A DNA stretch of 64,000 nt from a candidate division WWE3 bacterium (GTDB lineage: Bacteria; Patescibacteriota; WWE3; UBA101185; UBA10185): positions 70,206 through 134,205 of the forward strand of contig JACPGI010000003.1 of NCBI GenBank assembly GCA_016182565.1, in the 5' to 3' direction. A program made the position numbers and the translations under genes. Positions within the stretch are counted from its first letter, which is position 1. Every line of letters starts with the position of its first letter. Positions 1-64,000 of the stretch are shown here, piece by piece. Under the pieces are notes generated by a model, which did not search any database, had not been told where the DNA came from, and worked only from the letters and a program-made list of their open reading frames with translations.

Positions 1-29
1 TTTAGAAGTTGAAAATTTGATTGTAAAAA

Positions 30-776
30 ATGCCACAAATTGAGTACAGAAATATAATTAAAGATTACGAGAATGATAGGATTTTAGATGATGTATCGTT
101 TAAGATAGACAAAGGCGAATTTGTTTTTTTGATAGGTCCTTCTGGGGCTGGAAAATCCACACTAATAAAGCTTTTAATTCGAGATGAGCTTCCTACCGCA
201 GGTCAAATATTTTTTGATAGTGGTGTAAATACTCAACAAACTAAAGCGGAGACAACAAGTCTTGTTGAGGAAGTTTCCTCTATTGCAAACATTTCCGATA
301 TCCCACACCAAATGTTACCGGATTTAAGACGTAAAATAGGGGTTGTATTTCAAGATTTCAAAGTTTTAAAATCCAAGAATGTATTTGAAAATGTTGCAAT
401 TGCTCTGGAAGTTGCTGATAGATCTTTGTCTGAAATAAGAAAGATAGTACCAAATGTCTTAGGTTTAGTTGGATTGTCAAACAAAATGGATAGATTCCCA
501 AAACAATTATCCGGAGGTGAGTTACAAAGACTTTCTATTGCACGAGCATTAGCTCACGAACCCGATGTATTAGTAGCAGATGAACCTACCGGTATGATTG
601 ACCCCAATTCAACTATAGAAGTTCTAAATGTATTAGAAAAAGTTAATTCTCTAGGGACAACAGTACTTATGGCAACGCACGATTACAATATTGTAAATAG
701 ATTAAAAAAACGAGTTATTCGCATAGAAAATGGCAAACTGATTTCTGATAAAAAGGAGGGTACATATGATGAGTAA
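30..776 (+). CDS. ftsE: Cell-division ABC ATPase FtsE
   Basis: Walker A GPSGAGKST and ABC signature LSGGELQRLSIARAL are present. It is immediately followed by an overlapping ftsX-like gene. Confidence 0.85.
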   Translation: MPQIEYRNIIKDYENDRILDDVSFKIDKGEFVFLIGPSGAGKSTLIKLLIRDELPTAGQIFFDSGVNTQQTKAETTSLVEEVSSIANISDIPHQMLPDLRRKIGVVFQDFKVLKSKNVFENVAIALEVADRSLSEIRKIVPNVLGLVGLSNKMDRFPKQLSGGELQRLSIARALAHEPDVLVADEPTGMIDPNSTIEVLNVLEKVNSLGTTVLMATHDYNIVNRLKKRVIRIENGKLISDKKEGTYDE

Positions 777-1656
777 GTATTTTAAGGAATTAAAAATTCT
801 CTACACCCGTGAAAAATTTTTGGTCCTTTCAAGTATTGCCATAATGACAGTCACATTTACCATTCTAGGATTCTTCTTAAGTTTAGTAATGGGTTTTCAT
901 ACGGCTATAAAAACTCTAGAATCCCAAGCTCAAATAACCTTATTTTTTAAAGATGAGTTTTCGGAAGCAAAAATTTTGGAACTAAAATCAAATATTGAAA
1001 ATAACGAAAAGATATTAAATGTTAATTACGTTTCCAAAGAACAGGCTTTTAAGATATTTACTGATTTAAATAAAGATGCTCCGATACTTCTGGAGGCGGT
1101 GACAAAGGATATACTTCCAGCAAGCTTAGAAATACGTGCAAGAAACCTTCAGGCTTTATCAGGACTAGCTGAAGAATTTAAGGTTACAGACGGGGTTGAG
1201 GAAGTAAAATTTTTCAGAGATGTGGTGGATAGATTCAAATACTGGGCTAATATTATTTATGTAGTTGGTGGAGTTTTAGTTGCAGTATTTTTATCTCTTT
1301 CCTATGCAATAATCCTTGCTACCCTTCGCATAAATATATCTTCTAAAGCAGACGAGATCGAAGTTATGAAGCTTGTTGGGGCAAGTGATATTTATATATC
1401 CAGGCCATTTAAAATGCACGGCTTGGGCTTTGGTGTGATTTCTGCATTACTTGCCAGTTTTATTTTAACTTTGTTATTTGTGAGTATTAAGTTTTTGGGT
1501 ATTTTTAGTGTAGACTCAAAATTTATAATAATTCCCGGAATAAAAGTAGGCATAGTTGCATTTCTGATCATTTTAAATTTTGTTATCTTGATATCCGGGG
1601 CTCTTGTTGGATATTTAGGCAGTCTTTCAGCGGTAAAAAAGTACCTCAAAATATAA
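766..1656 (+). CDS. ftsX: Cell-division permease-like protein FtsX
   Basis: It has one N-terminal TM segment, an extracytoplasmic domain and three C-terminal TM segments. It is translationally coupled to ftsE by an ATGA overlap. Confidence 0.7.
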   Translation: MMSKYFKELKILYTREKFLVLSSIAIMTVTFTILGFFLSLVMGFHTAIKTLESQAQITLFFKDEFSEAKILELKSNIENNEKILNVNYVSKEQAFKIFTDLNKDAPILLEAVTKDILPASLEIRARNLQALSGLAEEFKVTDGVEEVKFFRDVVDRFKYWANIIYVVGGVLVAVFLSLSYAIILATLRINISSKADEIEVMKLVGASDIYISRPFKMHGLGFGVISALLASFILTLLFVSIKFLGIFSVDSKFIIIPGIKVGIVAFLIILNFVILISGALVGYLGSLSAVKKYLKI

Positions 1657-1661
1657 TAGTT

Positions 1662-2948
1662 ATGTCAAAACACTTGAAGTTATACCTCCATTTAATATTG
1701 GTGATAGGAATTTTATGGGTTGGGTTTGGGATTTCTAACCAAAGAAATATAACCTCAAAAATTAAAAGCTTATTAAATAATTTTCATACTCAAGTTTTTG
1801 CCCAAGTTGCAGAAGAACACTTTAATATAGGCGGTACTGTTAATAATGAGGATGCCCTAATAGACAAAATAGAGGAGCTCAAAAAGAAGGTTTCAGATCT
1901 TCAAACCCAAGAACGAACTCTTAAAAATGAGATAGATTATTTTGATGCTCAAATCGATCTTACTGAACTTAAGATCCAAAACGCAAATGCGGAAATTACC
2001 AAACGTGGAAAGCTGCTAGAAGAGTTAGCTGCTGATATAAGTGACTTGTCAGGTAGGATTGTAAAACTAGCCGATTCTATTGATTACCAACAAAATGTTT
2101 TAAATGAAAGGGTGCGTGCAAGGTACAAAAGTGGAGATAATTCCCAGTTCTTAGTTTTATTTGGTTCTGATTCAATAAATACGTTAGTAAAACGTATTGA
2201 ATATTTAAAGATCTTACAGGCTCAAGATAAAAAGGTACTGGATCAAATGCAGGAAGCGAAAAAAGCCTTTAGCCTACAAAAAAACTTGTTTGAAACTAAA
2301 AAAACTGAAACTGCAGAGTTAAAAGCTAAGGTTGAGAGTGATAAAAAATCTTTGGAAGCATATGAGGTTGAGTTAAATAACCTTCGAGCCTCAAAAGATC
2401 AACTTTTGAAATCGACTCAGAACGATGAGGCTAAATATCAACAAGAGTTAGAAAAGGCTAAAGCTGAACTTGATGCAATCCAAGCAATTGTTGCAAGTAT
2501 TAACTTTAAAAATGGTACAAGCGTAAAACGAGGAGATGTAATAGCTGTCATGGGTAACTCCGGTTCTCCTTATTGTTCCGATGGGGCGCACCTTCATATG
2601 GAAGTACGAAAAAATGGCTCTGTGCAAAATGCTGAGAATTATTTAAAACCGATGTCGTTGTACGTTGAAGATTTTAGTTCCGGCACAAAAACTATCGGAA
2701 AAGGTAAATGGAATTGGCCGATGAAAGAGCCAACTGTAACCCAAAGGTACGGTTTGACCCCGTGGTCAAGAAGATACCCGAGCGGGAAGCACGATGGCGT
2801 TGATATGGTGGCATCTAATACATTTATATATGCGCCAGACGACGGAAAAATGGTTCGTGGTGGTATGGGTTGCTATGGTGCGGTAATAAATTATGTGGCG
2901 ATAGATCATGGTGATGGGGTTGTAAGTTATTACCTGCATGTGAAGTAA
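1662..2948 (+). CDS. EnvC-like coiled-coil protein with a degenerate M23/LytM peptidase domain
   Basis: An N-terminal TM segment is followed by a long coiled coil. The C-terminus carries M23 motifs (GNSGS..HLHMEV and GKHDGVD...YAPDDGKMV). Position after ftsEX fits an FtsEX-EnvC module. Confidence 0.7.
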   Translation: MSKHLKLYLHLILVIGILWVGFGISNQRNITSKIKSLLNNFHTQVFAQVAEEHFNIGGTVNNEDALIDKIEELKKKVSDLQTQERTLKNEIDYFDAQIDLTELKIQNANAEITKRGKLLEELAADISDLSGRIVKLADSIDYQQNVLNERVRARYKSGDNSQFLVLFGSDSINTLVKRIEYLKILQAQDKKVLDQMQEAKKAFSLQKNLFETKKTETAELKAKVESDKKSLEAYEVELNNLRASKDQLLKSTQNDEAKYQQELEKAKAELDAIQAIVASINFKNGTSVKRGDVIAVMGNSGSPYCSDGAHLHMEVRKNGSVQNAENYLKPMSLYVEDFSSGTKTIGKGKWNWPMKEPTVTQRYGLTPWSRRYPSGKHDGVDMVASNTFIYAPDDGKMVRGGMGCYGAVINYVAIDHGDGVVSYYLHVK

Positions 2949-3009
2949 ATCCTAATCTCACTAGATATTTTACCTTCAAAATTAATATTTCCCATTTTAA
3001 ACTGCATAA

Positions 3010-3519
3010 GTGCCAAATTTATCCTATAAAAGTTTTTTGAAAAATTATTATGCACTGTTACTTATTTTTATTATGTTGAGTTTTATGGTCTTTAGAACTT
3101 TAGGGCACTCGTATGCACAAGAATTGATTGGGGAGAAGTATTTTGACTTTGTTCCTCGAAGCTATCTTACAAGTATTGATCAGACTCTTGTTGTAGATTT
3201 TTTGTTTGATTTGGGTGAAGTTAAGCCTTCCAGATTTAAAGTTCGTCCTAAAGCAGAAAACGTCTTACTTAAGATGGTGGAGGATGCCGCAGAAAAAGAT
3301 GCCACATTACCTTGGACTCAAATGCCACTTCTTGGCTCATCTCAAAAGATAAAGCTTTATGGAAGTTATGAGGTTTTTGGCTTACATTTTGAAATATTAG
3401 ACTTGGTGACAGGGAAGATATATACAACTTCTACTTACAAAGTGTGGAATGGGTTACTTCTTTCTCAATATATCGACAAAATCAATTCTAATCTATTAAA
3501 TGATAAAATGCTTAGGTGA
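3010..3519 (+). CDS. Hypothetical membrane-anchored protein
   Basis: ORF with an N-terminal hydrophobic segment; no recognisable motif. Confidence 0.3.
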   Translation: MPNLSYKSFLKNYYALLLIFIMLSFMVFRTLGHSYAQELIGEKYFDFVPRSYLTSIDQTLVVDFLFDLGEVKPSRFKVRPKAENVLLKMVEDAAEKDATLPWTQMPLLGSSQKIKLYGSYEVFGLHFEILDLVTGKIYTTSTYKVWNGLLLSQYIDKINSNLLNDKMLR

Positions 3520-3887
3520 AAACTTTTTTAAGATGGCTACCTGCAATAATTATGTTTGTAATAATATTTTACCTGTCTTCAAGACATGGAACTTTGGTGA
3601 CCGATGTTTATATTTTGAACTACCTAACAAATAAATTAGCCCACGTGCTTATCTATTTTCTTCTTACAATTACAGTATACCGTGGTGTCAAGAGCAACCC
3701 AAAAACATTTTTAATCGTTTTATTATATGCGATCTCTGATGAAATTCATCAGGGTTTTGTGCCAACTAGGGGAGGAAGATGGCGAGATGTGTTACTAGAC
3801 GCCGCAGCTTCTGGATATGCTATTTTAGTATTATGGAAATTTTATCAATATCTGCCGAACAAACTAAAGAGTTGGCTTGCATACTAG
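3516..3887 (+). CDS. VanZ-like small membrane protein
   Basis: It has four hydrophobic segments and a DEIHQGFVPTRGGRWRD motif reminiscent of the VanZ family. The 3' end probably overlaps the tsaE start. Confidence 0.35.
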   Translation: MKTFLRWLPAIIMFVIIFYLSSRHGTLVTDVYILNYLTNKLAHVLIYFLLTITVYRGVKSNPKTFLIVLLYAISDEIHQGFVPTRGGRWRDVLLDAAASGYAILVLWKFYQYLPNKLKSWLAY

Positions 3888-4297
3888 CAAGAAAACTAAA
3901 ACCAAAAGATGTGCTGGCTTTACATGGGGATTTAGGTTCCGGTAAAACTACATTCACCTCTTTTTTGGTTGCTGCCCTTGGAATAGAAAAAAGAGTGCAA
4001 AGTCCGACCTTTGTCATTCTTCGAAGGTATGTAAGAGCTATCAATTTAGAAATCAACTCCGCAACAACTACAAAAATCAATGCAGTTAACCACCTTGATC
4101 TTTACAGGCTTCAGACTGCAGCAGAAGTAGTTGATATAGGAATTAGTGAAATACTTGATGAATCAGATGCTGTTACTATAATTGAATGGCCGGAATTGGC
4201 AAAGAAATTACTTCCAAAAGAACGCACCATCGATATTTATTTTGAACAAGGAAAAGATGAACTTACAAGAAAAATCACAATACAAAATCTACATTGA
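3833..4297 (+). CDS. tsaE: tRNA t6A37 biosynthesis ATPase TsaE
   Basis: P-loop LHGDLGSGKTTF, VQSPTFVI and HLDLYRL motifs are typical of TsaE/YjeE. The start was moved to an internal ATG downstream of the overlapping upstream gene. Confidence 0.75.
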   Translation: MEILSISAEQTKELACILARKLKPKDVLALHGDLGSGKTTFTSFLVAALGIEKRVQSPTFVILRRYVRAINLEINSATTTKINAVNHLDLYRLQTAAEVVDIGISEILDESDAVTIIEWPELAKKLLPKERTIDIYFEQGKDELTRKITIQNLH

Positions 4298-4607
4298 TAC
4301 AGCAGATAGAAAAGAAAAACGAGTCACACTGTATGGTCAAAATGAAAGTAAGATAGATGAGTTGGTTGGGGATATTGATGTGGTATCTACTATCAGAGAT
4401 ATTTTACAAAAACATGGTATAGAAGCTTCAATGGTACACGAGTATCGTGTAAACTCGGGACCCGGTTCATTTACTGGGTTAAAAATAGGCGTGACGGTGG
4501 CAAATGTAATAAACTGGGCGCTAGGTAAAAAAACTATTTCCGAAATGTCCCTACCTACGTATGGCCAAGAACCCAACATCCATCCAACAACATGGCTTGA
4601 GAAATGA
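4257..4607 (+). CDS. tsaB: TsaB/YeaZ-like protein (short form, N-terminal domain only)
   Basis: The SGPGSFTGLKIGVTVANVINWALG motif is characteristic of the TsaB/TsaD fold. Only about 117 aa, shorter than the canonical TsaB. Confidence 0.45.
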   Translation: MNLQEKSQYKIYIDTADRKEKRVTLYGQNESKIDELVGDIDVVSTIRDILQKHGIEASMVHEYRVNSGPGSFTGLKIGVTVANVINWALGKKTISEMSLPTYGQEPNIHPTTWLEK

Positions 4608-4672
4608 TAGAATAACTTCAAGTTTACTGCCTGCCGGTATTTCCGGGAGTATTTTCTTTTAAGAAGGACAAC

Positions 4673-5644
4673 ATGTCAAAAAAGTTAGTATCCATAGTAA
4701 TACCTTGTATTAATGAAGAGAAAAATATCAACCGAACACTTGACTCCTTATTAAAGCTTGAGCAAACCATTGATTATAATTTTGAAATCTTAGCTATTAA
4801 TGACGGAAGTAAAGACAGTACATGGAAAGTAATTTCTGAGTATGCGACTAAATACCCTCAGATTATAGGAATTGACCAAATGATGAATTTTGGGCAAAGT
4901 GCTGCTTATCAAGCTGGGTTTGATATGGCACATGGTGAGTATATTGTTACCCTTTCAGCTGATCTTGAGATACCTATTGAAAATATCACAAAAGTTTTAA
5001 GTCTTTTGGAGGATGGATATGACTTTGTAAATACACATAGGGTAGGGCGTTGGGGTCATGAAAAAGCTTCTCGACAAGTTCAAAGTGGTATGGCCAATAG
5101 AATTATCACAAAAATTTCTGGTGTAAGTATGATGGACCGAGGTTCTGGGTTAAAGGGATTTAAAAGACAAATTCTTACTCAGTTAAAACTTTATGGCGAG
5201 ATGCATAGATTTATTCCTGATTATTTATCAGCATTTGGCGCAAGAATGAAAGAATTTGATGTTGAATTTAAAGATAGGGATTATGGGAAATCCGCTTACG
5301 TTGGTGCAACTCGAACTATAAAAGTGATGTTAGACCTAACAACGCTTGCATTCATGCTTTATTTTGCAAGAAAACCATTTTCAATGATGCCGGGAAGACT
5401 ATTTGGATTTACGGGTGCAGTTACAACCGGGGTTGGAGGTATGACTGTGTTTTATTTACTTATTTTGAAGTTGATGGGGCAGAGTATAGGAAATAGACCA
5501 CTTTTAACTATTGCAGTTCTTATGGTAATAGTCGGAATTCAATCTATGATGATGGGTATGATCGGAGAACTTATGCTTCGCACATATTTTGAGTCAAGTG
5601 GGCGAAAAAATTATATGTCAAGAGAAGTTGTTAGGCGCAGCTAA
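4673..5644 (+). CDS. GT2 polyprenol-phosphate glycosyltransferase (Dpm1/GtrB/ArnC-like)
   Basis: An N-terminal GT-A fold (SIVIPCINEE, DGSKDST, acidic motifs) is followed by two C-terminal TM helices, the architecture of polyprenyl-phosphate sugar synthases. Confidence 0.75.
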   Translation: MSKKLVSIVIPCINEEKNINRTLDSLLKLEQTIDYNFEILAINDGSKDSTWKVISEYATKYPQIIGIDQMMNFGQSAAYQAGFDMAHGEYIVTLSADLEIPIENITKVLSLLEDGYDFVNTHRVGRWGHEKASRQVQSGMANRIITKISGVSMMDRGSGLKGFKRQILTQLKLYGEMHRFIPDYLSAFGARMKEFDVEFKDRDYGKSAYVGATRTIKVMLDLTTLAFMLYFARKPFSMMPGRLFGFTGAVTTGVGGMTVFYLLILKLMGQSIGNRPLLTIAVLMVIVGIQSMMMGMIGELMLRTYFESSGRKNYMSREVVRRS

Positions 5645-5647
5645 ACA

Positions 5648-6922
5648 ATGCTTTTGAGTTTTGGCCAAAACCCAAAAAAATTACTTGGGGGAATCAGATT
5701 CTACGTAAATTCTACACCTACCTTTTTAACACAAAATAAGCGTGAGATTTTAAAAATTGGGGTTTTAGTTCTTATTTTACTTGTTACCTCCTTTCAGAAA
5801 TATAAGGTATTTGATGAAGCGGGTGGAGATTTTGAAGTTTATCGTAAAGCCTCAAGAGATTTTTTGAGTGGCAAAAATCCTTATAAATATACAGTTGATT
5901 CCTACAAAAATGAAAAAAATCAAAAAAGAGATGACACAACTCAAGCAAAAAAGGATGATCTTGGTCACGGATTTGCCTATTTACCAGGTTTACTTTACGT
6001 TCAGACACCACTATATGTTTTATCTCAAGAATTTAACTTACCAATTCAGCGAGTTTGGCGTACTCCGGTGTTACTTGTTGATATTGGTGTGAGTGTACTT
6101 TTGATTATAAGTCTGTACAAAAGAAACTATTTAGCAACAGTTTTATCTCTTTTACTTTGGTCTTATTCACCGTTTTTTCTTGTTAGGGGAAGTTACACAA
6201 ATACCGAACCATTTCCTGTATTTTTTCTCTTATTTTCACTTATACTTCTTGAGAAAAATAATAAGTTATCTGCTCTATTTTTTGCTCTATCAGTGGCATT
6301 CAAAACCTTTCCAATTATGTTTTTGCCAATTTTCTTACTAAAATCAAAAGACAAATTCCAATTTTTGCTTATTGGATTTTTAGTTTTTATTTTTATTAGT
6401 TTACCGTTTATGAAATCTTTCCAAGATTTTTGGACTTATCTACAAGGTGCACTTCTTGTCCATGGTGATAGGGAGCTTCAAGGGCGTCCAATCCTTTCTT
6501 ATATCCAATATTATACCGGCATAAATTTTTTCCAGCCTACTTTGTTTAAGTTTTATGTCTATTTGGCCCTTTTATCGGGTCCTTTTGTAGTATTACTTAC
6601 GGCGAAGAGAAATTTGCACAAATATATCCAAGTATTTATTACATTTTTATGTTTTTATATTTTCACTCCTGTTTTAAGTCGAACTCATCTTGTGTGGTTT
6701 ATCCCATTTTATATACTTGGTATGTCTGAACTTGTTTGTCCTACTGATTATCAACTTCCCAAGGATTCAAATGATAAGCCACCTTTAATTCAAAAGTTCG
6801 GATTCAACAAAAAATGGCTTTGGTACTATTTTGCTGTCATTTGTTTTTATGCTTTCTACGCCTTTTATCTTTTATATTGGGATAGGGGTTTTCGTTATCA
6901 GGAAAATACAATCTTACTTTAA
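5648..6922 (+). CDS. GT-C fold polytopic glycosyltransferase (DUF2029/GT87-like)
   Basis: It has more than 10 TM segments and an early loop motif, DFEVYRKASRDFLSGKNPY, typical of DUF2029/GT87 mannosyltransferases. It sits directly after the GT2 gene. Confidence 0.55.
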   Translation: MLLSFGQNPKKLLGGIRFYVNSTPTFLTQNKREILKIGVLVLILLVTSFQKYKVFDEAGGDFEVYRKASRDFLSGKNPYKYTVDSYKNEKNQKRDDTTQAKKDDLGHGFAYLPGLLYVQTPLYVLSQEFNLPIQRVWRTPVLLVDIGVSVLLIISLYKRNYLATVLSLLLWSYSPFFLVRGSYTNTEPFPVFFLLFSLILLEKNNKLSALFFALSVAFKTFPIMFLPIFLLKSKDKFQFLLIGFLVFIFISLPFMKSFQDFWTYLQGALLVHGDRELQGRPILSYIQYYTGINFFQPTLFKFYVYLALLSGPFVVLLTAKRNLHKYIQVFITFLCFYIFTPVLSRTHLVWFIPFYILGMSELVCPTDYQLPKDSNDKPPLIQKFGFNKKWLWYYFAVICFYAFYAFYLLYWDRGFRYQENTILL

Positions 6923-6944
6923 GTTTTTTTGCTAAAATACCACT

Positions 6945-7616
6945 ATGAAATCATTTTTGAAGCCTGCCAATCTTGGTGACACCTTTTTGTTTTTTGGATT
7001 TTTGACCCTTTTTTATACAAGTTTTATTTTTACATCTGCAAAGGTTTCTAAGGGAGATGTTCTTGCTACATGTACAAGTGACGGTGCATATGGCCAGACT
7101 TGCACAAACGAAGAAAATTTCACTGTTGAAAAGAAGGTAAGAATAAAAGGAAACACCTCTTGGCAAGATAAAGTAATAAATGTGAAAGAAGTAGAGACAG
7201 TTGAATTTCGTATAACTGTAAAAAACGTTGGTGATGAGTCAGAAAGTAAGATGAAAACTATAGATTTACTGCCGGATGAGTTGAGTCGAACTGGTGGGGC
7301 CGGTCTTACAGAAGTGTGGGATGATTTCAACGATGGGGATAGTAAGGAATTTATTATTGAATCAAAGCTTAAATCAAGTGAGTTCCAAAACACCAAGCAA
7401 TTTGAAAAATGTGTAGTAAATAAGGTCGATTTATACCAAAACGAAGATCACAAAGGATCAGATACAGCCACTGTTTGTTATAACAATGCGAAAGTAGAAG
7501 AGCTTCCAAAGACTGGTCCAATTGTTCCAATAGGTATTTTAGGTATTATCGGGGTGGGGTTGGGATTTGCTGGAAGCTATTTAAAAACTCTACCTTCAAA
7601 GACAAGACGTCGCTAG
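6945..7616 (+). CDS. LPXTG-anchored surface protein
   Basis: An N-terminal signal/TM segment and a C-terminal LPKTG are followed by a hydrophobic stretch and a KTRRR tail, a classic sortase sorting signal. Confidence 0.6.
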   Translation: MKSFLKPANLGDTFLFFGFLTLFYTSFIFTSAKVSKGDVLATCTSDGAYGQTCTNEENFTVEKKVRIKGNTSWQDKVINVKEVETVEFRITVKNVGDESESKMKTIDLLPDELSRTGGAGLTEVWDDFNDGDSKEFIIESKLKSSEFQNTKQFEKCVVNKVDLYQNEDHKGSDTATVCYNNAKVEELPKTGPIVPIGILGIIGVGLGFAGSYLKTLPSKTRRR

Positions 7617-7628
7617 TAAAGTAAGTAT

Positions 7629-8769
7629 ATGATTAATCCAAGCAATGCTAAGTCTAAACCGCAACTAAGTGTTTCTGAGATTAATATATTATTATCAAAA
7701 ACTGGTTGGCAGTCGTGGAGTGGTTCCACCAAGTTTAAGTTGCCAACACATGATTTTCCCCCCAGTGCTTACACACCAAAGATTTTTGAAATGCCAGAAA
7801 TTACTTTAAAACCATCAGCAGTTGGGTGGAGTTCTTGGCCTGTTTTTGGGACAAATATAAATGAAGGTGAATTAATAAAGCAACTAATCTGGTTAAAAAA
7901 TAATCCTGATATAAAACTTGAATATATTTTACTAGATGATGGTTGGGCCTTGTGGGGAGATTGGTTTGATATTGACAGAAAAAATTTTCAAATGGGTTTA
8001 AACCTCTAATTAAACAAATTAAACAGGGGGGGGATTAAAAGCCGGGATCTGGATAGCTCCATTTTTAGTGCATCCGAGGGCCAAAATACTAAAAGAACAC
8101 ACCGATTGGTTTGTATATGATAAGTTGCATGCGCTAACGGACGGCCTAAAAATTTCAAATTGGTCACATTTCCCAATTAAAAGATTCCTTCTTGATATAA
8201 GAAAAGTTGAAGTCCAGAAATATTTGGAAAATGTATTTGAATCTTTATTTGTAGAGATTGGTTTCGAACTTGTAAAGCTTGATTTTCTATACGCAATTTA
8301 TTTTAACTCTCAGATGTCTATATCGGAAAGTGACGACCAATTAAACAAATTTCTGACAGATTTAAAGAAGAGATATCCAGCAGTTTATACTGTTGCGTGT
8401 GGGTGTCCTTTAGTACCAGCAATAGGTGCCGTAGACTCACTACGGATTGCAAAAGACAGCTCAATTGAGTTATATTTTCCAAGATGGTTGGGGTTTCTTG
8501 GTTATTTTATTAATGTAATTCATGCAAAAATTTACTTACGAGCACTTATAAAGAATTATAAAGAACGAGTATGGTCTAAGTGTATTTGGAATTTAGATCT
8601 GGATTTTTTTATTTTCGACAAGGCGCGAGGATTTTCAAAAAAAGATTTGAGTTTATTACTAAGATTAATTAAGGAGTCTAATGGGAATGTGTTTTTGGGT
8701 GGTGATTTAACTAAAATCACAGACGAAGATAAGAAAAATTATATTTATCCCCTATTAAATATCAAATAG
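7629..8769 (+). pseudogene. GH27-like alpha-galactosidase, interrupted by two frameshifts at homopolymers
   Basis: GWSSW/GWQSW and LLDDGW motifs match GH27 (human GLA PPMGWNSW...IDDCW). Continuity with the downstream ORF (GLKAGIWIAPF...KLDFLYA) needs +1 at T4 (7986-7989) and +1 at G8 (8026-8033). The three-frame splice DRKNF/SNGFKPLIKQIKQGG/LKAGIW aligns to GLA [23 protein letters not shown]. Confidence 0.6.
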
Positions 8770-8772
8770 AGT

Positions 8773-9159
8773 TCAAAGTTCAATACGTGGAATATCACCC
8801 TTATAAAATTTTTTAACATTAATTAGTTCATTTTTTTGGATATATGCCTTCAGTGCTCTATGAAGTCCATCCATTATCACCCACTTATTGTCTATATTTA
8901 TAGCAGCAATTGGATATGATAAATCCGTTTCCATTGTTCTGTTATACTGCTCGATGTGGGTTTGAGGGTTTTTTATCACTTCAATTGGTCTTAATGACAT
9001 TTCCTTTCCATTATCAGTCCAAAATGGCAAATGAAACATCCATTCAAAATCTTTAATTGGTAATTTTTCAATTGGGGCTTCTTCTGTCCAGAGTTTTTTA
9101 GTATCCCACCAAAAGTCTAAGCCAATATCTTTTGTTATGTTCGGTATGTCTCTTTTCAT
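8773..9159 (-). CDS. Hypothetical protein with a ParB/Srx-like DGxHR motif
   Basis: ORF with IMDGLHRALKAY, resembling the ParB-like nuclease domain signature. Confidence 0.35.
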   Translation of the reverse strand: MKRDIPNITKDIGLDFWWDTKKLWTEEAPIEKLPIKDFEWMFHLPFWTDNGKEMSLRPIEVIKNPQTHIEQYNRTMETDLSYPIAAINIDNKWVIMDGLHRALKAYIQKNELINVKKFYKGDIPRIEL

Positions 9160-9204
9160 AAAGGAATTATACTCTAGAAATATTTTGGTCGACTATAGCA
9201 GACG

Positions 9205-9321
9205 ACGTTTGCAACTATTTTATCACCTCTAAGGAGCTGATTTATATACCTGATTATGCCTAAATAAATTAATAGTACTGTTCTCAACTATTGATGGATT
9301 CAGTACGTTTGCAAAACTATT
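9205..9321. promoter_or_regulatory. Direct repeat CGTTTGCAA(A)ACTATT, two copies about 100 bp apart upstream of the glycosylase-like gene
   Basis: Seen at 9205-9218 and 9306-9321, inside the 204 bp intergenic region before the 9364 start. Confidence 0.25.
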
Positions 9322-9363
9322 AGATACCTGTTACAAAGTACACAATCAAACTATAATCAGAAT

Positions 9364-10110
9364 ATGGAGAATCATATGAAACCATCTGAGTTTACTAAGA
9401 GAGTTGTTGAACTCATGGAAAGGCGAGAAGGAATCTTTGCCAACCGATTTAATGTTGAGGACTGGGTACCAACAGATCTTGATTCAAAAGGAAAAGCTTG
9501 TTTTCTGTTTTTCCTCACCCAATTGGATTATGCGATTAAATCTACGCTTTTGTATGAGGGTGCCCGAAAACTTTATGCAGTAAATCCAAAGTTTTTCACT
9601 GCGGAGTTTATCTTGGATCTATCAGAAAAAGAGTTGACGGATATGTTGGCTAAATACCTTAGACCGAGATATATAAACGAGGCAGTATTTCGCTATAAAG
9701 CAAACAGCCGAAAGCTACTCGATCTGTATCAGGGTGACCCAAGAAATATTTTTAGAGCTGGTGATGCTCCTACCATTCTTAAAAAAGTCTGGGAATTCCG
9801 AGGGTTTGGACCAAAGACTGGAAATCTGTTTTTCAGATCAATGGTGACAACGTTTGAGATGGACCTTGCAAATATCGAAAGCGTATTGCCGCCGGTTGAT
9901 ATACATGATGTACGAATTGCGAGATTGATGGACTTTGTTGATAGTGATCAGATGACAGAGCGAAATGTCAGGTTGGTTAAGGAAATGTGGAGCACAGCCT
10001 GTAGAGAAGCGCATGTTAACTGGTTGATTTTTGATAAAGCGTTGTGGCTTCTTGGTTCAATAGGTAAACCTACCTCGAAGGAAGATATCTTGAGATTACT
10101 AAACCCATAA
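9364..10110 (+). CDS. HhH-GPD superfamily DNA glycosylase-like protein
   Basis: FRGFGPKTGNLFF followed by PPVDIHDVRIARL matches the EndoIII-type HhH plus catalytic Asp pattern (GVGRKTA...VDTHVxRVxxRL). There is no C-terminal 4Fe-4S cysteine cluster. Confidence 0.5.
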   Translation: MENHMKPSEFTKRVVELMERREGIFANRFNVEDWVPTDLDSKGKACFLFFLTQLDYAIKSTLLYEGARKLYAVNPKFFTAEFILDLSEKELTDMLAKYLRPRYINEAVFRYKANSRKLLDLYQGDPRNIFRAGDAPTILKKVWEFRGFGPKTGNLFFRSMVTTFEMDLANIESVLPPVDIHDVRIARLMDFVDSDQMTERNVRLVKEMWSTACREAHVNWLIFDKALWLLGSIGKPTSKEDILRLLNP

Positions 10111-10161
10111 AAATAGGGATAGTTGTGTTTGGAATTTCCAACAACTATCCCTTGCTTTGTT

Positions 10162-11172
10162 CTATAACAGGAGTTTATCAACAGCACGATACACCTCTGC
10201 TAAGCTATTTGCTCTAACATCCGCCGATTGATCAAGCATCAGATTTCTCGACATAACATGTCCGCCAGAAGCTGAGTATAAGGTGCTCTTGGTATCATAT
10301 ATGATCAACTTTTTGTTCATGCCTCTTGCTAAACCTTGTAAAGCCGCGGCTCCGGGGTCCATCTCTGTACTGTCCGCACCAATAATCACGATGTCTGACT
10401 TTAAGACATTTTTTATGTCTATGTCCCCAAGTCTGACAATACTCTTTTCGTCCTTCACACGTTTGAGTGCAGTGGGATTAAGCCGGTTCGAGGTCGTTGT
10501 AGCGTATCCCTTAGCTTTAAGAGCTCGTTCTATCTCGGCGCTTAACATTCTGCACCACTCAAACTGATTACCAGCAAGTTCGATATGCACTGTTTTTGTG
10601 TTACTAAGACGAAATCCAGATGAAGGTCTTGGTTGGACTTTTTGTTTCAATACATACTCTGCAAGCTGCTCTGTAAGCTGATCAAGCGCTGCGGCTATGT
10701 GAAGACTCTGTTGTTGACTGTATGTACGTTTACCACCATCAGAGTATTCAACCACGCGTGTTAATTTGCTTACCATGTTCATTAGCACCGGATCAAGCGG
10801 AAAGGTTAGCCTTTTGCCATAAGGCAGTTGGATGCTAAAAAAATCCGTTAACCCGACTAACACAGGTACTCCTATGGCAAATGCGTATCCAATCTCGAAA
10901 CAAATTCCTTCATCCTTCGCCATACCGTTTAGAAATCCGACCAAGGCCAAGCTGCGGTGTAGACGTTGCAGGTCAGCTTCATAAATGTATTTCGCCTTGT
11001 TTGTGACGATGACACTTGCCTGATCAGTATCTCTGTAAGGTACAAAGGTTTTTACAACAGGTACGCGCATGGAGGTTAGTCTTAGCTTTATGCGTTGTTC
11101 AATCTCAGCTGAAAACCTTCTATCCTCTGGCGAAAACAAACGAGTGAATATATAGATCATATTCCTGTTCAT
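10162..11172 (-). CDS. Tandem nucleoside 2-deoxyribosyltransferase-like (NDT/PF05014-like) domain protein
   Basis: Domain 1 carries the NDT signature DEGICFEIGYAFAIGVPV. Domain 2 carries a degenerate copy, DPGAAALQGLARGMNKKLIIY, with Gln in place of the catalytic Glu. The gene and tmk lie in a visibly GC-richer segment. Confidence 0.55.
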   Translation of the reverse strand: MNRNMIYIFTRLFSPEDRRFSAEIEQRIKLRLTSMRVPVVKTFVPYRDTDQASVIVTNKAKYIYEADLQRLHRSLALVGFLNGMAKDEGICFEIGYAFAIGVPVLVGLTDFFSIQLPYGKRLTFPLDPVLMNMVSKLTRVVEYSDGGKRTYSQQQSLHIAAALDQLTEQLAEYVLKQKVQPRPSSGFRLSNTKTVHIELAGNQFEWCRMLSAEIERALKAKGYATTTSNRLNPTALKRVKDEKSIVRLGDIDIKNVLKSDIVIIGADSTEMDPGAAALQGLARGMNKKLIIYDTKSTLYSASGGHVMSRNLMLDQSADVRANSLAEVYRAVDKLLL

Positions 11173-11188
11173 TTGTCCTCCTTCATTT

Positions 11189-11776
11189 CTAACGTAACCT
11201 TGTGTTGATCAAGTCTCTGAGTTGCTCAAAGATGGTGCCAAAAGGTTGAGTAGCATCCAAGATTGGTGACTTCGTAGCTTGTGCATACTCTCTGTACAGT
11301 TTGCGTGCATGTTCCAGTTGTTCAGCTGTATACGGACATGGTTTTTTGGCTTCTTCACCACGTTTGAGTGACAACTTAACTGGTAGGTCTAGCACAATTG
11401 TGAGATCCGCTTGTGGGATTTTGGAGTTCACCGCTTTGACGAACTTCAGGTCATATCCTTCAAGTCCACGGTAGACATATGCTGAGACGTTCCAACGATC
11501 TGCTAATACTAGGTAACCCTTTTGCAAGGCAGGAAGCACAAAGCGCTCATACCTGATCGCCCGATCGGTTGCAAATAGATACGTTTTCAGGAAAGCTGTA
11601 AGGTTTTTCGCATACAGACCTTCCCAAATGAATGGGCCGATTGGCGAAGTAAGTTCTTTTGTAGTCAGAACTTCACTGCCTTGGCGCTGGTAATACTCGG
11701 CTAATCGAGTGATGTGCGATGTTTTTCCAGCATTGTCGATTCCTTCGAGTGCAACAAGTAAACCTTTGGTTTTCAT
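11189..11776 (-). CDS. tmk: Thymidylate kinase
   Basis: P-loop ALEGIDNAGKTS, the DRW/Y motif region and a 195 aa length are typical of Tmk. Confidence 0.85.
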   Translation of the reverse strand: MKTKGLLVALEGIDNAGKTSHITRLAEYYQRQGSEVLTTKELTSPIGPFIWEGLYAKNLTAFLKTYLFATDRAIRYERFVLPALQKGYLVLADRWNVSAYVYRGLEGYDLKFVKAVNSKIPQADLTIVLDLPVKLSLKRGEEAKKPCPYTAEQLEHARKLYREYAQATKSPILDATQPFGTIFEQLRDLINTRLR

Positions 11777-11866
11777 TTTCTCTCCTTTAGAATGAGTGTT
11801 ACTAATCTTATAGGTTGTAATGCTTGTTTTGTCAACTAAATTGGCTGTTGTGATAACATAAAGTAT

Positions 11867-12493
11867 ATGAGTAAAAATAGAAAAATATTATTTGCAACCA
11901 CTAACGAAAACAAAATAAAAAGAATTCAGAAGTTAATAAGAGATTTAGACATAGAGTTACTAACCCTCTCAGATATTCCAGAAAAGATCGATGAGCCGAA
12001 TGAATTTGGAGAGAATGCTGTGGAAATAGCCAAAAACAAAGCAATTTACTATTGGGAGGCGACTGGTAAAAAAATGCCGGTTCTTACCCAGGATGATACT
12101 ATGGACTTTTTGGGGAATGTTTCACCGGAGGATGATCCAAAAACTGCAATTAAGGAACCTGTTGTAAAAGCGTTTGGAGAGTACTCAATATCTAATGCGA
12201 TAGCCTATTACTCGAAGCTTGCAGAAAGATATGGTGGTGAAATTGACTTTGCATTTAGATACGGACATGGTTTTGTAAGTGAAGATGGGGCTAAAGGTGC
12301 TAGTTCTTCATTGTATGCCAAGCTTGTGAAAGACCCAAAGGGCATAGATAAAGTGGGTAAATATCCTTTACGTGCATTAACTAAACTTAAGATTGGGAGT
12401 AATTATGTTTATTCCGAAGACTCTACAGAAGAAGAAAAAGTTACAGCAGACTCTGATATTAAACGTGCTTTAGTTGAGTTACTTTGTTCTTAA
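11867..12493 (+). CDS. Ham1/RdgB-like non-canonical purine NTP pyrophosphatase (divergent)
   Basis: N-terminal KILFATTNENKIKRIQ...EPNEFGENAVEIAKNKA...PVLTQDD follows the ITPase pattern (KIVFATGNxGK...E.g.tf.eNA..KA...PvlADDSGL). The C-terminal half is divergent. Confidence 0.5.
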   Translation: MSKNRKILFATTNENKIKRIQKLIRDLDIELLTLSDIPEKIDEPNEFGENAVEIAKNKAIYYWEATGKKMPVLTQDDTMDFLGNVSPEDDPKTAIKEPVVKAFGEYSISNAIAYYSKLAERYGGEIDFAFRYGHGFVSEDGAKGASSSLYAKLVKDPKGIDKVGKYPLRALTKLKIGSNYVYSEDSTEEEKVTADSDIKRALVELLCS

Positions 12494-13263
12494 TTACCTG
12501 TATTTTCGTGCTTATTTCTGGAATTAAAATATGCACAATAGTCACAGTCTATATTCGCTTCGGGAATAGTGTTGGAGTTCAGACACTTTTTAATATCCAG
12601 TAGTTTATTTTCAATCCAGCTATCGTTTCCTTTATATTCTATGAGGGTCATTTCAAATTCAAGCTTGCCGTCGAATGTCTGCTTTTCAGTGTTGCCGTTG
12701 CAGTACACAAAATATCCACTTTCGCGGACTTTATACCCATTTTGCCTTAACAGCCACTGATAAACTTCCATTTGCCTTTTATAACCTTCGTGCCAATCTT
12801 TATCTAGTTGAGTTATTTCCTCGCTCTTACTTGTAGCTTTGTAGTCTACAACTATATATTCACCTTTTGAGTTTATCCACAGGTCGTCTAACGCCCCAAA
12901 AACATACAAATTTGTGGGTTTATGAAAAAACTGAATTCCCTTAAAATTATCTCTCCAAGTATCAAGATCTTTGTGGCTGGCCGGTTTTGCGTCAACTTTG
13001 TACTTAGCTATTAAAGGATGTTGCGTATCGCCTGTGCGATATGTATCAAACTCTTTTTTCAGTAAATGGTCTACAGCGCTGTTTAGGGCAAAAGGATATC
13101 CTGGGGGTCTACCTGTCCCCAATACCCTATCCAAATAGAAACATCTTGGGCAATCTATAAACAAGTCTATTTTTGACCTACTTAACTTAAATGGTTCTTT
13201 TGAATCCTTGAAATATAGGTATTTATCGGTTTTTTGCGAGTTATAGTATTTGCTCATATTCAT
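12490..13263 (-). CDS. Cas4/RecB-family PD-(D/E)XK nuclease with Cys clusters
   Basis: Motifs GALDDLW (D), EYIVVDYKAT (ExK) and QMEVYQWLL (RecB QxxxY) are present, with an N-terminal CPRC and a C-terminal C...CDYC consistent with an Fe-S/Zn site. There is no CRISPR context. Confidence 0.7.
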   Translation of the reverse strand: MNMSKYYNSQKTDKYLYFKDSKEPFKLSRSKIDLFIDCPRCFYLDRVLGTGRPPGYPFALNSAVDHLLKKEFDTYRTGDTQHPLIAKYKVDAKPASHKDLDTWRDNFKGIQFFHKPTNLYVFGALDDLWINSKGEYIVVDYKATSKSEEITQLDKDWHEGYKRQMEVYQWLLRQNGYKVRESGYFVYCNGNTEKQTFDGKLEFEMTLIEYKGNDSWIENKLLDIKKCLNSNTIPEANIDCDYCAYFNSRNKHENTGN

Positions 13264-13277
13264 CTGCTACTAATTTA

Positions 13278-14441
13278 TTAGCGATTTCCCTTAGCTCTAT
13301 TATGCGTTTTGCACAGCATTTGACAATTTTTATTAGTCGTTGCCCCACCTTTGCTCCATGCTGCTACATGGTCAGCATCCATTTCATTGAATTCCCAAAT
13401 TTTGCTGTTATTGGCATCGTGTCCAATAGTACAAAGTGGACAATTTGATATGTCTTTAGCTCTGGCGGTATCTGTCTGCATTGTATATACCGATTTTTTC
13501 GTTGCCTCATCAAACACACGGACCTCTAACAATTTTGTGTCTATAGAATTTCCTAGAATATACTCAAAAATACCTTTACGATTTTTAACATAGGGGTCGC
13601 TATAAAGCTTGTGTACTTCTTTTGATACTTTCACAGGATCATAGGCTTTTTTATGATACTGTTCATACAGTCGTCCCCACTCGAGACTGCGCATTTCACT
13701 TTCCACATCGACAAAAGTGCCCGATATCCAATCTAACACCGTGTTGAAATAGGTTTTTAATTCACTAATGCTTTTATCGTAACGATGACGACTCATGTAG
13801 TCCCCAATACTACCCTTGCTAACCCAATCTAAAGCTTGTTCCAAAAATTCCTGTCTGTTGGCGCTGCCTTTTATGTAAACGCCCCACTTTTGGATGTTTG
13901 CGTTTTGGCTGTTACTAAACTCTTCTTTGCATAATGTTACGAACGGACCAGAATACACTGCATTCAACAATTCTTGTTCGTTTAGCGGGATCCCTGCAAT
14001 ATTAATTGTTTTAAACCACTCTTTTATCTCGCTTTCAGTACCCTCACATTCATAGATGAGTAATGTAGTTTCCAAAATTTTGATTTGTTTGTCCTTAGCG
14101 ATACCGCTAAAATACTGTTCCATGCCGTTTTCATCTTTGATGGCAAATTTGTTAGTAACAAACCTACCTATGCTAGTGATTCGTTGTTGTCCGTCAAGAA
14201 CTTCAAATTTAGCCTCATTTACTTTTGTAAAATAAATTAAACCTATTGGGTACCCTTTTAGAATGGATTCAATGACAGCAACATCTTTTTTGCCATCAGC
14301 ATATATATAGTTACGTTGATACTCGGGTTGGATTGTGAGTTTACCTGATAGTCCGAACAGCCCTTTTCCTTCGAGTTCATTGTAAACGAACCCTTCGCAT
14401 ATATTTTTAATTGAAATACTTGTATTTAATGTTGTTTTCAT
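13278..14441 (-). CDS. GmrSD-like type IV restriction enzyme (DUF262 ParB-like NTPase plus C-terminal HNH)
   Basis: The N-terminus has the DUF262 signature IQPEYQRNY...LDGQQRITS. The C-terminus has the HNH motif [12 protein letters not shown]...[15 protein letters not shown]. Confidence 0.75.
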
Positions 14442-15532
14442 TTTGTTACTCGCTTTCTTACAAATAATCTTTTATAAACTTCTTTACCCTTCAAATAAGA
14501 CCCTCTGCCATAAATATTGTTAGGATCTTGGTTAACACCACGATTTGATCCTAAAATCTCAAATTGTTTGGGATTATATTTATCTAAAAAGCTAACGGGT
14601 ACACCCATCACCCCCTTATAGTCACAGGGAATGCATTTAACAGTAGAAACTTCTATCGCATTGTAATTATCATATTTTTCAAACGGTTTTTTAGTAACGA
14701 ACTTTATTATATCTGCTTCGGTCATTAATGATAAAAATTCGTGAAGTCGCCCATGGTCTAAATTTGTAAACCAGCGAACGCCTTGAACTCTAGTTATAAA
14801 TACCTTTTCTCCATTTTCATTTGTTCTTATTTCTCTTACTTGCTCTAAGTTGGCAATATTCTCTGGTATCTCATAAAACATAGCACCTCCATTAATTTTA
14901 TAGTTGTTGCCAAGCCAAACTCTATTGTCTTTGATCAGCGGGAAAACTTCTATGTATGTAATTGCGTTTAAATTACCTATAAGCAGAAATTGTTTTTTAG
15001 CTTCCACAATCCAAGCTAGAAATTCGCGGAATAAAGAAAAAGGAGGATTTGTGATAATAATGTCTGCTTCGTTACGTAGTTTCTTAAGCTCGTCACTGCG
15101 GAAATCCCCATCACCTTCAAGGTAGTGCCATTCAAGATCTTCGATATTAACCTTTCCGTCGCTAGTATTATCTTTTGTTAAAGTAAATATTTTTCCGTTA
15201 CTAATAGTTTTATTTGCATCATAAAGTGGGTTATTTGTTTCGAAAAGTGTTGGTTGATAAGAGCTTTTATAGTTTTTACTCTTTGTTGCGTAACTGGTGC
15301 TTATTAACTTTTTTATGCCAAAGCGTTCGAAGTTTTGAGCAAAATACTTAGTAAAGTTACTCCATTCTGGATCATCGCACGGTAGTAATATAGTTTTATT
15401 GCGAAAAATATCGGGGTTGTACTCTATATAAGCGGAAACCTCTTTCTCTATATCAAAATATTGAGTATAAAACTCATCATTTTTAGCAGCCTTTGCTAAC
15501 TGCAATTTCTTATTTGCAAATTCATTTTTCAT
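14438..15532 (-). CDS. M.EcoRI-family N6-adenine DNA methyltransferase
   Basis: N-terminal [22 protein letters not shown]...[13 protein letters not shown] closely matches M.EcoRI (SDEFYTQYCDIENELQYY...CNCDDP). The catalytic motif [10 protein letters not shown], is present. The start was moved to the internal Met ([10 protein letters not shown]) that aligns with the M.EcoRI N-terminus. Confidence 0.8.
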
Positions 15533-15621
15533 TGTCGTAGTGGTTTTAGAGAATAGAAACCAATGAAGGTCATCCATTCTCCGTGCAACCTTTCGGTAAC
15601 ACACATACTCTTTCGAGCATG

Positions 15622-15671
15622 ACCACTACGACATGATAGAGAAATGGATGACCATCTCTGCGTCGTAGTGG
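15622..15671. promoter_or_regulatory. Perfect 10 bp inverted repeat (CCACTACGAC/GTCGTAGTGG) with a 29 nt spacer, upstream of the MTase
   Basis: Seen directly: CCACTACGAC at 15623-15632 and GTCGTAGTGG at 15662-15671, with a nested AGAGA/TCTCT repeat in the spacer. It lies in a 314 bp divergent intergenic region. Confidence 0.3.
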
Positions 15672-15846
15672 ATTTGAAACCATGCTTAATTTATGAAGTT
15701 AAGTTTAGGTCTATTACCTTATTAAGTTGTACTAAGATCACGTTCTAATGTGATCACTAGAAGATTATACCCCAATAGTTTTCTAGTATGTAGGTTTTTG
15801 TAATAAATGCTGATTTTCGTTGTTACGGCAAGTATAAAGCGGTATA

Positions 15847-16512
15847 ATGTATGTTAGTATTATGGAAAAAAATAAAAAAATAACAACTACATCTAGAGAT
15901 GTAGAAACTACAAAAGAAAAACCTATCCTCGATAATTTAGAGAAACTTGTAAAAACGGAATCGCAGGGATTTCGACCTAGAAAACTCTTGGTAGATTTGG
16001 ATACCGCATATAAAGCTTACAACGAAGTTAAAGGAACCAAGAAAGCAGAAGATGCCGAAAAAACTTTAAATAATGTTTATAACGATGCAGTTTACGCATA
16101 TTCATTAGACAATCATGTTGCTATAACAGGTTCTGTGACCAAAACCTACAGACCATTGGTTGTAGGCATGACTGAACAGCTTATGGCGGAATTTGATTGT
16201 AAAGCACCGCATGAGAAGGCTTTAGCAGAGCTAATCGCAAGCTCGTACGCTCGTTATATCCAATTCACAAGTTTTTTTAATAATGCTCAAAATATAGATT
16301 ATCTGAGTACTGAAAAAACAAACTACTATACTATGTTTAGCAAAGAGGCCGACAAGGCACATAGGCAGTTTACTAACGCCCTCATGACATTAAAACAAAT
16401 AAAAACACCTGTTCCAACGGTGAACGTAATGGCGAAGAACGCTTTTGTAGCACAAAACCAGCAGTTAAACACTTTTGGTAATGAGAAACAAAAGGAAATC
16501 GTTAATGGGTAA
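15847..16512 (+). CDS. Hypothetical alpha-helical protein, first gene of the RT-containing gene string
   Basis: 221 aa ORF co-oriented with the downstream RT and overlapping it; no recognisable motif. Confidence 0.3.
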   Translation: MYVSIMEKNKKITTTSRDVETTKEKPILDNLEKLVKTESQGFRPRKLLVDLDTAYKAYNEVKGTKKAEDAEKTLNNVYNDAVYAYSLDNHVAITGSVTKTYRPLVVGMTEQLMAEFDCKAPHEKALAELIASSYARYIQFTSFFNNAQNIDYLSTEKTNYYTMFSKEADKAHRQFTNALMTLKQIKTPVPTVNVMAKNAFVAQNQQLNTFGNEKQKEIVNG

Positions 16513-16825
16513 TTATTCAGGAAATAAAATTTTAGTAGATGCTTGTCCAAAAATTACTTTAAAAGGAGTATTTGATGTTGCAAAAGATCAACTTCTAACT
16601 GAGCTTATGAAAAGAACGGCAAATGTTGCCGGATTTGATGTTGAATTTTCATCGAGTTCTCTTGCACACGGCGGAAAACGACTTTGGTTTAAGTGCCCTA
16701 TATGCAGTTCTCGTGCAGGTGTTTTATATAAGCACTTTTTAACTCAACAAGTTGGGTGTAGGACATGCTTAAATCTTGACTATAAAAGTAGAAGGTATAA
16801 AGGTATGACAGAAAACTCGGTGTAG
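16475..16825 (+). CDS. Hypothetical zinc-ribbon protein (CPIC...CRTC)
   Basis: 116 aa ORF with a C-x2-C...C-x2-C pattern. It overlaps the upstream ORF and precedes the RT. Confidence 0.3.
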   Translation: MVMRNKRKSLMGNYSGNKILVDACPKITLKGVFDVAKDQLLTELMKRTANVAGFDVEFSSSSLAHGGKRLWFKCPICSSRAGVLYKHFLTQQVGCRTCLNLDYKSRRYKGMTENSV

Positions 16826-16865
16826 CCTTTAGATTTACATAATAAAACCTGCCCAAAAAATTAAA

Positions 16866-18987
16866 ATGAATATGAAAAACGATATATTGTTTGATAATTT
16901 AGTAAATCCGAATAATTTGGAAAAAGCTTTTGATTACTTACTTATTGAAATAGAAGGGTCAAGCTTAGCCCTCGATCCACTGTGGACCCCTGCGGTATTA
17001 GCAATTAAAAAGCATAGAAAAGAATATTTCATTGCTCTTAGTGAGCTTTTGAGAAGTGGTGATTTTCATGCTGATTCAGCAACGTATTTTAAATTTCCCA
17101 AGGACAGTTTAGGTATAAGACCGGTGGCGGTACTATCTGTAACAGATAGGATAGTTTATCAAGCAATTTTTTTACAGCCAGTTTTAGGTAATATCCTTAA
17201 ATCCAAGTTTGTAACTCCACCTTGCTATACGCCTAATATTTCCTTAGGTCATGAAAAAACTTTCCTTGAAGATTGGCACATAAAATGGGATAGCTACATA
17301 GAGGATCAAGTTTTTGCTTATGTGGAAGGGTACAGATATAAGGTTGAGTTAGATGTAAAATCTTTTTTTTGATAACATAAATCACAAACTTATAAGAGAT
17401 TTTTTGACCAAAGATTGTGGAATCAACGGTACAAAAGTAATAGACATACTAATAAACCTATTAGAGACATGGGCTCACAAACCAGGCTTTGGTGTGCCCC
17501 AAGGACCGGAGGCATCTATATTTCTCTCATCCGCATATTTATCAAAATTTGATGAAAAAGCTTTGTCTGTTGGTAACGAGTTAGACTTCAAGATATTTAG
17601 ATATAATGATGACCTTAGTTTAATGGCAAAATCCCCAGAAATCCTCCATCAGGTTATAGAGATTTTATCAGGATATTTGTTTGATATATTCCTTGATCTA
17701 AACGGTAAAACAGCGTTTTACTTGCTTGATCAAAAAGAGATATCAAAACTAAATAAGAGGAGAATTTACTCTCCTTACAACGACGACGAAGATTCTGCTT
17801 ATACTCTTGCCACCATAGAGGATGAAGTTCCTGGATATTTAGAAAAGTTAGCAATAAATAAAAAACTTGAGCAACACGAAATATCGGCCCTGAAGTATTA
17901 CTTAAAGAGCGCAAAAAATAAAGCGTATTTCAAGCAACTTATTGATCTGCTAGATAAATCTCACTCCTTTTCATTATATATATGTAGATATGTACAAAAA
18001 TTTGTTGATGATGGAACCGTTTTTGCTTATTTGTTGAATGCCTATAACAAAAAGCATCTTTATTCGTGGACAAAGTTTTGGGTACTAAAGACTTTAATAT
18101 CATCGAAGTTATTTCAAAACTCCAAATATAAATATGATACAAAAGCAATGGTCTTGGATTCTTTTAATGATAAAAGTTGGGAAATTAGAGCACTTTGTTT
18201 ATATGTAGCCGAAGTTTTTGGTTTCCTAAGTGCTCCAACTATAACAATCGGAAAGTATTATAGATCCGCGGAAAATATCTACGAAAAGAGCATGACATCG
18301 TATTTACTCGGAAATAGAAAAGAATACAATTCCCTGTCGGAATTGTTAAGGAATGAATGTGTAGACCTGCAAATAATTGCTTACAGTTTTTTGAATAAAT
18401 TTGAATTGACACAGCTTCCAAACGATCTTTCACAATTTAGTCAAAAGTTGTTCAATATAAACGATGTCGAAGCAAAAAATGATTCTAATGTACAAATACC
18501 AAACTCTTTACTCGATCTTATTAGTGAAAGTGGAGCTGTTCACGTGACATTAGACACGAGTAAATTGAAAAAAGAGTTAGGTTTAACCTGGAACCATAAG
18601 GGTAGTATTTTGAAAAAATCAAAGCAGGTAGCCCATTGGTTGGAACAGAAGGAAACAGGTCATATCGTTATGGATGGAACGTACATATTGTCTAATCCTA
18701 ATGTTGATAGTGAAAACTGGACATTTATATCGTATGTTATTAGCCGATCTGGTAAGCAAATTACACGCAAAGAAATTAACGCTGATTCATCAGAACGTGT
18801 GTTACGCCCATTCAATAACATCCTTAATGATCTTGGATTTAAGGGTGAGATTAAGAAGTTATTTTTCCCTAAGACAGGCGATGACTCCGTAAGGTTTTTC
18901 TGTAAAATAAAATACGGAGATATGAAAACAATGTTGGTAGACGAAGAAAAGCTTAAAAGCCAGCTTAAAAAATTAAAGAGAATTTGA
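16866..18987 (+). CDS. Single-chain reverse transcriptase (Abi/DRT-like, about 700 aa with a C-terminal helical extension), interrupted by a frameshift in a T8 tract at 17363-17370
   Basis: RT motifs are all present: 1/2 PKDSLGIRPVAVLSVTDRIVYQAIF, A KVELDVKSFF|DNINHKL (split by the frameshift), B' GVPQGPEASIFLSSAYL, C RYNDDLSL (YxDD) and D/E LDLNGKTAFY. The C-terminal 430 aa or so is helical and non-RT. ORF1 (16866-17372) and ORF2 (17404-18987) join if one T is removed. Confidence 0.8.
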
Positions 18988-19058
18988 AGTTCTACGAACC
19001 ACCACGAAAGACTATGAAACACGGCTAGTAACCTCAGTAATGTTGCTATTCTTCCTGT

Positions 19059-19316
19059 GTGAACAACAGGATTAATAAAATACAAATTAATATTTATCGC
19101 AGTACAGACCTCGCTATTAGTAGCTACCTATCGCTTTCATATACCCTACTGGGTTTAGAGAAAATTGATGGTAATAGGTACGAGTTTGTTTTTGAAAAAA
19201 CCCCCGAATTAGAGAAATCAGTAGAATCATTTTTTAATAACACAGCAACCGTTTCACCTTCCGATTATTTCAATAGTATAAAAAGTTTAAAAAGCCGGAT
19301 TTATTCCAGGAGCTAA
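19059..19316 (+). CDS. Small hypothetical protein (element-borne)
   Basis: ORF only; part of a co-oriented gene string. Confidence 0.25.
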   Translation: MNNRINKIQINIYRSTDLAISSYLSLSYTLLGLEKIDGNRYEFVFEKTPELEKSVESFFNNTATVSPSDYFNSIKSLKSRIYSRS

Positions 19317-19555
19317 TGATGTTGCCTAAAGATGCAGTAACCGAATTTGCAGGTCTTTACCTCAAAAACTTTGGTGTTCAGTTGACATCGGAGGAAGCAG
19401 AGGAAAGGGCAAATAGAGTTTTTAACTTTTTCAAAACGATAATCAGGCCAGTTGAAGAAAATAACAAATTAGTGGAAGAAGTCCCCGGCCAGGAATCTGA
19501 AGCAGAAAGGAAAAATAAAACCTATGGCGATAAAAAGAAAAGTAAAAAAAGCTGA
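19316..19555 (+). CDS. Small hypothetical protein (element-borne)
   Basis: ORF with an ATGA overlap with the upstream ORF. Confidence 0.25.
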   Translation: MMLPKDAVTEFAGLYLKNFGVQLTSEEAEERANRVFNFFKTIIRPVEENNKLVEEVPGQESEAERKNKTYGDKKKSKKS

Positions 19556-19907
19556 AGGTATTAAACCAATACCCGCGGATATCTATCCTGCAAAGCTAGT
19601 TTCCATCGCAGAAGGTGATGGTGACTATGGTAAGTACTTCAAACTTGAATTTGAAGTTACCGACGGAACTTACTCCGGTGAAAAGAGAACCATCATAGCC
19701 AGCGACAAGCTTTCACGAGGTCAAAAGGGAGGCTCAAAGCTTCTTGGTATCTTGGAAACTTTAACAGGCAAGCAATTGGATTTTGACCAGGAAATTGATA
19801 TCGAAAGCTATCTTGGTTCAAGATGCAGGATATTGGTTGATGAAGCCGAAACCAAGGGTGACATCCAAATTCAGAATGTCGGTAAAGTGATGCCACCCAA
19901 AGAGTAG
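19524..19907 (+). CDS. Small hypothetical protein (element-borne)
   Basis: ORF only. Confidence 0.3.
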   Translation: MAIKRKVKKAEGIKPIPADIYPAKLVSIAEGDGDYGKYFKLEFEVTDGTYSGEKRTIIASDKLSRGQKGGSKLLGILETLTGKQLDFDQEIDIESYLGSRCRILVDEAETKGDIQIQNVGKVMPPKE

Positions 19908-19971
19908 AAAGTATCAAATTAAGGAGACAACGGGGAGGGTTTCGCGACTCTCCCCCTCCGGAAGAATCTTT

Positions 19972-22335
19972 ATGCAACAAGATTATAACAAATTAAATAA
20001 ACAACCGTCTGAGTTTTTAGACGAGTGGAAAATTGAATATGATGACAAAGGCAAGGAACTTGTGTTAGCCTGTTTGTTTTCTGACTGCGATAGTGAGGGA
20101 AACACCAAACACCTATACATGGACGCAGACACGGGGCAATTTTGGTGCCACAAATGCCATAAGAAAGGTAACCTTGTTACTGTTGCCGAGCATTTGAATC
20201 TAAACCCATCAGACCTATTTGAAAAGCCTAAAACGAAAACTGTAAGACTAAAAAGTGGTAGAAAGGTTGAACTAAAAGCAGAACCCAAGTCCGAGGAGTT
20301 ACTAGAAAAAGCCAGTAGTTACCATAACAACCTATCCGTTGAACAACGTGAATATCTGAACAAGAGGGGCATAACAAACGCTACGGTTGATACCCGGCTT
20401 ATTGGTGAGAGCGAAATATATGGAGTTAAAAGAATCACACTCCCTGTTTTTGATAAAAATGGAAATGTAATAAGTATCAAGGCTAGGGTTGTTCAAGAGT
20501 TAGAAGAAGCTACAGATGCAAAATATGTGTATTTCCCTACGGGTGCAAAGGCATCGCTTTACGGTTTAGACCTATTAGAAAAAAGTATTTCTGATTTTGC
20601 GATTATTTCCGAAGGTGAGTTTGATTCGCTAATTCTTTCACAATGGGGATACACTTCAGTTTCTTCTACCGGTGGAGCTGGAACATTTTCATCTGATTGG
20701 GTTTTATTTTTTGATAATTTCCAAAAGATATATTTTTGCTATGACAACGACAAGGCGGGCAAAGAAGGCGCAATTGAACACGCCAAAAAGTTTAAAAACA
20801 AAAAAGTATTTATAGTAGAAATACCACAAATTGAGGGTGTAAAAGATGTAACAGAATTTGCAACGGTTGCAGGAAATACAAAAGAAGATTTTGAATTGCT
20901 TTTGAAAAATGCCAAAGAATATAATCCTTACAGTCCAGAGTTCCTAAATCTTGAGTTTGGCGAGCCAATCAAAGAGTTTATTCCGTCACAGTTTTATGAT
21001 GCAGACACTACGTTTTTCACTATTCCGTTAAACATTAAAAATAATGAGGAAAGTCCATTCAGGGTTATAACCTCAAACAAAGAACTTTATACGCTAGATG
21101 AAGTTAAGGATAAGTTTAACTACAAAATAGTAAGAAATCCTGATTTTATGCAGCGTTGGAGTTCAGATGGTGTAAGGGCATATTTATCCGGCAAAGGTGC
21201 ATCTAGCTATAATATTACGTTGCAGGAGCTGGTTTCTTTCCTGAAACAATATGTTGACCTGTCAAACGAAAACTGGTATTTGGTTATAGCCCTATGGCTT
21301 TGGGGAACTTACTTTTATCGTATCTTTAATAGTTACCCCTATTTCAACGTAAACGGCTTGATGGGCTGTGGTAAGTCAAAGTTATTGGAAGTTGGCTCAT
21401 TTCTTGCTTTCAACGGTGAGTTTTTAGTTACCTCTACCCCGGCTTTTGTTATTGATTGTATAAACGATAATTGTGCAACGCTATTCTTGGACGAAGTTGA
21501 AAATCTTAAAAATGCTGCAAATCCCGACACACAAACAATGGTTCAAATGCTTAACTCTGGTTATAAGAAGGGTCCCAAGAAAGGTAAGAAAGACCCAAGC
21601 GGTAAAGGTAAAGGCTGGAACTCAATAAAACTAGACCCTTACAGCCCAAAAATGATTGCTGGTATCAAAAACATTAGCGACACGCTTATTTCTAGATCAA
21701 TAAATATGACTATGGTTTTGAGCAACAATAATGAAATCAAGAATAAAGAATTAAGCGAATCTGATACAAGATTGAGCAGTTATAGAGATACTTTCTATTA
21801 CTCTGCAATGGAACTTCACACCGATATTAAGGATATTTACAATCAACTAACCGAAACAGAAGTTTTTGGTAGAAATTGGGAAGTTTGGAGACCACTATTT
21901 TGCATCGCTTTAGCACTGAATAGCCAAAACCCTGAAAGTGAACCTGTTAACTACAACAAAGTTAGAACCTTTGCATTGGAAATAATAAAAAACCAATCAG
22001 GAATAAATGCAGAAAACCAAAGCACAATCCAAATGCTTGTGGCGTTTAGAGAAATGATGGTCCGAGATCAAAGATTAAACAACTTTTACACTATGTCGCA
22101 ACTTAAAACCTTTTTACTTGATAATCACGGAGACTATTTTGATTGGCTTGGAGAGTTCAAGGAAAGTGGCATAAGCCGATACATAGGCGATGAGTTAAGA
22201 AAGACCGGGATTGTAACGGAAGCTGCAAAAGCTGTAAAAATTGACGGTAAGACCCAAAGAGGCTTCATTTTGGATAGGAATTTAATAGAAAGGCGTCTTA
22301 AAGCCTACGGTATTGAGTTTGGAGTAACTGCGTAA
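19972..22335 (+). CDS. Primase-helicase (CHC2 zinc finger, TOPRIM, P-loop NTPase)
   Basis: It has a zinc-binding CHKCHKKG, a TOPRIM region (IISEGEFDS...CYDNDKAGKEG) and Walker A GLMGCGKSK in the C-terminal half. This is the architecture of phage/plasmid primase-helicases. Confidence 0.75.
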   Translation: MQQDYNKLNKQPSEFLDEWKIEYDDKGKELVLACLFSDCDSEGNTKHLYMDADTGQFWCHKCHKKGNLVTVAEHLNLNPSDLFEKPKTKTVRLKSGRKVELKAEPKSEELLEKASSYHNNLSVEQREYLNKRGITNATVDTRLIGESEIYGVKRITLPVFDKNGNVISIKARVVQELEEATDAKYVYFPTGAKASLYGLDLLEKSISDFAIISEGEFDSLILSQWGYTSVSSTGGAGTFSSDWVLFFDNFQKIYFCYDNDKAGKEGAIEHAKKFKNKKVFIVEIPQIEGVKDVTEFATVAGNTKEDFELLLKNAKEYNPYSPEFLNLEFGEPIKEFIPSQFYDADTTFFTIPLNIKNNEESPFRVITSNKELYTLDEVKDKFNYKIVRNPDFMQRWSSDGVRAYLSGKGASSYNITLQELVSFLKQYVDLSNENWYLVIALWLWGTYFYRIFNSYPYFNVNGLMGCGKSKLLEVGSFLAFNGEFLVTSTPAFVIDCINDNCATLFLDEVENLKNAANPDTQTMVQMLNSGYKKGPKKGKKDPSGKGKGWNSIKLDPYSPKMIAGIKNISDTLISRSINMTMVLSNNNEIKNKELSESDTRLSSYRDTFYYSAMELHTDIKDIYNQLTETEVFGRNWEVWRPLFCIALALNSQNPESEPVNYNKVRTFALEIIKNQSGINAENQSTIQMLVAFREMMVRDQRLNNFYTMSQLKTFLLDNHGDYFDWLGEFKESGISRYIGDELRKTGIVTEAAKAVKIDGKTQRGFILDRNLIERRLKAYGIEFGVTA

Positions 22336-22486
22336 CTATATGAGGCAAAGTTACTGTAATAACAAACAAAACAGTTGGTTACGAAGTAGGTTACGATATA
22401 CCCCTACCCTACGTAACCCATATCGTAACCAGAGATCTTGCTTGTCCTTACAATATAAACGCAACGCAAGGTTACAAAGTTACAAG
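22324..22486. repeat. Iteron-like cluster of at least nine GTAAC/GGTTAC motifs including an imperfect palindrome of about 54 bp (22377-22430)
   Basis: Seen directly: GGTTACGaagtaGGTTACGATATACCCCTACCCTACGTAACCCATATCGTAACC, plus GTAACTGCGTAACT upstream and GGTTACAAAGTTACAAGG downstream. It lies immediately 3' of the primase-helicase gene. Confidence 0.5.
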
Positions 22487-22493
22487 GAATCTT

Positions 22494-22853
22494 ATGCCAG
22501 TAAAAGATCTGTTGTTAAAAGTAAATAAAGCACAAACTGGAAATCATAGCGTCCATATGATTCAGGAAGTTGTAAAAGAGGTTGACTCCGAAAACCAAGG
22601 AATTCCTGCCACAGAAACCTTTGAGTCGGTTGATCTATCAACACTAAGTTCAAAGGAGCTTTTAGCTTTAAATAAACAGCTAACCTCTTGGCTGGAAACG
22701 CATGAGTGTCAAACAGGAACCGACAATAAGTTGGATATTAACGACAGACCCTATGACCACGAGCTATACCTAAAAAAGCTACGACTGTACGAAGAAACCT
22801 GTGTTGCTTACTTCTCAAGACCGCTTGGCGAGGAGTTGGAAGGTGTCTTATAA
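22494..22853 (+). CDS. Hypothetical protein (element-borne)
   Basis: 119 aa ORF between the primase-helicase and the recombinase. Confidence 0.3.
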   Translation: MPVKDLLLKVNKAQTGNHSVHMIQEVVKEVDSENQGIPATETFESVDLSTLSSKELLALNKQLTSWLETHECQTGTDNKLDINDRPYDHELYLKKLRLYEETCVAYFSRPLGEELEGVL

Positions 22854-22950
22854 CTATGTATAATTTATATGGATACATATGCAAAGATAGTGAAATGGCC
22901 GAATTGGTCTTATATCTTTGCGGATGTATCCAACCAGTTCGGCCATTTTT

Positions 22951-24576
22951 ATGGAAATAAATAGAAACCTTACAGGCTTAAAAGCCATTGAATACAACCG
23001 CAAAAGCTCGGAAGACGAGGAACGCCAAATCGCGTCTCTTGAAGATCAACATGCAGAAAATCAAAAAGTGATTGAAAGACATCAACTTAAAGTTGCAAAG
23101 TGCGACATTATTGAGGAATCTAAATCAGCCAAGAAACCTGGGCGACCGAAGTTTAATAAAATGGCTGAAGATATTGCTAATGGCAAGTATCAGGTTATTG
23201 TGTGTTGGCAGGCAAACCGTTTAGCTCGTAATTCTCGTGATGCTGGTGAAATCATTGGCTTACTTTCCGATAAAAAACTAATAGCAATCGTTACTCCTGG
23301 TAAGATTTACTATAACGGTGGTGAGGACAAACTTCTTCTTTATATCGAATTTGGTATGAGTGAAAAATACAGCGATGACTTATCAGCAAATGTTATTCGC
23401 GGTATGACTTCGAAAGTTGGTAGAGGTTGGTGGCCTGGTAGACCAAAAGTAGGTTATGTAAACATTAAATATGACGGTGAGGAACCTGTTCAGATTATAG
23501 ACGAACAAAGGTTTCCGCTACTCCGCAGAGCGATAGACCTATTTTTAGATGGTAATCACACGGCACCCCGCGTTTTAGAAATATTAAATGACGAGTGGGG
23601 TTTTAAAATGCGAAAAACCAAAAGAACCGGTGGTGGGAAGATGAGCAAAGGTAAGTTTTACAGCTTTTTATCCGACCCTTTTTACTATGGAAAATTGATT
23701 TGGGGCAAAGAGATTGGGGATGTTCATAAAAACCTGAAGCGACTCCTGAGTGAGGACGAGTTTTGGAAAGTACAGGCTCTTATGGGTAAACGCGGACAAG
23801 CAAGACCAAGTGTACATACCAAACTGCCGTTTAGAGGCCTAATTAAGTGCGGTGAGTGCCAAAGCACTTGGATTCCTTATGCTAGACCTAGGCAAACGGT
23901 TGATGGTAGCTTTAAACTGTACGAATATATTAGGTGTAACCACGACGGGATAAGTAAAAAATGTACACAAAAACAAGTAACTATCCAAGAAATTGAGAAA
24001 CAGGTTTTGGAGTTGTTGGACCAGATAACAATCTCGGAGGACTTCTGTAATTGGGCAATTGATTGGATTAAAAAGCAGCATCAAACAGAATCAAGCGCAC
24101 AACTACAAATACTCAAAAATCTTGAAAGTTCTTTGGAACAAATCCAAGGCCGCAAGAATAAGTTAGTAGAAATGTATATGGATAGCCTGTTAGACGGACA
24201 AGCAGACTATAAGAAACGCAAAGCGGATTTGGAAAAAGAGGAACAAGATATACAAAAGGAATTAAACGCCTTGAAAACCAGAACAAACAACTGGATGGAT
24301 TTGGCTATTAAAACCTTCAACTTTGCAAAGAACGCCCGCTATCACTTTGAACATGGAACATTTGAGGATAAGACTTTGATACTTCGCACACTCGGCTCGA
24401 ACTTTTACATGCTTAACGGGAAACTGTGTGTTGACCTAATAAAACCCTTCTTTATTTTCAAAAACAATCAGGATTTAGTAAATGTGCCTTTTGAAACTAT
24501 TGAAAACCCAGAATACGCCGACGTTATGGCCGGAACTGATGATCTTGAACATTGGTTTTTAAAATGGTCGGGGTAG
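22951..24576 (+). CDS. Large serine recombinase (integrase)
   Basis: The N-terminal catalytic domain has YNRKSSEDEERQIASLEDQ and ANRLARN. A recombinase domain and a zinc ribbon (CGECQ...C) follow, then a coiled coil. The stop codon overlaps the 3' end of tRNA-Pro. Confidence 0.8.
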   Translation: MEINRNLTGLKAIEYNRKSSEDEERQIASLEDQHAENQKVIERHQLKVAKCDIIEESKSAKKPGRPKFNKMAEDIANGKYQVIVCWQANRLARNSRDAGEIIGLLSDKKLIAIVTPGKIYYNGGEDKLLLYIEFGMSEKYSDDLSANVIRGMTSKVGRGWWPGRPKVGYVNIKYDGEEPVQIIDEQRFPLLRRAIDLFLDGNHTAPRVLEILNDEWGFKMRKTKRTGGGKMSKGKFYSFLSDPFYYGKLIWGKEIGDVHKNLKRLLSEDEFWKVQALMGKRGQARPSVHTKLPFRGLIKCGECQSTWIPYARPRQTVDGSFKLYEYIRCNHDGISKKCTQKQVTIQEIEKQVLELLDQITISEDFCNWAIDWIKKQHQTESSAQLQILKNLESSLEQIQGRKNKLVEMYMDSLLDGQADYKKRKADLEKEEQDIQKELNALKTRTNNWMDLAIKTFNFAKNARYHFEHGTFEDKTLILRTLGSNFYMLNGKLCVDLIKPFFIFKNNQDLVNVPFETIENPEYADVMAGTDDLEHWFLKWSG

Positions 24577-24641
24577 CAGGACTCGAACCTGCGGCCTCGC
24601 GAACCCGAATCGCGCGCTCTAGCCAACTGAGCTACACCCCG
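24565..24641 (-). tRNA. tRNA-Pro (anticodon CGG)
   Basis: A manual fold of the reverse complement gives a 7 bp acceptor stem (CGGGGTG/TACCCCG), a D-arm, an anticodon stem CGCGA/TCGCG with loop TTCGGGT, a T-arm GCAGG-TTCGAGT-CCTGC and an encoded CCA. Confidence 0.85.
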
Positions 24642-24716
24642 TAAGATCAAAATTTTGTGAGATTGAATGCTACCACCACTTTAGCATAATAATTTACACT
24701 GTTTTTATATAACAAC

Positions 24717-26606
24717 TTACTTATATCCTTCTGCCTGTAAATTAAACATTTTTGCATAACGTCCCCCCATTTCCATTAGTTTCTTGTGTGATCCTTGTTC
24801 AACTATTTCGCCCCTGTCCATGACAATTATGCGATCGGCATTTCGTACCGTTGAGAATCTATGCGAGATAATTATCACTGTTTTACCTTTGAAAAATTCG
24901 TAAATTTTGTTGAAAATATTGTATTCTGATACTGGATCAATTGCCGCAGTTGGCTCATCAAATATCACAAGTGGGGCATCACGATAGAAAAATCTTGCCA
25001 TTGCTATTTTTTGCCATTGACCGGAAGATGGGCGAATACCACTTTTAATACTTTCAGTAAGAATTTGATCAAATTTGTTTGGAAGTTCCTCAATAAAGTT
25101 TAGTGCATCAGCCGAAAATGCTGCAAGTCTTATACCCACCTCGTCTAATTCTTGGTCTGACTTACCCATGTGAATATTTTCTTCTACTGTGAGATAACCA
25201 TATGTATTATAGTCTTGAAACAATACTCCTAGGTTTTTATAAAAAGAGTCAATTTGAATGTCTTTGAGGTTTATGTCATTTATAGAAATTATCCCGGTTG
25301 AGGGTTGATAAAACCTTGATAAAAGTCTAACAAGAGTTGTTTTTCCAGCACCATTGTGACCAACAATTGCTATTTTTTCGCCAGCTTTAATCTCCAGGGT
25401 CAAATTCTTAATCGTGATGTTTTGAGCATTTGGGTAGGTAAAGTCTAAGTTCTTTATCTTTATAGAAGGACCACTTTTTAAAACCGGTAAAACAATATCG
25501 CCATCAGCAAAAGCTGGTGGCATGGAATAAAGTTTTTCTGCCTCTTTAAACCATAGTGCATTTTCGAATATGTCATTACTATTGCTTAATACTCTTCTAA
25601 GGGAGTTACTAAGTTGGCTTAGTGTTTGTATCCAAAAAGTAGCATCCCCAACTGAAATTAAGCCATTTACTACCCTCGTAAAAAGTTTTAAATAACCTAC
25701 AAATATCAAAGTTAAATCGTTTAAAAAGTTAAAAATTTCACTTCCTATTCGCCACTTTGCAGTTATTTTTAACTTCATTTCAACAAACCAGTTTTGAAAG
25801 TCCATATATTTTTTATCTAAAAATCCAAACGCATTTGTTATATAGATTTCCTTAAGTGCATTAACATTACTTAGACTATTTGCTACACTTCCAGTTATTC
25901 TATTTTTTTCAGTATTTTCCCAGTCGAACTTATAGTTTTCCTTTCTCATATATTTGTCAAAAATTACATATGGAATATAAGTAATAACGAGAAAAATAGT
26001 GAATTGGGGTAAGAATTTTGTAACAATTACAATTAAAGAAAAAAGCTTTAGTATTTCAGTGACAAAGCCGACATTCTGTCTATAAAATTGCAGTAGGTTT
26101 GTAAGATAATTGTCAGCTCTTGCTATCGAATCATGTATATCGGGCTTTTCTAAGGTTTGAAGCCCCAATTCCTTTAGTTTTAGATAGAATGACCTTCTTA
26201 TTATTGGTCTATGCTTAACCCTTAAAATTACCATGCAGGTATTTTCGATTATTCTAAGTAACATCTCTATTATTTTGGCGATGACTACTATGTATATAAG
26301 TTTGTATAAATTGTCGAGATTTTTATCTGGAGCGGCTGCAATTTTGATGAGCGCATCAATAAGCTTTGCCATTATATACGAGTACAGTAAGTCTTGATAT
26401 TGCAAAATTGTTGTAGTAATTATGTGTACTACCCCAGCCACAGGACTCACTCTAAACAATGACCCTATAGCCCATTTCGAGATACGAAAGAACTCTTTCC
26501 ATGAAAGCTTTTGGTAGTCGTACTTTATGTCTGCGGTCGATGTTTTAGCTTGGCTTTTTTGTTTGTCTTTTTGCTCTGCCATTTTCATATTAAAGTATAA
26601 ACCCAA
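24717..26606 (-). CDS. ABC exporter, fused permease plus ATPase (MsbA/MdlB-like)
   Basis: It has an N-terminal six-TM domain and a C-terminal ATPase with Walker A GHNGAGKTT, signature SGGQWQKIAMAR and Walker B LVIFDEPT. Confidence 0.8.
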   Translation of the reverse strand: MGLYFNMKMAEQKDKQKSQAKTSTADIKYDYQKLSWKEFFRISKWAIGSLFRVSPVAGVVHIITTTILQYQDLLYSYIMAKLIDALIKIAAAPDKNLDNLYKLIYIVVIAKIIEMLLRIIENTCMVILRVKHRPIIRRSFYLKLKELGLQTLEKPDIHDSIARADNYLTNLLQFYRQNVGFVTEILKLFSLIVIVTKFLPQFTIFLVITYIPYVIFDKYMRKENYKFDWENTEKNRITGSVANSLSNVNALKEIYITNAFGFLDKKYMDFQNWFVEMKLKITAKWRIGSEIFNFLNDLTLIFVGYLKLFTRVVNGLISVGDATFWIQTLSQLSNSLRRVLSNSNDIFENALWFKEAEKLYSMPPAFADGDIVLPVLKSGPSIKIKNLDFTYPNAQNITIKNLTLEIKAGEKIAIVGHNGAGKTTLVRLLSRFYQPSTGIISINDINLKDIQIDSFYKNLGVLFQDYNTYGYLTVEENIHMGKSDQELDEVGIRLAAFSADALNFIEELPNKFDQILTESIKSGIRPSSGQWQKIAMARFFYRDAPLVIFDEPTAAIDPVSEYNIFNKIYEFFKGKTVIIISHRFSTVRNADRIIVMDRGEIVEQGSHKKLMEMGGRYAKMFNLQAEGYK

Positions 26607-26663
26607 TTTATCTCTACATAAATGAGGTTTTGTGGTTTTTACAAGAGGGCTTATAATTAATTT

Positions 26664-27497
26664 ATGATTACCGAAATAAAGGCGAAAAGTATACTTGTAG
26701 CTTCAAAACTCCCAGACACTGACTTCGTAATAAATGCTTATACAGGATGTACTTTTGGCTGTTCTTATTGTTACGCAAGTTTTATGGGACGGTTTAACGG
26801 CAAGAGTATTGATGATTGGGGTAGTTATGTATTTCCCAAAGTTAATCTTGAGGAAGTTTTAGATGGGGAACTTTCTAAAATAAAAGATAAAACTAAAGCA
26901 ATTTTTTTAAGTTCCGTGACCGACCCATATCAAGGGCTTGAAACTAAATACCAACTAACAAAGAAGGCTTTGGAATTACTGTTAAAACATCATTGGACGG
27001 GGGAAATTAGTATTTTGACAAAATCTCCACTGGTTACACGAGACATTGAATTATTTAAGAAGTTTCCAAACATTGAAGTTGGATTAACTATAACTTCTAC
27101 CGATGATTCTGTGAGTAGGATTTTAGAACAAAGTGCACCCCCAGCTTCCCTCAGGCTTAAAGCGTTAAAAGAGCTAAATCAAGCAGGTATAAAAACCTAT
27201 GCTTTTATTGGACCACTTCTACCACATTTCAGTGCAACCCCGGAAAAACTAAAAGACATATTTGATAGTGTTTGGGAGACTGGCACAAGAGAAATTTATA
27301 TGGAGCATTTAAACCTTTCCCCCTATATAAAAGTTCGATTATTTGAAAAATTATCCAATGTGGATAGAGCCATCTTAGAGAAGTTTTATGAAGCTGGAAC
27401 GGATAAATACAAAAAAGAACTTGAAGATGTTATTTCTAATTTATTAAAAAGTTATGATTTTAGGTTAAGACTAAATGAAGTGATTTCTCACCGATAA
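26664..27497 (+). CDS. Radical SAM protein, SplB-like DNA repair photolyase family
   Basis: INAYTGCTFGCSYCYA matches the COG1533 pattern N.Y.GC...C.YCYA (CxxxCxxC). Confidence 0.65.
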   Translation: MITEIKAKSILVASKLPDTDFVINAYTGCTFGCSYCYASFMGRFNGKSIDDWGSYVFPKVNLEEVLDGELSKIKDKTKAIFLSSVTDPYQGLETKYQLTKKALELLLKHHWTGEISILTKSPLVTRDIELFKKFPNIEVGLTITSTDDSVSRILEQSAPPASLRLKALKELNQAGIKTYAFIGPLLPHFSATPEKLKDIFDSVWETGTREIYMEHLNLSPYIKVRLFEKLSNVDRAILEKFYEAGTDKYKKELEDVISNLLKSYDFRLRLNEVISHR

Positions 27498-27605
27498 GTT
27501 TTATTATTAATCCTCCTAAGATATTTTATTTGTTTGACCCATAGCTGCGCTAGAGTATAATTCAAAAAAGAAATCTAGATTACATTTGTCTACAGGAGAC
27601 GAGAG

Positions 27606-28028
27606 ATGAAAAATCAACTTCAAGCCCTTTGGCATTTTTTGGGGAATCTTTTGGTGATACTCGGATTTCCACTATATATCATCATTATAGTGTTAACGGA
27701 TGATCGAAGTGCAGTTTGGCTCCGCCTTTTGATATACACCCTTATCATAATGGGGGGAGTCACTGGGTTTTATTTTGCTTTTGGCCCAGCACTAAATGAG
27801 GTTATCCTTTTTGGTTGGAAGTTTAATCCTCCAGTAACTGTACTTCTAACCTCATGGTTGGCCGGAGTCGTGTTGGGGATTGTGGGAATCTTAAGCGAGT
27901 ATTTCGTAAAGCAATGGTATCCTCGTTTGCACACCTATGTCATCGGATTGATCATCATCATGATCGTATTCCTTACCGGGAGCTTTTTTGTATCCTTATT
28001 TCCCTGGGTGAGGCTGATGAGAAATTAG
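27606..28028 (+). CDS. Hypothetical four-TM membrane protein
   Basis: ORF with four hydrophobic segments. Confidence 0.35.
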   Translation: MKNQLQALWHFLGNLLVILGFPLYIIIIVLTDDRSAVWLRLLIYTLIIMGGVTGFYFAFGPALNEVILFGWKFNPPVTVLLTSWLAGVVLGIVGILSEYFVKQWYPRLHTYVIGLIIIMIVFLTGSFFVSLFPWVRLMRN

Positions 28029-28188
28029 GTATCACTTTTAGATAAATTGAAGGGCACATTCAGATAAGTCTAAAGCAGACGACAGCTAAGGAAAATTTTC
28101 TTTACTGTCGTTTTGTTATTTATAGTATGTATGGTGTTTTGTTTAAAGGTGCCAATTAATATTATTTAGCAAATTGTTTGTATTACTT

Positions 28189-28464
28189 TCAAAGCCTACA
28201 TCTGATGGTCATTACATCCTCGGTCCATTTTAATCTTGCTTTGTCATCTTTGATGCTAGAAAGCTGTTGTGATAAGTCTTTCAGAATTTTTCTTAATGAT
28301 TTTTCTTTTTCGTTGAGTTCTGTTTTATCAAAATCTTTATCGGCATGGGCAATAAATTCCGATACTAATCGGATAGGCAGTTTATTTCTAATGTCCCCAG
28401 CAGCAGTTACAACTCTATACAAGTCCATTTTTATGGAATCCATTACAAATTTTTTATCTCTCAT
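28189..28464 (-). CDS. Small hypothetical protein
   Basis: It has an ATGA overlap with the next minus-strand gene. Preferred over the overlapping plus-strand ORF 28178-28468. Confidence 0.3.
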   Translation of the reverse strand: MRDKKFVMDSIKMDLYRVVTAAGDIRNKLPIRLVSEFIAHADKDFDKTELNEKEKSLRKILKDLSQQLSSIKDDKARLKWTEDVMTIRCRL

Positions 28465-28793
28465 ATAATTAAAAACTTCTCAGTTAGCTCCTTCAATTTT
28501 TTACGAATTTCTCCATCCATGATTTCATAGGTTGCTTTACCAAGGTTTGGTTTATAGTTACTCATTGCCATATATTCAATTTCGTTTGTTTCTACTCGGT
28601 ATCCTCCCCCAAACAAGTTTTCCAACTTACTCCCATGCTGTATCAGAACCTCTTCACAATCAATGTGATATTCACCGCCCACAGCCAAGACCCCTCTTTC
28701 TATGTCAATAACTGTTTTTATGTAGTCCCCATACACCTCTCTTGCTTGTTCAAATTGAACTTGAGTAATTTTTTTATCTAAAACTATTATCAT
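28461..28793 (-). CDS. Small hypothetical protein
   Basis: ORF; middle gene of a co-oriented triplet. Confidence 0.3.
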   Translation of the reverse strand: MIIVLDKKITQVQFEQAREVYGDYIKTVIDIERGVLAVGGEYHIDCEEVLIQHGSKLENLFGGGYRVETNEIEYMAMSNYKPNLGKATYEIMDGEIRKKLKELTEKFLII

Positions 28794-28829
28794 GAGATGA
28801 TTTTAACATTTCCTATAAATCTAAAAGTT

Positions 28830-29357
28830 TTAATCGACAGAAAATTCCATGATTGAAAGTTTCTGATTTACTAGTGCTGCGATAACCGCTCTGTGAGTAC
28901 CATCTAAAATCACCTTATTTACCCCCTCTCCGTAAAGTTGATTGGCTTTGTTGCTTAGTACAACCACACAAGGGTCGAATGGTTCACTACTAATTATTTT
29001 TTCAAGAAACCACAGCATTGTAGCATCGTGGTTTTTTCCTTTATCTAGGTCTTTTGCATACTGCTCATCACTTACACCTATATGGTTCCCATTTTTTATA
29101 TAACTAATAGCTATTTGTGCCCTTTCTATAGGTCCAGTTTTGGAAGACGGAGTTATTTTTTCTATTTCTACCATCTGAACATCAGGGTTCATCCCGTTGC
29201 CAACATTTTTAAAATAGTCTAATGGGCTTACTTGAATTATATGGGCTGTTTGATTTAATTTATCTAAAAAAGCTTCAATTGTAAGATTGGGTTGGTTAAA
29301 TATGTTTTTGAAGTTTCCAAAGGCCTCTTCTATTTGTTTATTTCTTTCATAAGCCAT
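28830..29357 (-). CDS. ParB/Srx-like domain protein
   Basis: It carries VILDGTHRAVIAAL, the DGxHR signature of the ParB-like nuclease fold. It is a paralogue of the 8773-9159 product. Confidence 0.4.
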   Translation of the reverse strand: MAYERNKQIEEAFGNFKNIFNQPNLTIEAFLDKLNQTAHIIQVSPLDYFKNVGNGMNPDVQMVEIEKITPSSKTGPIERAQIAISYIKNGNHIGVSDEQYAKDLDKGKNHDATMLWFLEKIISSEPFDPCVVVLSNKANQLYGEGVNKVILDGTHRAVIAALVNQKLSIMEFSVD

Positions 29358-29408
29358 TAGAAATTATTATATCAATCTATTCCAAACCCTAATACCTAAA
29401 TCTGTAGT

Positions 29409-29487
29409 TGGTCGGGGTGACAGGACTCGAACCTGCGAATTCTCCGAACCCCCAGCTCGGCGCTTTAGCCAACTAAGCTACACCCCG
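29409..29487 (-). tRNA. tRNA-Pro (anticodon GGG), with an atypical 7 nt variable region
   Basis: The reverse complement CGGGGTGTAGCTTAGTTGGCTAAAGCGCCGAGCTGGGGGTTCGGAGAATTCGCAGGTTCGAGTCCTGTCACCCCGACCA folds as a cloverleaf. The anticodon loop is CTGGGGG and the variable loop AGAATTC contains GAATTC. Confidence 0.7.
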
Positions 29488-29553
29488 ATGAATATCTAAT
29501 TTTATCATACACTTTTCCTTGAATTTTCGTATTTTTTTCGTACAATACTTTCA

Positions 29554-30423
29554 ATGCCAAAATCCATTAGTGTAAGTTGTTATTTCTGTGATAAAACATT
29601 TCTAATCTCGTTTAAACGTTTTAATGAACATAAGAAGCTCAATTGGAATTTCTACTGTTCTGTTGAATGTCTAAGAAATAACAGGCTAAATGGGCAACTG
29701 CTTATTTGCGACAACCAAAGTTGTAGCCGAAAGTTTTATAGATCTAGTGCGAGAATAAACCTTGAACATAATTTTTGTTCGAGGAGGTGCTCTGCAATAA
29801 CTAATAATACTGGAGGGCTACGTAAGAAATCATTGAAAAAATGCGGAAATTCTTTTTGTTCTGTATTGATTAAACACAATAGAAGATATTGTTCTAGCAA
29901 ATGTTTTGGTGTAGCATATTCCTTTGATGCGGCGCAATGTATTAACAAAACAAGAACAGGCATAAAAAAGTTTTACGACATTAACGGACGCATTCCATAT
30001 AAACTAGAGCTGGGTAATCTTTACAAAATTGCACGGAAAACATTTGGTACATGGAATAACGCTATCATTGCATCTGGATTTAGCCCAAATCCTGTAAAGT
30101 TTGCAAACAGGTTTATTGCTAAAGATGGCCATAAGGTTGATTCTCAATCAGAAAAAATCATTGACGATTGGTTTTATGACCATAAAATTAAACACCAAGT
30201 TCATGTTTTATATCAAGCCAATAGTAGGTTTTCAGCGGATTTCTTAGTTGGTAGCAGTTTGATAGAGTTTTTCGGAATTTATGGAAAACAGAAAAGATAT
30301 ACTGAGTTAGCAAACCGAAAAATAGCATTAGCAAAAAAATTAAATATAAATTTGATTAAGCTATTTCCACAAGATTTAAAAAAATTGGATAGGGTTCTTG
30401 GTGGTTATTTGAATCTTAACTAA
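29554..30423 (+). CDS. Cys-rich (multiple CxxC) zinc-ribbon protein with an uncharacterised C-terminal domain
   Basis: The N-terminal 120 aa has at least eight CxxC/FC..C pairs. The C-terminal DDWFYDH...ADFLVGSSLIEFFG is weakly reminiscent of DUF559/Vsr-like endonuclease folds. Confidence 0.35.
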   Translation: MPKSISVSCYFCDKTFLISFKRFNEHKKLNWNFYCSVECLRNNRLNGQLLICDNQSCSRKFYRSSARINLEHNFCSRRCSAITNNTGGLRKKSLKKCGNSFCSVLIKHNRRYCSSKCFGVAYSFDAAQCINKTRTGIKKFYDINGRIPYKLELGNLYKIARKTFGTWNNAIIASGFSPNPVKFANRFIAKDGHKVDSQSEKIIDDWFYDHKIKHQVHVLYQANSRFSADFLVGSSLIEFFGIYGKQKRYTELANRKIALAKKLNINLIKLFPQDLKKLDRVLGGYLNLN

Positions 30424-30469
30424 ATTTTTTTAGTAAATCAAAAAAGTTAATTAGTGCAAGAAATCCAGT

Positions 30470-31888
30470 TCAAAACAGCCTATCCACAATCGTAAAAATA
30501 CTAAACCCACCATAAAAAAGAAATGCTAAGCTCATAGCTACATTTCTAAATAAATTTGGTCTTATTTCTTTTTCTAAGGAAGTATTGTTTAGCCACAGAG
30601 TAAGCCCTGTATGGACAAACATAGCAAAAGCGTTTAATACCGCAGCCGTGATGATAAGTTGTAAAGGCTCCGTAAATCCTAGTAGCAAAACAGAAATACC
30701 GGCAAGTATTTGTAACCATAGAACACAGTAATAAACTTTAGCTACATTTTTTCCATTAAATTTAGTAAAAGTAAGTATTAAATTTTCCGTTAAAATCCTA
30801 CTTGTTGCATCAAATACAGTAAGCTGCGTACCAAACAAAGTCATCCCAGTGATAATTAGAAAAAATATACCTACACCGGACCCTATGATTGTGCCAATAG
30901 TTTTAGCTTCCGCAATTACAAAGTTGATTCCCGATATGTTTTGGTCTGAATTATATGTAGTTACATAAGAAAGTAGCGCAAGAAGTAAAATAGTTATAGA
31001 TCCAGTAAACCAAAATACCAGAAAATGCTCTTTATTTATATTTTTCCACCACTGATTAAAAATTGAAATGTTAGCTGGTGTTATATCAAATTTATTTCCA
31101 CTAAGTGACAACTCTTCCCCGAATTCACCAGCATTTCTATTTGCTCCACCCCCAGTGATAAGACTTTTTATTTTGCCAGCATACTTTCCCATACCGTAAC
31201 CCTTCTCTTTTATATATAACGATTGTGCTAGGTTAAGATTGCCTCCAGCCCCTGCATAAGCAAGTGCTGCTAAAAAAGAAGCAATTGAGATTTCTGCCGG
31301 AAGTAAAAAGTAATTATTTCCTTGACCAACTATTCCAGCCGCAAGATCCTGCCAATGATGTTGTTTTGCCAAAACTATAGACAGTATAAAAATACTAGGT
31401 ACACCAATACTTATTAATATTTTTTGTAGAGTTTCTACCGTTTTATACAAAATTGGGCCAAGTGACAATATAAGCCCCATGATTATAAGTAAGATTATGG
31501 AAAATAATTTTATATTTGTGATCCCAAACACACTACCAAATAATGTTGCTGATGATGCCGCAATTCCCGGCCATGCCCAGGGTATAAAGGTTGATAATAA
31601 AAACCAGTATGGGAGAAGTTTAAATTTACGGTAGAGTCCTACAAAAACACTTTCTCCTTTTGCAAGGGCATATCTTTCTATTTCCATGTTCATAAAAAAT
31701 TGAAATGTGAGTCCAAGAAGCGCTCCCCATATAATACCCATACCAAACTTTGATGCTAAAGAAGGCCAAAGCACAACTTCACCGCTTCCAAGCCCAAGCC
31801 CAAGAATTATAAAAGAAGGTCCAATTAGCTTTGATAGTGGGAGTGCTTGTGGGAGTTGTTTTGTTTGAAGTTCACGGACAGCCATCAT
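30470..31888 (-). CDS. Nramp-like (APC/LeuT-fold) polytopic transporter, divergent
   Basis: About 11 TM segments. The TM1 region LGPSFIILGLGLGSGEV...KFGMGIIWGALL parallels MntH LGPAFIASIAYIDPGNF...KFGYSLLWVLLL, but DPGN is replaced by GSGE. Confidence 0.4.
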   Translation of the reverse strand: MMAVRELQTKQLPQALPLSKLIGPSFIILGLGLGSGEVVLWPSLASKFGMGIIWGALLGLTFQFFMNMEIERYALAKGESVFVGLYRKFKLLPYWFLLSTFIPWAWPGIAASSATLFGSVFGITNIKLFSIILLIIMGLILSLGPILYKTVETLQKILISIGVPSIFILSIVLAKQHHWQDLAAGIVGQGNNYFLLPAEISIASFLAALAYAGAGGNLNLAQSLYIKEKGYGMGKYAGKIKSLITGGGANRNAGEFGEELSLSGNKFDITPANISIFNQWWKNINKEHFLVFWFTGSITILLLALLSYVTTYNSDQNISGINFVIAEAKTIGTIIGSGVGIFFLIITGMTLFGTQLTVFDATSRILTENLILTFTKFNGKNVAKVYYCVLWLQILAGISVLLLGFTEPLQLIITAAVLNAFAMFVHTGLTLWLNNTSLEKEIRPNLFRNVAMSLAFLFYGGFSIFTIVDRLF

Positions 31889-31907
31889 TAGAATCGTAGC
31901 ATTTAAG

Positions 31908-32546
31908 TTAAGCTTTAAAAAGTGTAATCGAAAACATTTTGCGATCTTGGCCAAAAGCAAGTTTTTTGCCCCAAGTGGTTTCGATTTCAGAAAGTTCTTC
32001 TTTTTCTATTTTTTCTACCTTTTCAAGCTCTAGCCCAAGTTTGTTAAATGCAGGTACTATCACTTCTTTAATTCTTTTAGCGTCTATACTATCAAGCGAA
32101 AGTCTATCCGTCTGTGTAGGCTCGGCCTCAGAGGAGTAACCAAATATGATTTGCAGAATTCCATTTGTTTCAAGCCCTAAAACTAAATTTTTCAATAAAT
32201 CTATTTGTGCGTTTGCAATACCACCTAGTAAACTTCCCCAAGGGAAATGTACATATATCTTATCAAACATATTTTCTAGCTCTATTGGAAAAATCTCTAT
32301 TGACCCAAGTATTAAAAGTGTGTTTCTTAGCCTGAATTTATTGATTTTTTTTGAATAAATTTCAAGTTGTTTTTGGTTTGGATCAAGACCAACATAAAAA
32401 ATATGTGGATTCTGCTGCGCATTTTTAAAAACAAAGCGGCCATCCCCCGTACCTATATCCAAGATTTTTTCACTAAAATTTTTGCAAAGTTCTTTAAAAC
32501 CTTTTGCATCTAAATCTTTGATTTTTGATCCTTGAACGACTTTCAT
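31908..32546 (-). CDS. Class I SAM-dependent methyltransferase
   Basis: Motif I is ILDIGTGDGRFVF. The start was moved to the internal Met (MKVVQG). Confidence 0.55.
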   Translation of the reverse strand: MKVVQGSKIKDLDAKGFKELCKNFSEKILDIGTGDGRFVFKNAQQNPHIFYVGLDPNQKQLEIYSKKINKFRLRNTLLILGSIEIFPIELENMFDKIYVHFPWGSLLGGIANAQIDLLKNLVLGLETNGILQIIFGYSSEAEPTQTDRLSLDSIDAKRIKEVIVPAFNKLGLELEKVEKIEKEELSEIETTWGKKLAFGQDRKMFSITLFKA

Positions 32547-32553
32547 ATGTAAA

Positions 32554-33441
32554 TTGTACAATACACACATGCAAAATTTTCCAATAGAGTTAAATGGGGT
32601 GATTCCTGTGTGGCAAGAGATGGGAAATTCTACAAACATAATAGCTAAAAAACTTGCGCAGAAACTAGGGGTTTTAACCTCACATACAGGCACACTTGAC
32701 CCAATGGCAAGCGGAGTGGTGATTGTACTTTCGGGTGAAGTGCGTAAAGAAAAATACGAACTTGCTAGGTGGAAAAAAACTTATGAGTTTGAGGTAGTGT
32801 TTGGAATTGCTACAGATACTTTTGATGGACTAGGTTTAATAACAAATGTCGATAAAAAGATTTTTGAAAATAATTTTTTACAAAATATTAATTTAAACAA
32901 GTTACATTTGCAAAATTTTATAAAAAATTTGGAGCAAAGTTTACCGGAGTTTATAGGTGAATATACTCAGACTGTTCCTGTATACTCGTCTGTAAAATTT
33001 AAAGGTAAACCGCTTCACTACCATGCAAGAAATACTTTTATTGAAAAAGATCATAATGTTGATAACATAATCTTGCCAACTAAAAGTGGTCAAATTTTTG
33101 CTTTAAAAATTTTAAAAAGTTCTACCCAAACTTTACAAAAAATAATAAGTAAAATTATTTTTAATATAAATTTAGTTAAAGGAGATTTTAGACAAGATGA
33201 AATCATTGAGTCTTGGAATAAATTTTTAGTAAAGTGTGAGAACAAAAATATAAAATTAGAGTTGCCCGTGGTTAGATTCAAAGTCGAAATGACAAAAGGT
33301 TTGTATGTAAGATCTTTAGCTACAGATATTGCCCAGAAATTAAATACATATGGGTTTGTGTATGATCTTACTAGGACTAAAAACGGAAAATATTCAAAAA
33401 AAGATTGTTTAACTCTTGAATTATTGAAACTTACCCTTTAA
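32554..33441 (+). CDS. truB: tRNA pseudouridine55 synthase TruB (with insertions)
   Basis: It carries HTGTLDPMASGVVIVLSGE, the TruB catalytic Asp motif. Confidence 0.75.
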   Translation: MYNTHMQNFPIELNGVIPVWQEMGNSTNIIAKKLAQKLGVLTSHTGTLDPMASGVVIVLSGEVRKEKYELARWKKTYEFEVVFGIATDTFDGLGLITNVDKKIFENNFLQNINLNKLHLQNFIKNLEQSLPEFIGEYTQTVPVYSSVKFKGKPLHYHARNTFIEKDHNVDNIILPTKSGQIFALKILKSSTQTLQKIISKIIFNINLVKGDFRQDEIIESWNKFLVKCENKNIKLELPVVRFKVEMTKGLYVRSLATDIAQKLNTYGFVYDLTRTKNGKYSKKDCLTLELLKLTL

Positions 33442-33453
33442 ACTACACGAGCT

Positions 33454-33810
33454 ATGGATGAAATGATAATCAAAAGATTAAAAATAATAAATGAACTCGA
33501 ATCTGAATTTAATTCCCTTAAAGAGAACTATCAAGATATGTTGGAAAACGATCCCCTTTACCAAGAAGTTCAACAAAAAGAGTCAGAAGTAAAAGAAGAA
33601 AAACAGGCTTCAAAGACAAGACTTATGACTAATGCCACCTACCAGAGTATGGAGGCTGAGTTGAAAGAAAAAAGACAAGAGCTAAAAGAAAACAAGGAAG
33701 TTTTATCACAAGAACTTTTGGATTATTATCGTGCAAACGGCAAGCTTGAGATTACAGATGAGAATGGAAATGTAAAAAGGCTCAAATTCACAGTTAAGAT
33801 CACAAATTAG
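33454..33810 (+). CDS. Small coiled-coil hypothetical protein
   Basis: ORF; charged and helical. Confidence 0.3.
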   Translation: MDEMIIKRLKIINELESEFNSLKENYQDMLENDPLYQEVQQKESEVKEEKQASKTRLMTNATYQSMEAELKEKRQELKENKEVLSQELLDYYRANGKLEITDENGNVKRLKFTVKITN

Positions 33811-33829
33811 TAGGCAGAAATGTTACCAT

Positions 33830-35392
33830 TTGGGTATGTTTTCTACTAGATTATCAAAGTTATTTAATCCGAAAATATTAGAAGTTTTAGGACTTATTTT
33901 ACTTTTAACCGTTACACTTTTGCTTCGTGTTCCAAACTTAGGCTATTCCGACTACATTGGAGATGAACATAAGTCCTTTATTCGTCTTGATGGGGGCACA
34001 AGTCCAATCAGTTTTTTTATGGATATGCGCAAAGGTCCTATGCAGTACCTAGTTTCGTATATTCCAAGACTTTTTTTAGGGGATTTTAGAAACGAACTTG
34101 CTCAAAGAATTCCATTTACTGTATTTGGCGCAGCAAGCGTCTTTATTTTTTATCTTTTTTTAAAAAAATTAACGAAAAGTGTACCCATATCTCTTGTTGC
34201 ATCGCTACTTTTTTGTGCAAATGGTTTTGTAATTGGTTTTGCTAGAATCTCGCAATACCAAAATTTAAATCTATTCTTTTCTTTTTTGGCCTTATACTTT
34301 TATACAGATTTTTTGGAGTATTCAAATAATCTTCTAAAAAACACCTTACTTGGTACATTGGCTTTATCACTTTCTATTCTTTCCCATTGGGATGCTATTT
34401 TTGTGGCTTTGCCGATTGTGTATTTTTTTGTAGTTTTTCTAAAAAATCAAAACCTATCTCCAGGCTATAAAAAAGAAGTAATTCTTAAGAATCTACTGCT
34501 AGGCTGTGTTTTACTTCTGCCATTTTTGATTCCATACACTTATCATCAAATTTTTGACGCTGCAAATAAAGAATATTTCTTGCGCCGTGTAAGTGTTGGT
34601 ATCTTTGCACTTGATAATTACAAAGTTTTAATAAGACTTTACAACCCATTTTTAGTTTTGGAGTTTATTTTAGTTACTGCAACTATCGGGCTTTTTACCA
34701 GGAAAAGTTGGTTATTTTTCTTTTGGTTTCTTTTTAACTATGTAATTTTTTTGTTTTTTGTACAAAAGCCAGGAACTCACATTTATAACTTTATTATTCC
34801 CGCACTTATATTATCAGCATTTGGAGTGGACTTACTGGTTGCTAAATTGCCAAAATATTTAAAATTTTTACCAGTTGCTATTTTTGCCTGTTTTTTTACC
34901 TTTTTTGTTTATCAAAGCTACATTATTTTTGTAGATAATAAAATCGAGTATCCTTGGAGTAGAGAAAGTCTTTTAACCTTTGTGTGTAAAGATAAAACTC
35001 CAAACGAAATACTACTTGGCAAAATGACTTGCAAGGATTTCACTGCATTTTTTACAACACCTGTTTATAAAATTGAGGATAACTTACCACTCTTTGGTTT
35101 TCCTATGAGTAGGGGTTGGAACAAAATAAACGACTTTATAAATGAACAAAATCAGCAAAAAACTGAAAGTTTTGGTTACACTACAAACGAAGCAAAAACA
35201 ATTGCCGAAAAGTATATGGACTCCAAATACCGTGTTAATAACGGTTTTTATATTGTTGCTATAAGAAAACCATTTTCTTTTGTGGATGACTGGAATTTCT
35301 CTCAATATTCAAAAAAGCAATTAGTTAAAACTTTTTACAAAGATAAAACTCCCGTCGTGAAAATTTACCGAGTGGATATTGGTATGGAATAA
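33830..35392 (+). CDS. GT-C fold glycosyltransferase (PMT/ArnT, GT39/GT83-like)
   Basis: About 12 TM segments in the N-terminal 370 aa, then a soluble C-terminal domain. An acidic DE motif sits in the first periplasmic loop (YIGDEHKSF). Confidence 0.5.
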   Translation: MGMFSTRLSKLFNPKILEVLGLILLLTVTLLLRVPNLGYSDYIGDEHKSFIRLDGGTSPISFFMDMRKGPMQYLVSYIPRLFLGDFRNELAQRIPFTVFGAASVFIFYLFLKKLTKSVPISLVASLLFCANGFVIGFARISQYQNLNLFFSFLALYFYTDFLEYSNNLLKNTLLGTLALSLSILSHWDAIFVALPIVYFFVVFLKNQNLSPGYKKEVILKNLLLGCVLLLPFLIPYTYHQIFDAANKEYFLRRVSVGIFALDNYKVLIRLYNPFLVLEFILVTATIGLFTRKSWLFFFWFLFNYVIFLFFVQKPGTHIYNFIIPALILSAFGVDLLVAKLPKYLKFLPVAIFACFFTFFVYQSYIIFVDNKIEYPWSRESLLTFVCKDKTPNEILLGKMTCKDFTAFFTTPVYKIEDNLPLFGFPMSRGWNKINDFINEQNQQKTESFGYTTNEAKTIAEKYMDSKYRVNNGFYIVAIRKPFSFVDDWNFSQYSKKQLVKTFYKDKTPVVKIYRVDIGME

Positions 35393-35432
35393 AAAACATT
35401 TACTGTAGAGATTAAAAGCAAAAGATAGTACT

Positions 35433-38400
35433 ATGTCCAGAATGAATCCCAAAAATAAGAAAGAAACAAGTTTACCTTCTAACTTCACAAAAATTTGGTT
35501 AAGGGAGATTCCTGAGATTCAAAAGGTTGCCCATCTTTTTGAACACAAAAAAACAAAAGCCCAAGTTTTGTATCTTGAGTCTGACGATACAAATAAGACA
35601 TTTGGTATTTCTTTTAAAACACTCCCAAGTAGCTCAAACGGTGTTGCCCATATACTTGAGCACTGTATTTTGTGCGGTTCTAGAAAATATCCTGTGAAAG
35701 ATCCTTTTTTACAGATGATGAAGACTTCACTTAGTACTTTTTTAAATGCCATGACTTTCCCAGACAAAACAATTTATCCTGTTGCTTCCGATAACAATAA
35801 AGATTTCGAAAACTTAGTAGACGTGTATTTAGATAGTGTATTTTTTCCATTACTTAGGATTGAGGATTTTAAGACAGATGGCTGGAGATATGACCTAAAA
35901 CCAGACTCCAAAGAGGTGACATATGAGGGTGTTGTCTACAATGAGATGAAGGGCGCTATGTCCTCGCCGGAAGATTATATGGTAAGGCAAACTCTAAAGC
36001 ATCTTTTCCCAGACACTATTTATGCACACGAGTCTGGGGGTATGCCAGATGAAATAATTAACCTATCTTATGAGGACCTCAAAGCTTTTCACAAAAAGTT
36101 TTATCACCCGTCTAATTCAAAAACAATATTTTATGGCAATTTAGATATTTACTATTATCTTAAAAAACTAGATGTATATTTTAATGAATTTGAGTTTTCC
36201 GCCGATTTTGGAGATATTACAAAACAAACCAAATTTCCAAGACCGGTAGAAAAAGTTTTACCAATCATTTCAAACCCAGCTGCAAAGAAAAATGGAAGTT
36301 TCACAATGGCCGCTGTTTTGGACGAAAATATGCCTCAATCAGATCAAGTTGGGCTTGAAGTTGTTTCATATGCACTATTTGACTCTGAGGCAGCACCAAT
36401 GAAAAAGTTTCTTGAAGAAGGCTTGGCGGAGTCGCTTGTTAACGGCGGTGTAGCCGATTTTGTATTGCAACCCTTTTTGTACTTCGGCGCAAAAGGTGTC
36501 GATGAAAGGCATTTAGATAAACATCTTGCCACATATAAAAAGATGATCATAACCGCATTAAAAACACTTTCTAGAGCTCAGATCGAGTCTGGGTTAAATA
36601 GTTTGGAGTTTGGTTTAAGGGCTCCTAGCACAAACGACCTTGGTATTATGTATATGGAGGCTATTTTAAGGTATTGGAACTATGGGTTAGACCCACTTGC
36701 TGGTCTTTATTTTGAAAAAACTCTAGAGAATTTAAAAAAGCAGGACGTGAAGTTTTTTACCCGTCTTTTTAAAAAGCATTTTCTAGAGAATAATCGCCAC
36801 CTAACGATAAAGTATATTCCGGATTCAAATTTTCTAACAACCCAAAATAATGTAGAAAATAAAAACCTCTTGGATTATTTTGCAAAGTTAAATAAGAAAG
36901 AAAAAAATGCCCTTGTTAGATCTTCTATAAAGTTACTTACATATAAAGAAAAAACAAATGACCCAAAACTTATTGAAAAACTACCTCGTGTTTTGGTAAG
37001 TGATATATCTAGTGGTAATAGGGAGTATGCAACCAAAAACTATACACTTTGTGATACTCCCGTTTTTCAAGTCACAACAGATTCTAAAGGTGTTGTATTT
37101 TTAACCCTTGCTTTCGATATCTCCCACTTGGTACGGGGTAGTTTGGTCAAAGATTTAGGTATTAAGGAGACAGATTTTTACACTTTACTTATTACATACT
37201 TTCATACTGTTATTAAGTTGGGTACAAAAAAATACAACTATAAGGAGTGGGCGTTATTACTTGAAAGGGAGCTTGGAAGTTTAAGTGTTTCATTTGAAAT
37301 ACTACCTATTTTTGAGGGTTTTGAGGTTTATCCTTTGACTAAAGATGTTACAGAAAAGACTTATGCAGTTTTTTCACTAAAAGTTTTAGAGGATAAGTTG
37401 CCTAAAGCTTCTGAAATATTATCCGAACTTTTTAATAACATAGATTTTAATCAACCAGAAAAAATTATCCAACTGTTGACTGAGGCAAGACGCGAAATAG
37501 AGGAAAGCCTAGTGTCTTCTGGCATATCCTACGCGATTACAAAAGCTACTTCCGGGTTAAGTTTTGGTTTAGAGTTAAGAGAAAAAGTTGCGGGTATAGC
37601 TTCACTTGAAACCATAAAGAGTTTAATCACTAACTTAAGACTCAAAAACTATCAGCATTATTTCGTTGACAACCTTTTAAAGCTCCACAAGGTTTTTATT
37701 AATAAAGCTAATCTTATACTAAACGTAGGACTAAATGAAAAAGCCCAACTTTCTACGATCAGTAAGACGATAGAAAACTTTTTATCTAATATAGGTAATC
37801 AAACTGAAGTTAATATGAAGTTTGTTGGGTTTTCGTCTAAGATTAACAGTAATATTTATGGAGATTTTAAAAAACTTAAACTTGATGAACGCGTTCCCAT
37901 CCCCGCAGATGTTAATTTTGTAGCAAGAGCAGTAGATATAAGTTTAAGTGGTTATATACCATCCGGAGTACTTTATATTGTGAACAATCTTATTTCACTA
38001 GATTATCTTTGGAAAGAAATCAGGGTTAAAGGAGGAGCATACGGGGTATCGGGCAAATTTGACTTTATACGCGGAATTTTACTTATGGGAACATACAGGG
38101 ATCCAAACATAGAAAATTCTTTCAAAGTATACGACGGAGTTTTTAATTACTTACAAAATTTAAAACTAACTAAAAGAGATTTGGATGGCTATGTCATAGG
38201 GGCAATTGCCGACTTTGATCCTTATATGCGGGCGGGGAGTTTAAATAGAGCTTTGTTTTTTAGATACTTGCAGGGTATAACACCGACGATAAGGGAAAAA
38301 CTTGGATCCCAGATCCTAAATACTTCCCCAGATGATATAAAAAAGTTTAGTTCAAAAATGATGGGAGATAACTTACTTATAAATAATGTAACTTTATTCG

Positions 38401-38447
38401 GTGAAAGGGGATCTAATCAAAAAGGTCTAGATCTGCGGCGGATCTGA
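35433..38447 (+). CDS. M16 family zinc metallopeptidase, PreP-like (about 1,000 aa)
   Basis: It has the inverted zinc motif HILEHCILCGSRKYP (HxxEH) and the length and architecture of M16C presequence-protease-like enzymes. Confidence 0.75.
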   Translation: MSRMNPKNKKETSLPSNFTKIWLREIPEIQKVAHLFEHKKTKAQVLYLESDDTNKTFGISFKTLPSSSNGVAHILEHCILCGSRKYPVKDPFLQMMKTSLSTFLNAMTFPDKTIYPVASDNNKDFENLVDVYLDSVFFPLLRIEDFKTDGWRYDLKPDSKEVTYEGVVYNEMKGAMSSPEDYMVRQTLKHLFPDTIYAHESGGMPDEIINLSYEDLKAFHKKFYHPSNSKTIFYGNLDIYYYLKKLDVYFNEFEFSADFGDITKQTKFPRPVEKVLPIISNPAAKKNGSFTMAAVLDENMPQSDQVGLEVVSYALFDSEAAPMKKFLEEGLAESLVNGGVADFVLQPFLYFGAKGVDERHLDKHLATYKKMIITALKTLSRAQIESGLNSLEFGLRAPSTNDLGIMYMEAILRYWNYGLDPLAGLYFEKTLENLKKQDVKFFTRLFKKHFLENNRHLTIKYIPDSNFLTTQNNVENKNLLDYFAKLNKKEKNALVRSSIKLLTYKEKTNDPKLIEKLPRVLVSDISSGNREYATKNYTLCDTPVFQVTTDSKGVVFLTLAFDISHLVRGSLVKDLGIKETDFYTLLITYFHTVIKLGTKKYNYKEWALLLERELGSLSVSFEILPIFEGFEVYPLTKDVTEKTYAVFSLKVLEDKLPKASEILSELFNNIDFNQPEKIIQLLTEARREIEESLVSSGISYAITKATSGLSFGLELREKVAGIASLETIKSLITNLRLKNYQHYFVDNLLKLHKVFINKANLILNVGLNEKAQLSTISKTIENFLSNIGNQTEVNMKFVGFSSKINSNIYGDFKKLKLDERVPIPADVNFVARAVDISLSGYIPSGVLYIVNNLISLDYLWKEIRVKGGAYGVSGKFDFIRGILLMGTYRDPNIENSFKVYDGVFNYLQNLKLTKRDLDGYVIGAIADFDPYMRAGSLNRALFFRYLQGITPTIREKLGSQILNTSPDDIKKFSSKMMGDNLLINNVTLFGERGSNQKGLDLRRI

Positions 38448-38711
38448 TGCTACATGCAGATTAGAGAGGCCCTCATCCAATCGACCAATTTCCTTTTCGC
38501 CTTTTTCTATAGTTTCAATAAGCTTTTTTAGCTCTTGTTCGTGGAGTTGAAGTCTTTGATTTTCCAGGAGTAGTCTTGCAATATTCAAAAATATATCTTC
38601 AATTTTGGGATCAGTTTCTTTTTTTGTTTCCTTCAAATAATTAATAACTAATTTCTTAAGGTTATCGTCAGTTGGAATTTGGTTTAAAAATTCTATAATT
38701 TGATTATTCAT
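38427..38711 (-). CDS. Small coiled-coil hypothetical protein
   Basis: ORF, overlapping and co-oriented with the 38713-40089 gene. Confidence 0.25.
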   Translation of the reverse strand: MNNQIIEFLNQIPTDDNLKKLVINYLKETKKETDPKIEDIFLNIARLLLENQRLQLHEQELKKLIETIEKGEKEIGRLDEGLSNLHVASDPPQI

Positions 38712-38712
38712 A

Positions 38713-40089
38713 TTATTTTGGCTCCTTATTTAATAGTGCTTGAAATTCCTCCTCCAGCCTCTTTCTTTCTGCTATTTCTTTCTTCTCATTTTCGAGATCA
38801 ACTAGTAACTCCTCTCTTCTTGTCTGTCTTGCTAATCTTTCTTGGGCCCTTATCCTCTTTCGTTCCCCCTTTATTTCATATTGTTTTTTTAGTTCATTTT
38901 GTTTTACTACTTGTTCGTTGAACATATGGCTTGGTATAGAACCTTTTTGAATAGCCGCCCTTCTTTTAGCATGGGATTCATATAATATCTTTTCTGCTCT
39001 ATGACGCGACATGTTACTAGTAATGCCTAATTTTCTTGCTGCTAGTATAATTGTCTCAATTGTCATTTCTCGCTCGTTAGTATTATTTGCTATAGCAATT
39101 ATAAACTGATCTTCTTGATTTATAGTGTTTATATCAAAATGCTCAAGTGTTTCTTTCATGCTGCTTACGTAGGCCGTCAATTCTTCAGCCAAAGCTTCTC
39201 TTTTAGTGTCTCGGACTTCTTGTAGATATCTTGTTGTTTCAAGGAGTGCTTCTTTTTTCTTTCCTGCTTCCATCTTCTCACTTCGATCTAGATGATTATC
39301 ATGATTTTCCCAGTATTCTCTAAGTCCTTTTTTTACCACCTTACCCCCAACCACTACTGGAAATTCTTTTTTAGTTGTCATTGTCTCACTAGTTACCTCA
39401 CCCCTTAACCACCTACTGTGTAAAGTATCCAGTTTACATGCTTGGTTGTATTCTTTTTCTGTCATTACAGCGTATACACCTGTTTCATCAAACTGTTTCT
39501 GCGCAAATTGTAAAGTACCATCGGGATTTGCTTTAGTAGTCATTACTACAACAGTGGATTTGTTTGGTGATCTGTTATTATTTAATCTAATTACAACATG
39601 TACTTCCTTGGTATTACCGTCCACATCCTCTTTGGCGTCTAAAACATTATCTACGAATATATCAGGCCCTGTAGCTGATCTTTTTTGATTTTTAAAACCA
39701 TTTATTCTTAAATCTCTTTTAATAAGTTTGGTTTCAGTAGTTTTTAAATTGAAATTCTCATACCTTTCCTCTATGGCTCGTTTTGCTAATTCTACTGAGA
39801 TGGCAAGATGTACCGCATGTGGTGCTCTTTCTTTTGCCTCTAGTATTTTTTCATGTGTTGGAAATCTTGAATCATTCTCTCCTTTTAGAAACTTTTCCCA
39901 TTTTTCAGGTGCCGCTGCAATTTTTTCCTGAAGAAGTGCTATCTTTAGTTCTACTTTATCTCCAAAATCAGCAATAGTCTTCCCTATTTCCTCGAAATCT
40001 ACTAGCGGTTCTTTAGTTTCCTTGTCTTTTCTATCAAGATCAGATAATTCTTGCTTTATGCCATCTAATCTATCAGTTGCCACTACCAT
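38713..40089 (-). CDS. Hypothetical highly charged protein (458 aa)
   Basis: Long ORF with a K/E-rich coiled-coil tail; no recognisable motif. Confidence 0.35.
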   Translation of the reverse strand: MVVATDRLDGIKQELSDLDRKDKETKEPLVDFEEIGKTIADFGDKVELKIALLQEKIAAAPEKWEKFLKGENDSRFPTHEKILEAKERAPHAVHLAISVELAKRAIEERYENFNLKTTETKLIKRDLRINGFKNQKRSATGPDIFVDNVLDAKEDVDGNTKEVHVVIRLNNNRSPNKSTVVVMTTKANPDGTLQFAQKQFDETGVYAVMTEKEYNQACKLDTLHSRWLRGEVTSETMTTKKEFPVVVGGKVVKKGLREYWENHDNHLDRSEKMEAGKKKEALLETTRYLQEVRDTKREALAEELTAYVSSMKETLEHFDINTINQEDQFIIAIANNTNEREMTIETIILAARKLGITSNMSRHRAEKILYESHAKRRAAIQKGSIPSHMFNEQVVKQNELKKQYEIKGERKRIRAQERLARQTRREELLVDLENEKKEIAERKRLEEEFQALLNKEPK

Positions 40090-40132
40090 ATATAAAAATC
40101 ATAACATTCCAATTTGCTATAATCTACTAGCT

Positions 40133-40921
40133 ATGAACAACGCTGATACTAACCAAGGCAACTCAGTAAATAACCAAAATTCAGACATTTCTTTAAACAA
40201 AGATTTAGAAAATAATTCAGGTGAACCAAAACTTAATATCCCAAACCATATTGCCTTTATTGTTGATGGTAATCGTAGGTGGGCAAAAGCTCATAACTTA
40301 CCTTCTTTTGAAGGTCACAGGCGGGGGTTTGATAACTTAGAAAAGATTATGGATGCTGCAAGGGCGATGGGTGTAAAAGCTGTCACAGCTTGGGTATTTT
40401 CAACGGAAAACTGGAACAGATCAAAAGAGGAGGTAACTTATCTTTTTGACCTTTTTAGAAATCTTTCAGGCAAATACAAAACTAAGTTTCTAAAGGAAAA
40501 CACAAGATTTTTTCATCTTGGTAGAAAAGATCACATGGCTTCTGATGTTGTACAAACTCTCAACGAGATAGTTGAAGAAACTAAAACCCACGATGGTTTT
40601 ACTGCATCTCTTGCTATGGACTACGGTGGCCATGACGAGCTTCTTCGAGCAATGAAAAAAATGCAAGAACAAGGTCTTGAAATAACTAAAGAAAATCTCG
40701 AGAGTTGTCTTGATACGGCACTTTTACCGCCAATTGATCTTATTGTAAGGACCGGTGGGGAAAAACGTCTTAGTGGTTTTATGTCTTGGCAAAACCATTA
40801 CGCAGAGTTTTATTTTCCTACAAAATTTTTTCCTGAATTCACACCGGAAGATTTAAAGATTGCAATCGAGGACTATTCAAAAAGGGAACGAAGATTCGGT
40901 GGTGATCCTACAAAAAAATAG
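40133..40921 (+). CDS. uppS: Undecaprenyl diphosphate synthase
   Basis: It carries HIAFIVDGNRRWA and RTGGEKRLSGFMSWQ. The start was moved to an internal Met to avoid overlap with the upstream minus-strand gene. Confidence 0.85.
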   Translation: MNNADTNQGNSVNNQNSDISLNKDLENNSGEPKLNIPNHIAFIVDGNRRWAKAHNLPSFEGHRRGFDNLEKIMDAARAMGVKAVTAWVFSTENWNRSKEEVTYLFDLFRNLSGKYKTKFLKENTRFFHLGRKDHMASDVVQTLNEIVEETKTHDGFTASLAMDYGGHDELLRAMKKMQEQGLEITKENLESCLDTALLPPIDLIVRTGGEKRLSGFMSWQNHYAEFYFPTKFFPEFTPEDLKIAIEDYSKRERRFGGDPTKK

Positions 40922-40937
40922 CACCAATCAAGTCTAC

Positions 40938-41549
40938 TTAGCTCTGAAATCTTTTTTCTACCTCTACCCAATCAATAATATTCCAAAATGCTTCGATATA
41001 ATCGGCCCTTTTATTTTGATAATTTAGGTAATAAGCGTGTTCCCAAACATCAAGTCCTAAAATTGGCTTTTGTCCTTGCGAGATAGGGGAGTCTTGATTT
41101 GCACTGCTAACCACTTTTAAAGTGCTGTCTTTATCAACAACAAGCCATGCCCAACCACTTCCAAATCTCGAAGTTGCGGCCTTACTAAACTCAAATTTAA
41201 AGTTCTCAAAAGATGTAAAAGTTTTTACAATTTCCGACAAAAGTTTTTCTGTGGGAAGTTTAGTGCTAGTTGGACTCATAATCTCCCAAAACAAGCTATG
41301 GTTGTAGTGTCCTCCACCATGATTTATCACAGCCTGTCTTATTTCTGTAGGAATTGATTCAAGATTACTCAAAAGTTCTTCGATTGTTTTTTCTTGCAAT
41401 TGTGGGAAGTTTTCTAAGGCCTTATTTAAGTTTGCAATATAGGCAGCATGATGTTTTGTATAGTGTATTTCCATTGTTTTTGCATCGATGTAAGGTTCTA
41501 ATGCATCGTAGCTATATTTGAGAGTAGGTAGTTTAAAGGGTTCTGCCAT
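40938..41549 (-). CDS. sod: Fe/Mn superoxide dismutase
   Basis: It carries [10 protein letters not shown] and DVWEHAYYL, the metal ligands of the Fe/Mn SOD family. Confidence 0.9.
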
Positions 41550-41797
41550 ATTGTCTTTCTTAAATTTATAAATATATTTATACCTATCTATATTAGTTTC
41601 AACTTAAACTTAAGTCAAGGTTGTAGTAGTGGTATGGGAAGCCTCATACAATAAGTGTTAATTTTGTTATTGTTAGAGTTACTGAAATTTCTCTTAATTC
41701 ACAACCTATAGCCCACATAATATAGGTCTTTACATCCTATAATATATTATCTATTGTGCCATTGCGTGCTAGCAGTAATTTTTTTGTAAAAGGACAC

Positions 41798-44700
41798 ATG
41801 TACTATAAAAACAAAACTAAGAGGTTAATTGCCTCCGTAGCTCTTTTATCTCAAATGGTTTACACTGTAAATCCCTTTGTTTACGCGTATATTTCATATT
41901 CTATAAATTCAAAAGCATTAGCTCAAGAAGTTACAGATATAGCTTCTGACACTGTAGTGTCACAGGAAACGATAAATTCCCAAAATACTTTAAATACTGA
42001 AAGCGATGCAGAAACTAGCTCAAACTTTGAAAGTTCCATCCCCACAAATGAACCTATAGTGGAGGAATTTTTATCTTCAAATCTTATGGATGTAGACACC
42101 GAAGTTGTTGACCAAGGCTCTGAGGGTGATGTTTTACCTGTTGTTACAGGAGTAACTATTCCAGAAGTAACGCCACAAGTAGAGGCAAACCAGACAGAAG
42201 AGATTATAGTTGCTGAGCCCTCTTCAGGTATTGAGGTACAAGAAACAAAACCAGAAGTTCAGATACCTAACACTATTGAGAGTTCAACCGAAACTACTGA
42301 TGACAGCCCAGAAACAAATGCAGTAGTAGAGTCAAGTTTTTCATCCGGTGAAATTTTAGATAGTGGCTCTACAAGTGTTAGAACAACATCCGAACCTTCT
42401 GACTTTATAGATGCCAAAGAGCAGGTTAATGGTATGGAATGTCTTGATACTGAGGCTTCTATAATTACCTCTACCACAGATATGTGGGAAGTCGATTCTG
42501 CGACAAATACTGCAAAGACAAAAGGGGATGTGCAAACAGGTATTAGATATGAATTTCCTCTAAATAAAGATGTAGCGGTTACATTTACCTGTCTACCAAA
42601 AGATACCCAAGAATTGTCCAGTTTAAAAATTCAACAAGTTAAAGTAAGCGAATTGAATTTACCAAAAGGAACAACTACCTCTGTTGAGTATGCCTATGAT
42701 ATTACATCAGATATGCCAAATGGTAGTTTTGAATATGAAGTAGTATTACCAAAACCTATATTGACTACAACCGAACTTATATATATAGAGAAATCTATAG
42801 ATGATGCTACAAACGAAGATTTAGTAAAATCCGATCTTAAAAAAGTTTCAAGTGTGCAAATTGAACAAACCAAAAACCTTTTGACTGCCTCTGAGTTAAA
42901 TCATTTTACAATCTTTTTAATAGTAGACGGAACTAATATCCCGGATTTTAGTAATGATTGGTTGGATTTTTATGACACCTTAGGTAATCTTGTTACCGAT
43001 GTTGAGGATGGTAAGTTAGGTATGAATGATGAAAGTAATGGCGGTACAAATGTCACACCAGCCGAAATTGATATTGGTTCCGCAGTTGATATAAGTGGGA
43101 CAAATTCCGGTAATCAGTCTTCTTTACAATATTACTATGAGGATAACAATACCGGTGGTACTTGTTCAGATGACACCTTATTTTTACGAATGAGGCTTGA
43201 GGGAAATCCGGAGGCATCTGGTAATTCAGGTTCCGCTTACTCTTCCTATCACTGGGATTTTCTATTAGATGCAAATAATAACGGTACAAGTGATTTTGTT
43301 ATTGATGTATTTGGAGGTAAAACAAATTCATTTGACTCGTCTGAGGGTGGGCAGTCAGGTTCCATCGGTCTTTATCCAAATGATGCAAATTCAACCTCAT
43401 ATACAACAGATAATGTTTTGTGGACAGCAAGAGCTGATGATGGATCAAACTTATACACTCAAGTTGAAAAAGATGATTATGGTGATGCTATAGCCAGTAA
43501 CGATCAATTTTGGATGGAAGCTGCTGTACCATTAAATGTAAACGCAGCTTTTCAGGCAGCAGTTTGTAATTTAACCGACTTAGATGGCTTAGTATTTGCT
43601 TCAACTTCAACTTCAAATACTGATCCACTACAGAAGGATTGGATGAATCCAGTGGGCTTTTTCACTTCTCATGTAGAACATAAGAGTGTTGAGAACCTTA
43701 CAAACGCAGGTGCTACTACAGTTTTAGATCCAGCTGCGGCGGGGGACATAATAGAATACACATTATCTGTCACAAACGACGGTACAAGGGAAATTCCCGG
43801 TTTTATCTTTTCAGATGATATTTCAGACATTTTAGCTTACGCAACATTAGTAAATGGTGATACTGATGGTAATGGTAAAACAGGTACTGTAGTAAGTAAT
43901 ACCATTTCTTGGCCACAACAAGATATTGCAGTTGGCCAGACTCTAACTGAACAATTTAGCGTCCAGATAAATTCGGCTTCCTTGTGGAATGGTACGGACT
44001 TTACAATGACAAATGTTTATGGAGATACGGTAAATGTTTATCTTCAAAGTTATGGTTATGTAACAGTAAATAAAATTGTAATTGCACACGGTGCTTCAAA
44101 AGTCGCCGCTGATTTTGGTCCATTTAAAGTAGGAGATACCACTGTAACACTTGGTGAAACTACTGCATTTCCAGTTGGTACATACACAATATCAGAAACA
44201 ACTGATGCAAATTACATAGCAAGTTTTAGTAACGATTGTCCAAATGGTGAAGTCACTGTAACAGTAAACTCTACTGCTGCATGTACTATCACAAATGAGC
44301 GAATTGTTATAAATCCAAAAATTACTTTAATAAAAGAAGTTATAAATGATAATGGTGGTACTGCCACATCAAACGATTTTGGTTTGTCTATTGGTGGTAC
44401 AAGCGTTACATCAGGTCAAACTGTAGAAGTAACTGCAGGTACACCAGTTGCTTTAAATGAGGTCGGTCTTACTGGTTATAGCTTTGTATCTATGACTGGT
44501 GCAAATTGTCCTTCAAACTTAGGTGATAGTGTAACTCTTGCTGAAGGCGATGATATTACTTGTACTATTACAAATGATGATGTTGCCCCACTTCTTACCG
44601 TAACCAAAGTTGTTGTAAATGATAACGGCGGAACAAAACAAGTTTCTGATTTCCCACTTTTTGTTGATACTACTCAAGTAACAAGTGGAGTTCAAAATGG

Positions 44701-47700
44701 ATTTAATACCGGATCTTATACAGTAAGTGAAACTTCTATAAATGGTTACACCTCAACCTTTTCTGGTGACTGTGATGCACAAGGCCAGGTAAGCTTAAGT
44801 TTAGGTAATGTTAAGACTTGTACTATTACAAATGACGACGTCGAACCACTTCTTACCGTAACCAAGGTTGTTGTTAATGACAACGGTGGGGTTAGTGTTG
44901 TAAGTGACTTTAACCTATATGTAGATTCCACACAGGTATCAAGCGGAGTCCAAAATGGCTTTATTGCTGGTAACCACACAGTAAGCGAGGCAAATAATAC
45001 AGAGTATACTGGTACAATTTCTGGAGATTGCTCAGCTGATGGTTCTATTACACTTGAAGTTGGTGACGTAAAGACCTGTTTAATTACAAATGACGACCGA
45101 ATTGCCAATTTGACAGTTAAAAAAGTTGTAATAAACGATAATGGTGGGGATAAAGAACCATCTGACTTTTCATTTAGTGTAAATGATGGACCTTCAGTAG
45201 CTTTTGAAGCTGATGGTGAGAATGTCTTAGCAGTAAATGCAGGCACATACAGCGTAGTTGAAGAAAATGCTCAAGGCTACACCACAACTTACGATAATTG
45301 CTCAAACATAGTTTTACCAAACGGTGGAAGTGCAATTTGTACAGTAACTAATGACGATCAACCTGGTACTTTAATTGTTAAAAAAGTTGTCGTAAACGAT
45401 AACGGGGGAAACAACGAAGTAACCGACTTTTCATTTACTGTTAACAGTGGTGATGCGATTGCATTTGAAGCTGACGGTCAAAATGATATAACAGTAGATG
45501 CTTCTATATATTCAGTAGAAGAAGTAGCCACAGCTGGCTACGATGCAACCTATGATAATTGTATAAGAGTTTCTATTCCAAACGGTGGAAGTGCAACTTG
45601 TACAATTACAAACAATGATATTGCTCCATCACTTACTCTTACCAAAGAAGTTATAAATGACAACAACGGTACTGCTACAGCCAATGACTTTGGATTATCC
45701 ATTGGTGGAGTCTCTGTAACTTCCGGACAAAAATTAACCCTTAACGCAAACGAGGCTTACGCTCTAAACGAAGTAGGTCTTTATGGTTACACATTTAAAG
45801 AAATAACAGGGGATGCAAAATGCCCTGCTGTACTTGGCGGAGAAATAACACTTGCTGAGGGTGATGACCTAACTTGTACCATAGTAAACGACGACGTTGC
45901 TGCAAAACTTACAGTCACAAAGATTGTAGAGGGTGGCACAAATCAGGTTTCTGACTTCCCATTATTTGTAGATGCTACATCTGTAACAAGTGGTGAAACA
46001 AATGAATTTAATCAAGGTTCATACACTGTAAGTGAAACCAACCAAACTGGTTACACTGGAGTTATTTCAGGTGATTGTGATGCTAATGGTTCAATTACTC
46101 TAAACGTTGGGGATACAAAAGCTTGTACCATAACAAACACAAGAGATACCGGTACCATTAAAGTTACAAAAATTGTTGATTCCTACCTGAATGATAGTTC
46201 CACTTGGGATATCACAATCTCTGGTCCTACAAACAATTATGATACCTTAGCTAATGGAGAATCTACTTCCGCTTTTGTATCTGACACTGGTAGCTATACA
46301 ATTTCTGAAACAGCTCACACCGGTACAAACGGCGGTGACTATACAAGTACATACGAATGTAAAGATGGTGAAAATACCTTGGAGCTTGGAAATGGTATTG
46401 GTACAGAAATTACAGGATTAAATCTTGAGAAGAACCAAGATGTGGAATGTACCTTCACAAACTCTGTCAAAAGAGGATCTATAACTATAGTCAAAGATGC
46501 ACAGCCAGATTCAGAAGAGGACTTTAGATTCACTGCAAAGATTCCAAATCTCGATGATCTTGATTTCTATTTGGATGATGATGGCGATAACACAAATGAT
46601 TTATCCAATACAGAAGTGCTTTCCGATCTTTTGCCGGGCACCTATAACATTACAGAACCTCATATCCAATATTGGACACTTGAATCTGTAACTTGTGAGG
46701 GCGGATCTGATGCAAATGCTAACGAAAGAAATGCAGTTATCAAACTTCAACCAGGCGAAAACGTTACATGTACTTTTGTTAACACAATAAATAGAGGTAG
46801 TGTTACCGTAACAAAGTACCTTGATGAAAACGCAAATGGTACAAGAGATGAAGGTGAAGTTACACTTCCAGATTGGTTAATAAACCTTTCACACAAAGGT
46901 TCTGTTGATACATTGGTTACAAACTCTGATGGCCAAGTAACTTTCGAGAATTTGTTACCAAAAACCTATACATTAAGTGAGGATCTTTCTGAAGGTTGGT
47001 ATCAGTCCAATATCTCTTGTACAGGGGATACAGGAATTGATACTTCAAATGAGCACCAAGTGATAGTTAATCCAGAAGACCAAATTTCATGCGAAATAGG
47101 AAATTACCAAAATAGCGAAATAAAAGTTGTAAAAAGAATACTTAACCCACAAGGTGAGGAAGTCACTGATCTTACAACTGAATTCTTATTTGAACTAGCA
47201 GGTGTATTAGATGCTGATGAATTGACCGAAAATTTAGTAAGTGAGAATCTTGGTGATGATGAGTCTTTCACAACAAGTGTAAAACCAGGCACTTACCAAG
47301 TAACCGAAGTAGCTGATGCTAACTATGACTTTAAAGGTTGTAGTGCATTATATGAGGAAACAAGTGTTGGTGAATCAATTACAAATGGAAAAGTTGTAAC
47401 AGTTGGAAGTGGTGACAGAATTGTTATTACTTGCGACAACTGGCAAAAACCTTCAACAATAACAGGATCCAAGTGGGAAGATAAAGATCAAAGTTCCCAA
47501 AGAGATGAAAATGAACCACTTCTTCCAGATTGGACAATTTACATTGATACAAATGGAAATAGCAGCTTTGATGATGGTGAAGTTTCTACTAAGACAGACG
47601 AAAATGGAAACTATACATTTAATCTAAATCCAGGAACTTACAAGATTTGTGAAGTAATCCCATCTGAATGGATTCAAACTTACCCAGACTTTAATGACAA

Positions 47701-49459
47701 TCTAGACGATTTCCGTGAAGGGTCCCAAATTACCCAGAATAACTGTTATATATTAACTGTAGGCCCAAATGAGACCATAGGTGATAATACTTTTGGTAAC
47801 TTCCATGAACTCCCATCTCTTCTTATAAGCAAATTCAATAACAAGGGCGGCATTGACTTAAGGGTTGGTGACGAGGTCACTTACACAATAGAAGTTACAT
47901 CAAACGACTCAACTGCATATGGTGTTAAAGCAATAGACCTTTTGCCAAAGGGAATTAAGTATAAAGCCTCAAGTTACACTGCAAACTCCAGTGTTCGAGG
48001 TGATATCTCAGGTTTGGGTGAGCCTACCTACAATTCACCTGGTACATGGACACTGGGAGATTTAATAGCAGGTGAAATTGTTACCCTAACATATGTCGGA
48101 TTTGTTGAAGCTGGAACCGATGAAGGAACTTACAAAGATTTAGCATGGGCAGTTGCCTCTGAACAGGGTGTACTAGCATTAGCTGAAGAAGACGGGAATA
48201 AACTTGCCACAAACTTTGTAGGAACTGAGGTACAGGTTGTTAAGGATCCAGTAGTAGAGGATCTTAAAGTTGATGTTGGCGAGGATGAGAAGATAAAAGA
48301 AATTGGTGAGGTACTTGGTGCCTCCACATCACTTCCAGCAACAGGTTCCCCGACAAGCTTATTTGCTGCACTCTTGATCTGGTTAGTTTTAGGTTTAGGA
48401 GCACTTATGGTTACAAGAAAAAAATCAGTTAAATTACCAAATCCAAAAGTTTTATCGTTACTAAATATTTTTGCGGGCATTATAGTAGCATCATTTATAT
48501 TTACTCCAAGTGCTTCTGCTACTGCACCCAATAATTTATTTGTTAGATTAGAGGAGCCAAAAGCAACAACAAATGTAGACTTTAATCTATCTTTTGTTGC
48601 ACTCGATAGTGATAACAACAAAATAGAAGTTCAATGCTTCAAAAAAGGCCCATCTGATGGTGTCTCTTATGTTGCATTTGGTGCTCCGATCATCTTAAAT
48701 AATGGTGGGGATACTGGGATTTGTGAAGCTAAATCTACAAATATCCTTACAAATGACGGTAGTTACTGGTTTAAAGTATCTGCAAAAACATTGACTGAAA
48801 ATCCACTAGATTCTGTGACTTCGGAGTCTGAGGAATGGAAAGTTGACTATGATGGGAATGGCCCAGGAAAACCATTTGATATCGAAAAAGATAAAGATGG
48901 TAATTGTCAGTTTGAGCTCTCATTTAAGACTGCAAATGATGGTGAAACCTCATACGTAGAAATATATAGGGATGATGACAGAGAATTTACAGCTGATGCA
49001 ACTAAACTACATAAAACAATAAGTATTGGACCAAATACGTCTTATAAGTATGAGGATGATCTTTACGGCAGCGAGTGCGGTAAAAACTTCTACTATGGCG
49101 TAAGAGCTTTTGATGCAAACGGCTATGGTTCAGCTCTTGGACAAGAGGAGGATACTGAAACTACAAAAGAAGTAACTATAACCACCACTGAGACAAAAGA
49201 GGAAACAGGCGCAGTTCTTGGAGGCGGTTCTTCTATTGAGGTGGGTGGTGAAGAAAATGCAGATAGTGAAGTTGTATTACCAGGAGACGTTTTAGGTGAA
49301 TCCGATAAAGGTAATGCCACTGAAGATAACGAGTCGATAAATGGAGGTGTGTTGGGAAGTGCTATTTCTAAGCTTAAAAACCCTAAAGTTATTGGCCTTC
49401 TTATTGCGGCTTTGTTACTGTTAGCATATGGCTATTACAGAGCTAAAAAATCCAAGTAA
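41798..49459 (+). CDS. Giant (about 2,550 aa) surface protein with tandem beta-sandwich repeats, Cna-B/SdrD-B-like and DUF11 domains, an internal LPATG sorting signal and a C-terminal membrane-anchored FN3-like region
   Basis: It has a signal peptide MYYKNKTKRLIASVALL. About seven near-identical 85-90 aa repeats follow (LTVTKVVVNDNGG...CTITNDD). Cna-B-type motifs are present (LPDWTIYIDTNGN...GEVSTKTDENGNYTF). A DUF11-like domain is present (GDEVTYTIEVTSN). LPATG is followed by a hydrophobic stretch and RKK at nt 48332-48420. The ORF then continues in frame for 350 aa and ends with a TM segment plus RAKKSK. Confidence 0.8.
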   Translation: MYYKNKTKRLIASVALLSQMVYTVNPFVYAYISYSINSKALAQEVTDIASDTVVSQETINSQNTLNTESDAETSSNFESSIPTNEPIVEEFLSSNLMDVDTEVVDQGSEGDVLPVVTGVTIPEVTPQVEANQTEEIIVAEPSSGIEVQETKPEVQIPNTIESSTETTDDSPETNAVVESSFSSGEILDSGSTSVRTTSEPSDFIDAKEQVNGMECLDTEASIITSTTDMWEVDSATNTAKTKGDVQTGIRYEFPLNKDVAVTFTCLPKDTQELSSLKIQQVKVSELNLPKGTTTSVEYAYDITSDMPNGSFEYEVVLPKPILTTTELIYIEKSIDDATNEDLVKSDLKKVSSVQIEQTKNLLTASELNHFTIFLIVDGTNIPDFSNDWLDFYDTLGNLVTDVEDGKLGMNDESNGGTNVTPAEIDIGSAVDISGTNSGNQSSLQYYYEDNNTGGTCSDDTLFLRMRLEGNPEASGNSGSAYSSYHWDFLLDANNNGTSDFVIDVFGGKTNSFDSSEGGQSGSIGLYPNDANSTSYTTDNVLWTARADDGSNLYTQVEKDDYGDAIASNDQFWMEAAVPLNVNAAFQAAVCNLTDLDGLVFASTSTSNTDPLQKDWMNPVGFFTSHVEHKSVENLTNAGATTVLDPAAAGDIIEYTLSVTNDGTREIPGFIFSDDISDILAYATLVNGDTDGNGKTGTVVSNTISWPQQDIAVGQTLTEQFSVQINSASLWNGTDFTMTNVYGDTVNVYLQSYGYVTVNKIVIAHGASKVAADFGPFKVGDTTVTLGETTAFPVGTYTISETTDANYIASFSNDCPNGEVTVTVNSTAACTITNERIVINPKITLIKEVINDNGGTATSNDFGLSIGGTSVTSGQTVEVTAGTPVALNEVGLTGYSFVSMTGANCPSNLGDSVTLAEGDDITCTITNDDVAPLLTVTKVVVNDNGGTKQVSDFPLFVDTTQVTSGVQNGFNTGSYTVSETSINGYTSTFSGDCDAQGQVSLSLGNVKTCTITNDDVEPLLTVTKVVVNDNGGVSVVSDFNLYVDSTQVSSGVQNGFIAGNHTVSEANNTEYTGTISGDCSADGSITLEVGDVKTCLITNDDRIANLTVKKVVINDNGGDKEPSDFSFSVNDGPSVAFEADGENVLAVNAGTYSVVEENAQGYTTTYDNCSNIVLPNGGSAICTVTNDDQPGTLIVKKVVVNDNGGNNEVTDFSFTVNSGDAIAFEADGQNDITVDASIYSVEEVATAGYDATYDNCIRVSIPNGGSATCTITNNDIAPSLTLTKEVINDNNGTATANDFGLSIGGVSVTSGQKLTLNANEAYALNEVGLYGYTFKEITGDAKCPAVLGGEITLAEGDDLTCTIVNDDVAAKLTVTKIVEGGTNQVSDFPLFVDATSVTSGETNEFNQGSYTVSETNQTGYTGVISGDCDANGSITLNVGDTKACTITNTRDTGTIKVTKIVDSYLNDSSTWDITISGPTNNYDTLANGESTSAFVSDTGSYTISETAHTGTNGGDYTSTYECKDGENTLELGNGIGTEITGLNLEKNQDVECTFTNSVKRGSITIVKDAQPDSEEDFRFTAKIPNLDDLDFYLDDDGDNTNDLSNTEVLSDLLPGTYNITEPHIQYWTLESVTCEGGSDANANERNAVIKLQPGENVTCTFVNTINRGSVTVTKYLDENANGTRDEGEVTLPDWLINLSHKGSVDTLVTNSDGQVTFENLLPKTYTLSEDLSEGWYQSNISCTGDTGIDTSNEHQVIVNPEDQISCEIGNYQNSEIKVVKRILNPQGEEVTDLTTEFLFELAGVLDADELTENLVSENLGDDESFTTSVKPGTYQVTEVADANYDFKGCSALYEETSVGESITNGKVVTVGSGDRIVITCDNWQKPSTITGSKWEDKDQSSQRDENEPLLPDWTIYIDTNGNSSFDDGEVSTKTDENGNYTFNLNPGTYKICEVIPSEWIQTYPDFNDNLDDFREGSQITQNNCYILTVGPNETIGDNTFGNFHELPSLLISKFNNKGGIDLRVGDEVTYTIEVTSNDSTAYGVKAIDLLPKGIKYKASSYTANSSVRGDISGLGEPTYNSPGTWTLGDLIAGEIVTLTYVGFVEAGTDEGTYKDLAWAVASEQGVLALAEEDGNKLATNFVGTEVQVVKDPVVEDLKVDVGEDEKIKEIGEVLGASTSLPATGSPTSLFAALLIWLVLGLGALMVTRKKSVKLPNPKVLSLLNIFAGIIVASFIFTPSASATAPNNLFVRLEEPKATTNVDFNLSFVALDSDNNKIEVQCFKKGPSDGVSYVAFGAPIILNNGGDTGICEAKSTNILTNDGSYWFKVSAKTLTENPLDSVTSESEEWKVDYDGNGPGKPFDIEKDKDGNCQFELSFKTANDGETSYVEIYRDDDREFTADATKLHKTISIGPNTSYKYEDDLYGSECGKNFYYGVRAFDANGYGSALGQEEDTETTKEVTITTTETKEETGAVLGGGSSIEVGGEENADSEVVLPGDVLGESDKGNATEDNESINGGVLGSAISKLKNPKVIGLLIAALLLLAYGYYRAKKSK
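44320..46140 (+). repeat. Tandem coding repeats (about seven units, 255-270 nt period) inside the giant surface protein gene
   Basis: Repeated peptide blocks start with (L/K)LTVTKVV(V/I)NDNGG and end with C(T/L)ITNDD. Adjacent units are highly similar. Confidence 0.7.
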
Positions 49460-50144
49460 GTTAACCCCTTTTACAAATAAGCCAGCCCTCTTTTGGGTTG
49501 GCTTATTTTTGGTTCTTGTATCTTTGTTAGGTATATCTTTAATATTTGCTCCAATTATAAAAAACGAAATTAAGTACATGAGTATGCAGCGAGATGCAAT
49601 AAAGAATGATGGAAATAATGGAGCAACCTCAGGAGGATCTAACTTACCCAATTTATCAAAAAAACCCATTGTCGCTGTGGATGAAAACTTCAGTATAGTT
49701 ATTCCAAAAATTGGGGCTAACTCAAAAGTTATTGAGGAAGTTGATTACAGAATTTCCAGCGAGTATCAAAAGGCATTATCCCAAGGGGTTGCACATGCTA
49801 AAGATACACCAAGTCCAAAAACAGCATCCATGGCTGGCGAAGGAAATACTTTTCTCTTTGCCCATTCATCTGACAGCTTTTTTACAGCAAATCAGTATAA
49901 TTCGGTGTTTTACCTTTTGACAAAGCTTAAAACCAATGATTATTTCTATATAGCTTTTGATAAGAAACTTTATAAATACGAGATTATCGAAAAAAAGATT
50001 GTTTCGGCTAGTGAGATTAAGTATTTATCAAAAATTGATGAAATAGATGGTAAAAAGGTTGGTGTCACCGCAACTTTAATGACATGTTGGCCCGCTGGAA
50101 CTACATATAAAAGGCTTGTTGTTGTAGGAAAACTTGTAAACTAG
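49428..50144 (+). CDS. Sortase (class A/E-like transpeptidase)
   Basis: An N-terminal TM anchor is followed by His in FLFAHSSD, the catalytic TLMTCWP (TLxTC) and Arg in YKRLVVVG. The gene overlaps the end of the LPATG protein gene. Confidence 0.75.
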   Translation: MAITELKNPSKLTPFTNKPALFWVGLFLVLVSLLGISLIFAPIIKNEIKYMSMQRDAIKNDGNNGATSGGSNLPNLSKKPIVAVDENFSIVIPKIGANSKVIEEVDYRISSEYQKALSQGVAHAKDTPSPKTASMAGEGNTFLFAHSSDSFFTANQYNSVFYLLTKLKTNDYFYIAFDKKLYKYEIIEKKIVSASEIKYLSKIDEIDGKKVGVTATLMTCWPAGTTYKRLVVVGKLVN

Positions 50145-50213
50145 TATTTGCACACCCCACCTAAACACCAAGCTTGCTTTGTATCTTTAAGCAAAAGATA
50201 GTAAAATAGATAC

Positions 50214-50963
50214 ATGAACAAATACAAATTTCTAACTTCAATACTGCTTATTCCACTTTTAGCCTTCTCATTTAGTTTTTTTGTTTACGCTGAGGAGGAT
50301 AACGACAACGAAGAAGAACAGACTGTATCCAGTAATGAGGATACAGAAGATGATGACAATTCCTCAGATTCGAATGAAGAGGAGGATAGTGATGAAGACG
50401 CCGATGAGCCAAAGTCTTACCGTGAAAAGATGGAGGAGAGATGGGGAACTAAAGAGCTAAAGCTTGAGCAAAGAAAAGAGGAACTCAAGCAACGCTTAGA
50501 GGAGAAAAGAGATGATGTTATTGAAAGACGCTGTGAAGAAGTAGTCAGTAGGGTTACTAAACGAATTACCCAGTACAATAAAAATGTAGGAGTTCATATT
50601 GATAATTACACTAGACTGTACGAAAGGTTAGATGAAATTACCAAAAAACTTGCTGCAAAAGGCTATGACGTAGCTAAATTGGAAGCCGACATGGTGGTTT
50701 TGGACAATATGGTAAATGATTATGCCGGTATCTATGCCGGTTTTATTGCTCAACTTACCGAATCTCAGAGCTTGGCTTGTGGAGAATCTGAAGGAGCATT
50801 TAAGCAGTTACTCCAAGATGCAAGAATGCAGTTGAAGGCTGCGATTGAATCAAGACAAGAAATACGATACTACTATGAGCATACAATAAGGCAGGATATA
50901 AAAGATATTAGGGAGCAAAAAGTTGATGATAGTTCCAAGGTAGGAGGAGTTGACGATGAATAA
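50214..50963 (+). CDS. Secreted acidic coiled-coil hypothetical protein
   Basis: A signal peptide MNKYKFLTSILLIPLLAFSFSFFVYA is followed by a D/E/S-rich low-complexity stretch. Confidence 0.35.
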   Translation: MNKYKFLTSILLIPLLAFSFSFFVYAEEDNDNEEEQTVSSNEDTEDDDNSSDSNEEEDSDEDADEPKSYREKMEERWGTKELKLEQRKEELKQRLEEKRDDVIERRCEEVVSRVTKRITQYNKNVGVHIDNYTRLYERLDEITKKLAAKGYDVAKLEADMVVLDNMVNDYAGIYAGFIAQLTESQSLACGESEGAFKQLLQDARMQLKAAIESRQEIRYYYEHTIRQDIKDIREQKVDDSSKVGGVDDE

Positions 50964-51246
50964 AAAACAAATATTAGAAGCAGTAGTTTTCGGTGGGGCA
51001 CTAGCGGGGTTTATACTTTGGTTTCTGTTTGGTAGAGTGATGCCCTTATCCAAAAATATTTACAAAAATGAAATGACAAAAAGTGGTTCTAATGTGAGCG
51101 ATAGACAGGGTTCTGCGAAGCCATTTGTGGCTTTACCAATGGTAGATACTGCACCACCTGAAGTAAGTGATTCTGTTGTTAAAGAGTTGGATAATTATGT
51201 AATGGGTGTTGATGCTACAGGATCTGAAGATTTATCAGACTTGTAG
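50950..51246 (+). CDS. Small single-TM hypothetical protein
   Basis: ORF overlapping the upstream gene, with one hydrophobic segment. Confidence 0.25.
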   Translation: MTMNKKQILEAVVFGGALAGFILWFLFGRVMPLSKNIYKNEMTKSGSNVSDRQGSAKPFVALPMVDTAPPEVSDSVVKELDNYVMGVDATGSEDLSDL

Positions 51247-51264
51247 ATTTATTTTTAAACTCTT

Positions 51265-51744
51265 CTATTTGATAAGATTTGCAACAAGAAGTCCTATTAT
51301 TATTGCTATACCGGCAATAAACACCATTCTTATTCCATCCTTTACTTTGTGTACCGGTATAAGTCCAAGTCCAAATAAAGCAAGAAAAGTAACACCCATA
51401 GAGATATATTTTGCAATGGTAGTTTCGATAAACAGGTAAGGTGCAAGTACTAACCATCCCGCTAGTAGATAAGTGACAAGCATAACTAGGGCATCTACAG
51501 TTGTATTATCTTTCACATCATTTTTTGAATTTTCAATCTCGTGTACCGACTCCTCACTAAGAAAAGCTCCGGCGCTCATAGAAAGTGCTTCTACACTAAT
51601 AACTACAAGTCCGGTTACAATAAGTTGTTTGGAACTATAGTCAGAGTTTGTAGCAAGACCAAAAACTACTCCAACAGTGGAAACGAAAGCATCTTCTGCC
51701 CCAAATATAAAATTTCTAAAATACTCTCGGTTTAATTTAGGCAC
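51265..51744 (-). CDS. VIT1/CCC1-family (DUF125) iron/manganese transporter-like membrane protein
   Basis: N-terminal IFGAEDAFVSTVGVVFGLA resembles the VIT-family motif GANDGLVSTxSLVxGVA. Several TM segments are present. Confidence 0.45.
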   Translation of the reverse strand: MPKLNREYFRNFIFGAEDAFVSTVGVVFGLATNSDYSSKQLIVTGLVVISVEALSMSAGAFLSEESVHEIENSKNDVKDNTTVDALVMLVTYLLAGWLVLAPYLFIETTIAKYISMGVTFLALFGLGLIPVHKVKDGIRMVFIAGIAIIIGLLVANLIK

Positions 51745-51824
51745 TTTGATATATTAGCAGGGAAATAAGAGCGATGTATAGAAGGTTACATCGCTCTTTC
51801 TTTTGGTGCACATGTTACATATTG

Positions 51825-52118
51825 TTATTGTGGAGTCAGATCTCGTGCAAGACGAAGAGTTTTTCTGATTTTCGCTCTTTTGTCAGCTTTCCTTCTCAAA
51901 GCCACTTTGATTGCCGCCTCAACAAGTTTCACAACATCAGGTTGTGTCTCTTGGATCTGACCACTTACATCACCCCAGATCAGAAACTCCAAATTCAACT
52001 TGGCTGGAAGTAGTGTTACATGGGGTACATCATCCTGCCATTGTAGTAGTACCCACACGAAATTTGGGCTTTTTCCTGCCCTAAACATCCTTGTACCTAT
52101 AATAGGATCGTTGGACAT
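51825..52118 (-). CDS. Hypothetical protein
   Basis: 97 aa ORF with a basic C-terminus; no recognisable motif. Confidence 0.3.
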   Translation of the reverse strand: MSNDPIIGTRMFRAGKSPNFVWVLLQWQDDVPHVTLLPAKLNLEFLIWGDVSGQIQETQPDVVKLVEAAIKVALRRKADKRAKIRKTLRLARDLTPQ

Positions 52119-52232
52119 ATTTATGCTCCTTTCCTCTTTGTCTATTGTTTGGATTTATTTTTTACTTGGATTGTAAAGTTATAAATAGGTTGTTACTTTG
52201 CATTATAGCTAAAAAACTATTATGATCAACTT

Positions 52233-52568
52233 ATGAAATTAATATTAAAATTACTCATAGCAACAGTGTCTATTTTGGTGGCAGGTTATATTATTCCTGG
52301 CGTACAGGTAGCAAGCTTTTTTACAGCTTTAGTAGTAGCTATAGTTCTTGGTGTTTTGAATACTTTTATCAAGCCTATCATAATGATTCTTGCACTTCCT
52401 ATAAATATACTCACGCTTGGTTTGTTTACTGTTGTAATTAATACAGGGATGATTTTACTTACTGATAAAATCGTTTCTGGATTTGTACTACCTGGATTTT
52501 GGATTGCTTTAGTATTTGGTTTTGTAATGTGGATGGTAAATTCCTTTCTGTCGATGTTTTTGGATTAA
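52233..52568 (+). CDS. PF04020-like (DUF360 / phage-holin-4 superfamily) four-TM membrane protein
   Basis: 110 aa with LIATVSILVAGYIIPGV...LNTFIKPIIMILALPINILTLGLFTVVIN, matching the family-wide pattern. Confidence 0.5.
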   Translation: MKLILKLLIATVSILVAGYIIPGVQVASFFTALVVAIVLGVLNTFIKPIIMILALPINILTLGLFTVVINTGMILLTDKIVSGFVLPGFWIALVFGFVMWMVNSFLSMFLD

Positions 52569-52620
52569 TCAAGCCATCTACTCTAAAGTTTTTATAATCG
52601 ACTAGCTTATAAACTCTTTT

Positions 52621-53664
52621 TTAAAAGTTAAGGATTGGTGGGATTATTCCAGCTCCAGATAAAGCTCCAATAAGGTTTAGTAATGCAAAAAATATTACAA
52701 TAAAGCCTGCTGATTTAAAAAATATGCCTTTGTTTGTATGGGTTGAATATTTGTTTGACACAAAACTTATCATAGCAAGTACAGGAAGGGTTCCCAAGGA
52801 AAAGGCGAACATAGTAATGGCCCCATCTGTGAAGTTACCCTTAGTAAGTGCAAAAAGTTGCATAGATTGAGTGAATCCGCACGGTAAAAAGAATGTTCCT
52901 ACCCCAAGTATAGCTGGTAGAAGGATTAATTTTTGGTTTTGAGTGTAGCGATGGGGTGTTTTGTTAAAGGATAACAAATATTTTCCAAAAAATTTTGGCA
53001 TTTTAATTTGGAACTTATTTATAAGTGTGGGAATTTCGAGTAAATTTAGTCCAATTCCAACCATAACAAAAAATAAGAGTAAATTTAATATTACCGAGAT
53101 AGTAGAAGTTAAGATAAAAGCTGACCCTAATATACCAATCACACCACCCAGTAGGAAAAATCCAAGTAGTCTTGAAATATGAAAGATAAAAAGTGGTAGT
53201 GTTTGTGTGTTTTTTGCATATGAGGAAGATATGGAAAGTACTAGTCCTCCAACCACTGCCATACAAGTGGATAGTGACGCTAATACCCCTATTCCAAATA
53301 TCGCGGGCAGTGTAACTTCTTCAAAACCAAATAGTTTTACAATTCCAAGTTTTTGCAAAGCTATAAAGCCTCCAAAAACTAAAATTGCAATAAGAAGTGC
53401 TTGAAAAATTTCTCCCGAGTTATTATTTTGGTCTTTTTCTGATTTTGTTTTTGTTATCTTGTAACCGGCATATTCTACTAATTTAGATAAATCATGGGGA
53501 TTAAGTTCTTTTGAACTTTCTATATAAACTTTTGCTTCACCTAAATTTGCCCTAACCGATAAGACGTTTGGTGCGTCTTTAAGCTCACTTTCAATTAGAA
53601 GTTCGCATGCATTGCAGTGCATTCCATCTACAAAATATTCATTTTTTATTATTTTCTTTGTCAT
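52621..53664 (-). CDS. HMA-domain-fused polytopic membrane protein (DsbD/CcdA-like TM domain) of the copper cluster
   Basis: An N-terminal heavy-metal-associated motif GMHCNAC is followed by 6-8 TM segments, with Cys in the TM regions (LSTCMAV, LPCGFTQ). Confidence 0.45.
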   Translation of the reverse strand: MTKKIIKNEYFVDGMHCNACELLIESELKDAPNVLSVRANLGEAKVYIESSKELNPHDLSKLVEYAGYKITKTKSEKDQNNNSGEIFQALLIAILVFGGFIALQKLGIVKLFGFEEVTLPAIFGIGVLASLSTCMAVVGGLVLSISSSYAKNTQTLPLFIFHISRLLGFFLLGGVIGILGSAFILTSTISVILNLLLFFVMVGIGLNLLEIPTLINKFQIKMPKFFGKYLLSFNKTPHRYTQNQKLILLPAILGVGTFFLPCGFTQSMQLFALTKGNFTDGAITMFAFSLGTLPVLAMISFVSNKYSTHTNKGIFFKSAGFIVIFFALLNLIGALSGAGIIPPILNF

Positions 53665-53670
53665 ATTACT

Positions 53671-55992
53671 TTAAATTTTTGCAAGCTTTAATCTTAATGA
53701 GTTAGAGATAACCGAAACGCTGCTAAATGCCATTGCAAGTCCTGCAAACATAGGATTTAACATAACTCCCCAAATTGGATATAAAAGTCCTGCTGCAAGT
53801 GGTATACCTACTACATTGTAAAAGAATGCCCAAAAAAGATTTTGTTTAATTGTCTTCATGGTTTGTTTTGAAAGTTTTATAGCTTTTATTACTTTGGAGA
53901 AATCTCCACGTAATAAAGTGATAGATGCAGCCTCAATTGCGACATCAGTCCCAGTAGCCATAGCCATACCAATATCGGCTTGCGCTAGGGCAGGTGAGTC
54001 ATTTATCCCATCACCTATCATAGCCACTATCTCACCCATGTTTTGAAGCTCTATTATTTTTGCCACTTTTTCATGTGGTAAAACACCTGCAATTACTAAG
54101 TCTATACTTGCTTGCTTTGCAATATAGTTTGCTGTGTTTTCATTGTCACCGGTTAACATGATTACTTTTATCCCCATTTTGTGTGCCTTTTGTATGGTTT
54201 CTTTGATCCCATCTTTTAGTGTGTCTGAAATTGCAAAAATTCCAAGTATAAATTTATCCTCCCCCTGTAGCTCCCCAAGTATTACTGGAGTTTTGCCCTC
54301 AAGTGTCAGGTTCTTTATTTTACTAAGTTCTTCTTTTTGCAGATAATTTTCAAATAATCTTTGGCTTCCGACCTGATACCTTTTATTTTCTAGAACTCCA
54401 ACAATTCCCTTACCCTCAATAATTTCAAAATTAGTCGCAGTTAAAAGGTTTATATTTAACGCTTTTGCTCTTTCAACGATTGCTTGAGCGAGAGGATGTT
54501 CTGAGTTTTTTTCAAGGGATGCAGCAAGTTGAATTAGTTTTTTCTCGTCTAAGGAAAAGCTTTTCCCATCTTTTGGTGCTTCTACCATAAATATATCAAC
54601 AAGTTCTGGTGTTCCTTTTGTTATAGTGCCTGTTTTATCTGTGACAATTGTTGTTACTTTGTGGAGTTTTTCAAGGCTATCTGCATCTTTAATAAGTATT
54701 CCATTCTGGGCGCCTTTTCCTGTGCCAACAATTATGGCAGTAGGTGTAGCAAGGCCTAAGGCACAGGGACATGCAATAACAAGAATTCCTGTAAACGAAA
54801 TAAGTCCATATGATAGAGCTTGGCTAAAGCCTAGTGTTTTAGTCCCGATTACAAGCCAGCATCCTAAGGATAAGAATGCGATAACAAGTACTGTTGGAAC
54901 AAAAACTTCAGATATTTGATCAGCAAGTTTTTGGATTGGGGCTTTTGTTCCTTGTGCATCCTCCACCATTTTTATAATATGTGCCAGCAGGGTTTCTTGG
55001 CCAATTTTTGTTGCTTCTACTCGTAAAACACCCTGTTTATTTACTGTTCCTCCTACTACAAGGTCTCCTATTTTTTTATCAACTGGGATGGATTCTCCTG
55101 TTATCATAGATTCGTCAACTGAAGAGTATCCATCAACAACTTTACCATCTACTGGTATTTTCCCGCCTGGTTTTATAACAATAATATCTCCGATTACGAC
55201 TTCCTCAAGTTTGATTTCAATTTCCTCTTTTATTTTTGTTTCATTATTTATTCTTTCGACTATGGCAACTTTTGCTTGTAGATTAATTAATTTTTCGATG
55301 GCTTCCCCTGTTTTATGCTTTGATTTAAGTTCTAAATACTTTCCAAAAGTTATAAAGCCAATAACAACTATTGCTACATCAAAATATGTACTGGAGCTTT
55401 GACCCAAGAAGTTTTTAATTGCTGGTGAAGATGTAATTAAGGTGCTGTATATAAAAGCAGTGCCTGTTCCTATACCTATTAATGTGTCCATATTTGCGAC
55501 TTGAAATCTTATAAAATTCCATACCCCCATTAAAAAAGGTTTTCCAATCCCGATAAGTGTAGCTGTTGCTAAAACAAAGAAAACATAATTCATAGTCTTT
55601 TCATCAATTATTTCCATTACCAATTCTTTAGCAAAGATCTGTCCCATCATGACAGCAAAAACCCCCACTGTTATAGGTAGGGAAAACAATACTTTTTTCC
55701 ACATATTTTCTAAATCTATCTCTTGTGAGTTTTTATCATCTTGGTTCGAAAGATTTTTTGCCCCTTCAACTAATTTGTAGCCAAAAGTTTCGATTTTACT
55801 GTTTAACTCGTCAAGCGAAATCTTCTTGGAATCAAAAACTATTTTTGCCTTTTCATTTGCATAATTTACTTCTACGTTTTCCACTCCCACCTCTTTTTTT
55901 AATATTTTTTGAATCACAAGAGCACAGCTTGCACAATGCATTCCCTGGACTTTTAATTGTTCTGTAGTTAGGGGTGTAGAGTTTTCTATCAT
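53671..55992 (-). CDS. copA: Copper-translocating P1B-type ATPase
   Basis: It has N-terminal [11 protein letters not shown], the TM metal site CPCALG, the phosphorylation site DKTGTIT and the hinge [10 protein letters not shown]. Confidence 0.9.
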
Positions 55993-56279
55993 TATCTGTG
56001 CTTTTTTGTTAAATTAACAACTTCAAGTACCTCTTGTATTAGTTTTTCTTTTGTATTTTCATTTTGGGTTGTCATGCCGTCTTTAAAACATGTTCTCATA
56101 TGATTTTTTAGCATTTTATCAGATGCTGATTTAAGTAAACCACTTACCGATGCGATTTGAGTCACAATGTCAATGCAATATACGTCCTTGTCAATCATGG
56201 TTAGAACATTGTTTATGTGAGTTCTTGCTTTCTTTAATGCAATCGATGCTTGTTTTTTTGGATCGTCAATTTTTCTCAT
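55992..56279 (-). CDS. csoR: CsoR/RcnR-family metal-sensing repressor
   Basis: 95 aa with [12 protein letters not shown]...HMRTCF (Cys-His-Cys ligand pattern). Its stop overlaps the copA start. Confidence 0.65.
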
Positions 56280-56716
56280 ATAAATTTAATTGAAAAGTTA
56301 TACATACCCATAGAACATGTTCCCCTTAAAATACTTCCTGCTTCCTGTGGGGGGATCTCGATGTCAGTTGTGCCGGTGGGTGGTAAATTACGAAGTACCC
56401 TTAAACTTGGTATCGTTAGCGAGGTGCTGCAATCAAATGTACCCATTGTTGTAACTCGAAGAATTGAGGGTGTATTCGCTTTGGCAATGCTTTTAGTCGG
56501 TGAATATCCAACTTTTGCTGTTAATTTAACAATTTGCTTTCCATCCTCTATCTCTGTAGTAAGCCTTTCGTTTTTAGTTGAAGTATCATCAGCAATCAAA
56601 CTGGAATTTGTGTTGGTTAAGTTGATAAGAAATGCCAAGCCTGCGATAAGAAGAAGTGTAAATACCATATTTACAATCTTTGTTTGTGAATTTTGGCTTG
56701 TAGGATTCATCGGCAT
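56276..56716 (-). CDS. Secreted hypothetical protein with a C-terminal Cys/Met-rich motif (copper-operon leader gene)
   Basis: It has a signal/TM segment and a C-terminal RGTCSMGMYNF. It overlaps the csoR start. Confidence 0.3.
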   Translation of the reverse strand: MPMNPTSQNSQTKIVNMVFTLLLIAGLAFLINLTNTNSSLIADDTSTKNERLTTEIEDGKQIVKLTAKVGYSPTKSIAKANTPSILRVTTMGTFDCSTSLTIPSLRVLRNLPPTGTTDIEIPPQEAGSILRGTCSMGMYNFSIKFI

Positions 56717-56794
56717 ATTGTAATTAATACATTAATTTTGCGTTTTTGCAATACCCCAGCTATGGGTATGATTAGAAGTATAATCTAAGGCTTT

Positions 56795-57580
56795 TTAGTT
56801 TTTTGCATTGCCTAATCTTTCCTTATTTCCAAAGAATAGATAATTATCGGATACAACAGGGCAGTTTACTTTTTGAATTTTCAAGTTTGGGATAAATTTT
56901 CCTAGTTTCTTAGATGTTGCATCCAAAGTGGTGGTATCATTTTTTTTAATAACTCGATTAAAAATAAGAAATGTGTCATCAGAGGCAAGCTGAGTTAAGT
57001 TTTCAAGGAATTTATCTGATTTTATATTATCCGGATATTGATCTCCCAAATAAGTATCAATAATTATACAATCGAAATGTCTTTCCAGATGATAGTTTTC
57101 TGGCTGTTCTAATACAGTATAAGCGTCGGCAATTATTATTTTATTGTTTGTAAGTTTATCTATTTCAAAGTATTTTTTTGCAATATCAACAATAACCTCA
57201 TCAATTTCAACGGCTGTTGTCTGTAAATTTTTTCCCAGCATTTGGTTTAAAAGTTTAAGCATGGTCCCTGCTCCCATACCAAGTAAGAGAACTGATTTTA
57301 AGTTTGGCACATTTCTTATGATATTTGCAGTTATTTCACCCCACACCTTACTCGTTGTAGATTTCTGGTTCCCTTCGAAGGATTGTACAAGTCCATTTAC
57401 TATTAATTTCTTTGTTTTTCCTATTTGAATCACTTTTATATCACGGCTATATTTTGTGCTTCCTTGAAATAGCACCTTAGGTATTAAAAAATCGAAAATA
57501 AACATATGTGACATAATAATATTAAATGGATTATAACGATATAAGACAGTCAGATAATTGGTCACAATATTTACAAACAT
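56795..57580 (-). CDS. Spermidine-synthase-like (PABS fold) protein
   Basis: VLLLGMGAGTMLKLL...TAVEIDEVIVDIAKKYF...DCIIIDTY parallels SpeE VLIIGGGDGG...VEID..V....KYFP...DVIIVDssDP. Confidence 0.5.
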   Translation of the reverse strand: MFVNIVTNYLTVLYRYNPFNIIMSHMFIFDFLIPKVLFQGSTKYSRDIKVIQIGKTKKLIVNGLVQSFEGNQKSTTSKVWGEITANIIRNVPNLKSVLLLGMGAGTMLKLLNQMLGKNLQTTAVEIDEVIVDIAKKYFEIDKLTNNKIIIADAYTVLEQPENYHLERHFDCIIIDTYLGDQYPDNIKSDKFLENLTQLASDDTFLIFNRVIKKNDTTTLDATSKKLGKFIPNLKIQKVNCPVVSDNYLFFGNKERLGNAKN

Positions 57581-58383
57581 ATGGGTGGAATTCTCAAAGG
57601 CTTTCCGGAGGGAACGTAATTAGATTTAATAAGTTCTTATTTACAAAACGTGCATCCATGCAGCTTCCTAAGCCTCTTAATAAAACTGACCTAGCCGAGA
57701 TAGAACGTATTTGTAGAAAGAACAGAGCTTTATATCTAAAAATAACCCCAAATAATACTCAGGACTTAGATTTATTGATTAACTCAGGTTATAAAAAAAC
57801 AAATAAAATAGAAATCGCCCCAAATACCATGCTTCTTGATCTAACTTCGCAACTTGAGGATATCAAGAAAAAATTTACAGGTAATTGTAGATACTCTATA
57901 CACAACGCGGAAAAAGATGGATGTTATACCACAATTATAAAAAATCCAGACAAAAAAGATGTTGAAGTATTTTATAAAATTATGCAGGAACGAAGTAGAA
58001 AAAAGCATTTTTTCATATTTGGTATCACTGACTTGTTGGCTAAAATCAGCTCGTTTGGCGACCAATCTTTTGTATGCTTTGTTTATAACATTAACAATGA
58101 GTTACTTGGTGCAAAGATGTTTTTAGGTTTCAAAGAAACTATTTATGGAATTCATAGTGGGACTACTGAAGCTGGTCAAAAAACAAATGGCGGCTACAAG
58201 CTTCTTATGGACTCTATAGTTTATTTTAAAGAACTTGGTTTTGAAACTATGGATTTAGGAAGCGTTGAGGATAAAAGGCTAAAGGGTCTAACACACACTT
58301 GGAAAAATTATTCTCATTATAAATATGAGTTTAATGGTCAAATTGTTTATTATAACTTTCCGTATATAAGGTGGTTTTGGTAG
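57526..58383 (+). CDS. FemAB/GNAT-fold (Acetyltransf_6-like) acyltransferase, tentative
   Basis: 285 aa with weak resemblance to FemX-like aminoacyltransferases. The genome also encodes sortase substrates. Confidence 0.3.
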   Translation: MDYNDIRQSDNWSQYLQTYGWNSQRLSGGNVIRFNKFLFTKRASMQLPKPLNKTDLAEIERICRKNRALYLKITPNNTQDLDLLINSGYKKTNKIEIAPNTMLLDLTSQLEDIKKKFTGNCRYSIHNAEKDGCYTTIIKNPDKKDVEVFYKIMQERSRKKHFFIFGITDLLAKISSFGDQSFVCFVYNINNELLGAKMFLGFKETIYGIHSGTTEAGQKTNGGYKLLMDSIVYFKELGFETMDLGSVEDKRLKGLTHTWKNYSHYKYEFNGQIVYYNFPYIRWFW

Positions 58384-58395
58384 GGGAGGGGTGTG

Positions 58396-58674
58396 CTATT
58401 CTCCACAAAACATCATCGTACATGCAACTTGACCGTTTTCACAGCTACAGCTGTTGCAACCATCGTCCGACCTAAACCCTTCTCCAGGTTTATAAGTTTT
58501 ACCATTGTATTCACATGATTTTGGAAATAGGTTTATATTGATTGGATTAAGCGGATTCCCTAAATTATTTGGATTTTCAATATTCTGACTAGTTCTAAGA
58601 CTCGCACCAATAAGTACCCCAAATAAAAGGAAGAAAACAAGGGCAAGAATAAATATTGGTTTACTTATCATCAT
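58396..58674 (-). CDS. Small secreted six-Cys protein (protease-inhibitor-like Cys spacing)
   Basis: A signal/TM segment is followed by C-x18-C-N-x-C-x-C-x2-G-x3-C-T-x3-C. Confidence 0.4.
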   Translation of the reverse strand: MMISKPIFILALVFFLLFGVLIGASLRTSQNIENPNNLGNPLNPININLFPKSCEYNGKTYKPGEGFRSDDGCNSCSCENGQVACTMMFCGE

Positions 58675-58776
58675 ACCTTTGTATTTTACTCCGGATCTCT
58701 ACATAGTTCAATTTTACTTAATGCTTTGAAATATGCAGATAGGTGGTGGGTTTTGGTATTAAGTAGACCTATAATT

Positions 58777-59877
58777 TTAGAACCACCTTGAGACTAACTT
58801 TTGAGCGGCAGATGTGTAAGTGTATTGTTCGAGAAAGTCTTTTTGGGTTGGGGGTGCATTCTTTGATTTTATTAGTTTTATTATTTCGGAAATTTGTACA
58901 GCCAAACTCTTAGGGTCTTTCGTTTTTAGAAAATAGACATTTTCAAGATTTGTAAAAAGCTCTTCAGTAGTAGGGTACTTCAAACATATTATCGGTAAAC
59001 CTGCATTTAAAGCTTCAATATAAGTAAATCCCAAAGTTTCCATATCTGAGAGTGATATAAAAACATCATAGTTTGCATACTCCATAAGAAGTTCCCCTCT
59101 TGGCAAAAAATCACGTATTTTTATTCTATTTTCTAAGTGGCAGTTTTTTATTATCCTAGCAACTTCCCCCATGGATCTTCCACTGCCGATTATAGTAAGA
59201 GTCCAATTATTTGTGGGTATACGGGCGAGTGTCTTTACAAGTAGGTCTACATTTTTCCCTTTAACAACTCTTCCCGTATATAAAAGATTTAAAACGAGTT
59301 TATTTTTAAGAGTGACCTTAGTTTTTATATTTGTTTTATTTAGAATTGGGTATGGGTATATTTGTGTTTTAGTTTTCTTAATGCCAAGTTTTGTGTTTAG
59401 GAATATGGCTGCGGTTTTAGATGGTACAGCAAAATAATCTACGAATTTGAAACATAGACGTAGATAAAGTATCACAAACATTTCTAATATTTTATTAATT
59501 GACGCAAACTTAGTTTCATGATTTTTAAAATAGTATGTATGAAAATATGCAAGCGTGTGTATTTTAAATATTTTTCCGCAAATCAAACCAATCCAATAAG
59601 TAGAAAAACTTTCATTTAGTATTATTAATTTTGGTTGGTGCAACTTAATAAAACCCACTGCATGTATGAGGTCAAAGGTGAGAATTGGAAGAATAAGTGG
59701 TCTTAAAAAACAGCATTGTAGCTTATACTTTGCGAGTTCTTCTTTTGCATAAGGTGTTTTGATAGTGAATAAGACAGGTTCTAGACCCAATTTTTTAAGC
59801 CCAATTGCATAATTTATAGCAGCAAATTGGCTTCCGCCCCCATTTTTACAAATAGTTTCAGTGAAAATAGCAATCAT
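58777..59877 (-). CDS. GT4 family glycosyltransferase
   Basis: The C-terminal METLGFTYIEALNAGLPIIC matches the GT4 E-x7-E region. Confidence 0.7.
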   Translation of the reverse strand: MIAIFTETICKNGGGSQFAAINYAIGLKKLGLEPVLFTIKTPYAKEELAKYKLQCCFLRPLILPILTFDLIHAVGFIKLHQPKLIILNESFSTYWIGLICGKIFKIHTLAYFHTYYFKNHETKFASINKILEMFVILYLRLCFKFVDYFAVPSKTAAIFLNTKLGIKKTKTQIYPYPILNKTNIKTKVTLKNKLVLNLLYTGRVVKGKNVDLLVKTLARIPTNNWTLTIIGSGRSMGEVARIIKNCHLENRIKIRDFLPRGELLMEYANYDVFISLSDMETLGFTYIEALNAGLPIICLKYPTTEELFTNLENVYFLKTKDPKSLAVQISEIIKLIKSKNAPPTQKDFLEQYTYTSAAQKLVSRWF

Positions 59878-59983
59878 CTTTCAATACTAACATGCGGTGT
59901 AATGTGACCTGTGGTCTCTTTTGGTGCCTGTTTTGTATTGTCTATAATCTGACTAAAAGATGGTTTATTAGTCAACTACTATT

Positions 59984-60388
59984 CTAAGTTAAGTCTGTAA
60001 ATGGGTTGTAAGCTATTTCCCAGTAATATCCGTCTGGATCAGCAAAGTACGCTGAATATCCTCCCCAAAACACTTCTTGTGGGTGTTTTATTGGTGTGGC
60101 ACCATGAGATACCGCTAAATCAAAAACCTCGTCTACCATTTGTTTCGATGAAACATTATGAGCTAATGTTATACCACTAAAACCACTTCCATCTGGCGAT
60201 ATAGTGATATCCTCAGCAAGTTTTTCTTTAGGAAAAAGAGACAGCCATGTCCCATCAAGTTCAAAAAGTACATATTCTTTTCCATCTTCATAATTGTGTG
60301 GTATGAATCCAAGACCGTTTTTATAAAAATCCAAGGACTTTTTGAAATTACTCACACCAAGGGTAATAATGCTTATTTTTGGTTTCAT
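59984..60388 (-). CDS. VOC (glyoxalase/bleomycin-resistance fold) family protein
   Basis: MKPKISIITLGVSNFKKSLDFYKNGLGF is a VOC beta-alpha-beta start. The start was moved to the internal Met. Confidence 0.55.
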   Translation of the reverse strand: MKPKISIITLGVSNFKKSLDFYKNGLGFIPHNYEDGKEYVLFELDGTWLSLFPKEKLAEDITISPDGSGFSGITLAHNVSSKQMVDEVFDLAVSHGATPIKHPQEVFWGGYSAYFADPDGYYWEIAYNPFTDLT

Positions 60389-60562
60389 GAAATAATAATA
60401 ACATTGCTGGATGTTACCGTACGCTATTTGAACATTTTTTATCAAGGAGTAACATTAATATATGCGTATATATCACGTAATTAATACTATAGTACTCGTT
60501 GGTCTTTTTTTAGTACATTTACACTTTTTTCACAGCTTAGTAGATTAATTACTAAGTCAGAT

Positions 60563-60922
60563 ATGATTCGGAAATCTCAATTAGAGGTTTTAGAGAAAGT
60601 TAAGTCCCAAACTTCAAATAGTGGTGATAGAGAATACGATGAAACAGAAGTTTCCAGGGGTATTATAAAAAAAGAAATAATCCCTAAGGAATTAGAGTTG
60701 GGAGATTACTGGTACTGGATATATTTTGATGAGCCGTATTTATTGAAAGATAATGCTTCCGGATTCCCCAGGTATGTAAGTAAAATTCAAGTTAGTCCTT
60801 CCCAAAATATAGCTAAAGATTTCGATGAAATGGTAAATATACCTGTTGAAATATTTAGCAGGAAGAGTTGGGGATATGCCGAAAGTAATTTATTTGAAAT
60901 TCTAGCTATCACAAAGCTGTAG
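60563..60922 (+). CDS. Hypothetical protein
   Basis: 119 aa ORF; no motif. Confidence 0.25.
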   Translation: MIRKSQLEVLEKVKSQTSNSGDREYDETEVSRGIIKKEIIPKELELGDYWYWIYFDEPYLLKDNASGFPRYVSKIQVSPSQNIAKDFDEMVNIPVEIFSRKSWGYAESNLFEILAITKL

Positions 60923-60989
60923 TTTTTTCATAGTTGAGATCAGTAAATATGTATTTGCAGAGCGGAATATGGAAAACCAGCCAGTACAA

Positions 60990-61847
60990 CTATAATTTAC
61001 GCTTTAGAAAATCAACAATAAGCTTCGCAAGTTTGCTTTCAGAACCTCCAAAACAGTGATCACTATCATTAAACAAGTGTATTTCTGTGTTCTTATTTTC
61101 TGATCTTAATAATTCAACAGCATCTGTTGTAGGAATAACTGTATATTCTTCACCATCGCTTATAGCACCAAAGATTGGTACGTTTATATTCTGATATGAA
61201 ACCAGACCTTTACCTTGCCTGATTGGAAACGCTTTTGATATCTCAGAATTATCTGAAAAGAAATTAACATAGGATTCAGCGCTTTGGGGTAGTATTCCTG
61301 CATGTGAGAGCCAAATAGAAGTTAGATATTGGTACCCCTTACCTTGTTTTATTAGCTCAATGGCTTCATCCATTGGGTTTATCGTTTGTGATTTCAAGAA
61401 TTTGTAGTGTGTACCATAGGAATCTGCAAAGCCTAGCAATAAGACAGCTTTTACTGTATCTACAAGCTTTCCTTTATTCATATAGTAAACTACCTTTTCT
61501 GTACCAAGACTATGTCCACATAAGATTATATTGCTATAACCTTTATTTTGTAGGAATTCTATCCAAGTATCTATATCAATCACACAATCCTCAAACTTTT
61601 CCACTGATGCCCCTGTTGGTTGCCACGAAGATCCTTGGTCGGCTCCCCTATTATTAACAAGCAATGATGTAATACCTGTTTCTATCAGTTCTCCAGAAAC
61701 TACCTGCATAAAATCTTCACAATAAAAATTACTTGCAGTTCCATGTATAAAGAGCATTGCTGTATCAGACTTTTTACCGCCTTCTAGCAACAAGCCATAA
61801 AGTATAATATTATCTGGTGTTTTTGCTTGTACGATTGGGTTATTCAT
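60990..61847 (-). CDS. Alpha/beta hydrolase
   Basis: It carries the nucleophile elbow GHSLG and a C-terminal His region (DSDHCF). Confidence 0.65.
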   Translation of the reverse strand: MNNPIVQAKTPDNIILYGLLLEGGKKSDTAMLFIHGTASNFYCEDFMQVVSGELIETGITSLLVNNRGADQGSSWQPTGASVEKFEDCVIDIDTWIEFLQNKGYSNIILCGHSLGTEKVVYYMNKGKLVDTVKAVLLLGFADSYGTHYKFLKSQTINPMDEAIELIKQGKGYQYLTSIWLSHAGILPQSAESYVNFFSDNSEISKAFPIRQGKGLVSYQNINVPIFGAISDGEEYTVIPTTDAVELLRSENKNTEIHLFNDSDHCFGGSESKLAKLIVDFLKRKL

Positions 61848-61960
61848 AATTTAATTATACCTTACATAAAAGTTATTGAGGTATAACCACTGAATGACAA
61901 GTACATTTTGCATGTTGGTATGTTTTGCCACTGCACGTTCTATTTGACTGAGCATGTAGT

Positions 61961-62533
61961 TCAGGAACCCAACTCGCTGTCTATAGACATCTTTAGTTTC
62001 TCTAGCAATGAGGGGTACAATTCTTTACCTTTTGTAGTTCGCATTCTGTTTGGAAATTTCTCTTTCCAAAGCTCGTACATTTTTATCCACTCCTCTCTTA
62101 GGAACTTCTCTTTTAAATGGTTAATATCTAACTTACTTAAGTTATCCGCGTCAACTATTATGGCTTCGGTTTCGGTATTAGATTTATGTGCATCTGCAGC
62201 ATCTACTAAATCTAATATAATGGTTATTTCACTTTTGGTGTATTTTAAAGATGTTAGAAGATCTATTATGAATGGTTTAGAGTTTTGGTTTGCCTTTTCC
62301 TCAAATTCTAATAATTTATCAAAAGAAAGTTTTTGTGAAGGAAGAACATCTCTCCAGCCAATATCGTGAATATACGCCGCGATTACTAATAGGTTGATAT
62401 CGTTTCTTCCATTTCCAAGTTCTTTTACCCATTTGACTACGCGTTGCGCATGATTCCAATCGCCATCTCTGCATCTTAGCAAATGAGGTTCAACCAGAGC
62501 CTTGAATAACTCTTCATTAAAAGGAGTCTTCAT
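61961..62533 (-). CDS. HD-domain phosphohydrolase
   Basis: It carries H...HD motifs (HAQRVV ... YIHDIGW). Confidence 0.65.
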   Translation of the reverse strand: MKTPFNEELFKALVEPHLLRCRDGDWNHAQRVVKWVKELGNGRNDINLLVIAAYIHDIGWRDVLPSQKLSFDKLLEFEEKANQNSKPFIIDLLTSLKYTKSEITIILDLVDAADAHKSNTETEAIIVDADNLSKLDINHLKEKFLREEWIKMYELWKEKFPNRMRTTKGKELYPSLLEKLKMSIDSELGS

Positions 62534-62623
62534 ATATTTATTATACCAACGGTTAATATTTTATTTGCATTAAAATTAAAACACGGTTCGGATCTACGCT
62601 TTTGAAAGCGGATATTTACTAGC

Positions 62624-62676
62624 CTTGAAAGACTGTTTGAGGCTTCGTGGTCATCTAAGTGCCCATTCTGGCTGAC
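62624..62676. repeat. Conserved 53 nt intergenic element, copy 1 (CTTGAAAGACTGTTTGAGGCTTCGTGGTCATCTAAGTGCCCATTCTGGCTGAC)
   Basis: About 85% identical to a second copy at 63753-63805 in the same orientation. It is followed by the 5 bp stem GCCCA/TGGGC. Confidence 0.5.
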
Positions 62677-62743
62677 TATTGGGCTTCAAGTTCGAACTAT
62701 AATTAACGCAGAATTGAAAATTGCTACTTATACAAAATATGTG

Positions 62744-63643
62744 CTAACTAAGTGATACTTCTTTTGGTCCCTCAATTGTATAACTTATCACTTTATCACA
62801 CTCACTTAACAACTTATTATCATCAAATAAACTTTGAAATTCGAGTAAACTACTATCTTCATTGGCGGTAACTTGTGCGATTTTATTCAACTTTTCCAGT
62901 TCTTCTGGAGCATAATCCTCTGTTTTGAAATATTTCCTATCAAAGAAAGACATATAATCCCAAGGTAATAGTTCTATTTTATTAAGTGCTAACAGGTCTC
63001 TATAGACATTTGATGAAACAAACCAAGATCCGAATTTATTGATACCGGGGACTCCATATAAATCAGGGTCGTCTTTTTTCGAAGTACATAATTGCCAAGC
63101 CTTTCCCGCTACATAAAAATCTTCTCTTGATATGTTGTCACTTGTTAATCTGATATTGTAGTACTTTTTTTGGAGCTCGCCTAAATTCGCGTCAACTAAT
63201 TTCCATGTGCTAGTCGAGTTATCCCAATATTCGCAAACCCAATGGTCTACTTTATATTTATCATAAAAATATAGTGCAAAACCACACCTTATCCTTGCTG
63301 GTATGTTTTTGTATCGGAGTATGGAGCAAAGGAGTAATGCGTAATCACGGCAAGTCCCTATAAATCTATTTTTTGGTAATCTTGTTGCTGTTAAAGACGA
63401 ATTGTCTAAAGAACTAAGTGTCTGTAAAATTTTAGATACATACCTAGTATCTGCTTCTAGTTTTCTATTTTTAGGTAGCGTTAAACTGTATTGTGTTTGA
63501 AGTGCGTCTCTGTGGACTATTAGCAGATTTACTATGTTTGTGAGTGACTCAATATCTGAAGGCAATTCTTTGTATAGGTGGCCAAATTCTCCTGGGTCAG
63601 AATATTTGCTTTGTTCTATGTAATAGTTAAATTCACCTATCAT
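62744..63643 (-). CDS. Transglutaminase-like cysteine protease superfamily protein
   Basis: Cys in GTCRDYALLLCSILRYKNIPARIRCGF, His in DHWVCEYWD and a downstream Asp match the transglutaminase-core pattern. Confidence 0.6.
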   Translation of the reverse strand: MIGEFNYYIEQSKYSDPGEFGHLYKELPSDIESLTNIVNLLIVHRDALQTQYSLTLPKNRKLEADTRYVSKILQTLSSLDNSSLTATRLPKNRFIGTCRDYALLLCSILRYKNIPARIRCGFALYFYDKYKVDHWVCEYWDNSTSTWKLVDANLGELQKKYYNIRLTSDNISREDFYVAGKAWQLCTSKKDDPDLYGVPGINKFGSWFVSSNVYRDLLALNKIELLPWDYMSFFDRKYFKTEDYAPEELEKLNKIAQVTANEDSSLLEFQSLFDDNKLLSECDKVISYTIEGPKEVSLS

Positions 63644-63752
63644 ATTTTATATAAGTCTATATTATTATAATAATATTTTACATGTACTGAAGATTAGTCC
63701 AAATACTTTACTCTAAGTTTATCCAACTTTTGTTTAGCTTTATTCTTGCTAG

Positions 63753-63805
63753 ATTGAAAGGCTGTTTGAGGTTTCGCAGTCACTTGCGTGCCCATTCTGG
63801 CTGGC
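63753..63805. repeat. Conserved 53 nt intergenic element, copy 2
   Basis: Direct repeat of 62624-62676. It is immediately followed by copies of the A motif (63812-63826) and B motif (63881-63932). Confidence 0.5.
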
Positions 63806-64000
63806 AGTACTGTACGCTATTTGAACTTTATTTAGACTCTAAAAAGATAATTTAGCAATTATTGTATTTGCAGTTTCTTCGGGTGTTTGTTTAGTGTTGT
63901 CTATAATCTGTCCAAAAGAGGGCTTATTAGTTCCAGGTTTGTAGTGATATCTTATTCGCTCTTGTTCTTTACTGCTCAATTCTCTGTTACCTCTATTAGT

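Follow-up and report, generated by a model that had tools for sequence, protein, structure and literature searches.

The island and its genes

The window, that is, the whole stretch of 64,000 nucleotides of WWE3 DNA that was analysed, carries an island of roughly 15 kb (about 9190–24570) integrated in a tRNA-Pro gene of this CPR bacterium. The genes and junctions of the island that are relevant for the present work are the following:

9183–9263, no strand: candidate left junction, an 80-bp block conserved with positions 3294–3374 of the sister island L002 and starting with TTTTGGTCGA
19972–22335, + strand: 787-aa putative initiator with a zinc finger and a DnaG/Toprim primase (aa ~23–320), an MCM-like P-loop ATPase and a predicted C-terminal winged helix
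22340–22528, + strand: 62-aa open reading frame (ORF) that covers the array described below; it would translate into a low-complexity peptide rich in Arg, Tyr and Asn
22494–22853, + strand: small protein of 119 aa, encoded between array and recombinase gene and conserved, with the core SWLETHECQTGTDNKLDINDRPYD
22918–24576, + strand: 552-aa large serine recombinase (Pfam Resolvase, Recombinase and Zn_ribbon_recom; PHROG integrase, E=2e-68)
24565–24641, − strand: tRNA-Pro(cgg), integration target and right island junction

The island is mobilised by the large serine recombinase, which in NCBIfam also gives sub-threshold matches to XisF and CcrB/CcrA, and the 3′ end of its gene overlaps the tRNA gene by 12 nt. 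At this right junction the homology with the sister islands L001 and L002 stops at 24648–24652. On the other side, the left junction carries TGGTCG, which corresponds to the tRNA 3′ end read on the opposite strand; a search there for a displaced 3′ fragment of the tRNA gene gave no match longer than this hexamer. The targets of the sister islands are tRNA-Gln, tRNA-Leu and other tRNA-Pro isoacceptors. The island also encodes an EcoRI-like methylase, a DUF5659 protein (19059–19316) and a 127-aa protein (19524–19907).

The 787-aa protein has recognizable ATPase motifs (Walker A GCGKS, Walker B LDEVE) and a winged helix predicted at aa ~703–778 (nt ~22078–22305). Its modelled C-terminal half resembles MCM, SCCmec Cch and SaPIbov1 Rep, and terminates in the winged helix. 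No homology to the SaPI or SCCmec helicases was obtained by profile search: a profile of 15 homologues, run against all PDB sequences with the SaPI Rep and PriRep entries included, matched solely DnaG and T7 primase domains. For the ATPase half, distant relatives are encoded by the large ORFs of very small plasmids, Sulfolobus pXZ1 (6.97 kb) and Acinetobacter plasmids (8.9–12 kb). The helicase family as a whole is large and mostly unannotated, with 6,706 cluster representatives at E <= 1e-3, roughly 170 of them close. In the Acinetobacter plasmid relative, a 22-nt perfect hairpin and TATTGATT repeats lie downstream of the Toprim-helicase gene.

The 119-aa protein has no match in Pfam, PHROG or NCBIfam. 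Its AF2 model is a helical hairpin of two long helices with a disordered N-terminus, for which no significant fold match and no HTH, RHH or other DNA-binding fold was found; on these grounds it was discarded as a candidate for binding the array. It is possibly a directionality factor.

Composition and geometry of the pentamer array

The first-pass annotation had pointed out at least nine GTAAC/GGTTAC motifs in 160 bp beside the helicase gene, including a 54-bp imperfect palindrome. Both observations were reproduced. The pentamer scan of the window gave exactly nine GTTAC/GTAAC pentamers within 22324–22483, at 22324(−), 22332(−), 22350(+), 22378(+), 22390(+), 22413(−), 22425(−), 22471(+) and 22479(+), and the palindrome spans 22377–22430, its arms GGTTACGAAGTAGGTTACG and CGTAACCCATATCGTAACC matching at 16 of 19 positions. 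The cluster is non-random: the 150 pentamers of the whole window correspond to ~0.37 expected per 160 bp, the second-densest stretch of that length holds 6, and nine or more were reached in only 1 of 20,000 trials in which 150 sites were placed at random. Moreover, the spaced pair GTTAC-N2-8-GTTAC occurs 4 times in 64 kb (0.73 expected), always inside the array, while none of 100 shuffles contained four or more such pairs. The elements of the array are:

22324–22336, − strand: outer-left iteron pair GTAACtgcGTAAC, 8-bp pitch, overlapping the 3′ end of the primase-helicase gene (last codons and TAA stop)
22350–22354, + strand: ninth GTTAC, replaced by GTTAT in L001, L002 and L013, which are close relatives
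22377–22395, + strand: inner-left iteron pair GGTTACGaagtaGGTTACG, 12-bp pitch, kept in all clades at 11–12 bp
22396–22411, no strand: central spacer, 16 bp, ~50% A+T; its length is kept and its sequence is not
22412–22430, − strand: inner-right iteron pair CGTAACCcatatCGTAACC, 12-bp pitch, mirroring the inner-left pair
22470–22483, + strand: outer-right iteron pair GGTTACaaaGTTAC, 8-bp pitch, ending 11 nt ahead of ATG 22494

Since the motif at 22350 has become GTTAT in the three close relatives, the conserved set consists of eight motifs in four direct pairs; nine pentamers are indeed present, and the ninth is probably, as judged from the alignment, outside the functional array. The eight are arranged as << ... 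>> 16 bp << ... >>, concentric about 22403.5, with GGTTACG as the inner and GTTAC as the outer motif (5–7 bp iterons). The array reaches back into the final codons and the stop of the 787-aa gene, fills the widest gap between genes in the + strand block and stops 11 nt short of ATG 22494, where the AAGGA ribosome-binding site of this start codon directly adjoins the outer-right pair. The centre is not AT-rich (a spacer of 16–19 bp, 50% A+T in the window), and the flanking spacers have 71% and 59% A+T, compared to an island mean of 63%. Neither a long direct-repeat family nor an AT-rich block was found in the array region, and the paired motif has no second copy elsewhere in the island, including the divergent region 15605–15846. 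A classical iteron plasmid origin was rejected on this basis, given the 5–7 bp cores in inverted sets and the lack of long direct repeats and of an AT-rich block.

The earlier annotation had offered a recombinase target as an alternative. We considered whether the large serine recombinase could use the array as an attP-like or res-like site, be it a target or an accessory one. The inner palindrome is about as long as an attP, the recombinase gene follows 430 bp further downstream, and the res sites of resolvases are indeed multi-subsite arrays beside the recombinase gene. However, in an integrated island the attP should be split between the two ends, and the array is intact inside the island, whose junctions are at the tRNA-Pro gene and, as the left candidate, at ~9183–9263. 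The proposed comparison with the att sites points the same way: the junction regions 9150–9300 and 24500–24660 contain no GTTAC or GTAAC, which argues against a recombinase target. In addition, sister islands with other tRNA targets still keep GTTAC-type arrays, and the half-sites of large serine recombinases are not built of tandem pentamers. We therefore consider this function of the array very improbable.

Conservation of the array and of the frame that crosses it

The array was compared over 17 loci of four clades, with primase identities down to ~43%. Relatives with 45–49% identical primase-helicases have the same array at the same location, starting on the stop codon, and over the 17 loci the first core lies at −11 to +4 nt from the stop codon end. 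The motif order << >> << >> is found across the compared clades, with an inner pitch of 11–12 bp and an outer one of 8–9 bp, and the innermost convergent cores are 22–23 nt apart, start-to-start, in all four. There is some variation in the number of sites: the inner ones are single in the L019 clade, and the outer-right pair, present in the clades of the window, L011 and L019, is missing in the L003 clade. The outer-left pair is invariant in L001, L002 and L013, and has an equivalent on or beside the stop codon in every clade. The order helicase, array, 119-aa ORF, recombinase is kept in at least 12 loci. Public data sets that contain such islands include SRR11721627, SRR29476923, SRR32818676, ERZ27249277 and JGI 3300035659. 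Two more distant primase relatives, L026 with a 280-bp gap and L027 with a tyrosine integrase and no gap, showed no comparable array; they share only the N-terminal primase and are thus neutral on this point. Scans of viral contigs gave no relatives, and the only match in the phage database was Methanobacterium virus PhiF3, at 23% identity.

At the level of single columns, the motifs stand out from their surroundings. In the close clade, 1 of 44 columns is variable in the motifs versus 36 of 125 elsewhere (Fisher p = 8e-5), and in the clade of 45–49% identity the column conservation is 98% in the motifs versus 75% in the rest (p about 1e-9). The spacers diverge between clades, and the fifth motif base varies by clade. 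These alignments indicate that the motifs are under purifying selection and that the spacers and the ORF are not. Conservation in related elements had been named beforehand as the test by which the first reading could be refuted, and the outcome is that the array is kept and the ORF is not.

Within each clade the extended motif is uniform, being GGTTACG, TGTTACA (L007 clade) or (A/C)TTACA (GTAAT/GTAAG on the other strand; TTACA in the L011 clade), and direct and inverted copies change in concert between clades, which fits recognition by one binding protein and not base pairing. Where the motif differs between clades, the predicted recognition helix and the wing of the winged helix differ too, a covariation that extends over four clades only and is inseparable from shared descent. 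A methylation or restriction-site reading of GTWAC was rejected, as other clades use the non-palindromic GTAAT/GTAAG in the same orientation pattern.

The concerted changes also bear on the possibility that the palindrome acts by folding into a hairpin or cruciform, for instance as a terminator or attenuator in the RNA, or as a single-strand origin. As single-stranded DNA, 22372–22435 folds at −13.3 kcal/mol (z = −5.8), and the alignment fold gives 13 pairs, some of them changed on both sides. Nevertheless, two-sided changes are seen in the direct copies too, thus reflecting motif identity rather than pairing, and the stems consist of the iteron motifs only, with intervening spacers that are not complementary. 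Other clades fold weakly (z = −2.8 and −2.3), a T-run is absent and the scan of the gap found no intrinsic terminator. No Rfam family came near threshold; the only matches were far-sub-threshold eukaryotic miRNA hairpins, which are explained by the palindromy of the region. We give hardly any credence to a hairpin function.

The 62-aa ORF had been described as probably non-coding. It does exist, and it has no coding signature in the relatives. In the close clade its variable sites are distributed over the codon positions as 7/14/14, without the third-position excess of the primase tail (9/4/49), and non-synonymous to synonymous codon changes are 13:6 versus 5:40 in that tail. There is no 3-base periodicity of conservation in the clade of 45–49% identity, the L003 clade is flat by phase, the frame of the ORF relative to the flanking genes varies among clades, and the only residues common to the clades are those encoded by the motifs. 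This substitution pattern indicates that the ORF is not under protein-level selection, and on present evidence it should not be called as a protein in the annotation.

There are, on the other hand, some observations in favour of a real small protein, or of a spacer ORF that is translated and thereby links the primase-helicase translationally with the downstream genes, with the repeats being secondary. One gap-spanning frame is stop-free in the clades of the window, L003, L011 and L019, for which shuffling of the bases outside the fixed motif cores gives a probability of 0.03–0.22 per sequence. The ORF of the L011 clade has an ATGA overlap with each of its two neighbours, and in L011 it is called as a gene. 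Yet the frame is broken in L005 and L017, L021 has no ORF of at least 30 aa, and the low-complexity peptide adds to the substitution data against coding. A protein-coding function is, in our opinion, improbable. The persistence of the open frame is left unaccounted for by a pure origin model; translation across the array could be coupled to origin firing or to recombinase expression.

A more serious alternative is that the repeats regulate transcription, as the operator or regulatory array of the operon of small ORF and serine recombinase that lies downstream. An island regulator, or the winged helix of an autoregulating primase-helicase, would bind them and control excision and integration. 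Such a role is compatible with that of an origin. In its favour are the location of the array in the largest gap and its outer-right pair abutting the ribosome-binding site of ATG 22494; its dyad symmetry and one-helical-turn repeat pitch are typical of operators too. Against it, no sigma-70-like promoter was found in the gap on either strand, and the array is anchored to the upstream stop codon and not to the downstream start, the L003 clade even lacking the pair next to the latter. Moreover, an operator would have to explain the lack of further copies of the paired motif in the island and of any DNA-binding fold in the adjacent small protein model, and eight sites over 160 bp in a conserved nested geometry are more than a simple operator needs. 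We regard it as unlikely.

Proposed function of the array and comparison with known systems

We think that the array is the vegetative replication origin (ori) of this integrative CPR island of ~15 kb, with a probability of about 0.6. This agrees with the initial proposal, in which the helicase gene has its origin or the binding site of its initiator beside it, now supported by the motif conservation and by analogy with the primase, MCM-like ATPase and winged-helix layout. The interpretation is based on the non-random cluster, the conserved position, orientation and spacing of its motifs, the divergence of spacers and ORF, and the matching domain layout of the adjacent protein; most likely, it is a familiar kind of element in an unfamiliar host. 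Some data speak against an origin: there is no AT-rich unwinding element at the centre, the putative initiator showed no sequence homology to those of SaPI or SCCmec in the profile search, and the outer-right pair is missing in one clade. The GC-skew switch suggested as a further check is absent at 22.4 kb, and since the skew follows gene orientation it is uninformative for an island of this size.

In the mechanism that we propose, the serine recombinase would first excise the island, and the 787-aa protein, encoded immediately upstream, would recognise the iterons via its C-terminal winged helix. Two oppositely oriented oligomers would then assemble on the mirror-image halves (>> <<) and melt the DNA, the helicase self-loading, after which its own DnaG-type domain would prime synthesis and the island would replicate. 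The segment unwound would be expected in the 41-bp spacers on either side of the inner pairs or in the central 16 bp. The fixed 22–23 nt innermost spacing together with a centre that is not AT-rich may represent a structural constraint on how the two oligomers dock.

It is tempting, and for the moment tentative, to go further and see in these loci the first recognizable autonomous replication modules of CPR bacteria (WWE3/Saccharibacteria-like), that is, tRNA-integrating islands mobilised by serine recombinases, with defence cargo and possibly phage satellites, in which a compact origin of four iteron pairs and no AT-rich centre is fired by an uncharacterised primase/MCM-like/winged-helix protein. 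Some islands of the family carry a small-terminase gene, and for this reason they may be phage satellites. To our knowledge, the CPR radiation has hardly any genetic tools, and none of its plasmids or island replicons has been characterised. Should the array work as an origin, rep plus ori (~2.5 kb, 19972–22490) would be a compact portable replicon, and this cassette could seed the first replicating vectors for CPR bacteria.

Among the known systems, classical iteron plasmids (pPS10, RK2, R6K, F) are similar in having repeated initiator sites near the initiator gene. They have 17–22 bp direct iterons, DnaA boxes and an AT-rich DUE, and their initiators are WH1-WH2 Rep proteins without helicase activity; direct iterons of this length and an AT-rich DUE are not seen here. 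The SV40/polyomavirus core origin is a functional analogy only: four pentamers in the order >> << nucleate two head-to-head helicase hexamers. In SV40 these are GAGGC pentamers in two inverted pairs bound by the origin-binding domain of large T-antigen; they are 1 bp apart, compared to 6–7 bp here, and the AT tract and early palindrome have no counterpart in the array. The proteins are unrelated, and the DNA-binding domain of the SV40 protein is N-terminal. The same parallel was drawn for SaPI Rep in the eLife paper.

The closest likenesses are with SCCmec and SaPI, whose origins consist of iterons of 5–6 bp that follow the helicase gene directly (PMC9371898, PMC7581432). In SCCmec, the iterons are 5 nt long, lie in the putative ori between cch2 and ccrC, the gene of the serine recombinase, and are bound by the C-terminal domain of the Cch2 helicase (PMC7581432). 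The array shares with this pattern 2 its location between the gene of an MCM-like or self-loading helicase and that of a large serine recombinase, the latter with its sub-threshold similarity to CcrA and CcrB. On the other hand, in SCCmec three direct AAGTG iterons are accompanied by separate inverted repeats instead of forming four nested mirror-symmetric pairs, its primase (CCPol-MP) is an A-family polymerase pair and not of DnaG type, and there is here a small ORF between array and recombinase. The integration target differs as well, being rlmH (orfX) for SCCmec and a tRNA gene here.

In the SaPIs, which are pathogenicity islands of Staphylococcus aureus, Rep binds 6–12 penta- or hexanucleotide iterons immediately downstream of rep; the SaPI ori has at least two iterons per side in opposite orientation, bound through the C-terminal winged helix, and in SaPI5 Pri and Rep are fused (PMC9371898). 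The present locus resembles this SaPI/PICI arrangement in its eight conserved 5–7 bp motifs right after the ORF of the putative initiator-helicase, with at least two oppositely oriented iterons per side, >> (22378, 22390) and << (22413, 22425), single inner sites being found in the L019 clade. It is also an integrative island, whose putative initiator is predicted to end in a winged helix and combines, like the SaPI5 protein, a primase and a putative helicase part in one chain. The differences are that no sequence homology of the initiator is detectable, that a fixed-length spacer of 16–19 bp separates the inner pairs whereas the SaPI ori has an AT-rich region at its centre, that further pairs, with another pitch, lie outside the inner ones, and that a large serine recombinase takes the place of the SaPI tyrosine integrase. 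Furthermore, the host is a CPR bacterium. If the array does serve as an origin, the logic of SaPI and SCCmec, in which a self-loading helicase-initiator reads pentamer iterons just past its own stop codon, would be extended to a distant phylum and to that large, mostly unannotated helicase family.

The repeat array and its symmetry

We think that the stretch 22324-22483 is most probably the island's iteron origin, of the SaPI/SCCmec kind, because its anatomy matches that of the staphylococcal island replication modules (SaPI, SCCmec). The host lineage is new for this kind of origin, and the initiator family is uncharacterised. Nine exact GTTAC/GTAAC pentamers are found in this stretch, while the 150 copies in the 64-kb window correspond to an expectation of ~0.37 per 160 bp. 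Any other 160-bp stretch of the window contains at most six, and nine were reached in 1 of 20,000 trials when 150 sites were placed at random. Eight of the pentamers form four direct pairs, all concentric about 22403.5:

22324-22336, outer-left pair GTAACtgcGTAAC, pointing left
22377-22395, inner-left pair GGTTACGaagtaGGTTACG, pointing right
22412-22430, inner-right pair CGTAACCcatatCGTAACC, pointing left
22470-22483, outer-right pair GGTTACaaaGTTAC, pointing right

Four instances of GTTAC-N2-8-GTTAC exist in the window (0.73 expected), each of them one of these pairs, and relaxed searches of the window gave no further copy of either pair type. The closest relatives have GTTAT in place of the ninth pentamer (22350), whose presence in the array is probably incidental. 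Both the 54-bp imperfect palindrome (22377-22430) and the 62-aa ORF (22340-22528) reported in the first-pass annotation are present as described.

GTTAC is over-represented across the window (150 versus 114 ± 10 expected), with dense stretches of GTTAC/GTAAC at 44060-44970 (~12 copies in 0.9 kb, chiefly on the minus strand) and 46763-46958 (7 in 200 bp). A divergent pair, GGTAACCTTGTTAC, with one mismatch to the outer-pair pattern, lies at 20167-20181 within the 5' part of the primase-helicase gene, possibly by chance. No known RNA family fits the array region.

An island integrated at tRNA-Pro

The gap filled by the array measures 158 bp and separates the gene of the 787-aa primase-helicase (19972-22335) from a 119-aa ORF (22494-22853). 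Further downstream are:

22918-24576, 552-aa large serine recombinase with Resolvase, Recombinase and Zn_ribbon_recom domains
24565-24641, minus strand (opposite to the recombinase gene), tRNA-Pro(cgg)

The recombinase gene runs 12 nt into the tRNA gene, whose 3' end is the right junction; homology to two sister islands stops at 24648-24652. The candidate left junction is an 80-bp block (9183-9263) conserved with 3294-3374 of L002, a locus carrying a close relative, at the far end of its island. It starts TTTTGGTCGA, and TGGTCG is the complement of the tRNA 3' end. Given the right end at tRNA-Pro and the block common to the far end of the L002 island, the array is, judging from sequence comparison, within an integrated island of ~15 kb, roughly 9190-24570. 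At NCBI a primase-helicase of identical sequence is on record for a 'candidate division WWE3' bacterium, and the sister-island MAGs carry the label Saccharibacteria, so the host is a member of the Candidate Phyla Radiation.

The first-pass annotation had offered a target of the serine recombinase as another explanation of the array. This is unlikely, as the array is intact although the island is integrated, the junction regions are devoid of the motif, and the array is kept in sister islands that use other targets, such as tRNA-Pro(ggg), tRNA-Pro(tgg), tRNA-Gln and tRNA-Leu genes.

Cargo genes lie in the island's left arm (9364-15604), mainly on the minus strand and with raised local G+C (0.39-0.42):

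10162-11172, nucleoside 2-deoxyribosyltransferase-like protein (two matched stretches)
11189-11776, thymidylate kinase
11867-12493, plus strand, Ham1-like protein
12490-13263, Cas4-like PD-(D/E)XK nuclease
13278-14441, GmrSD_N + HNH restriction enzyme
14438-15604, EcoRI-like adenine methyltransferase

Two ORFs, 16866-17372 and 17404-18987, 31 nt apart, together make up a split defence-type reverse transcriptase (PADLOC DRT UG19/UG21-like, E down to 2e-23). Decay to a pseudogene, a frameshift from sequencing or a programmed feature could account for the split, and locus L016 holds a stretch 67% identical to this reverse transcriptase. The sister island of L003 (also L004) encodes at its left end a Terminase_2 small-terminase (5692-6141 in L003) beside R-M and SNF2/PLD defence genes, which suggests that the islands may be phage satellites (PICI-like).

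Conservation among relatives

The comparison covered 17 further loci with relatives of the 787-aa protein, at identities of 92-94%, 45-49% and ~43-45%. Wherever the contig is long enough (17 loci recovered) the gene order is constant: DUF5659 protein, ~70-aa ORF, 127-aa ORF, primase-helicase, a gap of 128-160 bp, an ORF of 84-119 aa, large serine recombinase and a tRNA gene (Pro, Gln or Leu). The array keeps its position, its orientation, its pitch and a core spacing of 22-23 nt, and the gaps of every clade have GTAA/TTAC cores in one common architecture. The outer-left pair always points left, on the stop codon or at most 4 nt away, with a pitch of 8-9 bp; the inner-left and inner-right pairs always point right and left, respectively, with a pitch of 11-12 bp; and the outer-right pair, in three of the four clades, points right just 5' of the next gene, with a pitch of 8-9 bp. 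The innermost convergent cores are 22 or 23 nt apart, start to start, in all four clades, and the sequence between them is unrelated. Clades differ in the extended motif: the window clade has GGTTACG, the L003 clade TGTTACA, and the L011 and L019 clades (A/C)TTACA, which reads GTAAT/GTAAG on the opposite strand. Each change is common to all copies of a clade, inverted and direct alike.

The close clade has 1 variable column among 44 in the motifs and 36 among 125 outside them (Fisher p = 8e-5); in the L003 clade column conservation is 98% in the motifs versus 75% in the rest (p ~1e-9). Within the window clade, TTGCTTG and TATAAA (22438-22459) are also invariant, only 10 bp apart, which is not canonical sigma-70 spacing. 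Variable sites per codon position of the 62-aa ORF are 7/14/14 in the close clade, versus 9/4/49 in the adjoining primase tail, and window and L002 differ at 13 codons non-synonymously and at 6 synonymously in the ORF, versus 5 and 40 in the tail. Conservation per phase in the L003 clade is flat in the gap (0.76/0.81/0.81), versus 0.91/0.96/0.70 and 0.87/0.91/0.74 in the flanking genes. Gap-crossing ORFs vary in frame relative to their neighbours and have only motif-encoded residues in common; those of L005 and L017 are interrupted, and none of at least 30 aa crosses the L021 gap. The first-pass reading of this ORF as probably non-coding thus holds, because the motifs are conserved while its frame and residues are not, and synonymous bias is absent. 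A wholly stop-free frame nevertheless spans the gap in most clades (window 22336-22493; L002, L003, L011, L012, L016, L019, L024), an outcome seen in just 3-22% of trials per sequence when non-motif bases are shuffled, and in the L011 clade the ORF overlaps each neighbour by ATGA. Translation of a spacer ORF whose sequence is unconstrained may account for this.

As judged from this comparison, the array is a genuine conserved set of putative protein-binding sites. The main alternative, compatible with an origin, is an operator for the downstream operon, but the gap has no promoter-like site, the array is anchored on the upstream stop codon, one clade does without the outer-right pair, the island has no second site elsewhere, and the 119-aa downstream protein is predicted to have no DNA-binding fold. 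Action of the array as a hairpin is unlikely, since pairing is confined to the iterons and other clades show only a weak fold.

The putative initiator and known island origins

The N-terminal third of the 787-aa protein is a zinc-finger and Toprim primase of DnaG type (Pfam Toprim_2; PHROG DNA primase, E = 4e-34; profile matches to DnaG and T7 gp4 primase structures). The C-terminal 458 aa contain Walker A and B motifs and match no Pfam family. AlphaFold, run on 15 homologues, gave a model of this part of moderate quality (pLDDT 67, ATPase core <50) that had no significant Foldseek match; at its end a beta-H-H-H-beta-beta winged helix (aa 703-778) is predicted well. The module falls into a large family that is almost entirely unannotated (6,706 cluster representatives at E <= 1e-3); its members occur alone or as fusions with DnaG-type or AEP-type primases, with DUF3631 and ORC-CDC6-like matches below threshold. 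Distant relatives are large ORFs of very small plasmids (Sulfolobus pXZ1; Acinetobacter plasmids of 8.9-12 kb). Downstream of the gene for an 894-aa Toprim-domain protein, distantly related in the ATPase half, the Acinetobacter plasmid pYUSHP14-3 (NZ_CP090070.1, 9.8 kb) has a 22-nt perfect inverted repeat together with several TATTGATT repeats (5300-5440 of locus L028), perhaps an analogous origin.

The predicted recognition helix and wing differ by clade, coinciding with the iteron differences in the four clades, a covariation that is only suggestive. Another candidate iteron binder, or single-strand-binding partner, is the 127-aa protein (19524-19907), which has a sub-threshold NCBIfam match to 'phage replication initiation protein, NGO0469 family' (E = 3e-6, 26.8 bits versus a cut-off of 75). 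It is encoded directly 5' of the primase-helicase gene, and its size is kept (127-129 aa) in all relatives.

For an origin at 22324-22483, we infer binding of the array by the 787-aa protein, DNA melting and replication. The island would excise first; two oligomers of the protein would then dock, one per mirror-image half of the array, open the duplex and load, and its own DnaG-type domain would prime synthesis. In practice, such a module would be of use as a candidate replicon in CPR bacteria.

SaPI Rep proteins are self-loading helicases whose C-terminal winged helix reads penta- or hexanucleotide iterons; these number 6-12, immediately 3' of rep, at least two per side in opposite orientation, and in SaPI5 primase and Rep are on one polypeptide (PMC9371898). 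In SCCmec, the C-terminal domain of Cch2 binds 5-nt iterons in the gap between cch2 and the serine recombinase gene ccrC (PMC7581432). In contrast with SaPI initiators, the 787-aa protein shows no sequence homology to them, and, compared to SaPI origins, the array has no AT-rich centre (central spacer of 16-19 bp, 50% A+T in the window) and possesses a second, outer tier of pairs with a different pitch.

Follow-up and report, generated by a model that had tools for sequence, protein, structure and literature searches.

The frame that carries a sortase-type adhesin in a candidate division WWE3 bacterium does not end with its sorting signal. It runs on into a second exported, membrane-anchored module, and this one chain for two envelope proteins is real and apparently not described before. 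In the window (the whole stretch of 64,000 nucleotides that was analyzed), the giant fused open reading frame spans 41756..49459 on the + strand, as do the features within it and the sortase gene that follows. It is a single open frame of 2567 aa from GTG 41756, or 2553 aa from ATG 41798, the start given by NCBI (record MBI2414399.1, 'DUF11 domain-containing protein', candidate division WWE3). There is no stop after the RKK tail of the sorting signal; the frame continues for 370 residues past LPATG, and for 345 past the basic tail, to 49459. In a canonical sorting signal the LPXTG element lies at the extreme C-terminus, whereas here it is internal and followed by the second module. Full-text literature searches found no description of such an internal (non-terminal) sorting signal. 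Judged by sequence comparison, the three-part cassette of adhesin, FN3 membrane protein (about 320 aa) and sortase is conserved in Microgenomates and WWE3 (Patescibacteria).

The internal sorting signal and the module behind it

The part of the protein ahead of the signal resembles canonical sorted adhesins in its SpaA/CnaB-type and DUF11 passenger domains, and a sortase gene (His, TLxTC) is adjacent. A putative N-terminal Sec signal peptide (41798..41923, MYYKNKTKRL...SKALA, then QE) was inferred from the translation; the segment MYYKNKTKRLIASVALL...SKALA, followed by QE, is signal-peptide-like by eye, with a hydrophobicity below the KD threshold of 1.6. The passenger or adhesin shaft is a SpaA-type prealbumin-fold (CnaB-like) repeat array (44033..47815, bounds approximate), which matches Pfam SpaA_2 (8 stretches, E = 2.2e-57), SpaA, SpaA_4 and SpaA_3. 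A DUF11-type beta-sandwich (47843..48247; TIGR01451 match at aa 2036-2078) is the last folded domain before the signal. Its AF2 model has a pLDDT of ~90, and the domain is also kept in fused homologues (aligned in P0001-P0006).

LPATG (48332..48346, aa 2193), the sortase recognition pentapeptide, is the sole LP.TG of the giant protein and is preceded directly by the motif VLGASTS (48311..48331; family consensus G(E/Q)VLGAST). Next comes TM1, the sorting-signal hydrophobic segment LFAALLIWLVLGLGALMVT (48359..48412, out-to-in; hydrophobic peak 48359..48415, KD19 = 2.48; a helix in the AF2 model), and then RKK as the positive tail. LPXTG, hydrophobic segment and positive tail of a canonical Gram-positive sorting signal are thus all present, exactly where the initial annotation had placed them. 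RKK opens the cytoplasmic basic loop RKKSVKLPNPK (48416..48448). This loop closes the sorting signal as its positive tail and also supplies the n-region for the next segment. The second hydrophobic segment VLSLLNIFAGIIVASFIFT (in-to-out) and its c-region TPSASA occupy 48449..48520 (peak 48449..48505, KD19 = 2.29; AF2 helix). That the frame runs on into a signal-peptide-like segment ending in ASA had been noticed at first reading, and we find the same: no stop intervenes, and SVKLPNPK leads to the hydrophobic peak ending in PSASA. The segment 48416..48520 has the n-region (RKKSVKLPNPK), the h-region (VLSLLNIFAGIIVASFIF) and the small residues at -3 and -1 (in TPSASA, at the predicted site) of a signal peptide; cleavage by signal peptidase I is predicted after ASA, between A2255 and T2256 (nt 48520 and 48521).

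This arrangement is kept across the family. Of 99 fused family representatives, 98 have [LM]PxTG no more than 100 aa upstream of the FN3 module, and 93 of 98 fused relatives have [VIL]LG within 14 aa ahead of LPxTG. Median lengths are 24 aa for TM1, 8 aa for the loop (median net charge +4, minimum +2) and 25 aa for the second hydrophobic segment. The [AVSTI]xA site is retained in 98/99 fused and 50/52 stand-alone forms, compared with 16% in controls. In AF2 models a helix-loop-helix precedes the pair of FN3 domains, and the disordered stalk and a TM helix come after it; both helices of the hairpin are modeled with only moderate confidence (pLDDT 50-70).

The conserved core of the family is a tandem FN3-type beta-sandwich pair of ~200 aa (48536..49141, containing YYGVRAFDANGYGS). 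Its earlier description as FN3-like holds up structurally: the AF2 model of the 350-aa module has an overall pLDDT of 80 (> 90 for the FN3 pair), and the best Foldseek matches of the modeled module in the PDB are tandem FN3 pairs (Ihog, neogenin, DCC; E about 1e-7). The pair has four near-invariant Cys, with two predicted disulfides, and its inter-domain linker PxxYxK has a Lys that is 94% conserved. No Pfam or NCBIfam model matched the FN3 pair; PF00041 (fn3) is not matched by the module of the window and is touched by only 2 of 52 relatives, at E = 0.037. As modeled, the module is FN3-like in fold and not an fn3 member by sequence. Its family has 447 representatives at E <= 1e-30. A disordered Thr/Gly/Glu-rich stalk follows (49142..49387; pLDDT < 50), with three VLG motifs (GAVLGGG, GDVLGES and GGVLGSA); the VLG motif is 18-fold enriched in family stalks. 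TM3 and the basic tail RAKKSK (49388..49456; hydrophobic peak 49388..49444; helical in the 350-aa AF2 model, residues 326-349) form a C-terminal membrane anchor without LPxTG. A TM segment is present in 150 of 154 family tails, and in 147 it is followed by two or more K/R. The C-terminus of the module resembles a sorting signal without LPxTG and gives weak PF00746 matches.

The sortase gene (49428..50144; N-terminal TM, FAHS His, TLMTC) overlaps the giant ORF by 32 nt; both this overlap and the final TM helix with RAKKSK agree with what the initial annotation had read. The sortase fold and catalytic residues are recognizable from Pfam PF04203 (E = 6.6e-17, above cut-off), from TIGR01076 (40.7 vs a cut-off of 39.35) and from the motifs FAHS at 144 and TLMTC at 216, with YKRLVV downstream. 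It scores under the cut-off for every NCBIfam class model, the best being class C (NF033745, 56.8 bits vs a cut-off of 160). A homologous sortase gene lies directly downstream in 77 of 82 loci; at the remaining five the contig breaks off no more than about 250 nt from the ORF. Elsewhere in the window, ORF 6945..7616 bears a canonical terminal sorting signal (LPKTG, with the stop 32 aa later), which suggests that the sortase machinery of the genome is otherwise conventional. Sortase is near-ubiquitous among Microgenomates (PMC6744442), and a sortase with predicted sorted proteins has been reported for WWE3 (PMC3812714). Kantor et al. were unable to identify a full peptidoglycan pathway in a WWE3 genome (PMC3812714), and the acceptor of the sortase is therefore uncertain. 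The window encodes FtsE, FtsX, a PcsB-like M23 hydrolase and UppS.

Fused and two-gene forms of the cassette

The proposal that the ORF encodes a single fused polypeptide could be examined by comparison of orthologues, and it is sustained: in-frame fusion is found in 42 of the 82 loci examined at the DNA level (81 distinct) and in 99 of 155 family representatives, with retention of LPxTG, the positively charged loop and the neighboring sortase. A stop after the RKK tail in orthologues had been named as the finding that would overturn the fusion. About half of the orthologues do have this stop, as two translationally coupled genes, but it is not decisive against the window. What these stops indicate is that the cassette has two stable states in nature, the fused one among them, not that the sequence of the window is wrong.

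In the two-gene form, which about half of the lineages have, the LPxTG gene ends at the start of the small gene in 36 of 40 loci, 27 of these 36 with an identical 8-nt ATGnnTAA overlap. The adhesin gene stops 4-6 codons past its Arg-Arg tail, and the AGGAGG/AGGAGA Arg codons are the Shine-Dalgarno (SD) of the small gene. For two loci (L052 and L077) one in-frame TAA is the sole difference from fusion. The two-gene cassettes of Gottesman-, Davies-, Levy- and Collier-bacteria (e.g. L002, L009, L052) share with the window the order adhesin, tandem-FN3 protein, sortase, homologous modules (35-45% identity) and the same VLGAST-LPxTG motif; adhesin and small gene are separate there, whereas their frames are joined in the window.

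The state was mapped on a neighbor-joining (NJ) tree of concatenated FN3 and sortase sequences and compared with shuffled states. Only 3-7 changes between fused and separate are needed on this tree, against ~26 when shuffled. Shapiro-, Roizman-, Woese- and Moranii-bacteria and WWE3 are uniformly fused; Gottesman-, Davies-, Levy- and Collier-bacteria are uniformly separate. The few changes of state and the uniformity of lineages argue that fusion has been maintained over divergence to about 35-45% identity, and its inheritance across whole lineages argues that it is real.

Proposed processing and alternative readings

We consider it probable, on the sequence features and their conservation, that the product is a membrane polyprotein which sortase cleaves at one site and signal peptidase I probably cleaves at another. 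The three pieces would be an adhesin that is sorted, a TM hairpin that is discarded and a tandem-FN3 protein that stays anchored in the membrane. A sorting signal (out-to-in TM, positive tail) and a signal peptide (positive n-region, in-to-out h-region) are topological complements, which would explain why the fusion is tolerated; joined, they would make a helical hairpin with a common cytoplasmic basic loop. The N-terminal signal peptide would launch Sec export of about 2,190 residues, TM1 would halt the transfer, and the second hydrophobic segment would restart export for the FN3 module, which TM3 would then hold in the membrane. Sortase would cut between the threonine and glycine of LPATG and pass the adhesin to an acceptor, presumably a peptidoglycan precursor, and signal peptidase I would cut after ASA. 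The mature products would match those of the two-gene version; they would be made strictly 1:1 at a single translocon, and a hairpin of ~55 aa would be left over. The initial annotation had envisaged a three-TM protein as the end product of sortase cleavage. This is probably not so: since the AxA site is kept in 98/99 fused forms, the hairpin and a single-pass FN3 protein are to be expected instead. The likeliest role of the FN3 membrane protein is as an accessory to the adhesin-sortase pair, or as its partner.

A separate protein starting at ATG 48407 had also been suggested. In this account the FN3 protein of the WWE3 lineage would come mainly from initiation at that codon, with MVTRKKSVKLPNPK... 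as an ordinary signal peptide and read-through of the giant ORF minor or tolerated; we regard it as unlikely, with some weight left to it. The possible start lies inside TM1 and has AGGAG (48397..48401) and a 5-nt spacer before the ATG (48397..48409 in all), with an anti-SD duplex of -6.5 kcal/mol. The only other WWE3 locus (L042) has GGGGGTG and an ATG (-9.7 kcal/mol) at the equivalent place before the shared basic cluster, and a Met occurs within 3 residues of the loop in 60% of fused relatives. Most fused loci lack an SD-led internal start: the median SD energy of their best internal candidates is -3.1 kcal/mol, against -8.6 where separate genes really start and -2.2 in the background; Mann-Whitney p = 2e-5. 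Family-wide, the candidates are indistinguishable from background. Some 8% of in-frame start-like codons in the background attain -6 kcal/mol, Gly-rich TM codons (GGA G..) imitate an SD, and Met is alike in frequency in TM1 (4.0%) and the loop (4.5%). One fused locus (L003) clearly has no candidate start; a second (L067) also gave none, but its linker was mis-parsed. Moreover, as there is no stop, ribosomes that finish the 2,190-residue passenger must enter the module, and the polyprotein is made regardless. By these comparisons the nested gene is disfavored for the family as a whole, while the SD-like ATGs of the window and L042 suggest that the FN3 protein may partly be made on its own in WWE3.

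A different role for the tandem-FN3 protein, for which we see only a small chance, is that of acceptor or non-cleavable pseudo-substrate of the cassette's own sortase. As acceptor, it would offer an amine to the threonine of the passenger cut at LPATG, the candidates being the Lys of the PxxYxK linker or the new N-terminus left by signal peptidase. The adhesin would then be covalently tethered to a membrane-anchored stalk, instead of or besides peptidoglycan, and the fused forms would be a sortase-driven cut-and-paste by which one chain loses its TM hairpin. Compatible with this role are the strict 1:1 coupling or fusion of adhesin and FN3 protein, the likeness of the stalk VLG motifs to the VLGAST pre-motif of the substrate, the C-terminus like a sorting signal lacking LPxTG, and the WWE3 genome without a complete identifiable peptidoglycan pathway (PMC3812714).

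That same genome (PMC3812714) might mean that the classical acceptor is absent, in which case the internal LPATG could be disused and the giant protein left uncleaved, displaying passenger and FN3 module from the membrane by three TM helices. We hold this to be improbable. Despite deep divergence, nearly all fused forms keep [LM]PxTG (98/99) and the VLGAST pre-motif (93/98), the AxA site is kept too, and the sortase gene is always adjacent where the contig allows, often overlapping; such conservation would be unexpected for unused motifs.

Very improbable, in our view, is programmed -1 frameshifting or transcriptional slippage on the A_AAA_AAA heptamer at 48418..48424, by which some ribosomes would end at TAA 48430..48432, with a canonical sorting signal ...TRKKIS*, and the rest would make the fusion. 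The heptamer is a perfect zero-frame X_XXY_YYZ, the -1 stop comes two codons further on, and in-frame slippery heptamers are 2-3 times commoner in the loops than elsewhere in the ORFs (20/42 loci vs ~0.2 expected per 30 codons). However, this enrichment is due to Lys-Lys (AAA AAA) coding in AT-rich genomes, 22 of the 42 fused loci have no in-frame slippery heptamer at this place, and a -1 stop within 6 codons is equally frequent after loop heptamers (10/20) and control heptamers (124/273); its presence in the window is probably coincidental.

A sequencing or assembly error that erased a stop or shifted the frame between two ordinary neighboring genes is effectively refuted. One base change would suffice, given that close cassettes exist as two genes split by one stop or an 8-nt overlap. 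But Logan assembly SRR12113420 (L083), which is independent, shows the 7704-nt ORF again, unchanged at the junction and with 9 SNPs in other parts of the gene; this makes a stop or frameshift at 48340-48450 unlikely. The fusion also recurs, at 30-45% identity, in 41 further loci among those examined and in 98 further family representatives, and the fused or separate state follows phylogeny.

Relation to known systems

Sortase-assembled pilus operons are similar in their SpaA-type prealbumin-fold repeats, LPxTG, adjacent dedicated sortase and class C as the best model. They differ in having several pilin genes where the window has a single giant substrate, and the class C/SpaA-type hallmarks are absent here: the sortase lacks the DP[WFY] lid motif, and the giant protein lacks YPK.

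FbcH, the cytochrome b-c1 precursor in Bradyrhizobium japonicum, is a bacterial membrane polyprotein cut at an internal signal peptide. Only a few cases are known in which an internal signal peptide is cut by bacterial signal peptidase I. As in the window, two membrane or exported proteins share one ORF in FbcH, and the internal signal peptide is presumably cut by signal peptidase after translocation restarts. The families are unrelated, however, and FbcH involves no sortase; the protein of the window has a second site (LPxTG) one helix upstream, from which three pieces would be expected.

Small sortase-linked membrane proteins are known, among them SafA of Actinobacteria (PMC9282373) and the SipA/LepA-type signal-peptidase-like pilus factors (PMC4049620). 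Like the FN3 protein, they are membrane proteins that always neighbor a sortase gene and presumably act on the sortase or its substrate. There is no kinship with them in sequence or fold: the partner in the window is a tandem-FN3 ectodomain with a long stalk and a C-terminal anchor, and its gene region, unlike theirs, sits between substrate and sortase.

Elements of the giant open reading frame and its FN3 module

The giant ORF of the window (41756..49459, forward strand; 2567 codons) is apparently a sortase substrate joined to its operon partner through an internal sorting signal, an arrangement that is widespread, stable and, it seems, unreported. The frame is open under translation table 11, and an alternative genetic code was dismissed on that ground. 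Its product, MBI2414399.1 of a WWE3 MAG, is labelled at NCBI merely as a "DUF11 domain-containing protein". In translation, a signal-like segment at the N-terminus precedes a passenger with SpaA-type prealbumin-fold repeats (Pfam SpaA_2 in eight stretches, E = 2.2e-57; also SpaA, SpaA_3 and SpaA_4) and a DUF11-type repeat (TIGR01451, aa 2036-2078). The sequence GEVLGASTS-LPATG follows, with LPATG at aa 2193 as the sole LP.TG of the protein, and after it a hydrophobic segment (KD19 = 2.48) and TRKK. This sorting signal is complete yet lies 370 residues short of the C-terminus. The chain continues with SVKLPNPK and a second hydrophobic segment ending in TPSASA (KD19 = 2.29); about 200 residues of beta structure lead into a low-complexity stalk, and a third hydrophobic segment with RAKKSK precedes the stop. 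AGGAG stands 5 nt ahead of ATG 48407, a candidate internal start. The sortase gene (MBI2414400.1; Pfam E = 6.6e-17; TLMTC), also on the forward strand, starts at 49428, 32 nt ahead of the stop of the giant ORF. Every element listed in the initial annotation (the ORF, LPATG, the helices, the basic runs, AGGAG with ATG 48407, and the sortase) was recovered where it had been placed.

The C-terminal 350 aa, the FN3 module, match nothing in Pfam or NCBIfam, and a relaxed Pfam scan of 52 relatives returned just scattered weak Ig, PKD and fn3 matches. The AlphaFold2 model of the module (mean pLDDT 80) begins with a signal/TM helix, continues with two beta-sandwiches and closes, after a disordered stretch, with a TM helix. 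Foldseek against the PDB likens the sandwiches to tandem FN3 pairs (Ihog, neogenin, DCC); these matches are generic to tandem FN3 and give no functional lead. Four cysteines, one pair per domain, are essentially invariant in the family.

A search with the last 419 residues returned 12 relatives. Some measure about 320 aa and have a signal peptide of their own; in others, which are longer, LPxTG, TM helix, basic tail and module share a single chain. The profile of the 212-aa core, run against 1.84 billion cluster representatives, gathered 447 proteins at E <= 1e-30. This large unannotated family, always encoded between a giant adhesin and its sortase in organisms with a presumed lifestyle of attachment to other cells, is a concrete target for work on the assembly of CPR attachment surfaces. 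Among 155 proteins assessed, a module more than 110 residues from the N-terminus was called fused; 99 were, and 98 of these carry [LM]PxTG within 100 residues upstream, most commonly as LPATG (54), LPSTG (18) or LPGTG (12).

The junction is conserved in its geometry. In the 98 fused proteins the sorting-signal helix (TM1) has a median of 24 aa, the loop a median of 8 aa with a net charge of +4 (never below +2), and the second hydrophobic segment with its c-region a median of 25 aa. The pre-motif [VIL]LG (as in G[EQ]VLGAST; 48311..48331 in the window) precedes LPxTG in 93 of the 98. Ahead of the module, [AVSTI]xA is present in 98/99 fused and 50/52 stand-alone proteins, compared with 16% of 11-mers drawn at random from these sequences. 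As both cleavage motifs are conserved, the LPxTG and AxA sites are probably still in use. AlphaFold2 of the last 538 residues places, on the N-side, a DUF11 sandwich, a disordered VLGAST-LPATG, a helix at 171-195, a 5-residue loop and a helix at 201-219, with only moderate confidence for both hairpin helices; the C-side holds the FN3 pair and, beyond a disordered stalk, the last helix.

Fused and two-gene loci

A species scan with one genome per GTDB species yielded 80 loci, nearly all from Microgenomates-type Patescibacteria or WWE3 and a few labelled Moraniibacteriota or Saccharibacteria. DNA frames were read at 82 loci: 79 distinct GTDB loci, L001 (a duplicate of L010), L002 and the window. 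The initial annotation had set a conserved in-frame fusion against two ordinary adjacent genes parted by a stop after the sorting signal, to be told apart by orthologues. Both states occur. The fusion seen in the window is conserved, with no such stop, in 42 of the 82 loci; in the other 40 the FN3 protein is a separate small gene. In 36 of these 40 the upstream neighbor ends in LPxTG, TM helix and basic tail, and in 27 of the 36 (L009, L005, L019 and 24 others; junction at about 3900-3935 in locus coordinates) the ATG of the small gene overlaps the upstream stop by exactly 8 nt (ATGnnTAA). The tail Arg-Arg codons (AGGAGG, AGGAGA or CGGAGG) also serve the FN3 gene that follows as its Shine-Dalgarno sequence. 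At L052 and L077 both genes share one frame, with one TAA between them and an abutting ATG, and the junction of L055 reads TAA TTT ATG; a single indel or substitution therefore interconverts the two states. The fused and separate states, one in-frame stop apart at L052 and L077, offer a clean natural test case in which to compare translational coupling with gene fusion. A homologous sortase lies directly downstream in 77 of the 82 loci, and in the other five the contig runs out no more than about 250 nt beyond the ORF.

On a neighbor-joining tree of concatenated FN3 and sortase sequences (76 loci), the fused/separate character changes four times; ten bootstrap resamples gave three to seven changes, and shuffled states about 26. 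The tree from the 200-aa domain alone gave 24 changes, a count treated as inflated by poor resolution. Shapirobacteria, Roizmanbacteria, Woesebacteria, WWE3 and Moraniibacteriota are uniformly fused; Gottesmanbacteria, Daviesbacteria, Levybacteria, Collierbacteria and Pacebacteria are uniformly separate. Identity among fused members is just 35-45%, so the fusion has persisted through long divergence. On this sequence comparison, the state is inherited and not sporadic.

Family members vary in length between about 450 aa (partial sequences) and about 3090 aa, while three parts stay constant: the DUF11 domain, the sorting signal and the FN3 module. Locus L001 holds two sortase genes within 9 kb (1736..2275 and 10156..10818), and its short fused substrate of 726 aa is preceded by Peptidase_M73 (camelysin/TasA-like) and LTD-domain proteins, so that the cassette varies strongly in its passenger part. 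The Patescibacteria-type cassette also occurs in L004, L013, L017, L025 and many further loci whose MAGs are titled "uncultured Gammaproteobacteria", "Pseudomonadales" or "Thermodesulfobacteriota bacterium". These sequences cluster with those of Microgenomates, and one MAG is named HK-STAS-PATE-15; the organism names in the titles look wrong.

Internal starts and a predicted membrane hairpin

The alternative that survives best is a nested gene, which the initial annotation had proposed to start at ATG 48407. We compared anti-SD duplex energies. The real starts of the separate genes have a median of -8.6 kcal/mol, with 56% at or below -8; for the fused loci, the best in-frame ATG, GTG or TTG anywhere in the junction has a median of -3.1, with 2/42 at or below -8 (Mann-Whitney p = 2e-5 for separate versus fused), and in-frame start-like codons of the passenger set a background median of -2.2. 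No start candidate was returned for L003 and L067, a result that is clear for L003 alone, as the L067 linker was mis-parsed. Family-wide, these energies disfavor an internal start and suggest that the FN3 module is made as part of the long chain. For the window the proposal stands in part: AGGAG and ATG 48407 are present at -6.5, but most fused loci lack such starts. L042, the sole other WWE3 locus, has GGGGGTG-N10-ATG (-9.7) at the equivalent position just before a shared basic cluster. Both sites are SD-like, and additional internal initiation may occur in WWE3; it could not replace read-through because the window has no stop. Enrichment of Met in the loop was rejected as a sign of internal starts, Met being equally enriched in TM1.

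At 48418..48432 the window carries the zero-frame heptamer A_AAA_AAA, with a TAA in the -1 frame two codons on, so that a slip would give the canonical end ...TRKKIS*; the fused loci do not conserve the heptamer, its statistics are unremarkable, and programmed -1 frameshifting there was judged a chance resemblance. Sequencing error is effectively excluded: an independent Logan assembly (run SRR12113420, locus L083) has an ORF of identical length (7704 nt) with nine substitutions, none near the junction, around which 261 nt are identical to the window, and the fusion is real and reproducible.

The reading as a single polyprotein is well supported by the comparison, and from it we infer the processing. 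In Sec insertion under the positive-inside rule, a sorting signal with its positive tail ends N-out/C-in, and a signal peptide, its positive n-region first, inserts N-in/C-out. Joined, the two would form a hairpin, with the passenger before it and the module after it both on the outside. Sortase would cut LPAT|G and release the passenger, and signal peptidase I would cut ASA|T and release the FN3 module. This would yield the mature pair that two-gene lineages also make, with a hairpin peptide of about 55 residues left over; since the products match, fusion should be nearly neutral or mildly useful (a fixed 1:1 ratio, co-insertion at one site), which fits a character that flips rarely yet persists. 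The giant protein would be a naturally occurring bacterial membrane polyprotein whose maturation takes two distinct envelope peptidases, and it suggests that fusing a sorting signal to a signal peptide as a hairpin need not alter the topology of either joined protein.

Relation to known systems and to neighboring genes

The element resembles a cell-wall sorting signal in its working parts but lacks the C-terminal position that defines one, and this internal form is stable across whole candidate phyla. Since sorting signals are defined and searched as C-terminal elements, motif-based surfaceome predictions for Patescibacteria mis-handle these proteins. FbcH of Bradyrhizobium belongs to the few bacterial polyproteins that contain an internal signal peptide, and this type would be the nearest analog for the second cleavage. 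A pilus system was rejected: the giant protein has no YPK pilin motif, the sortase has no lid motif and scores 56.8 bits against the class C cut-off of 160, and its matches among PDB sequences are all distant (E >= 3e-5). These matches are spread over classes A, C and E, which leaves the sortase unassigned to any class. Sortase is near-ubiquitous in Microgenomates according to Méheust et al. (PMC6744442), where the architecture is not described; nor is it in the literature searched on internal LPXTG or sorting signals, sortase polyproteins and LPXTG in named CPR lineages.

In the cassette the FN3 partner always sits between substrate and sortase. Its stalk is rich in Thr, Gly and Glu, with VLG recurring one to three times (in the window within 49214..49360), an 18-fold enrichment over the passenger (0.98 vs 0.055 per 100 aa; 119/154 members) and an echo of the VLGAST pre-motif of the substrate. 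The C-terminus has no LPxTG and carries a TM segment in 150/154 members and a basic tail in 147/154; the Lys of an inter-domain PxxYxK stretch is 94% conserved. Three stand-alone members match the Gram_pos_anchor model weakly. Together, these features and the position leave room for a speculative role of the partner as acceptor or pseudo-substrate of the sortase, which we regard as improbable. SafA (PMC9282373) and SipA (PMC4049620), sortase-linked accessory membrane proteins, offer a functional analogy only. Many stalks hold a GAIPV motif, and in some IPVTG or IPVTN stands about 50 aa ahead of the TM helix.

The peptidoglycan supply bears on which acceptor the sortase would use. Kantor et al. 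described one WWE3 genome without a complete identifiable peptidoglycan pathway, yet with sortase and sorted proteins (PMC3812714). The window encodes FtsE, FtsX, a PcsB-like M23 hydrolase and UppS. The operon at 30..2948 (forward strand), with FtsE (ABC_tran), FtsX (FtsX_ECD) and the PcsB-like coiled-coil and M23 peptidase protein, is a peptidoglycan-hydrolase divisome module.

A second predicted sortase substrate, of 223 aa (6945..7616, forward strand), ends in a canonical terminal sorting signal, made up of LPKTG, a hydrophobic segment and TRRR before the stop; it has neither the VLGAST pre-motif nor a Pfam match. Directly after the sortase, 50214..50963 (forward strand) encodes a secreted-looking protein of 249 aa. 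It combines a signal peptide and a helical domain with a stretch that is very acidic and rich in D/E/S, and it has no LPxTG and no family match above cut-off. On the reverse strand, 12490..15604 is a defence/restriction island with a PD-(D/E)XK nuclease, a GmrSD_N + HNH endonuclease and an EcoRI-type adenine methyltransferase (E = 6e-117), and 31908..32693, overlapping neighboring ORFs, encodes a homolog (E = 3e-50) of the NpmA-family 16S rRNA (adenine1408-N1) methyltransferases, which are known for aminoglycoside resistance. Of two tRNA-Pro genes, tRNA-Pro(GGG) lies at 29409..29487. The 3' end of a large serine recombinase gene (22918..24641; Resolvase + Zn_ribbon_recom) abuts or overlaps tRNA-Pro(CGG) on the opposite strand (24565..24641), an arrangement that may mark the boundary of an integrated element.

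Follow-up and report, generated by a model that had tools for sequence, protein, structure and literature searches.

Several kinds of mobile or decayed DNA are known to collect at the 3' ends of small-RNA genes. Genomic islands in tRNA genes (tDNAs) are bounded by the tDNA and its displaced fragment, and Islander rejects such islands when they are under 2 kb (PMC4383910). CIMEs retain attL/attR-type sites and lack integration and transfer genes; they build up in tandem as newcomers insert at the target gene or at an attR already in place, a route covered by the CIME/accretion concept (Pavlovic 2004; Bellanger 2011; reviewed in PMC5704250), and those described are decay products of ICEs and IMEs in Firmicutes, usually with several genes (PMC5704250). 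[quoted passage not shown] In streamlined genomes, serial integrations can be separated only by partial tRNAs and accompanied by decayed remnants, as in the tycheposons and tRNA-seeded hypervariable islands of Prochlorococcus (bioRxiv 10.1101/2020.12.28.424599).

The locus described here occupies one end of a 64-kb stretch of a WWE3 genome (the window), and is best read as a miniature, integrase-less version of this well-known kind of genomic island, not as an integron. With a probability that we put at roughly 0.65, the locus is a recombination hotspot anchored on tRNA-Gln(CTG): single-gene units lacking an integrase (CIME-like) were added by accretion to the 3' end of this gene, a site-specific recombinase acting in trans. 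The repeated "intergenic motifs" reported for it in an initial annotation are then best explained as the scars of repeated insertion of single-gene segments at the tRNA-Gln 3' end, together with one stranded gene fragment. Several units are present, of 0.7–1.8 kb and mostly with one gene each: gene X, the transglutaminase-like gene, the HD gene, the hydrolase with a 119-aa ORF, and the VOC gene (Table 1). Starting from tRNA-Gln, the order is X, beta tract and trailer, transglutaminase, alpha tract and trailer, HD, gamma tract, hydrolase/119-aa ORF, beta tract, VOC.

The anchor itself is the key fact, and it was invisible to the initial annotation, lying just outside the window. Contig L001, which is 100% identical to the window where the two overlap, supplies the whole of gene X and places tRNA-Gln(CTG) ∼395 nt past the edge, at window-equivalent positions 64395–64468 on the minus strand. 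As in tandem tDNA islands of the Islander type, an intact tDNA stands at one end, co-oriented 3'-terminal tDNA-like fragments mark the unit boundaries, the cargo is accessory, and presence/absence polymorphism is precisely bounded at the tDNA end. In contrast to those islands, no unit carries an integrase, the units fall below the 2-kb limit of Islander, the fragments share only ∼6 exact nucleotides plus GTTC with the tRNA, and part of the trailer is duplicated too. The array shares with CIMEs the attL/attR-type sites and the tandem build-up, but consists of single-gene units in a CPR bacterium with no known parent ICE or IME, and mobilisation in trans is assumed for it. A streamlined genome, tandem units downstream of one small-RNA gene and the frequent lack of an integration module recall the Dehalococcoides islands, although those islands are multi-kb, carry rdhA and sit at tmRNA instead of tRNA-Gln. 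With tycheposons the array has in common the small genome, tRNA seeding, partial tRNAs between integrations and scattered remnants; it differs in phylum, in its far smaller units, and in that none of the tyrosine recombinase and replication modules carried by tycheposons was found in it.

Table 1. Features of the tRNA-Gln array, listed from the tRNA-proximal end (window coordinates).
Feature	Position	Strand	Basis or remark
Gene X, 3' part; 161-aa P-loop kinase (CPT/Zeta-toxin/AAA_18-like)	63839..64000	-	Translation, Pfam; start past window edge
Beta tract and core, TAAATAAAGTTCAAATAGCGTACAGTACTGC-CAGCCA	63798..63834	-	Contains motif A copy 2
Trailer copy, first 44 nt (motif C copy 2)	63754..63797	-	Similarity stops at ...CTTTCAA
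Transglutaminase-like gene, 299 aa	62744..63643	-	Pfam; cargo of second unit
Alpha tract and core, GTTCGAACTTGAAGCCCAATAGT-CAGCCA	62669..62697	-	
Long tRNA-Gln trailer copy, at least 91 nt, to ...GATCCGAACCGTGTTTT	62578..62668	-	First part is motif C copy 1
HD-domain gene, 190 aa	61961..62533	-	Pfam; cargo
Gamma tract (GAGTTGGGTTCCTGAACTACATGCTCAGTCA)	61945..61975	-	Overlaps HD stop codon
Alpha/beta-hydrolase gene, 285 aa	60990..61847	-	Pfam; cargo
119-aa ORF	60563..60922	+	No Pfam match; called as gene on L001
Second beta tract (TAAAAAATGTTCAAATAGCGTACGGTA), then degenerate core (ACATCCAGC-AATG)	60402..60441	-	Contains motif A copy 1
VOC/glyoxalase-family gene, 134 aa	59984..60388	-	Pfam; cargo; from ATG at 60388
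X-type gene relic (motif B copy 1), ∼codons 129–150 (TNKPSFSQIIDNTKQAPKET)	59899..59973	-	Internal fragment
GT4 glycosyltransferase gene	58777..59877	-	Pfam

The three repeat pairs that first drew attention to the locus are real and non-random, and all are direct. Motif A (60415–60441 and 63808–63834) is 27 nt long and 89% identical, including an exact 15-mer; motif B (59914–59972 and 63873–63931) is 59 nt long and 81% identical; motif C (62625–62674 and 63754–63803) is 50 nt long and 84% identical. Each has only two copies within the 64-kb window. Shuffled sequence is expected to give ∼0 pairs like C and 0.05 like A, and a 14-mer of B, with up to two mismatches, has four matches against 1.0 expected, a number reached in 0/100 shuffles. 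They do not, however, make up three families of intergenic motifs: A and C belong to one unit, and B is coding. A fourth site of the junction class, the gamma tract at the end of the HD gene, had been overlooked. The Pfam matches bear out the assignments proposed for the GT4, VOC/glyoxalase, alpha/beta-hydrolase, HD and transglutaminase-like genes, the last of which has no relative anywhere closer than 49% identity. Not every gene is on the minus strand, as had been thought, since the 119-aa ORF, which shares an inter-junction segment with the hydrolase, runs the opposite way.

The identity of motif C follows from relatives with an empty site. In contigs L012 and L014 an intact tRNA-Gln(CTG), ending ...CCCCAGCCA with the terminal CAGCCA, continues directly as GAATGGGCACGCAAGTGACCACGAAGCCTCAAACAGCCTTTCAAGGCT..., that is, straight into GAATGGGCACGCAAG..., the sequence of motif C. 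The 51 nt at 63754–63804 (trailer copy and part of the CAGCCA core) are 94% identical to this tRNA end and trailer, and the long trailer copy with its core (62578–62674 or 62578–62675) is 88–89% identical to L013/L014. On these alignments, motif C combines the end of the tRNA with the DNA natively 3' of it (the trailer). Motif A is the beta tract, one of a class of 23–29-nt tracts standing where the T-arm/acceptor of the tRNA would be; the copy next to gene X takes the position of the T-arm/acceptor 3' strand and ends in the terminal CAGCCA of tRNA-Gln. Thus each copy of A or C would mark a junction between two units, an attR-like scar.

The state of the locus varies among relatives: it is empty in L012 and L014, holds one gene in L013, L016 and L017, and several in the window genome. 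This variable gene content between the motifs bears out the initial annotation in its suggestions of a cassette-like arrangement and of recombination sites: the arrangement is strain-variable, with A and C at recombination junctions. The single-gene loci are collinear with L014 apart from a ∼1-kb insert carrying an AadA-like gene, bounded on one side by ...CAGCCA followed by TGAAATTT... and on the other by ...GGTTCTAGACCGACATGCT-CAGCCA followed by GAATGGGC. The boundaries are thus precise to the nucleotide at the CCA, and at this best-resolved insertion the exact duplication amounts to only 6 nt.

We infer that a site-specific recombinase, supplied in trans, makes the junctions of these CIME-like units, which lack an integrase, and that further units enter at the tRNA itself or at a scar already present. 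Small units would have been spliced in successively, at the terminal ...CAGCCA of the tRNA or beside it, the end of each being a tract of 23–29 nt that starts with GTTC and finishes with CAGCCA (types alpha, beta and gamma). Several points count against this reading. The arms copy the tRNA poorly, sharing little more with it than GTTC and CAGCCA; alpha and beta exceed its T-loop-to-CCA distance by 5 nt; exact duplication at the AadA-like insert is limited to 6 nt; and no circular intermediate or excision product was seen. Moreover, if units had only been inserted serially at the tRNA, one trailer would be expected, at the distal end, whereas the first 44 nt of the trailer are present twice. 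An extra assumption is needed here: an attP carrying the trailer that integrated into a resident scar would duplicate it, as would homologous recombination.

The duplicated trailer also speaks for a scheme with no dedicated enzyme. Here tRNA-Gln and its trailer would serve only as homology anchors for RecA-type, strain-to-strain replacement of the intervening genes after DNA uptake, Campbell-type integration of circles that bear a trailer copy would duplicate the trailer, and illegitimate joins, such as those at the X relic, would account for the rest. A duplication of 44 nt at 82–94% identity exceeds a typical crossover core and fits Campbell-type integration, the locus has no recombinase, and both ends of the X relic run into unrelated sequence, consistent with illegitimate joining. 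We nevertheless regard this scheme as unlikely, because it leaves unexplained the boundaries at the same CAGCCA with just 6 nt of identity (L013 versus L014), the abrupt switch of similarity at the core, and the reappearance in different genomes, beside other partners, of distinct arm types that are alike in length and in their GTTC...CAGCCA layout.

Those arm types are a sign of site-specific recombination. The two trailer-bearing junctions, alpha and beta, are identical at 9/23 positions of their arms (manual count), 6/6 of the core and 36/44 of the trailer, and the eight mismatches of the 50-nt repeat all fall within the trailer part. Conversely, the two beta junctions agree at 24/27 positions of their arms, while their right sides are unrelated, the second running into the VOC leader instead of trailer. 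The gamma tract (score 34, the highest null score being 29, p<0.001; other junctions, used as controls, did not reach significance) also occurs after the AadA-like gene in L013 and in L009 and L011, its partners being trailer (L013), the X leader (L011), the hydrolase leader (window) and other sequence (L009, twice). An alpha-type tract is found 3' of gene X in L011 (p<0.002 in that contig), and its partner is trailer there as in the window. Left and right arms therefore pair combinatorially, with similarity breaking at CAGCCA, in the only ∼5 independent genome contexts compared; a break at this point with many combinations is the signature of site-specific recombination.

Gene X shows the same pattern. 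In four contexts, homology over the gene and its ∼70-nt leader extends as far as a ...C(A/G)GCCA-like junction; X is followed by an arm in 4/4 and by trailer-like DNA in three (window, L008 and L011). It thus recurs as a discrete, junction-bracketed unit, although the arms proposed in L008 are not individually significant (upstream p = 0.37, downstream p = 0.16), and the same holds for the tract initially placed upstream of X in L009 (p = 0.21).

The recurrence of this compact unit (leader, ORF, arm) in four neighbourhoods also weighs against an origin of the array by decay, from one or a few ordinary, larger islands or prophages integrated at the tRNA and formerly equipped with an integrase. 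In that view the units would be deletion leftovers and the tracts inactive, eroded tRNA fragments. tDNA islands are known to decay to integrase-less remnants with scattered partial tRNAs (bioRxiv 10.1101/2020.12.28.424599; PMC5704250). The arms do look degenerate, and even the "empty" sites already hold an older T-arm fragment ∼145 nt downstream of the tRNA. Independent decay is not, however, expected to yield identical unit boundaries repeatedly, and the AadA-like insert is a clean one-gene unit, so we consider this origin improbable.

Motif B has a different source. Its copy at 63.9 kb lies inside the coding 3' end of gene X, where it encodes ...TNKPSFGQIIDNTKQTPEET, a C-terminal motif kept by 84 homologues. 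On this translation, motif B represents a conserved coding motif of kinase X, unrelated to the junction sites. The 59.9-kb copy is a stranded coding fragment, the relic of a different X allele: two stop codons lie ahead of it, and its unrelated tail has a TGA overlapping the GT4 ATG. Being 90% identical to the X alleles of L008/L009 and 77% to the resident X, the relic indicates that DNA of different ancestry met here. The GT4 gene comes first after the outermost junction or relic that can be recognised, and the array may have its distal flank here.

The initial annotation also considered a small structured RNA or shared promoter/terminator modules. Along these lines, motif C and the trailer could be a functional element (an sRNA co-transcribed with tRNA-Gln, a processing signal, or a terminator/promoter module) duplicated as useful beside genes. 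The trailer is indeed 80–95% identical over ∼100 nt across several WWE3 genomes, more than neutral intergenic DNA of an AT-rich genome usually is. Against this, it has no Rfam match even at E≤10, its consensus structure over ∼100 nt is weak at −8.8 kcal/mol and includes no compensatory pair, single strands fold no better than shuffled ones (z −1.3 to +0.6), there is no enrichment of promoter- or terminator-like sites, and the second copy retains the first 44 nt only; such a role is very improbable. Of the GC-rich 5-bp hairpin said to follow both C copies, only the one at 62.6 kb is present (GCCCA...TGGGC), and its fold is not significant (z = −1.3).

In outcome the array is somewhat like integron cassettes, with single-gene units, a recombination site at the 3' end, stacking at one position, and unrelated, strain-variable genes. 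A true integron, with attC-flanked promoterless cassettes captured by IntI at attI, is nevertheless so improbable as to be negligible. The look of small, mostly co-oriented, unrelated genes between repeats is superficial, even with an aadA-like gene as a single-gene insert in one related genome. No integron or other tyrosine integrase was found among ORFs of at least 100 aa across the 64-kb window or in flanking gene X (the GGDEF gene and partial ORF beyond it on L001 were judged by precomputed label or are unlabelled). Folding of the repeats gives no attC-like imperfect hairpin, and inspection by eye showed no inverse core site of the GTTRRRY type. The genes seem to have −10 boxes of their own, and insertion is at the tRNA 3' end rather than at attI beside intI. 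The array is not a member of the integron gene cassettes.

No recombinase gene was seen in or next to the tRNA-Gln array at the loci examined, so that action in trans is an assumption of the preferred accretion reading, and the array differs in this from the Dehalococcoides islands with their serine recombinase. The genome does encode, within the window, a large serine recombinase of 552 aa. Its gene and the CCA end of tRNA-Pro overlap, a layout shared with the ∼540-aa Dehalococcoides enzyme at the island edge by its target gene. Relatives of this recombinase overlap the 3' ends of tRNA-Ala and tmRNA, and the clade is, on circumstantial grounds, a candidate for the type of enzyme acting on the array.

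The three pairs of repeats described in the initial annotation exist as direct repeats at the places described. In a pattern search against dinucleotide-preserving shuffles, motifs A and C lay far above expectation (0.05 and 0.00 expected, respectively), and a 14-mer from motif B, allowing up to two mismatches, gave four matches against 1.0 expected, a count that none of the shuffles reached. Each motif occurs just twice within the 64-kb window. Pfam agrees with the gene labels proposed for this region (GT4, VOC/glyoxalase, alpha/beta hydrolase, HD and transglutaminase-like (TGase-like) core). The statement that all of these genes lie on the minus strand holds apart from one plus-strand ORF, five of the six array genes being co-oriented. 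Coordinates of the features discussed are collected in the table.

Positions of the repeats, junctions, genes and RNAs discussed, on the window or on the contig named
Feature	Sequence	Position	Strand	Remark
Motif A pair	window	60415-60441 / 63808-63834		27 nt, 89% identical, with an exact 15-mer; direct repeat
Motif B pair	window	59914-59972 / 63873-63931		59 nt, 81% identical; direct repeat
Motif C pair	window	62625-62674 / 63754-63803		50 nt, 84% identical; direct repeat
ORF	window	60563-60922	+	
Gamma tract	window	61945-61975		at HD stop codon; matches L013 tract, p<0.001
TATAAT box upstream of HD	window	upstream of 62533		6-7 nt before ATG
TATAAT box upstream of hydrolase	window	upstream of 61847		6-7 nt before ATG
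TATAAT box upstream of X	L001	upstream of 3321		6-7 nt before ATG
tRNA-Gln(CTG)	L001	3177-3250		
Older T-arm scar	L014	~1440-1462	-	
Older T-arm scar	L013	~2080-2112	-	
Older T-arm scar (possible)	window	~62545-62555		
AadA-like gene	L013	2271-3197	-	NTP_transf_2 + AadA_C domains; also in L016, L017
CxC/CxxC-repeat ORF	L012	1499-1744	+	81 aa
Large serine recombinase	window	22918-24576	+	552 aa; Resolvase, Recombinase, Zn_ribbon_recom domains
tRNA-Pro(CGG)	window	24565-24641	-	CCA end overlapped by last 12 nt of recombinase gene
Toprim primase-like gene	window	19972-22335		behind recombinase
Weak RT-like ORF	window	17404-18987		behind recombinase
EcoRI-type methylase	window	14438-15604		behind recombinase
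GmrSD+HNH	window	13278-14441		behind recombinase
PD-(D/E)XK nuclease	window	12490-13263		behind recombinase
Recombinase relative	L020	4001-5685		overlaps tRNA-Ala(CGC) 3' end by 63 nt, opposite strand
Recombinase relative	L022	4001-6008		overlaps tmRNA 3' end by 46 nt, opposite strand
Secreted protein	window	58396-58674	-	92 aa
Surface protein	window	41756-50144	+	2567 aa
Metal homeostasis cluster	window	52621-56716	-	

Motif B is coding sequence. Its 63.9-kb copy encodes, on the minus strand, ...KPGTNKPSFGQIIDNTKQTPEETANTIIAKLSF*, the C-terminal end of a gene that continues beyond the window. This gene (X) is complete on L001, a Logan contig which is 100% identical to the window in the overlap and reaches past its edge, and specifies a P-loop kinase of 161 aa that matches CPT, Zeta-toxin and AAA_18; the string NKPSFGxIIDNTxQTPEET is kept in 84/84 database homologues. 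The 59.9-kb copy encodes, also on the minus strand, LTNKPSFSQIIDNTKQAPKET..., with two stop codons before it, and the codon differences within the repeat are mostly synonymous. The tail of this relic is unlike the C-termini of the X family, and it is therefore an internal fragment. Over the same 62 nt the relic shares 90% identity with the X alleles on contigs L008 and L009, against only 77% with the resident X, which excludes a local duplication; by this comparison, two X alleles of different ancestry came together at the array of this candidate division WWE3 (CPR) bacterium. We had considered that motif B might mark a 3.96-kb insertion into the 3' end of X which supplied a replacement gene end, that is, attL and attR within a protein gene, and dropped the idea because the relic is internal, has a mismatched tail and derives from a different allele. 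The more distant X loci L002-L007 lack motifs A and C; of the three, only motif B matches there, inside the X genes. Two further hits, one from a metagenome (L015) and one viral (L019), lie inside unrelated coding regions and were discarded as chance matches.

Motifs A and C are parts of a single unit, which is anchored on a tRNA gene. A tRNA-Gln(CTG) gene lies on L001, 70 nt upstream of X and ∼395 nt beyond the end of the window. The conserved skeleton, used to scan public genomes and metagenomes, brought up further WWE3 loci, and tRNA-Gln(CTG) is present in the homologous locus of five of them (L012, L013, L014, L016 and L017). In L012 and L014 the intact tRNA-Gln(CTG) ends ...CCCCAGCCA and runs uninterrupted into GAATGGGCACGCAAGTGACCACGAAGCCTCAAACAGCCTTTCAAGGCT...TAGATCCGAACC, and hence motif C is the last 6-8 nt of tRNA-Gln together with the DNA natively 3' of it, the trailer. 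In another contig, L011, the X gene is directly followed by a diverged motif C; in this alignment the conservation reaches well past 53 nt, and motif A falls opposite the sequence 5' of motif C in the other copy. A scan of viral contigs for the trailer pattern gave no match. Motif A is part of a tract of 23-29 nt which begins with GTTC, ends with CAGCCA and stands in place of the T-arm and acceptor strand of the tRNA. Such tracts (arms, of types alpha, beta and gamma) are all co-oriented and terminate in CAGCCA or a near variant. Outside GTTC and CAGCCA their match to the tRNA is poor, and alpha and beta exceed the T-loop-to-CCA distance of the tRNA by 5 nt. An older scar is visible even in the empty sites, as a second tRNA-Gln T-arm fragment (ATTGGTTCGAATCCCTGT...) ∼145 nt downstream of the tRNA, and the conserved trailer may itself be the vestige of an ancient insertion at this other sub-site, the T-arm instead of the CCA end.

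Read in the direction of the genes, the order is tRNA-Gln, X, beta1-CAGCCA with trailer positions 1-44, TGase-like, alpha-CAGCCA with at least 91 nt of trailer, HD, gamma, hydrolase with orf119, beta2, VOC, X relic and GT4. Beta1 and alpha share the core CAGCCA, gamma has CAGTCA, and beta2 shows a degenerate CCAGC. The gamma tract had been missed in the initial annotation; the other junctions, scored as controls against the same L013 tract, were not significant. The units between junctions measure ∼0.6-1.8 kb, and the array from the tRNA to the X relic ∼4.5 kb. The permuted order of motifs reported for this region can be read simply: C-A-B is contiguous on the plus strand because the 3' end of X leads, in gene direction, into beta and trailer; three independent motif families it is not. 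The B-[VOC]-A order arises from the second beta junction preceding VOC and the X-allele fragment coming after it.

Gene content between the junctions varies among strains, a cassette-like arrangement: L012 and L014 are empty at tRNA-Gln, L013, L016 and L017 hold one gene and the window several. The latter three contigs, from one lineage, match L014 apart from an insert of ∼1 kb, so that presence and absence are precise to the nucleotide at the CCA end. The insert carries an AadA-like gene, the sole gene inserted at tRNA-Gln in WWE3 lineage GW2011_GWC2_41_23, and is a clean single-gene insert bounded (slash, junction) on the left by ...CAGCCA/TGAAATTT and on the right by GGTTCTAGACCGACATGCT-CAGCCA/GAATGGGC. 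AadA genes are classic integron cassette genes. As a second test for a travelling cassette, homologues of the TGase-like protein gave no usable comparator, the closest being only 49% identical. Directly upstream of tRNA-Gln in L012 there is an ORF consisting nearly entirely of CxC/CxxC repeats with Asp/Glu, metallothionein-like by eye; long ORFs overlap it on the opposite strand, which leaves the coding strand uncertain.

When junctions are aligned, CAGCCA is the point at which similarity switches. At the two trailer-bearing junctions the arms are identical at only 9/23 positions (manual count), but the core is identical and the trailers match at 36/44. The two beta tracts are identical at 24/27, with the trailer after one and the VOC leader after the other. 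Gamma is joined to the trailer in L013, to the X leader in L011, to the hydrolase leader in the window and, twice, to other sequence in L009; alpha is joined to the trailer in both the window and L011. What comes after tRNA-Gln also varies across genomes: the trailer, the X leader or the leader of the AadA-like gene. Similarly, in four contexts the homology of X and its ∼70-nt leader extends as far as a ...C(A/G)GCCA-type junction, and 3' of X there is an arm in all four and trailer-like DNA in three, the trailer match in L008 having p = 0.001. Taken singly, the arms flanking X in L008 and the tract initially placed upstream of the L009 X gene are not significant, and they are only possible junctions. 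Arms re-pair with different partners, and this combinatorial pattern of half-sites is the product expected of site-specific recombination between att-type sites.

The initial annotation had likened the arrangement to an integron, and this comparison fails on the integrase and on the attC sites. Pfam detected no tyrosine recombinase, IntI included, in most non-nested window ORFs of at least 100 aa plus gene X, and beyond the window edge L001 adds a 908-aa gene with a precomputed GGDEF label alone and a partial ORF without a label. The symmetry of attC sites is lacking, in that both copies, folded as single-stranded DNA on each strand, did no better than shuffles (z = -1.30, -0.87, +0.62 and +0.50), and inspection of the sequences showed no GTTRRRY inverse cores. 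Nor do the repeats behave as a small structured RNA: an Rfam 15 scan of 58000-64000 at E<=10 returned no relevant family, merely three chance matches to eukaryotic snoRNA/lncRNA entries, and RNAalifold on five distinct trailer copies gave a weak fold of 11 pairs with no compensatory changes and a covariation term of +0.36. Shared promoter or terminator modules found no support either, such consensus sites showing no enrichment (19 found for 23 expected and 3 for 2.2, respectively). The start codons of X, HD and hydrolase do follow closely on TATAAT boxes (contexts TGTATAAT, TGGTATAAT and GGTATAAT), which the generic sigma-70 scan did not flag; this spacing suggests that the transcripts are leaderless or nearly so and that each unit brings its own promoter.

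We propose that small units without an integrase were inserted by a site-specific recombinase acting in trans, either at the CCA end of the tRNA or at a resident scar, the latter being accretion in the CIME sense. The duplicated trailer(1-44) most probably arose in one of two ways: the TGase unit entered a resident beta-CAGCCA/trailer scar and its attP itself carried trailer-like DNA, or a Campbell-type integration used the trailer homology. The predicted circle junctions would be beta-CAGCCA/TAAGTTTC for the X unit and alpha-CAGCCA/GAATGGG...TCTAGCAAG for the TGase unit, and the predicted junction of an empty site or alternative neighbour would be tRNA-CAGCCA/GAATGGGCAC.

The one recombinase encoded in the window is a large serine recombinase, whose closest solved relatives are SPbeta-type serine integrases. 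Together with the genes behind it, back to ∼12490, it probably forms an integrated element at the 3' end of tRNA-Pro; with its primase-like, methylase, GmrSD and nuclease genes, this appears to be separate from the array, ∼35 kb away. No displaced tRNA-Pro fragment marking the far end was found at up to three mismatches in 16 nt. Two relatives, 50-51% identical and located beside phage-like genes (Terminase_2, DUF5659), overlap the 3' ends of a tRNA-Ala and a tmRNA, and hence it seems that tRNA/tmRNA 3' ends are the targets of a CPR clade of large serine recombinases; the scan of viral contigs gave no relatives. Serine integrases are not known for such targets according to the Islander paper (PMC4383910). 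No large serine recombinase was found at tRNA-Gln, and the case for this clade as the candidate enzyme type for the array is circumstantial, with no direct link to that tRNA.

The closest known systems are tandem tDNA islands, which are catalogued by Islander (PMC4383910), CIME accretion arrays (accretion as defined in PMC5704250), the ssrA islands of Dehalococcoides (PMC3146451), and the tRNA-seeded islands and tycheposons of Prochlorococcus (bioRxiv 10.1101/2020.12.28.424599). With these systems the array shares its tDNA anchor, accessory cargo and polymorphism, and its co-oriented tracts may be terminal fragments of the tRNA gene: an intact tRNA-Gln bounds it on one side, directly upstream of X, and clear T-arm pieces are present in L013 and L014 as the older scar. 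From Islander-type islands it differs in that no tyrosine integrase was found inside by Pfam and in that its units fall below the Islander range of 2-200 kb. The array fits the description of CIME accretion, with mobilisation in trans as a putative part, as a junction tract follows each of X, TGase, HD and hydrolase with orf119, and none of the units carries a recombinase gene. In Dehalococcoides, 20-bp repeats of the ssrA 3' end divide the tandem islands from one another, a serine recombinase of ∼540 aa is encoded at the island edge, and 15 islands without an integration module have been read as cis-mobilizable elements (PMC3146451). The placement of the large serine recombinase at tRNA-Pro, and of its relatives, resembles this arrangement. 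A short direct repeat of the target 3' end is likewise present at the unit boundaries here, whereas a serine recombinase abutting the target 3' end is seen at tRNA-Pro and not at tRNA-Gln. The tyrosine recombinase and replication/packaging module of tycheposons were not found by Pfam in the array or the window ORFs scanned, and the defining features of integrons, IntI and attC, are absent from the array. In contrast to the known tDNA and accretion systems, the array has mostly single-gene units, none with an integrase, its fragments are poor tRNA copies (∼6 exact nt), and the trailer is partly duplicated.

A bolder reading, which we consider unlikely (about one chance in five), is that WWE3 bacteria have a dedicated, integron-like single-gene cassette system of different construction, each cassette consisting of a short leader with its own promoter, an ORF and a ∼30-nt tRNA-Gln-mimic site (GTTC...CAGCCA) served by a trans-acting recombinase. 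Insertion and excision would then take place at the tRNA-Gln CCA end or at resident scars, the enzyme possibly being a member of the large serine recombinase clade found at tRNA/tmRNA 3' ends, and genes of detoxification or resistance type (the CPT-like kinase, AadA-like nucleotidyltransferase, VOC and hydrolases) would be shuffled among strains. 

CPR genomes are tiny and, to our knowledge, contain few recognisable mobile elements, and we found no CPR-specific account of tRNA-linked islands in the literature searched. The tRNA-Gln 3' end is a concrete, testable site of gene flux, at which one-gene units are gained and lost between close relatives, with a cargo that looks resistance- or detoxification-like (AadA-like adenylyltransferase, chloramphenicol-phosphotransferase-like kinase and VOC-family protein). 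If the units are mobilised individually, integron-like gene capture would have evolved on another molecular basis; if they are not, the array would still be a clean case of tDNA accretion and decay in a streamlined genome.

Three further loci in the window deserve mention. A predicted secreted protein with a Cys-rich C-terminus has Pacifastin_I and VWC/TIL-like matches; these protease-inhibitor or von Willebrand C modules are of animal type and unusual in bacteria. For a small CPR genome, the adhesin/pilin-like locus formed by a surface protein with multiple SpaA-type prealbumin-fold domains and the sortase gene that follows it is very large. Finally, a compact cluster for metal (copper?) homeostasis encodes two HMA-domain proteins, one a membrane protein with DsbD_2 and the other a P-type ATPase of 773 aa, along with a metal-sensing repressor of the CsoR type (95 aa) and a cupredoxin-like protein of 146 aa.
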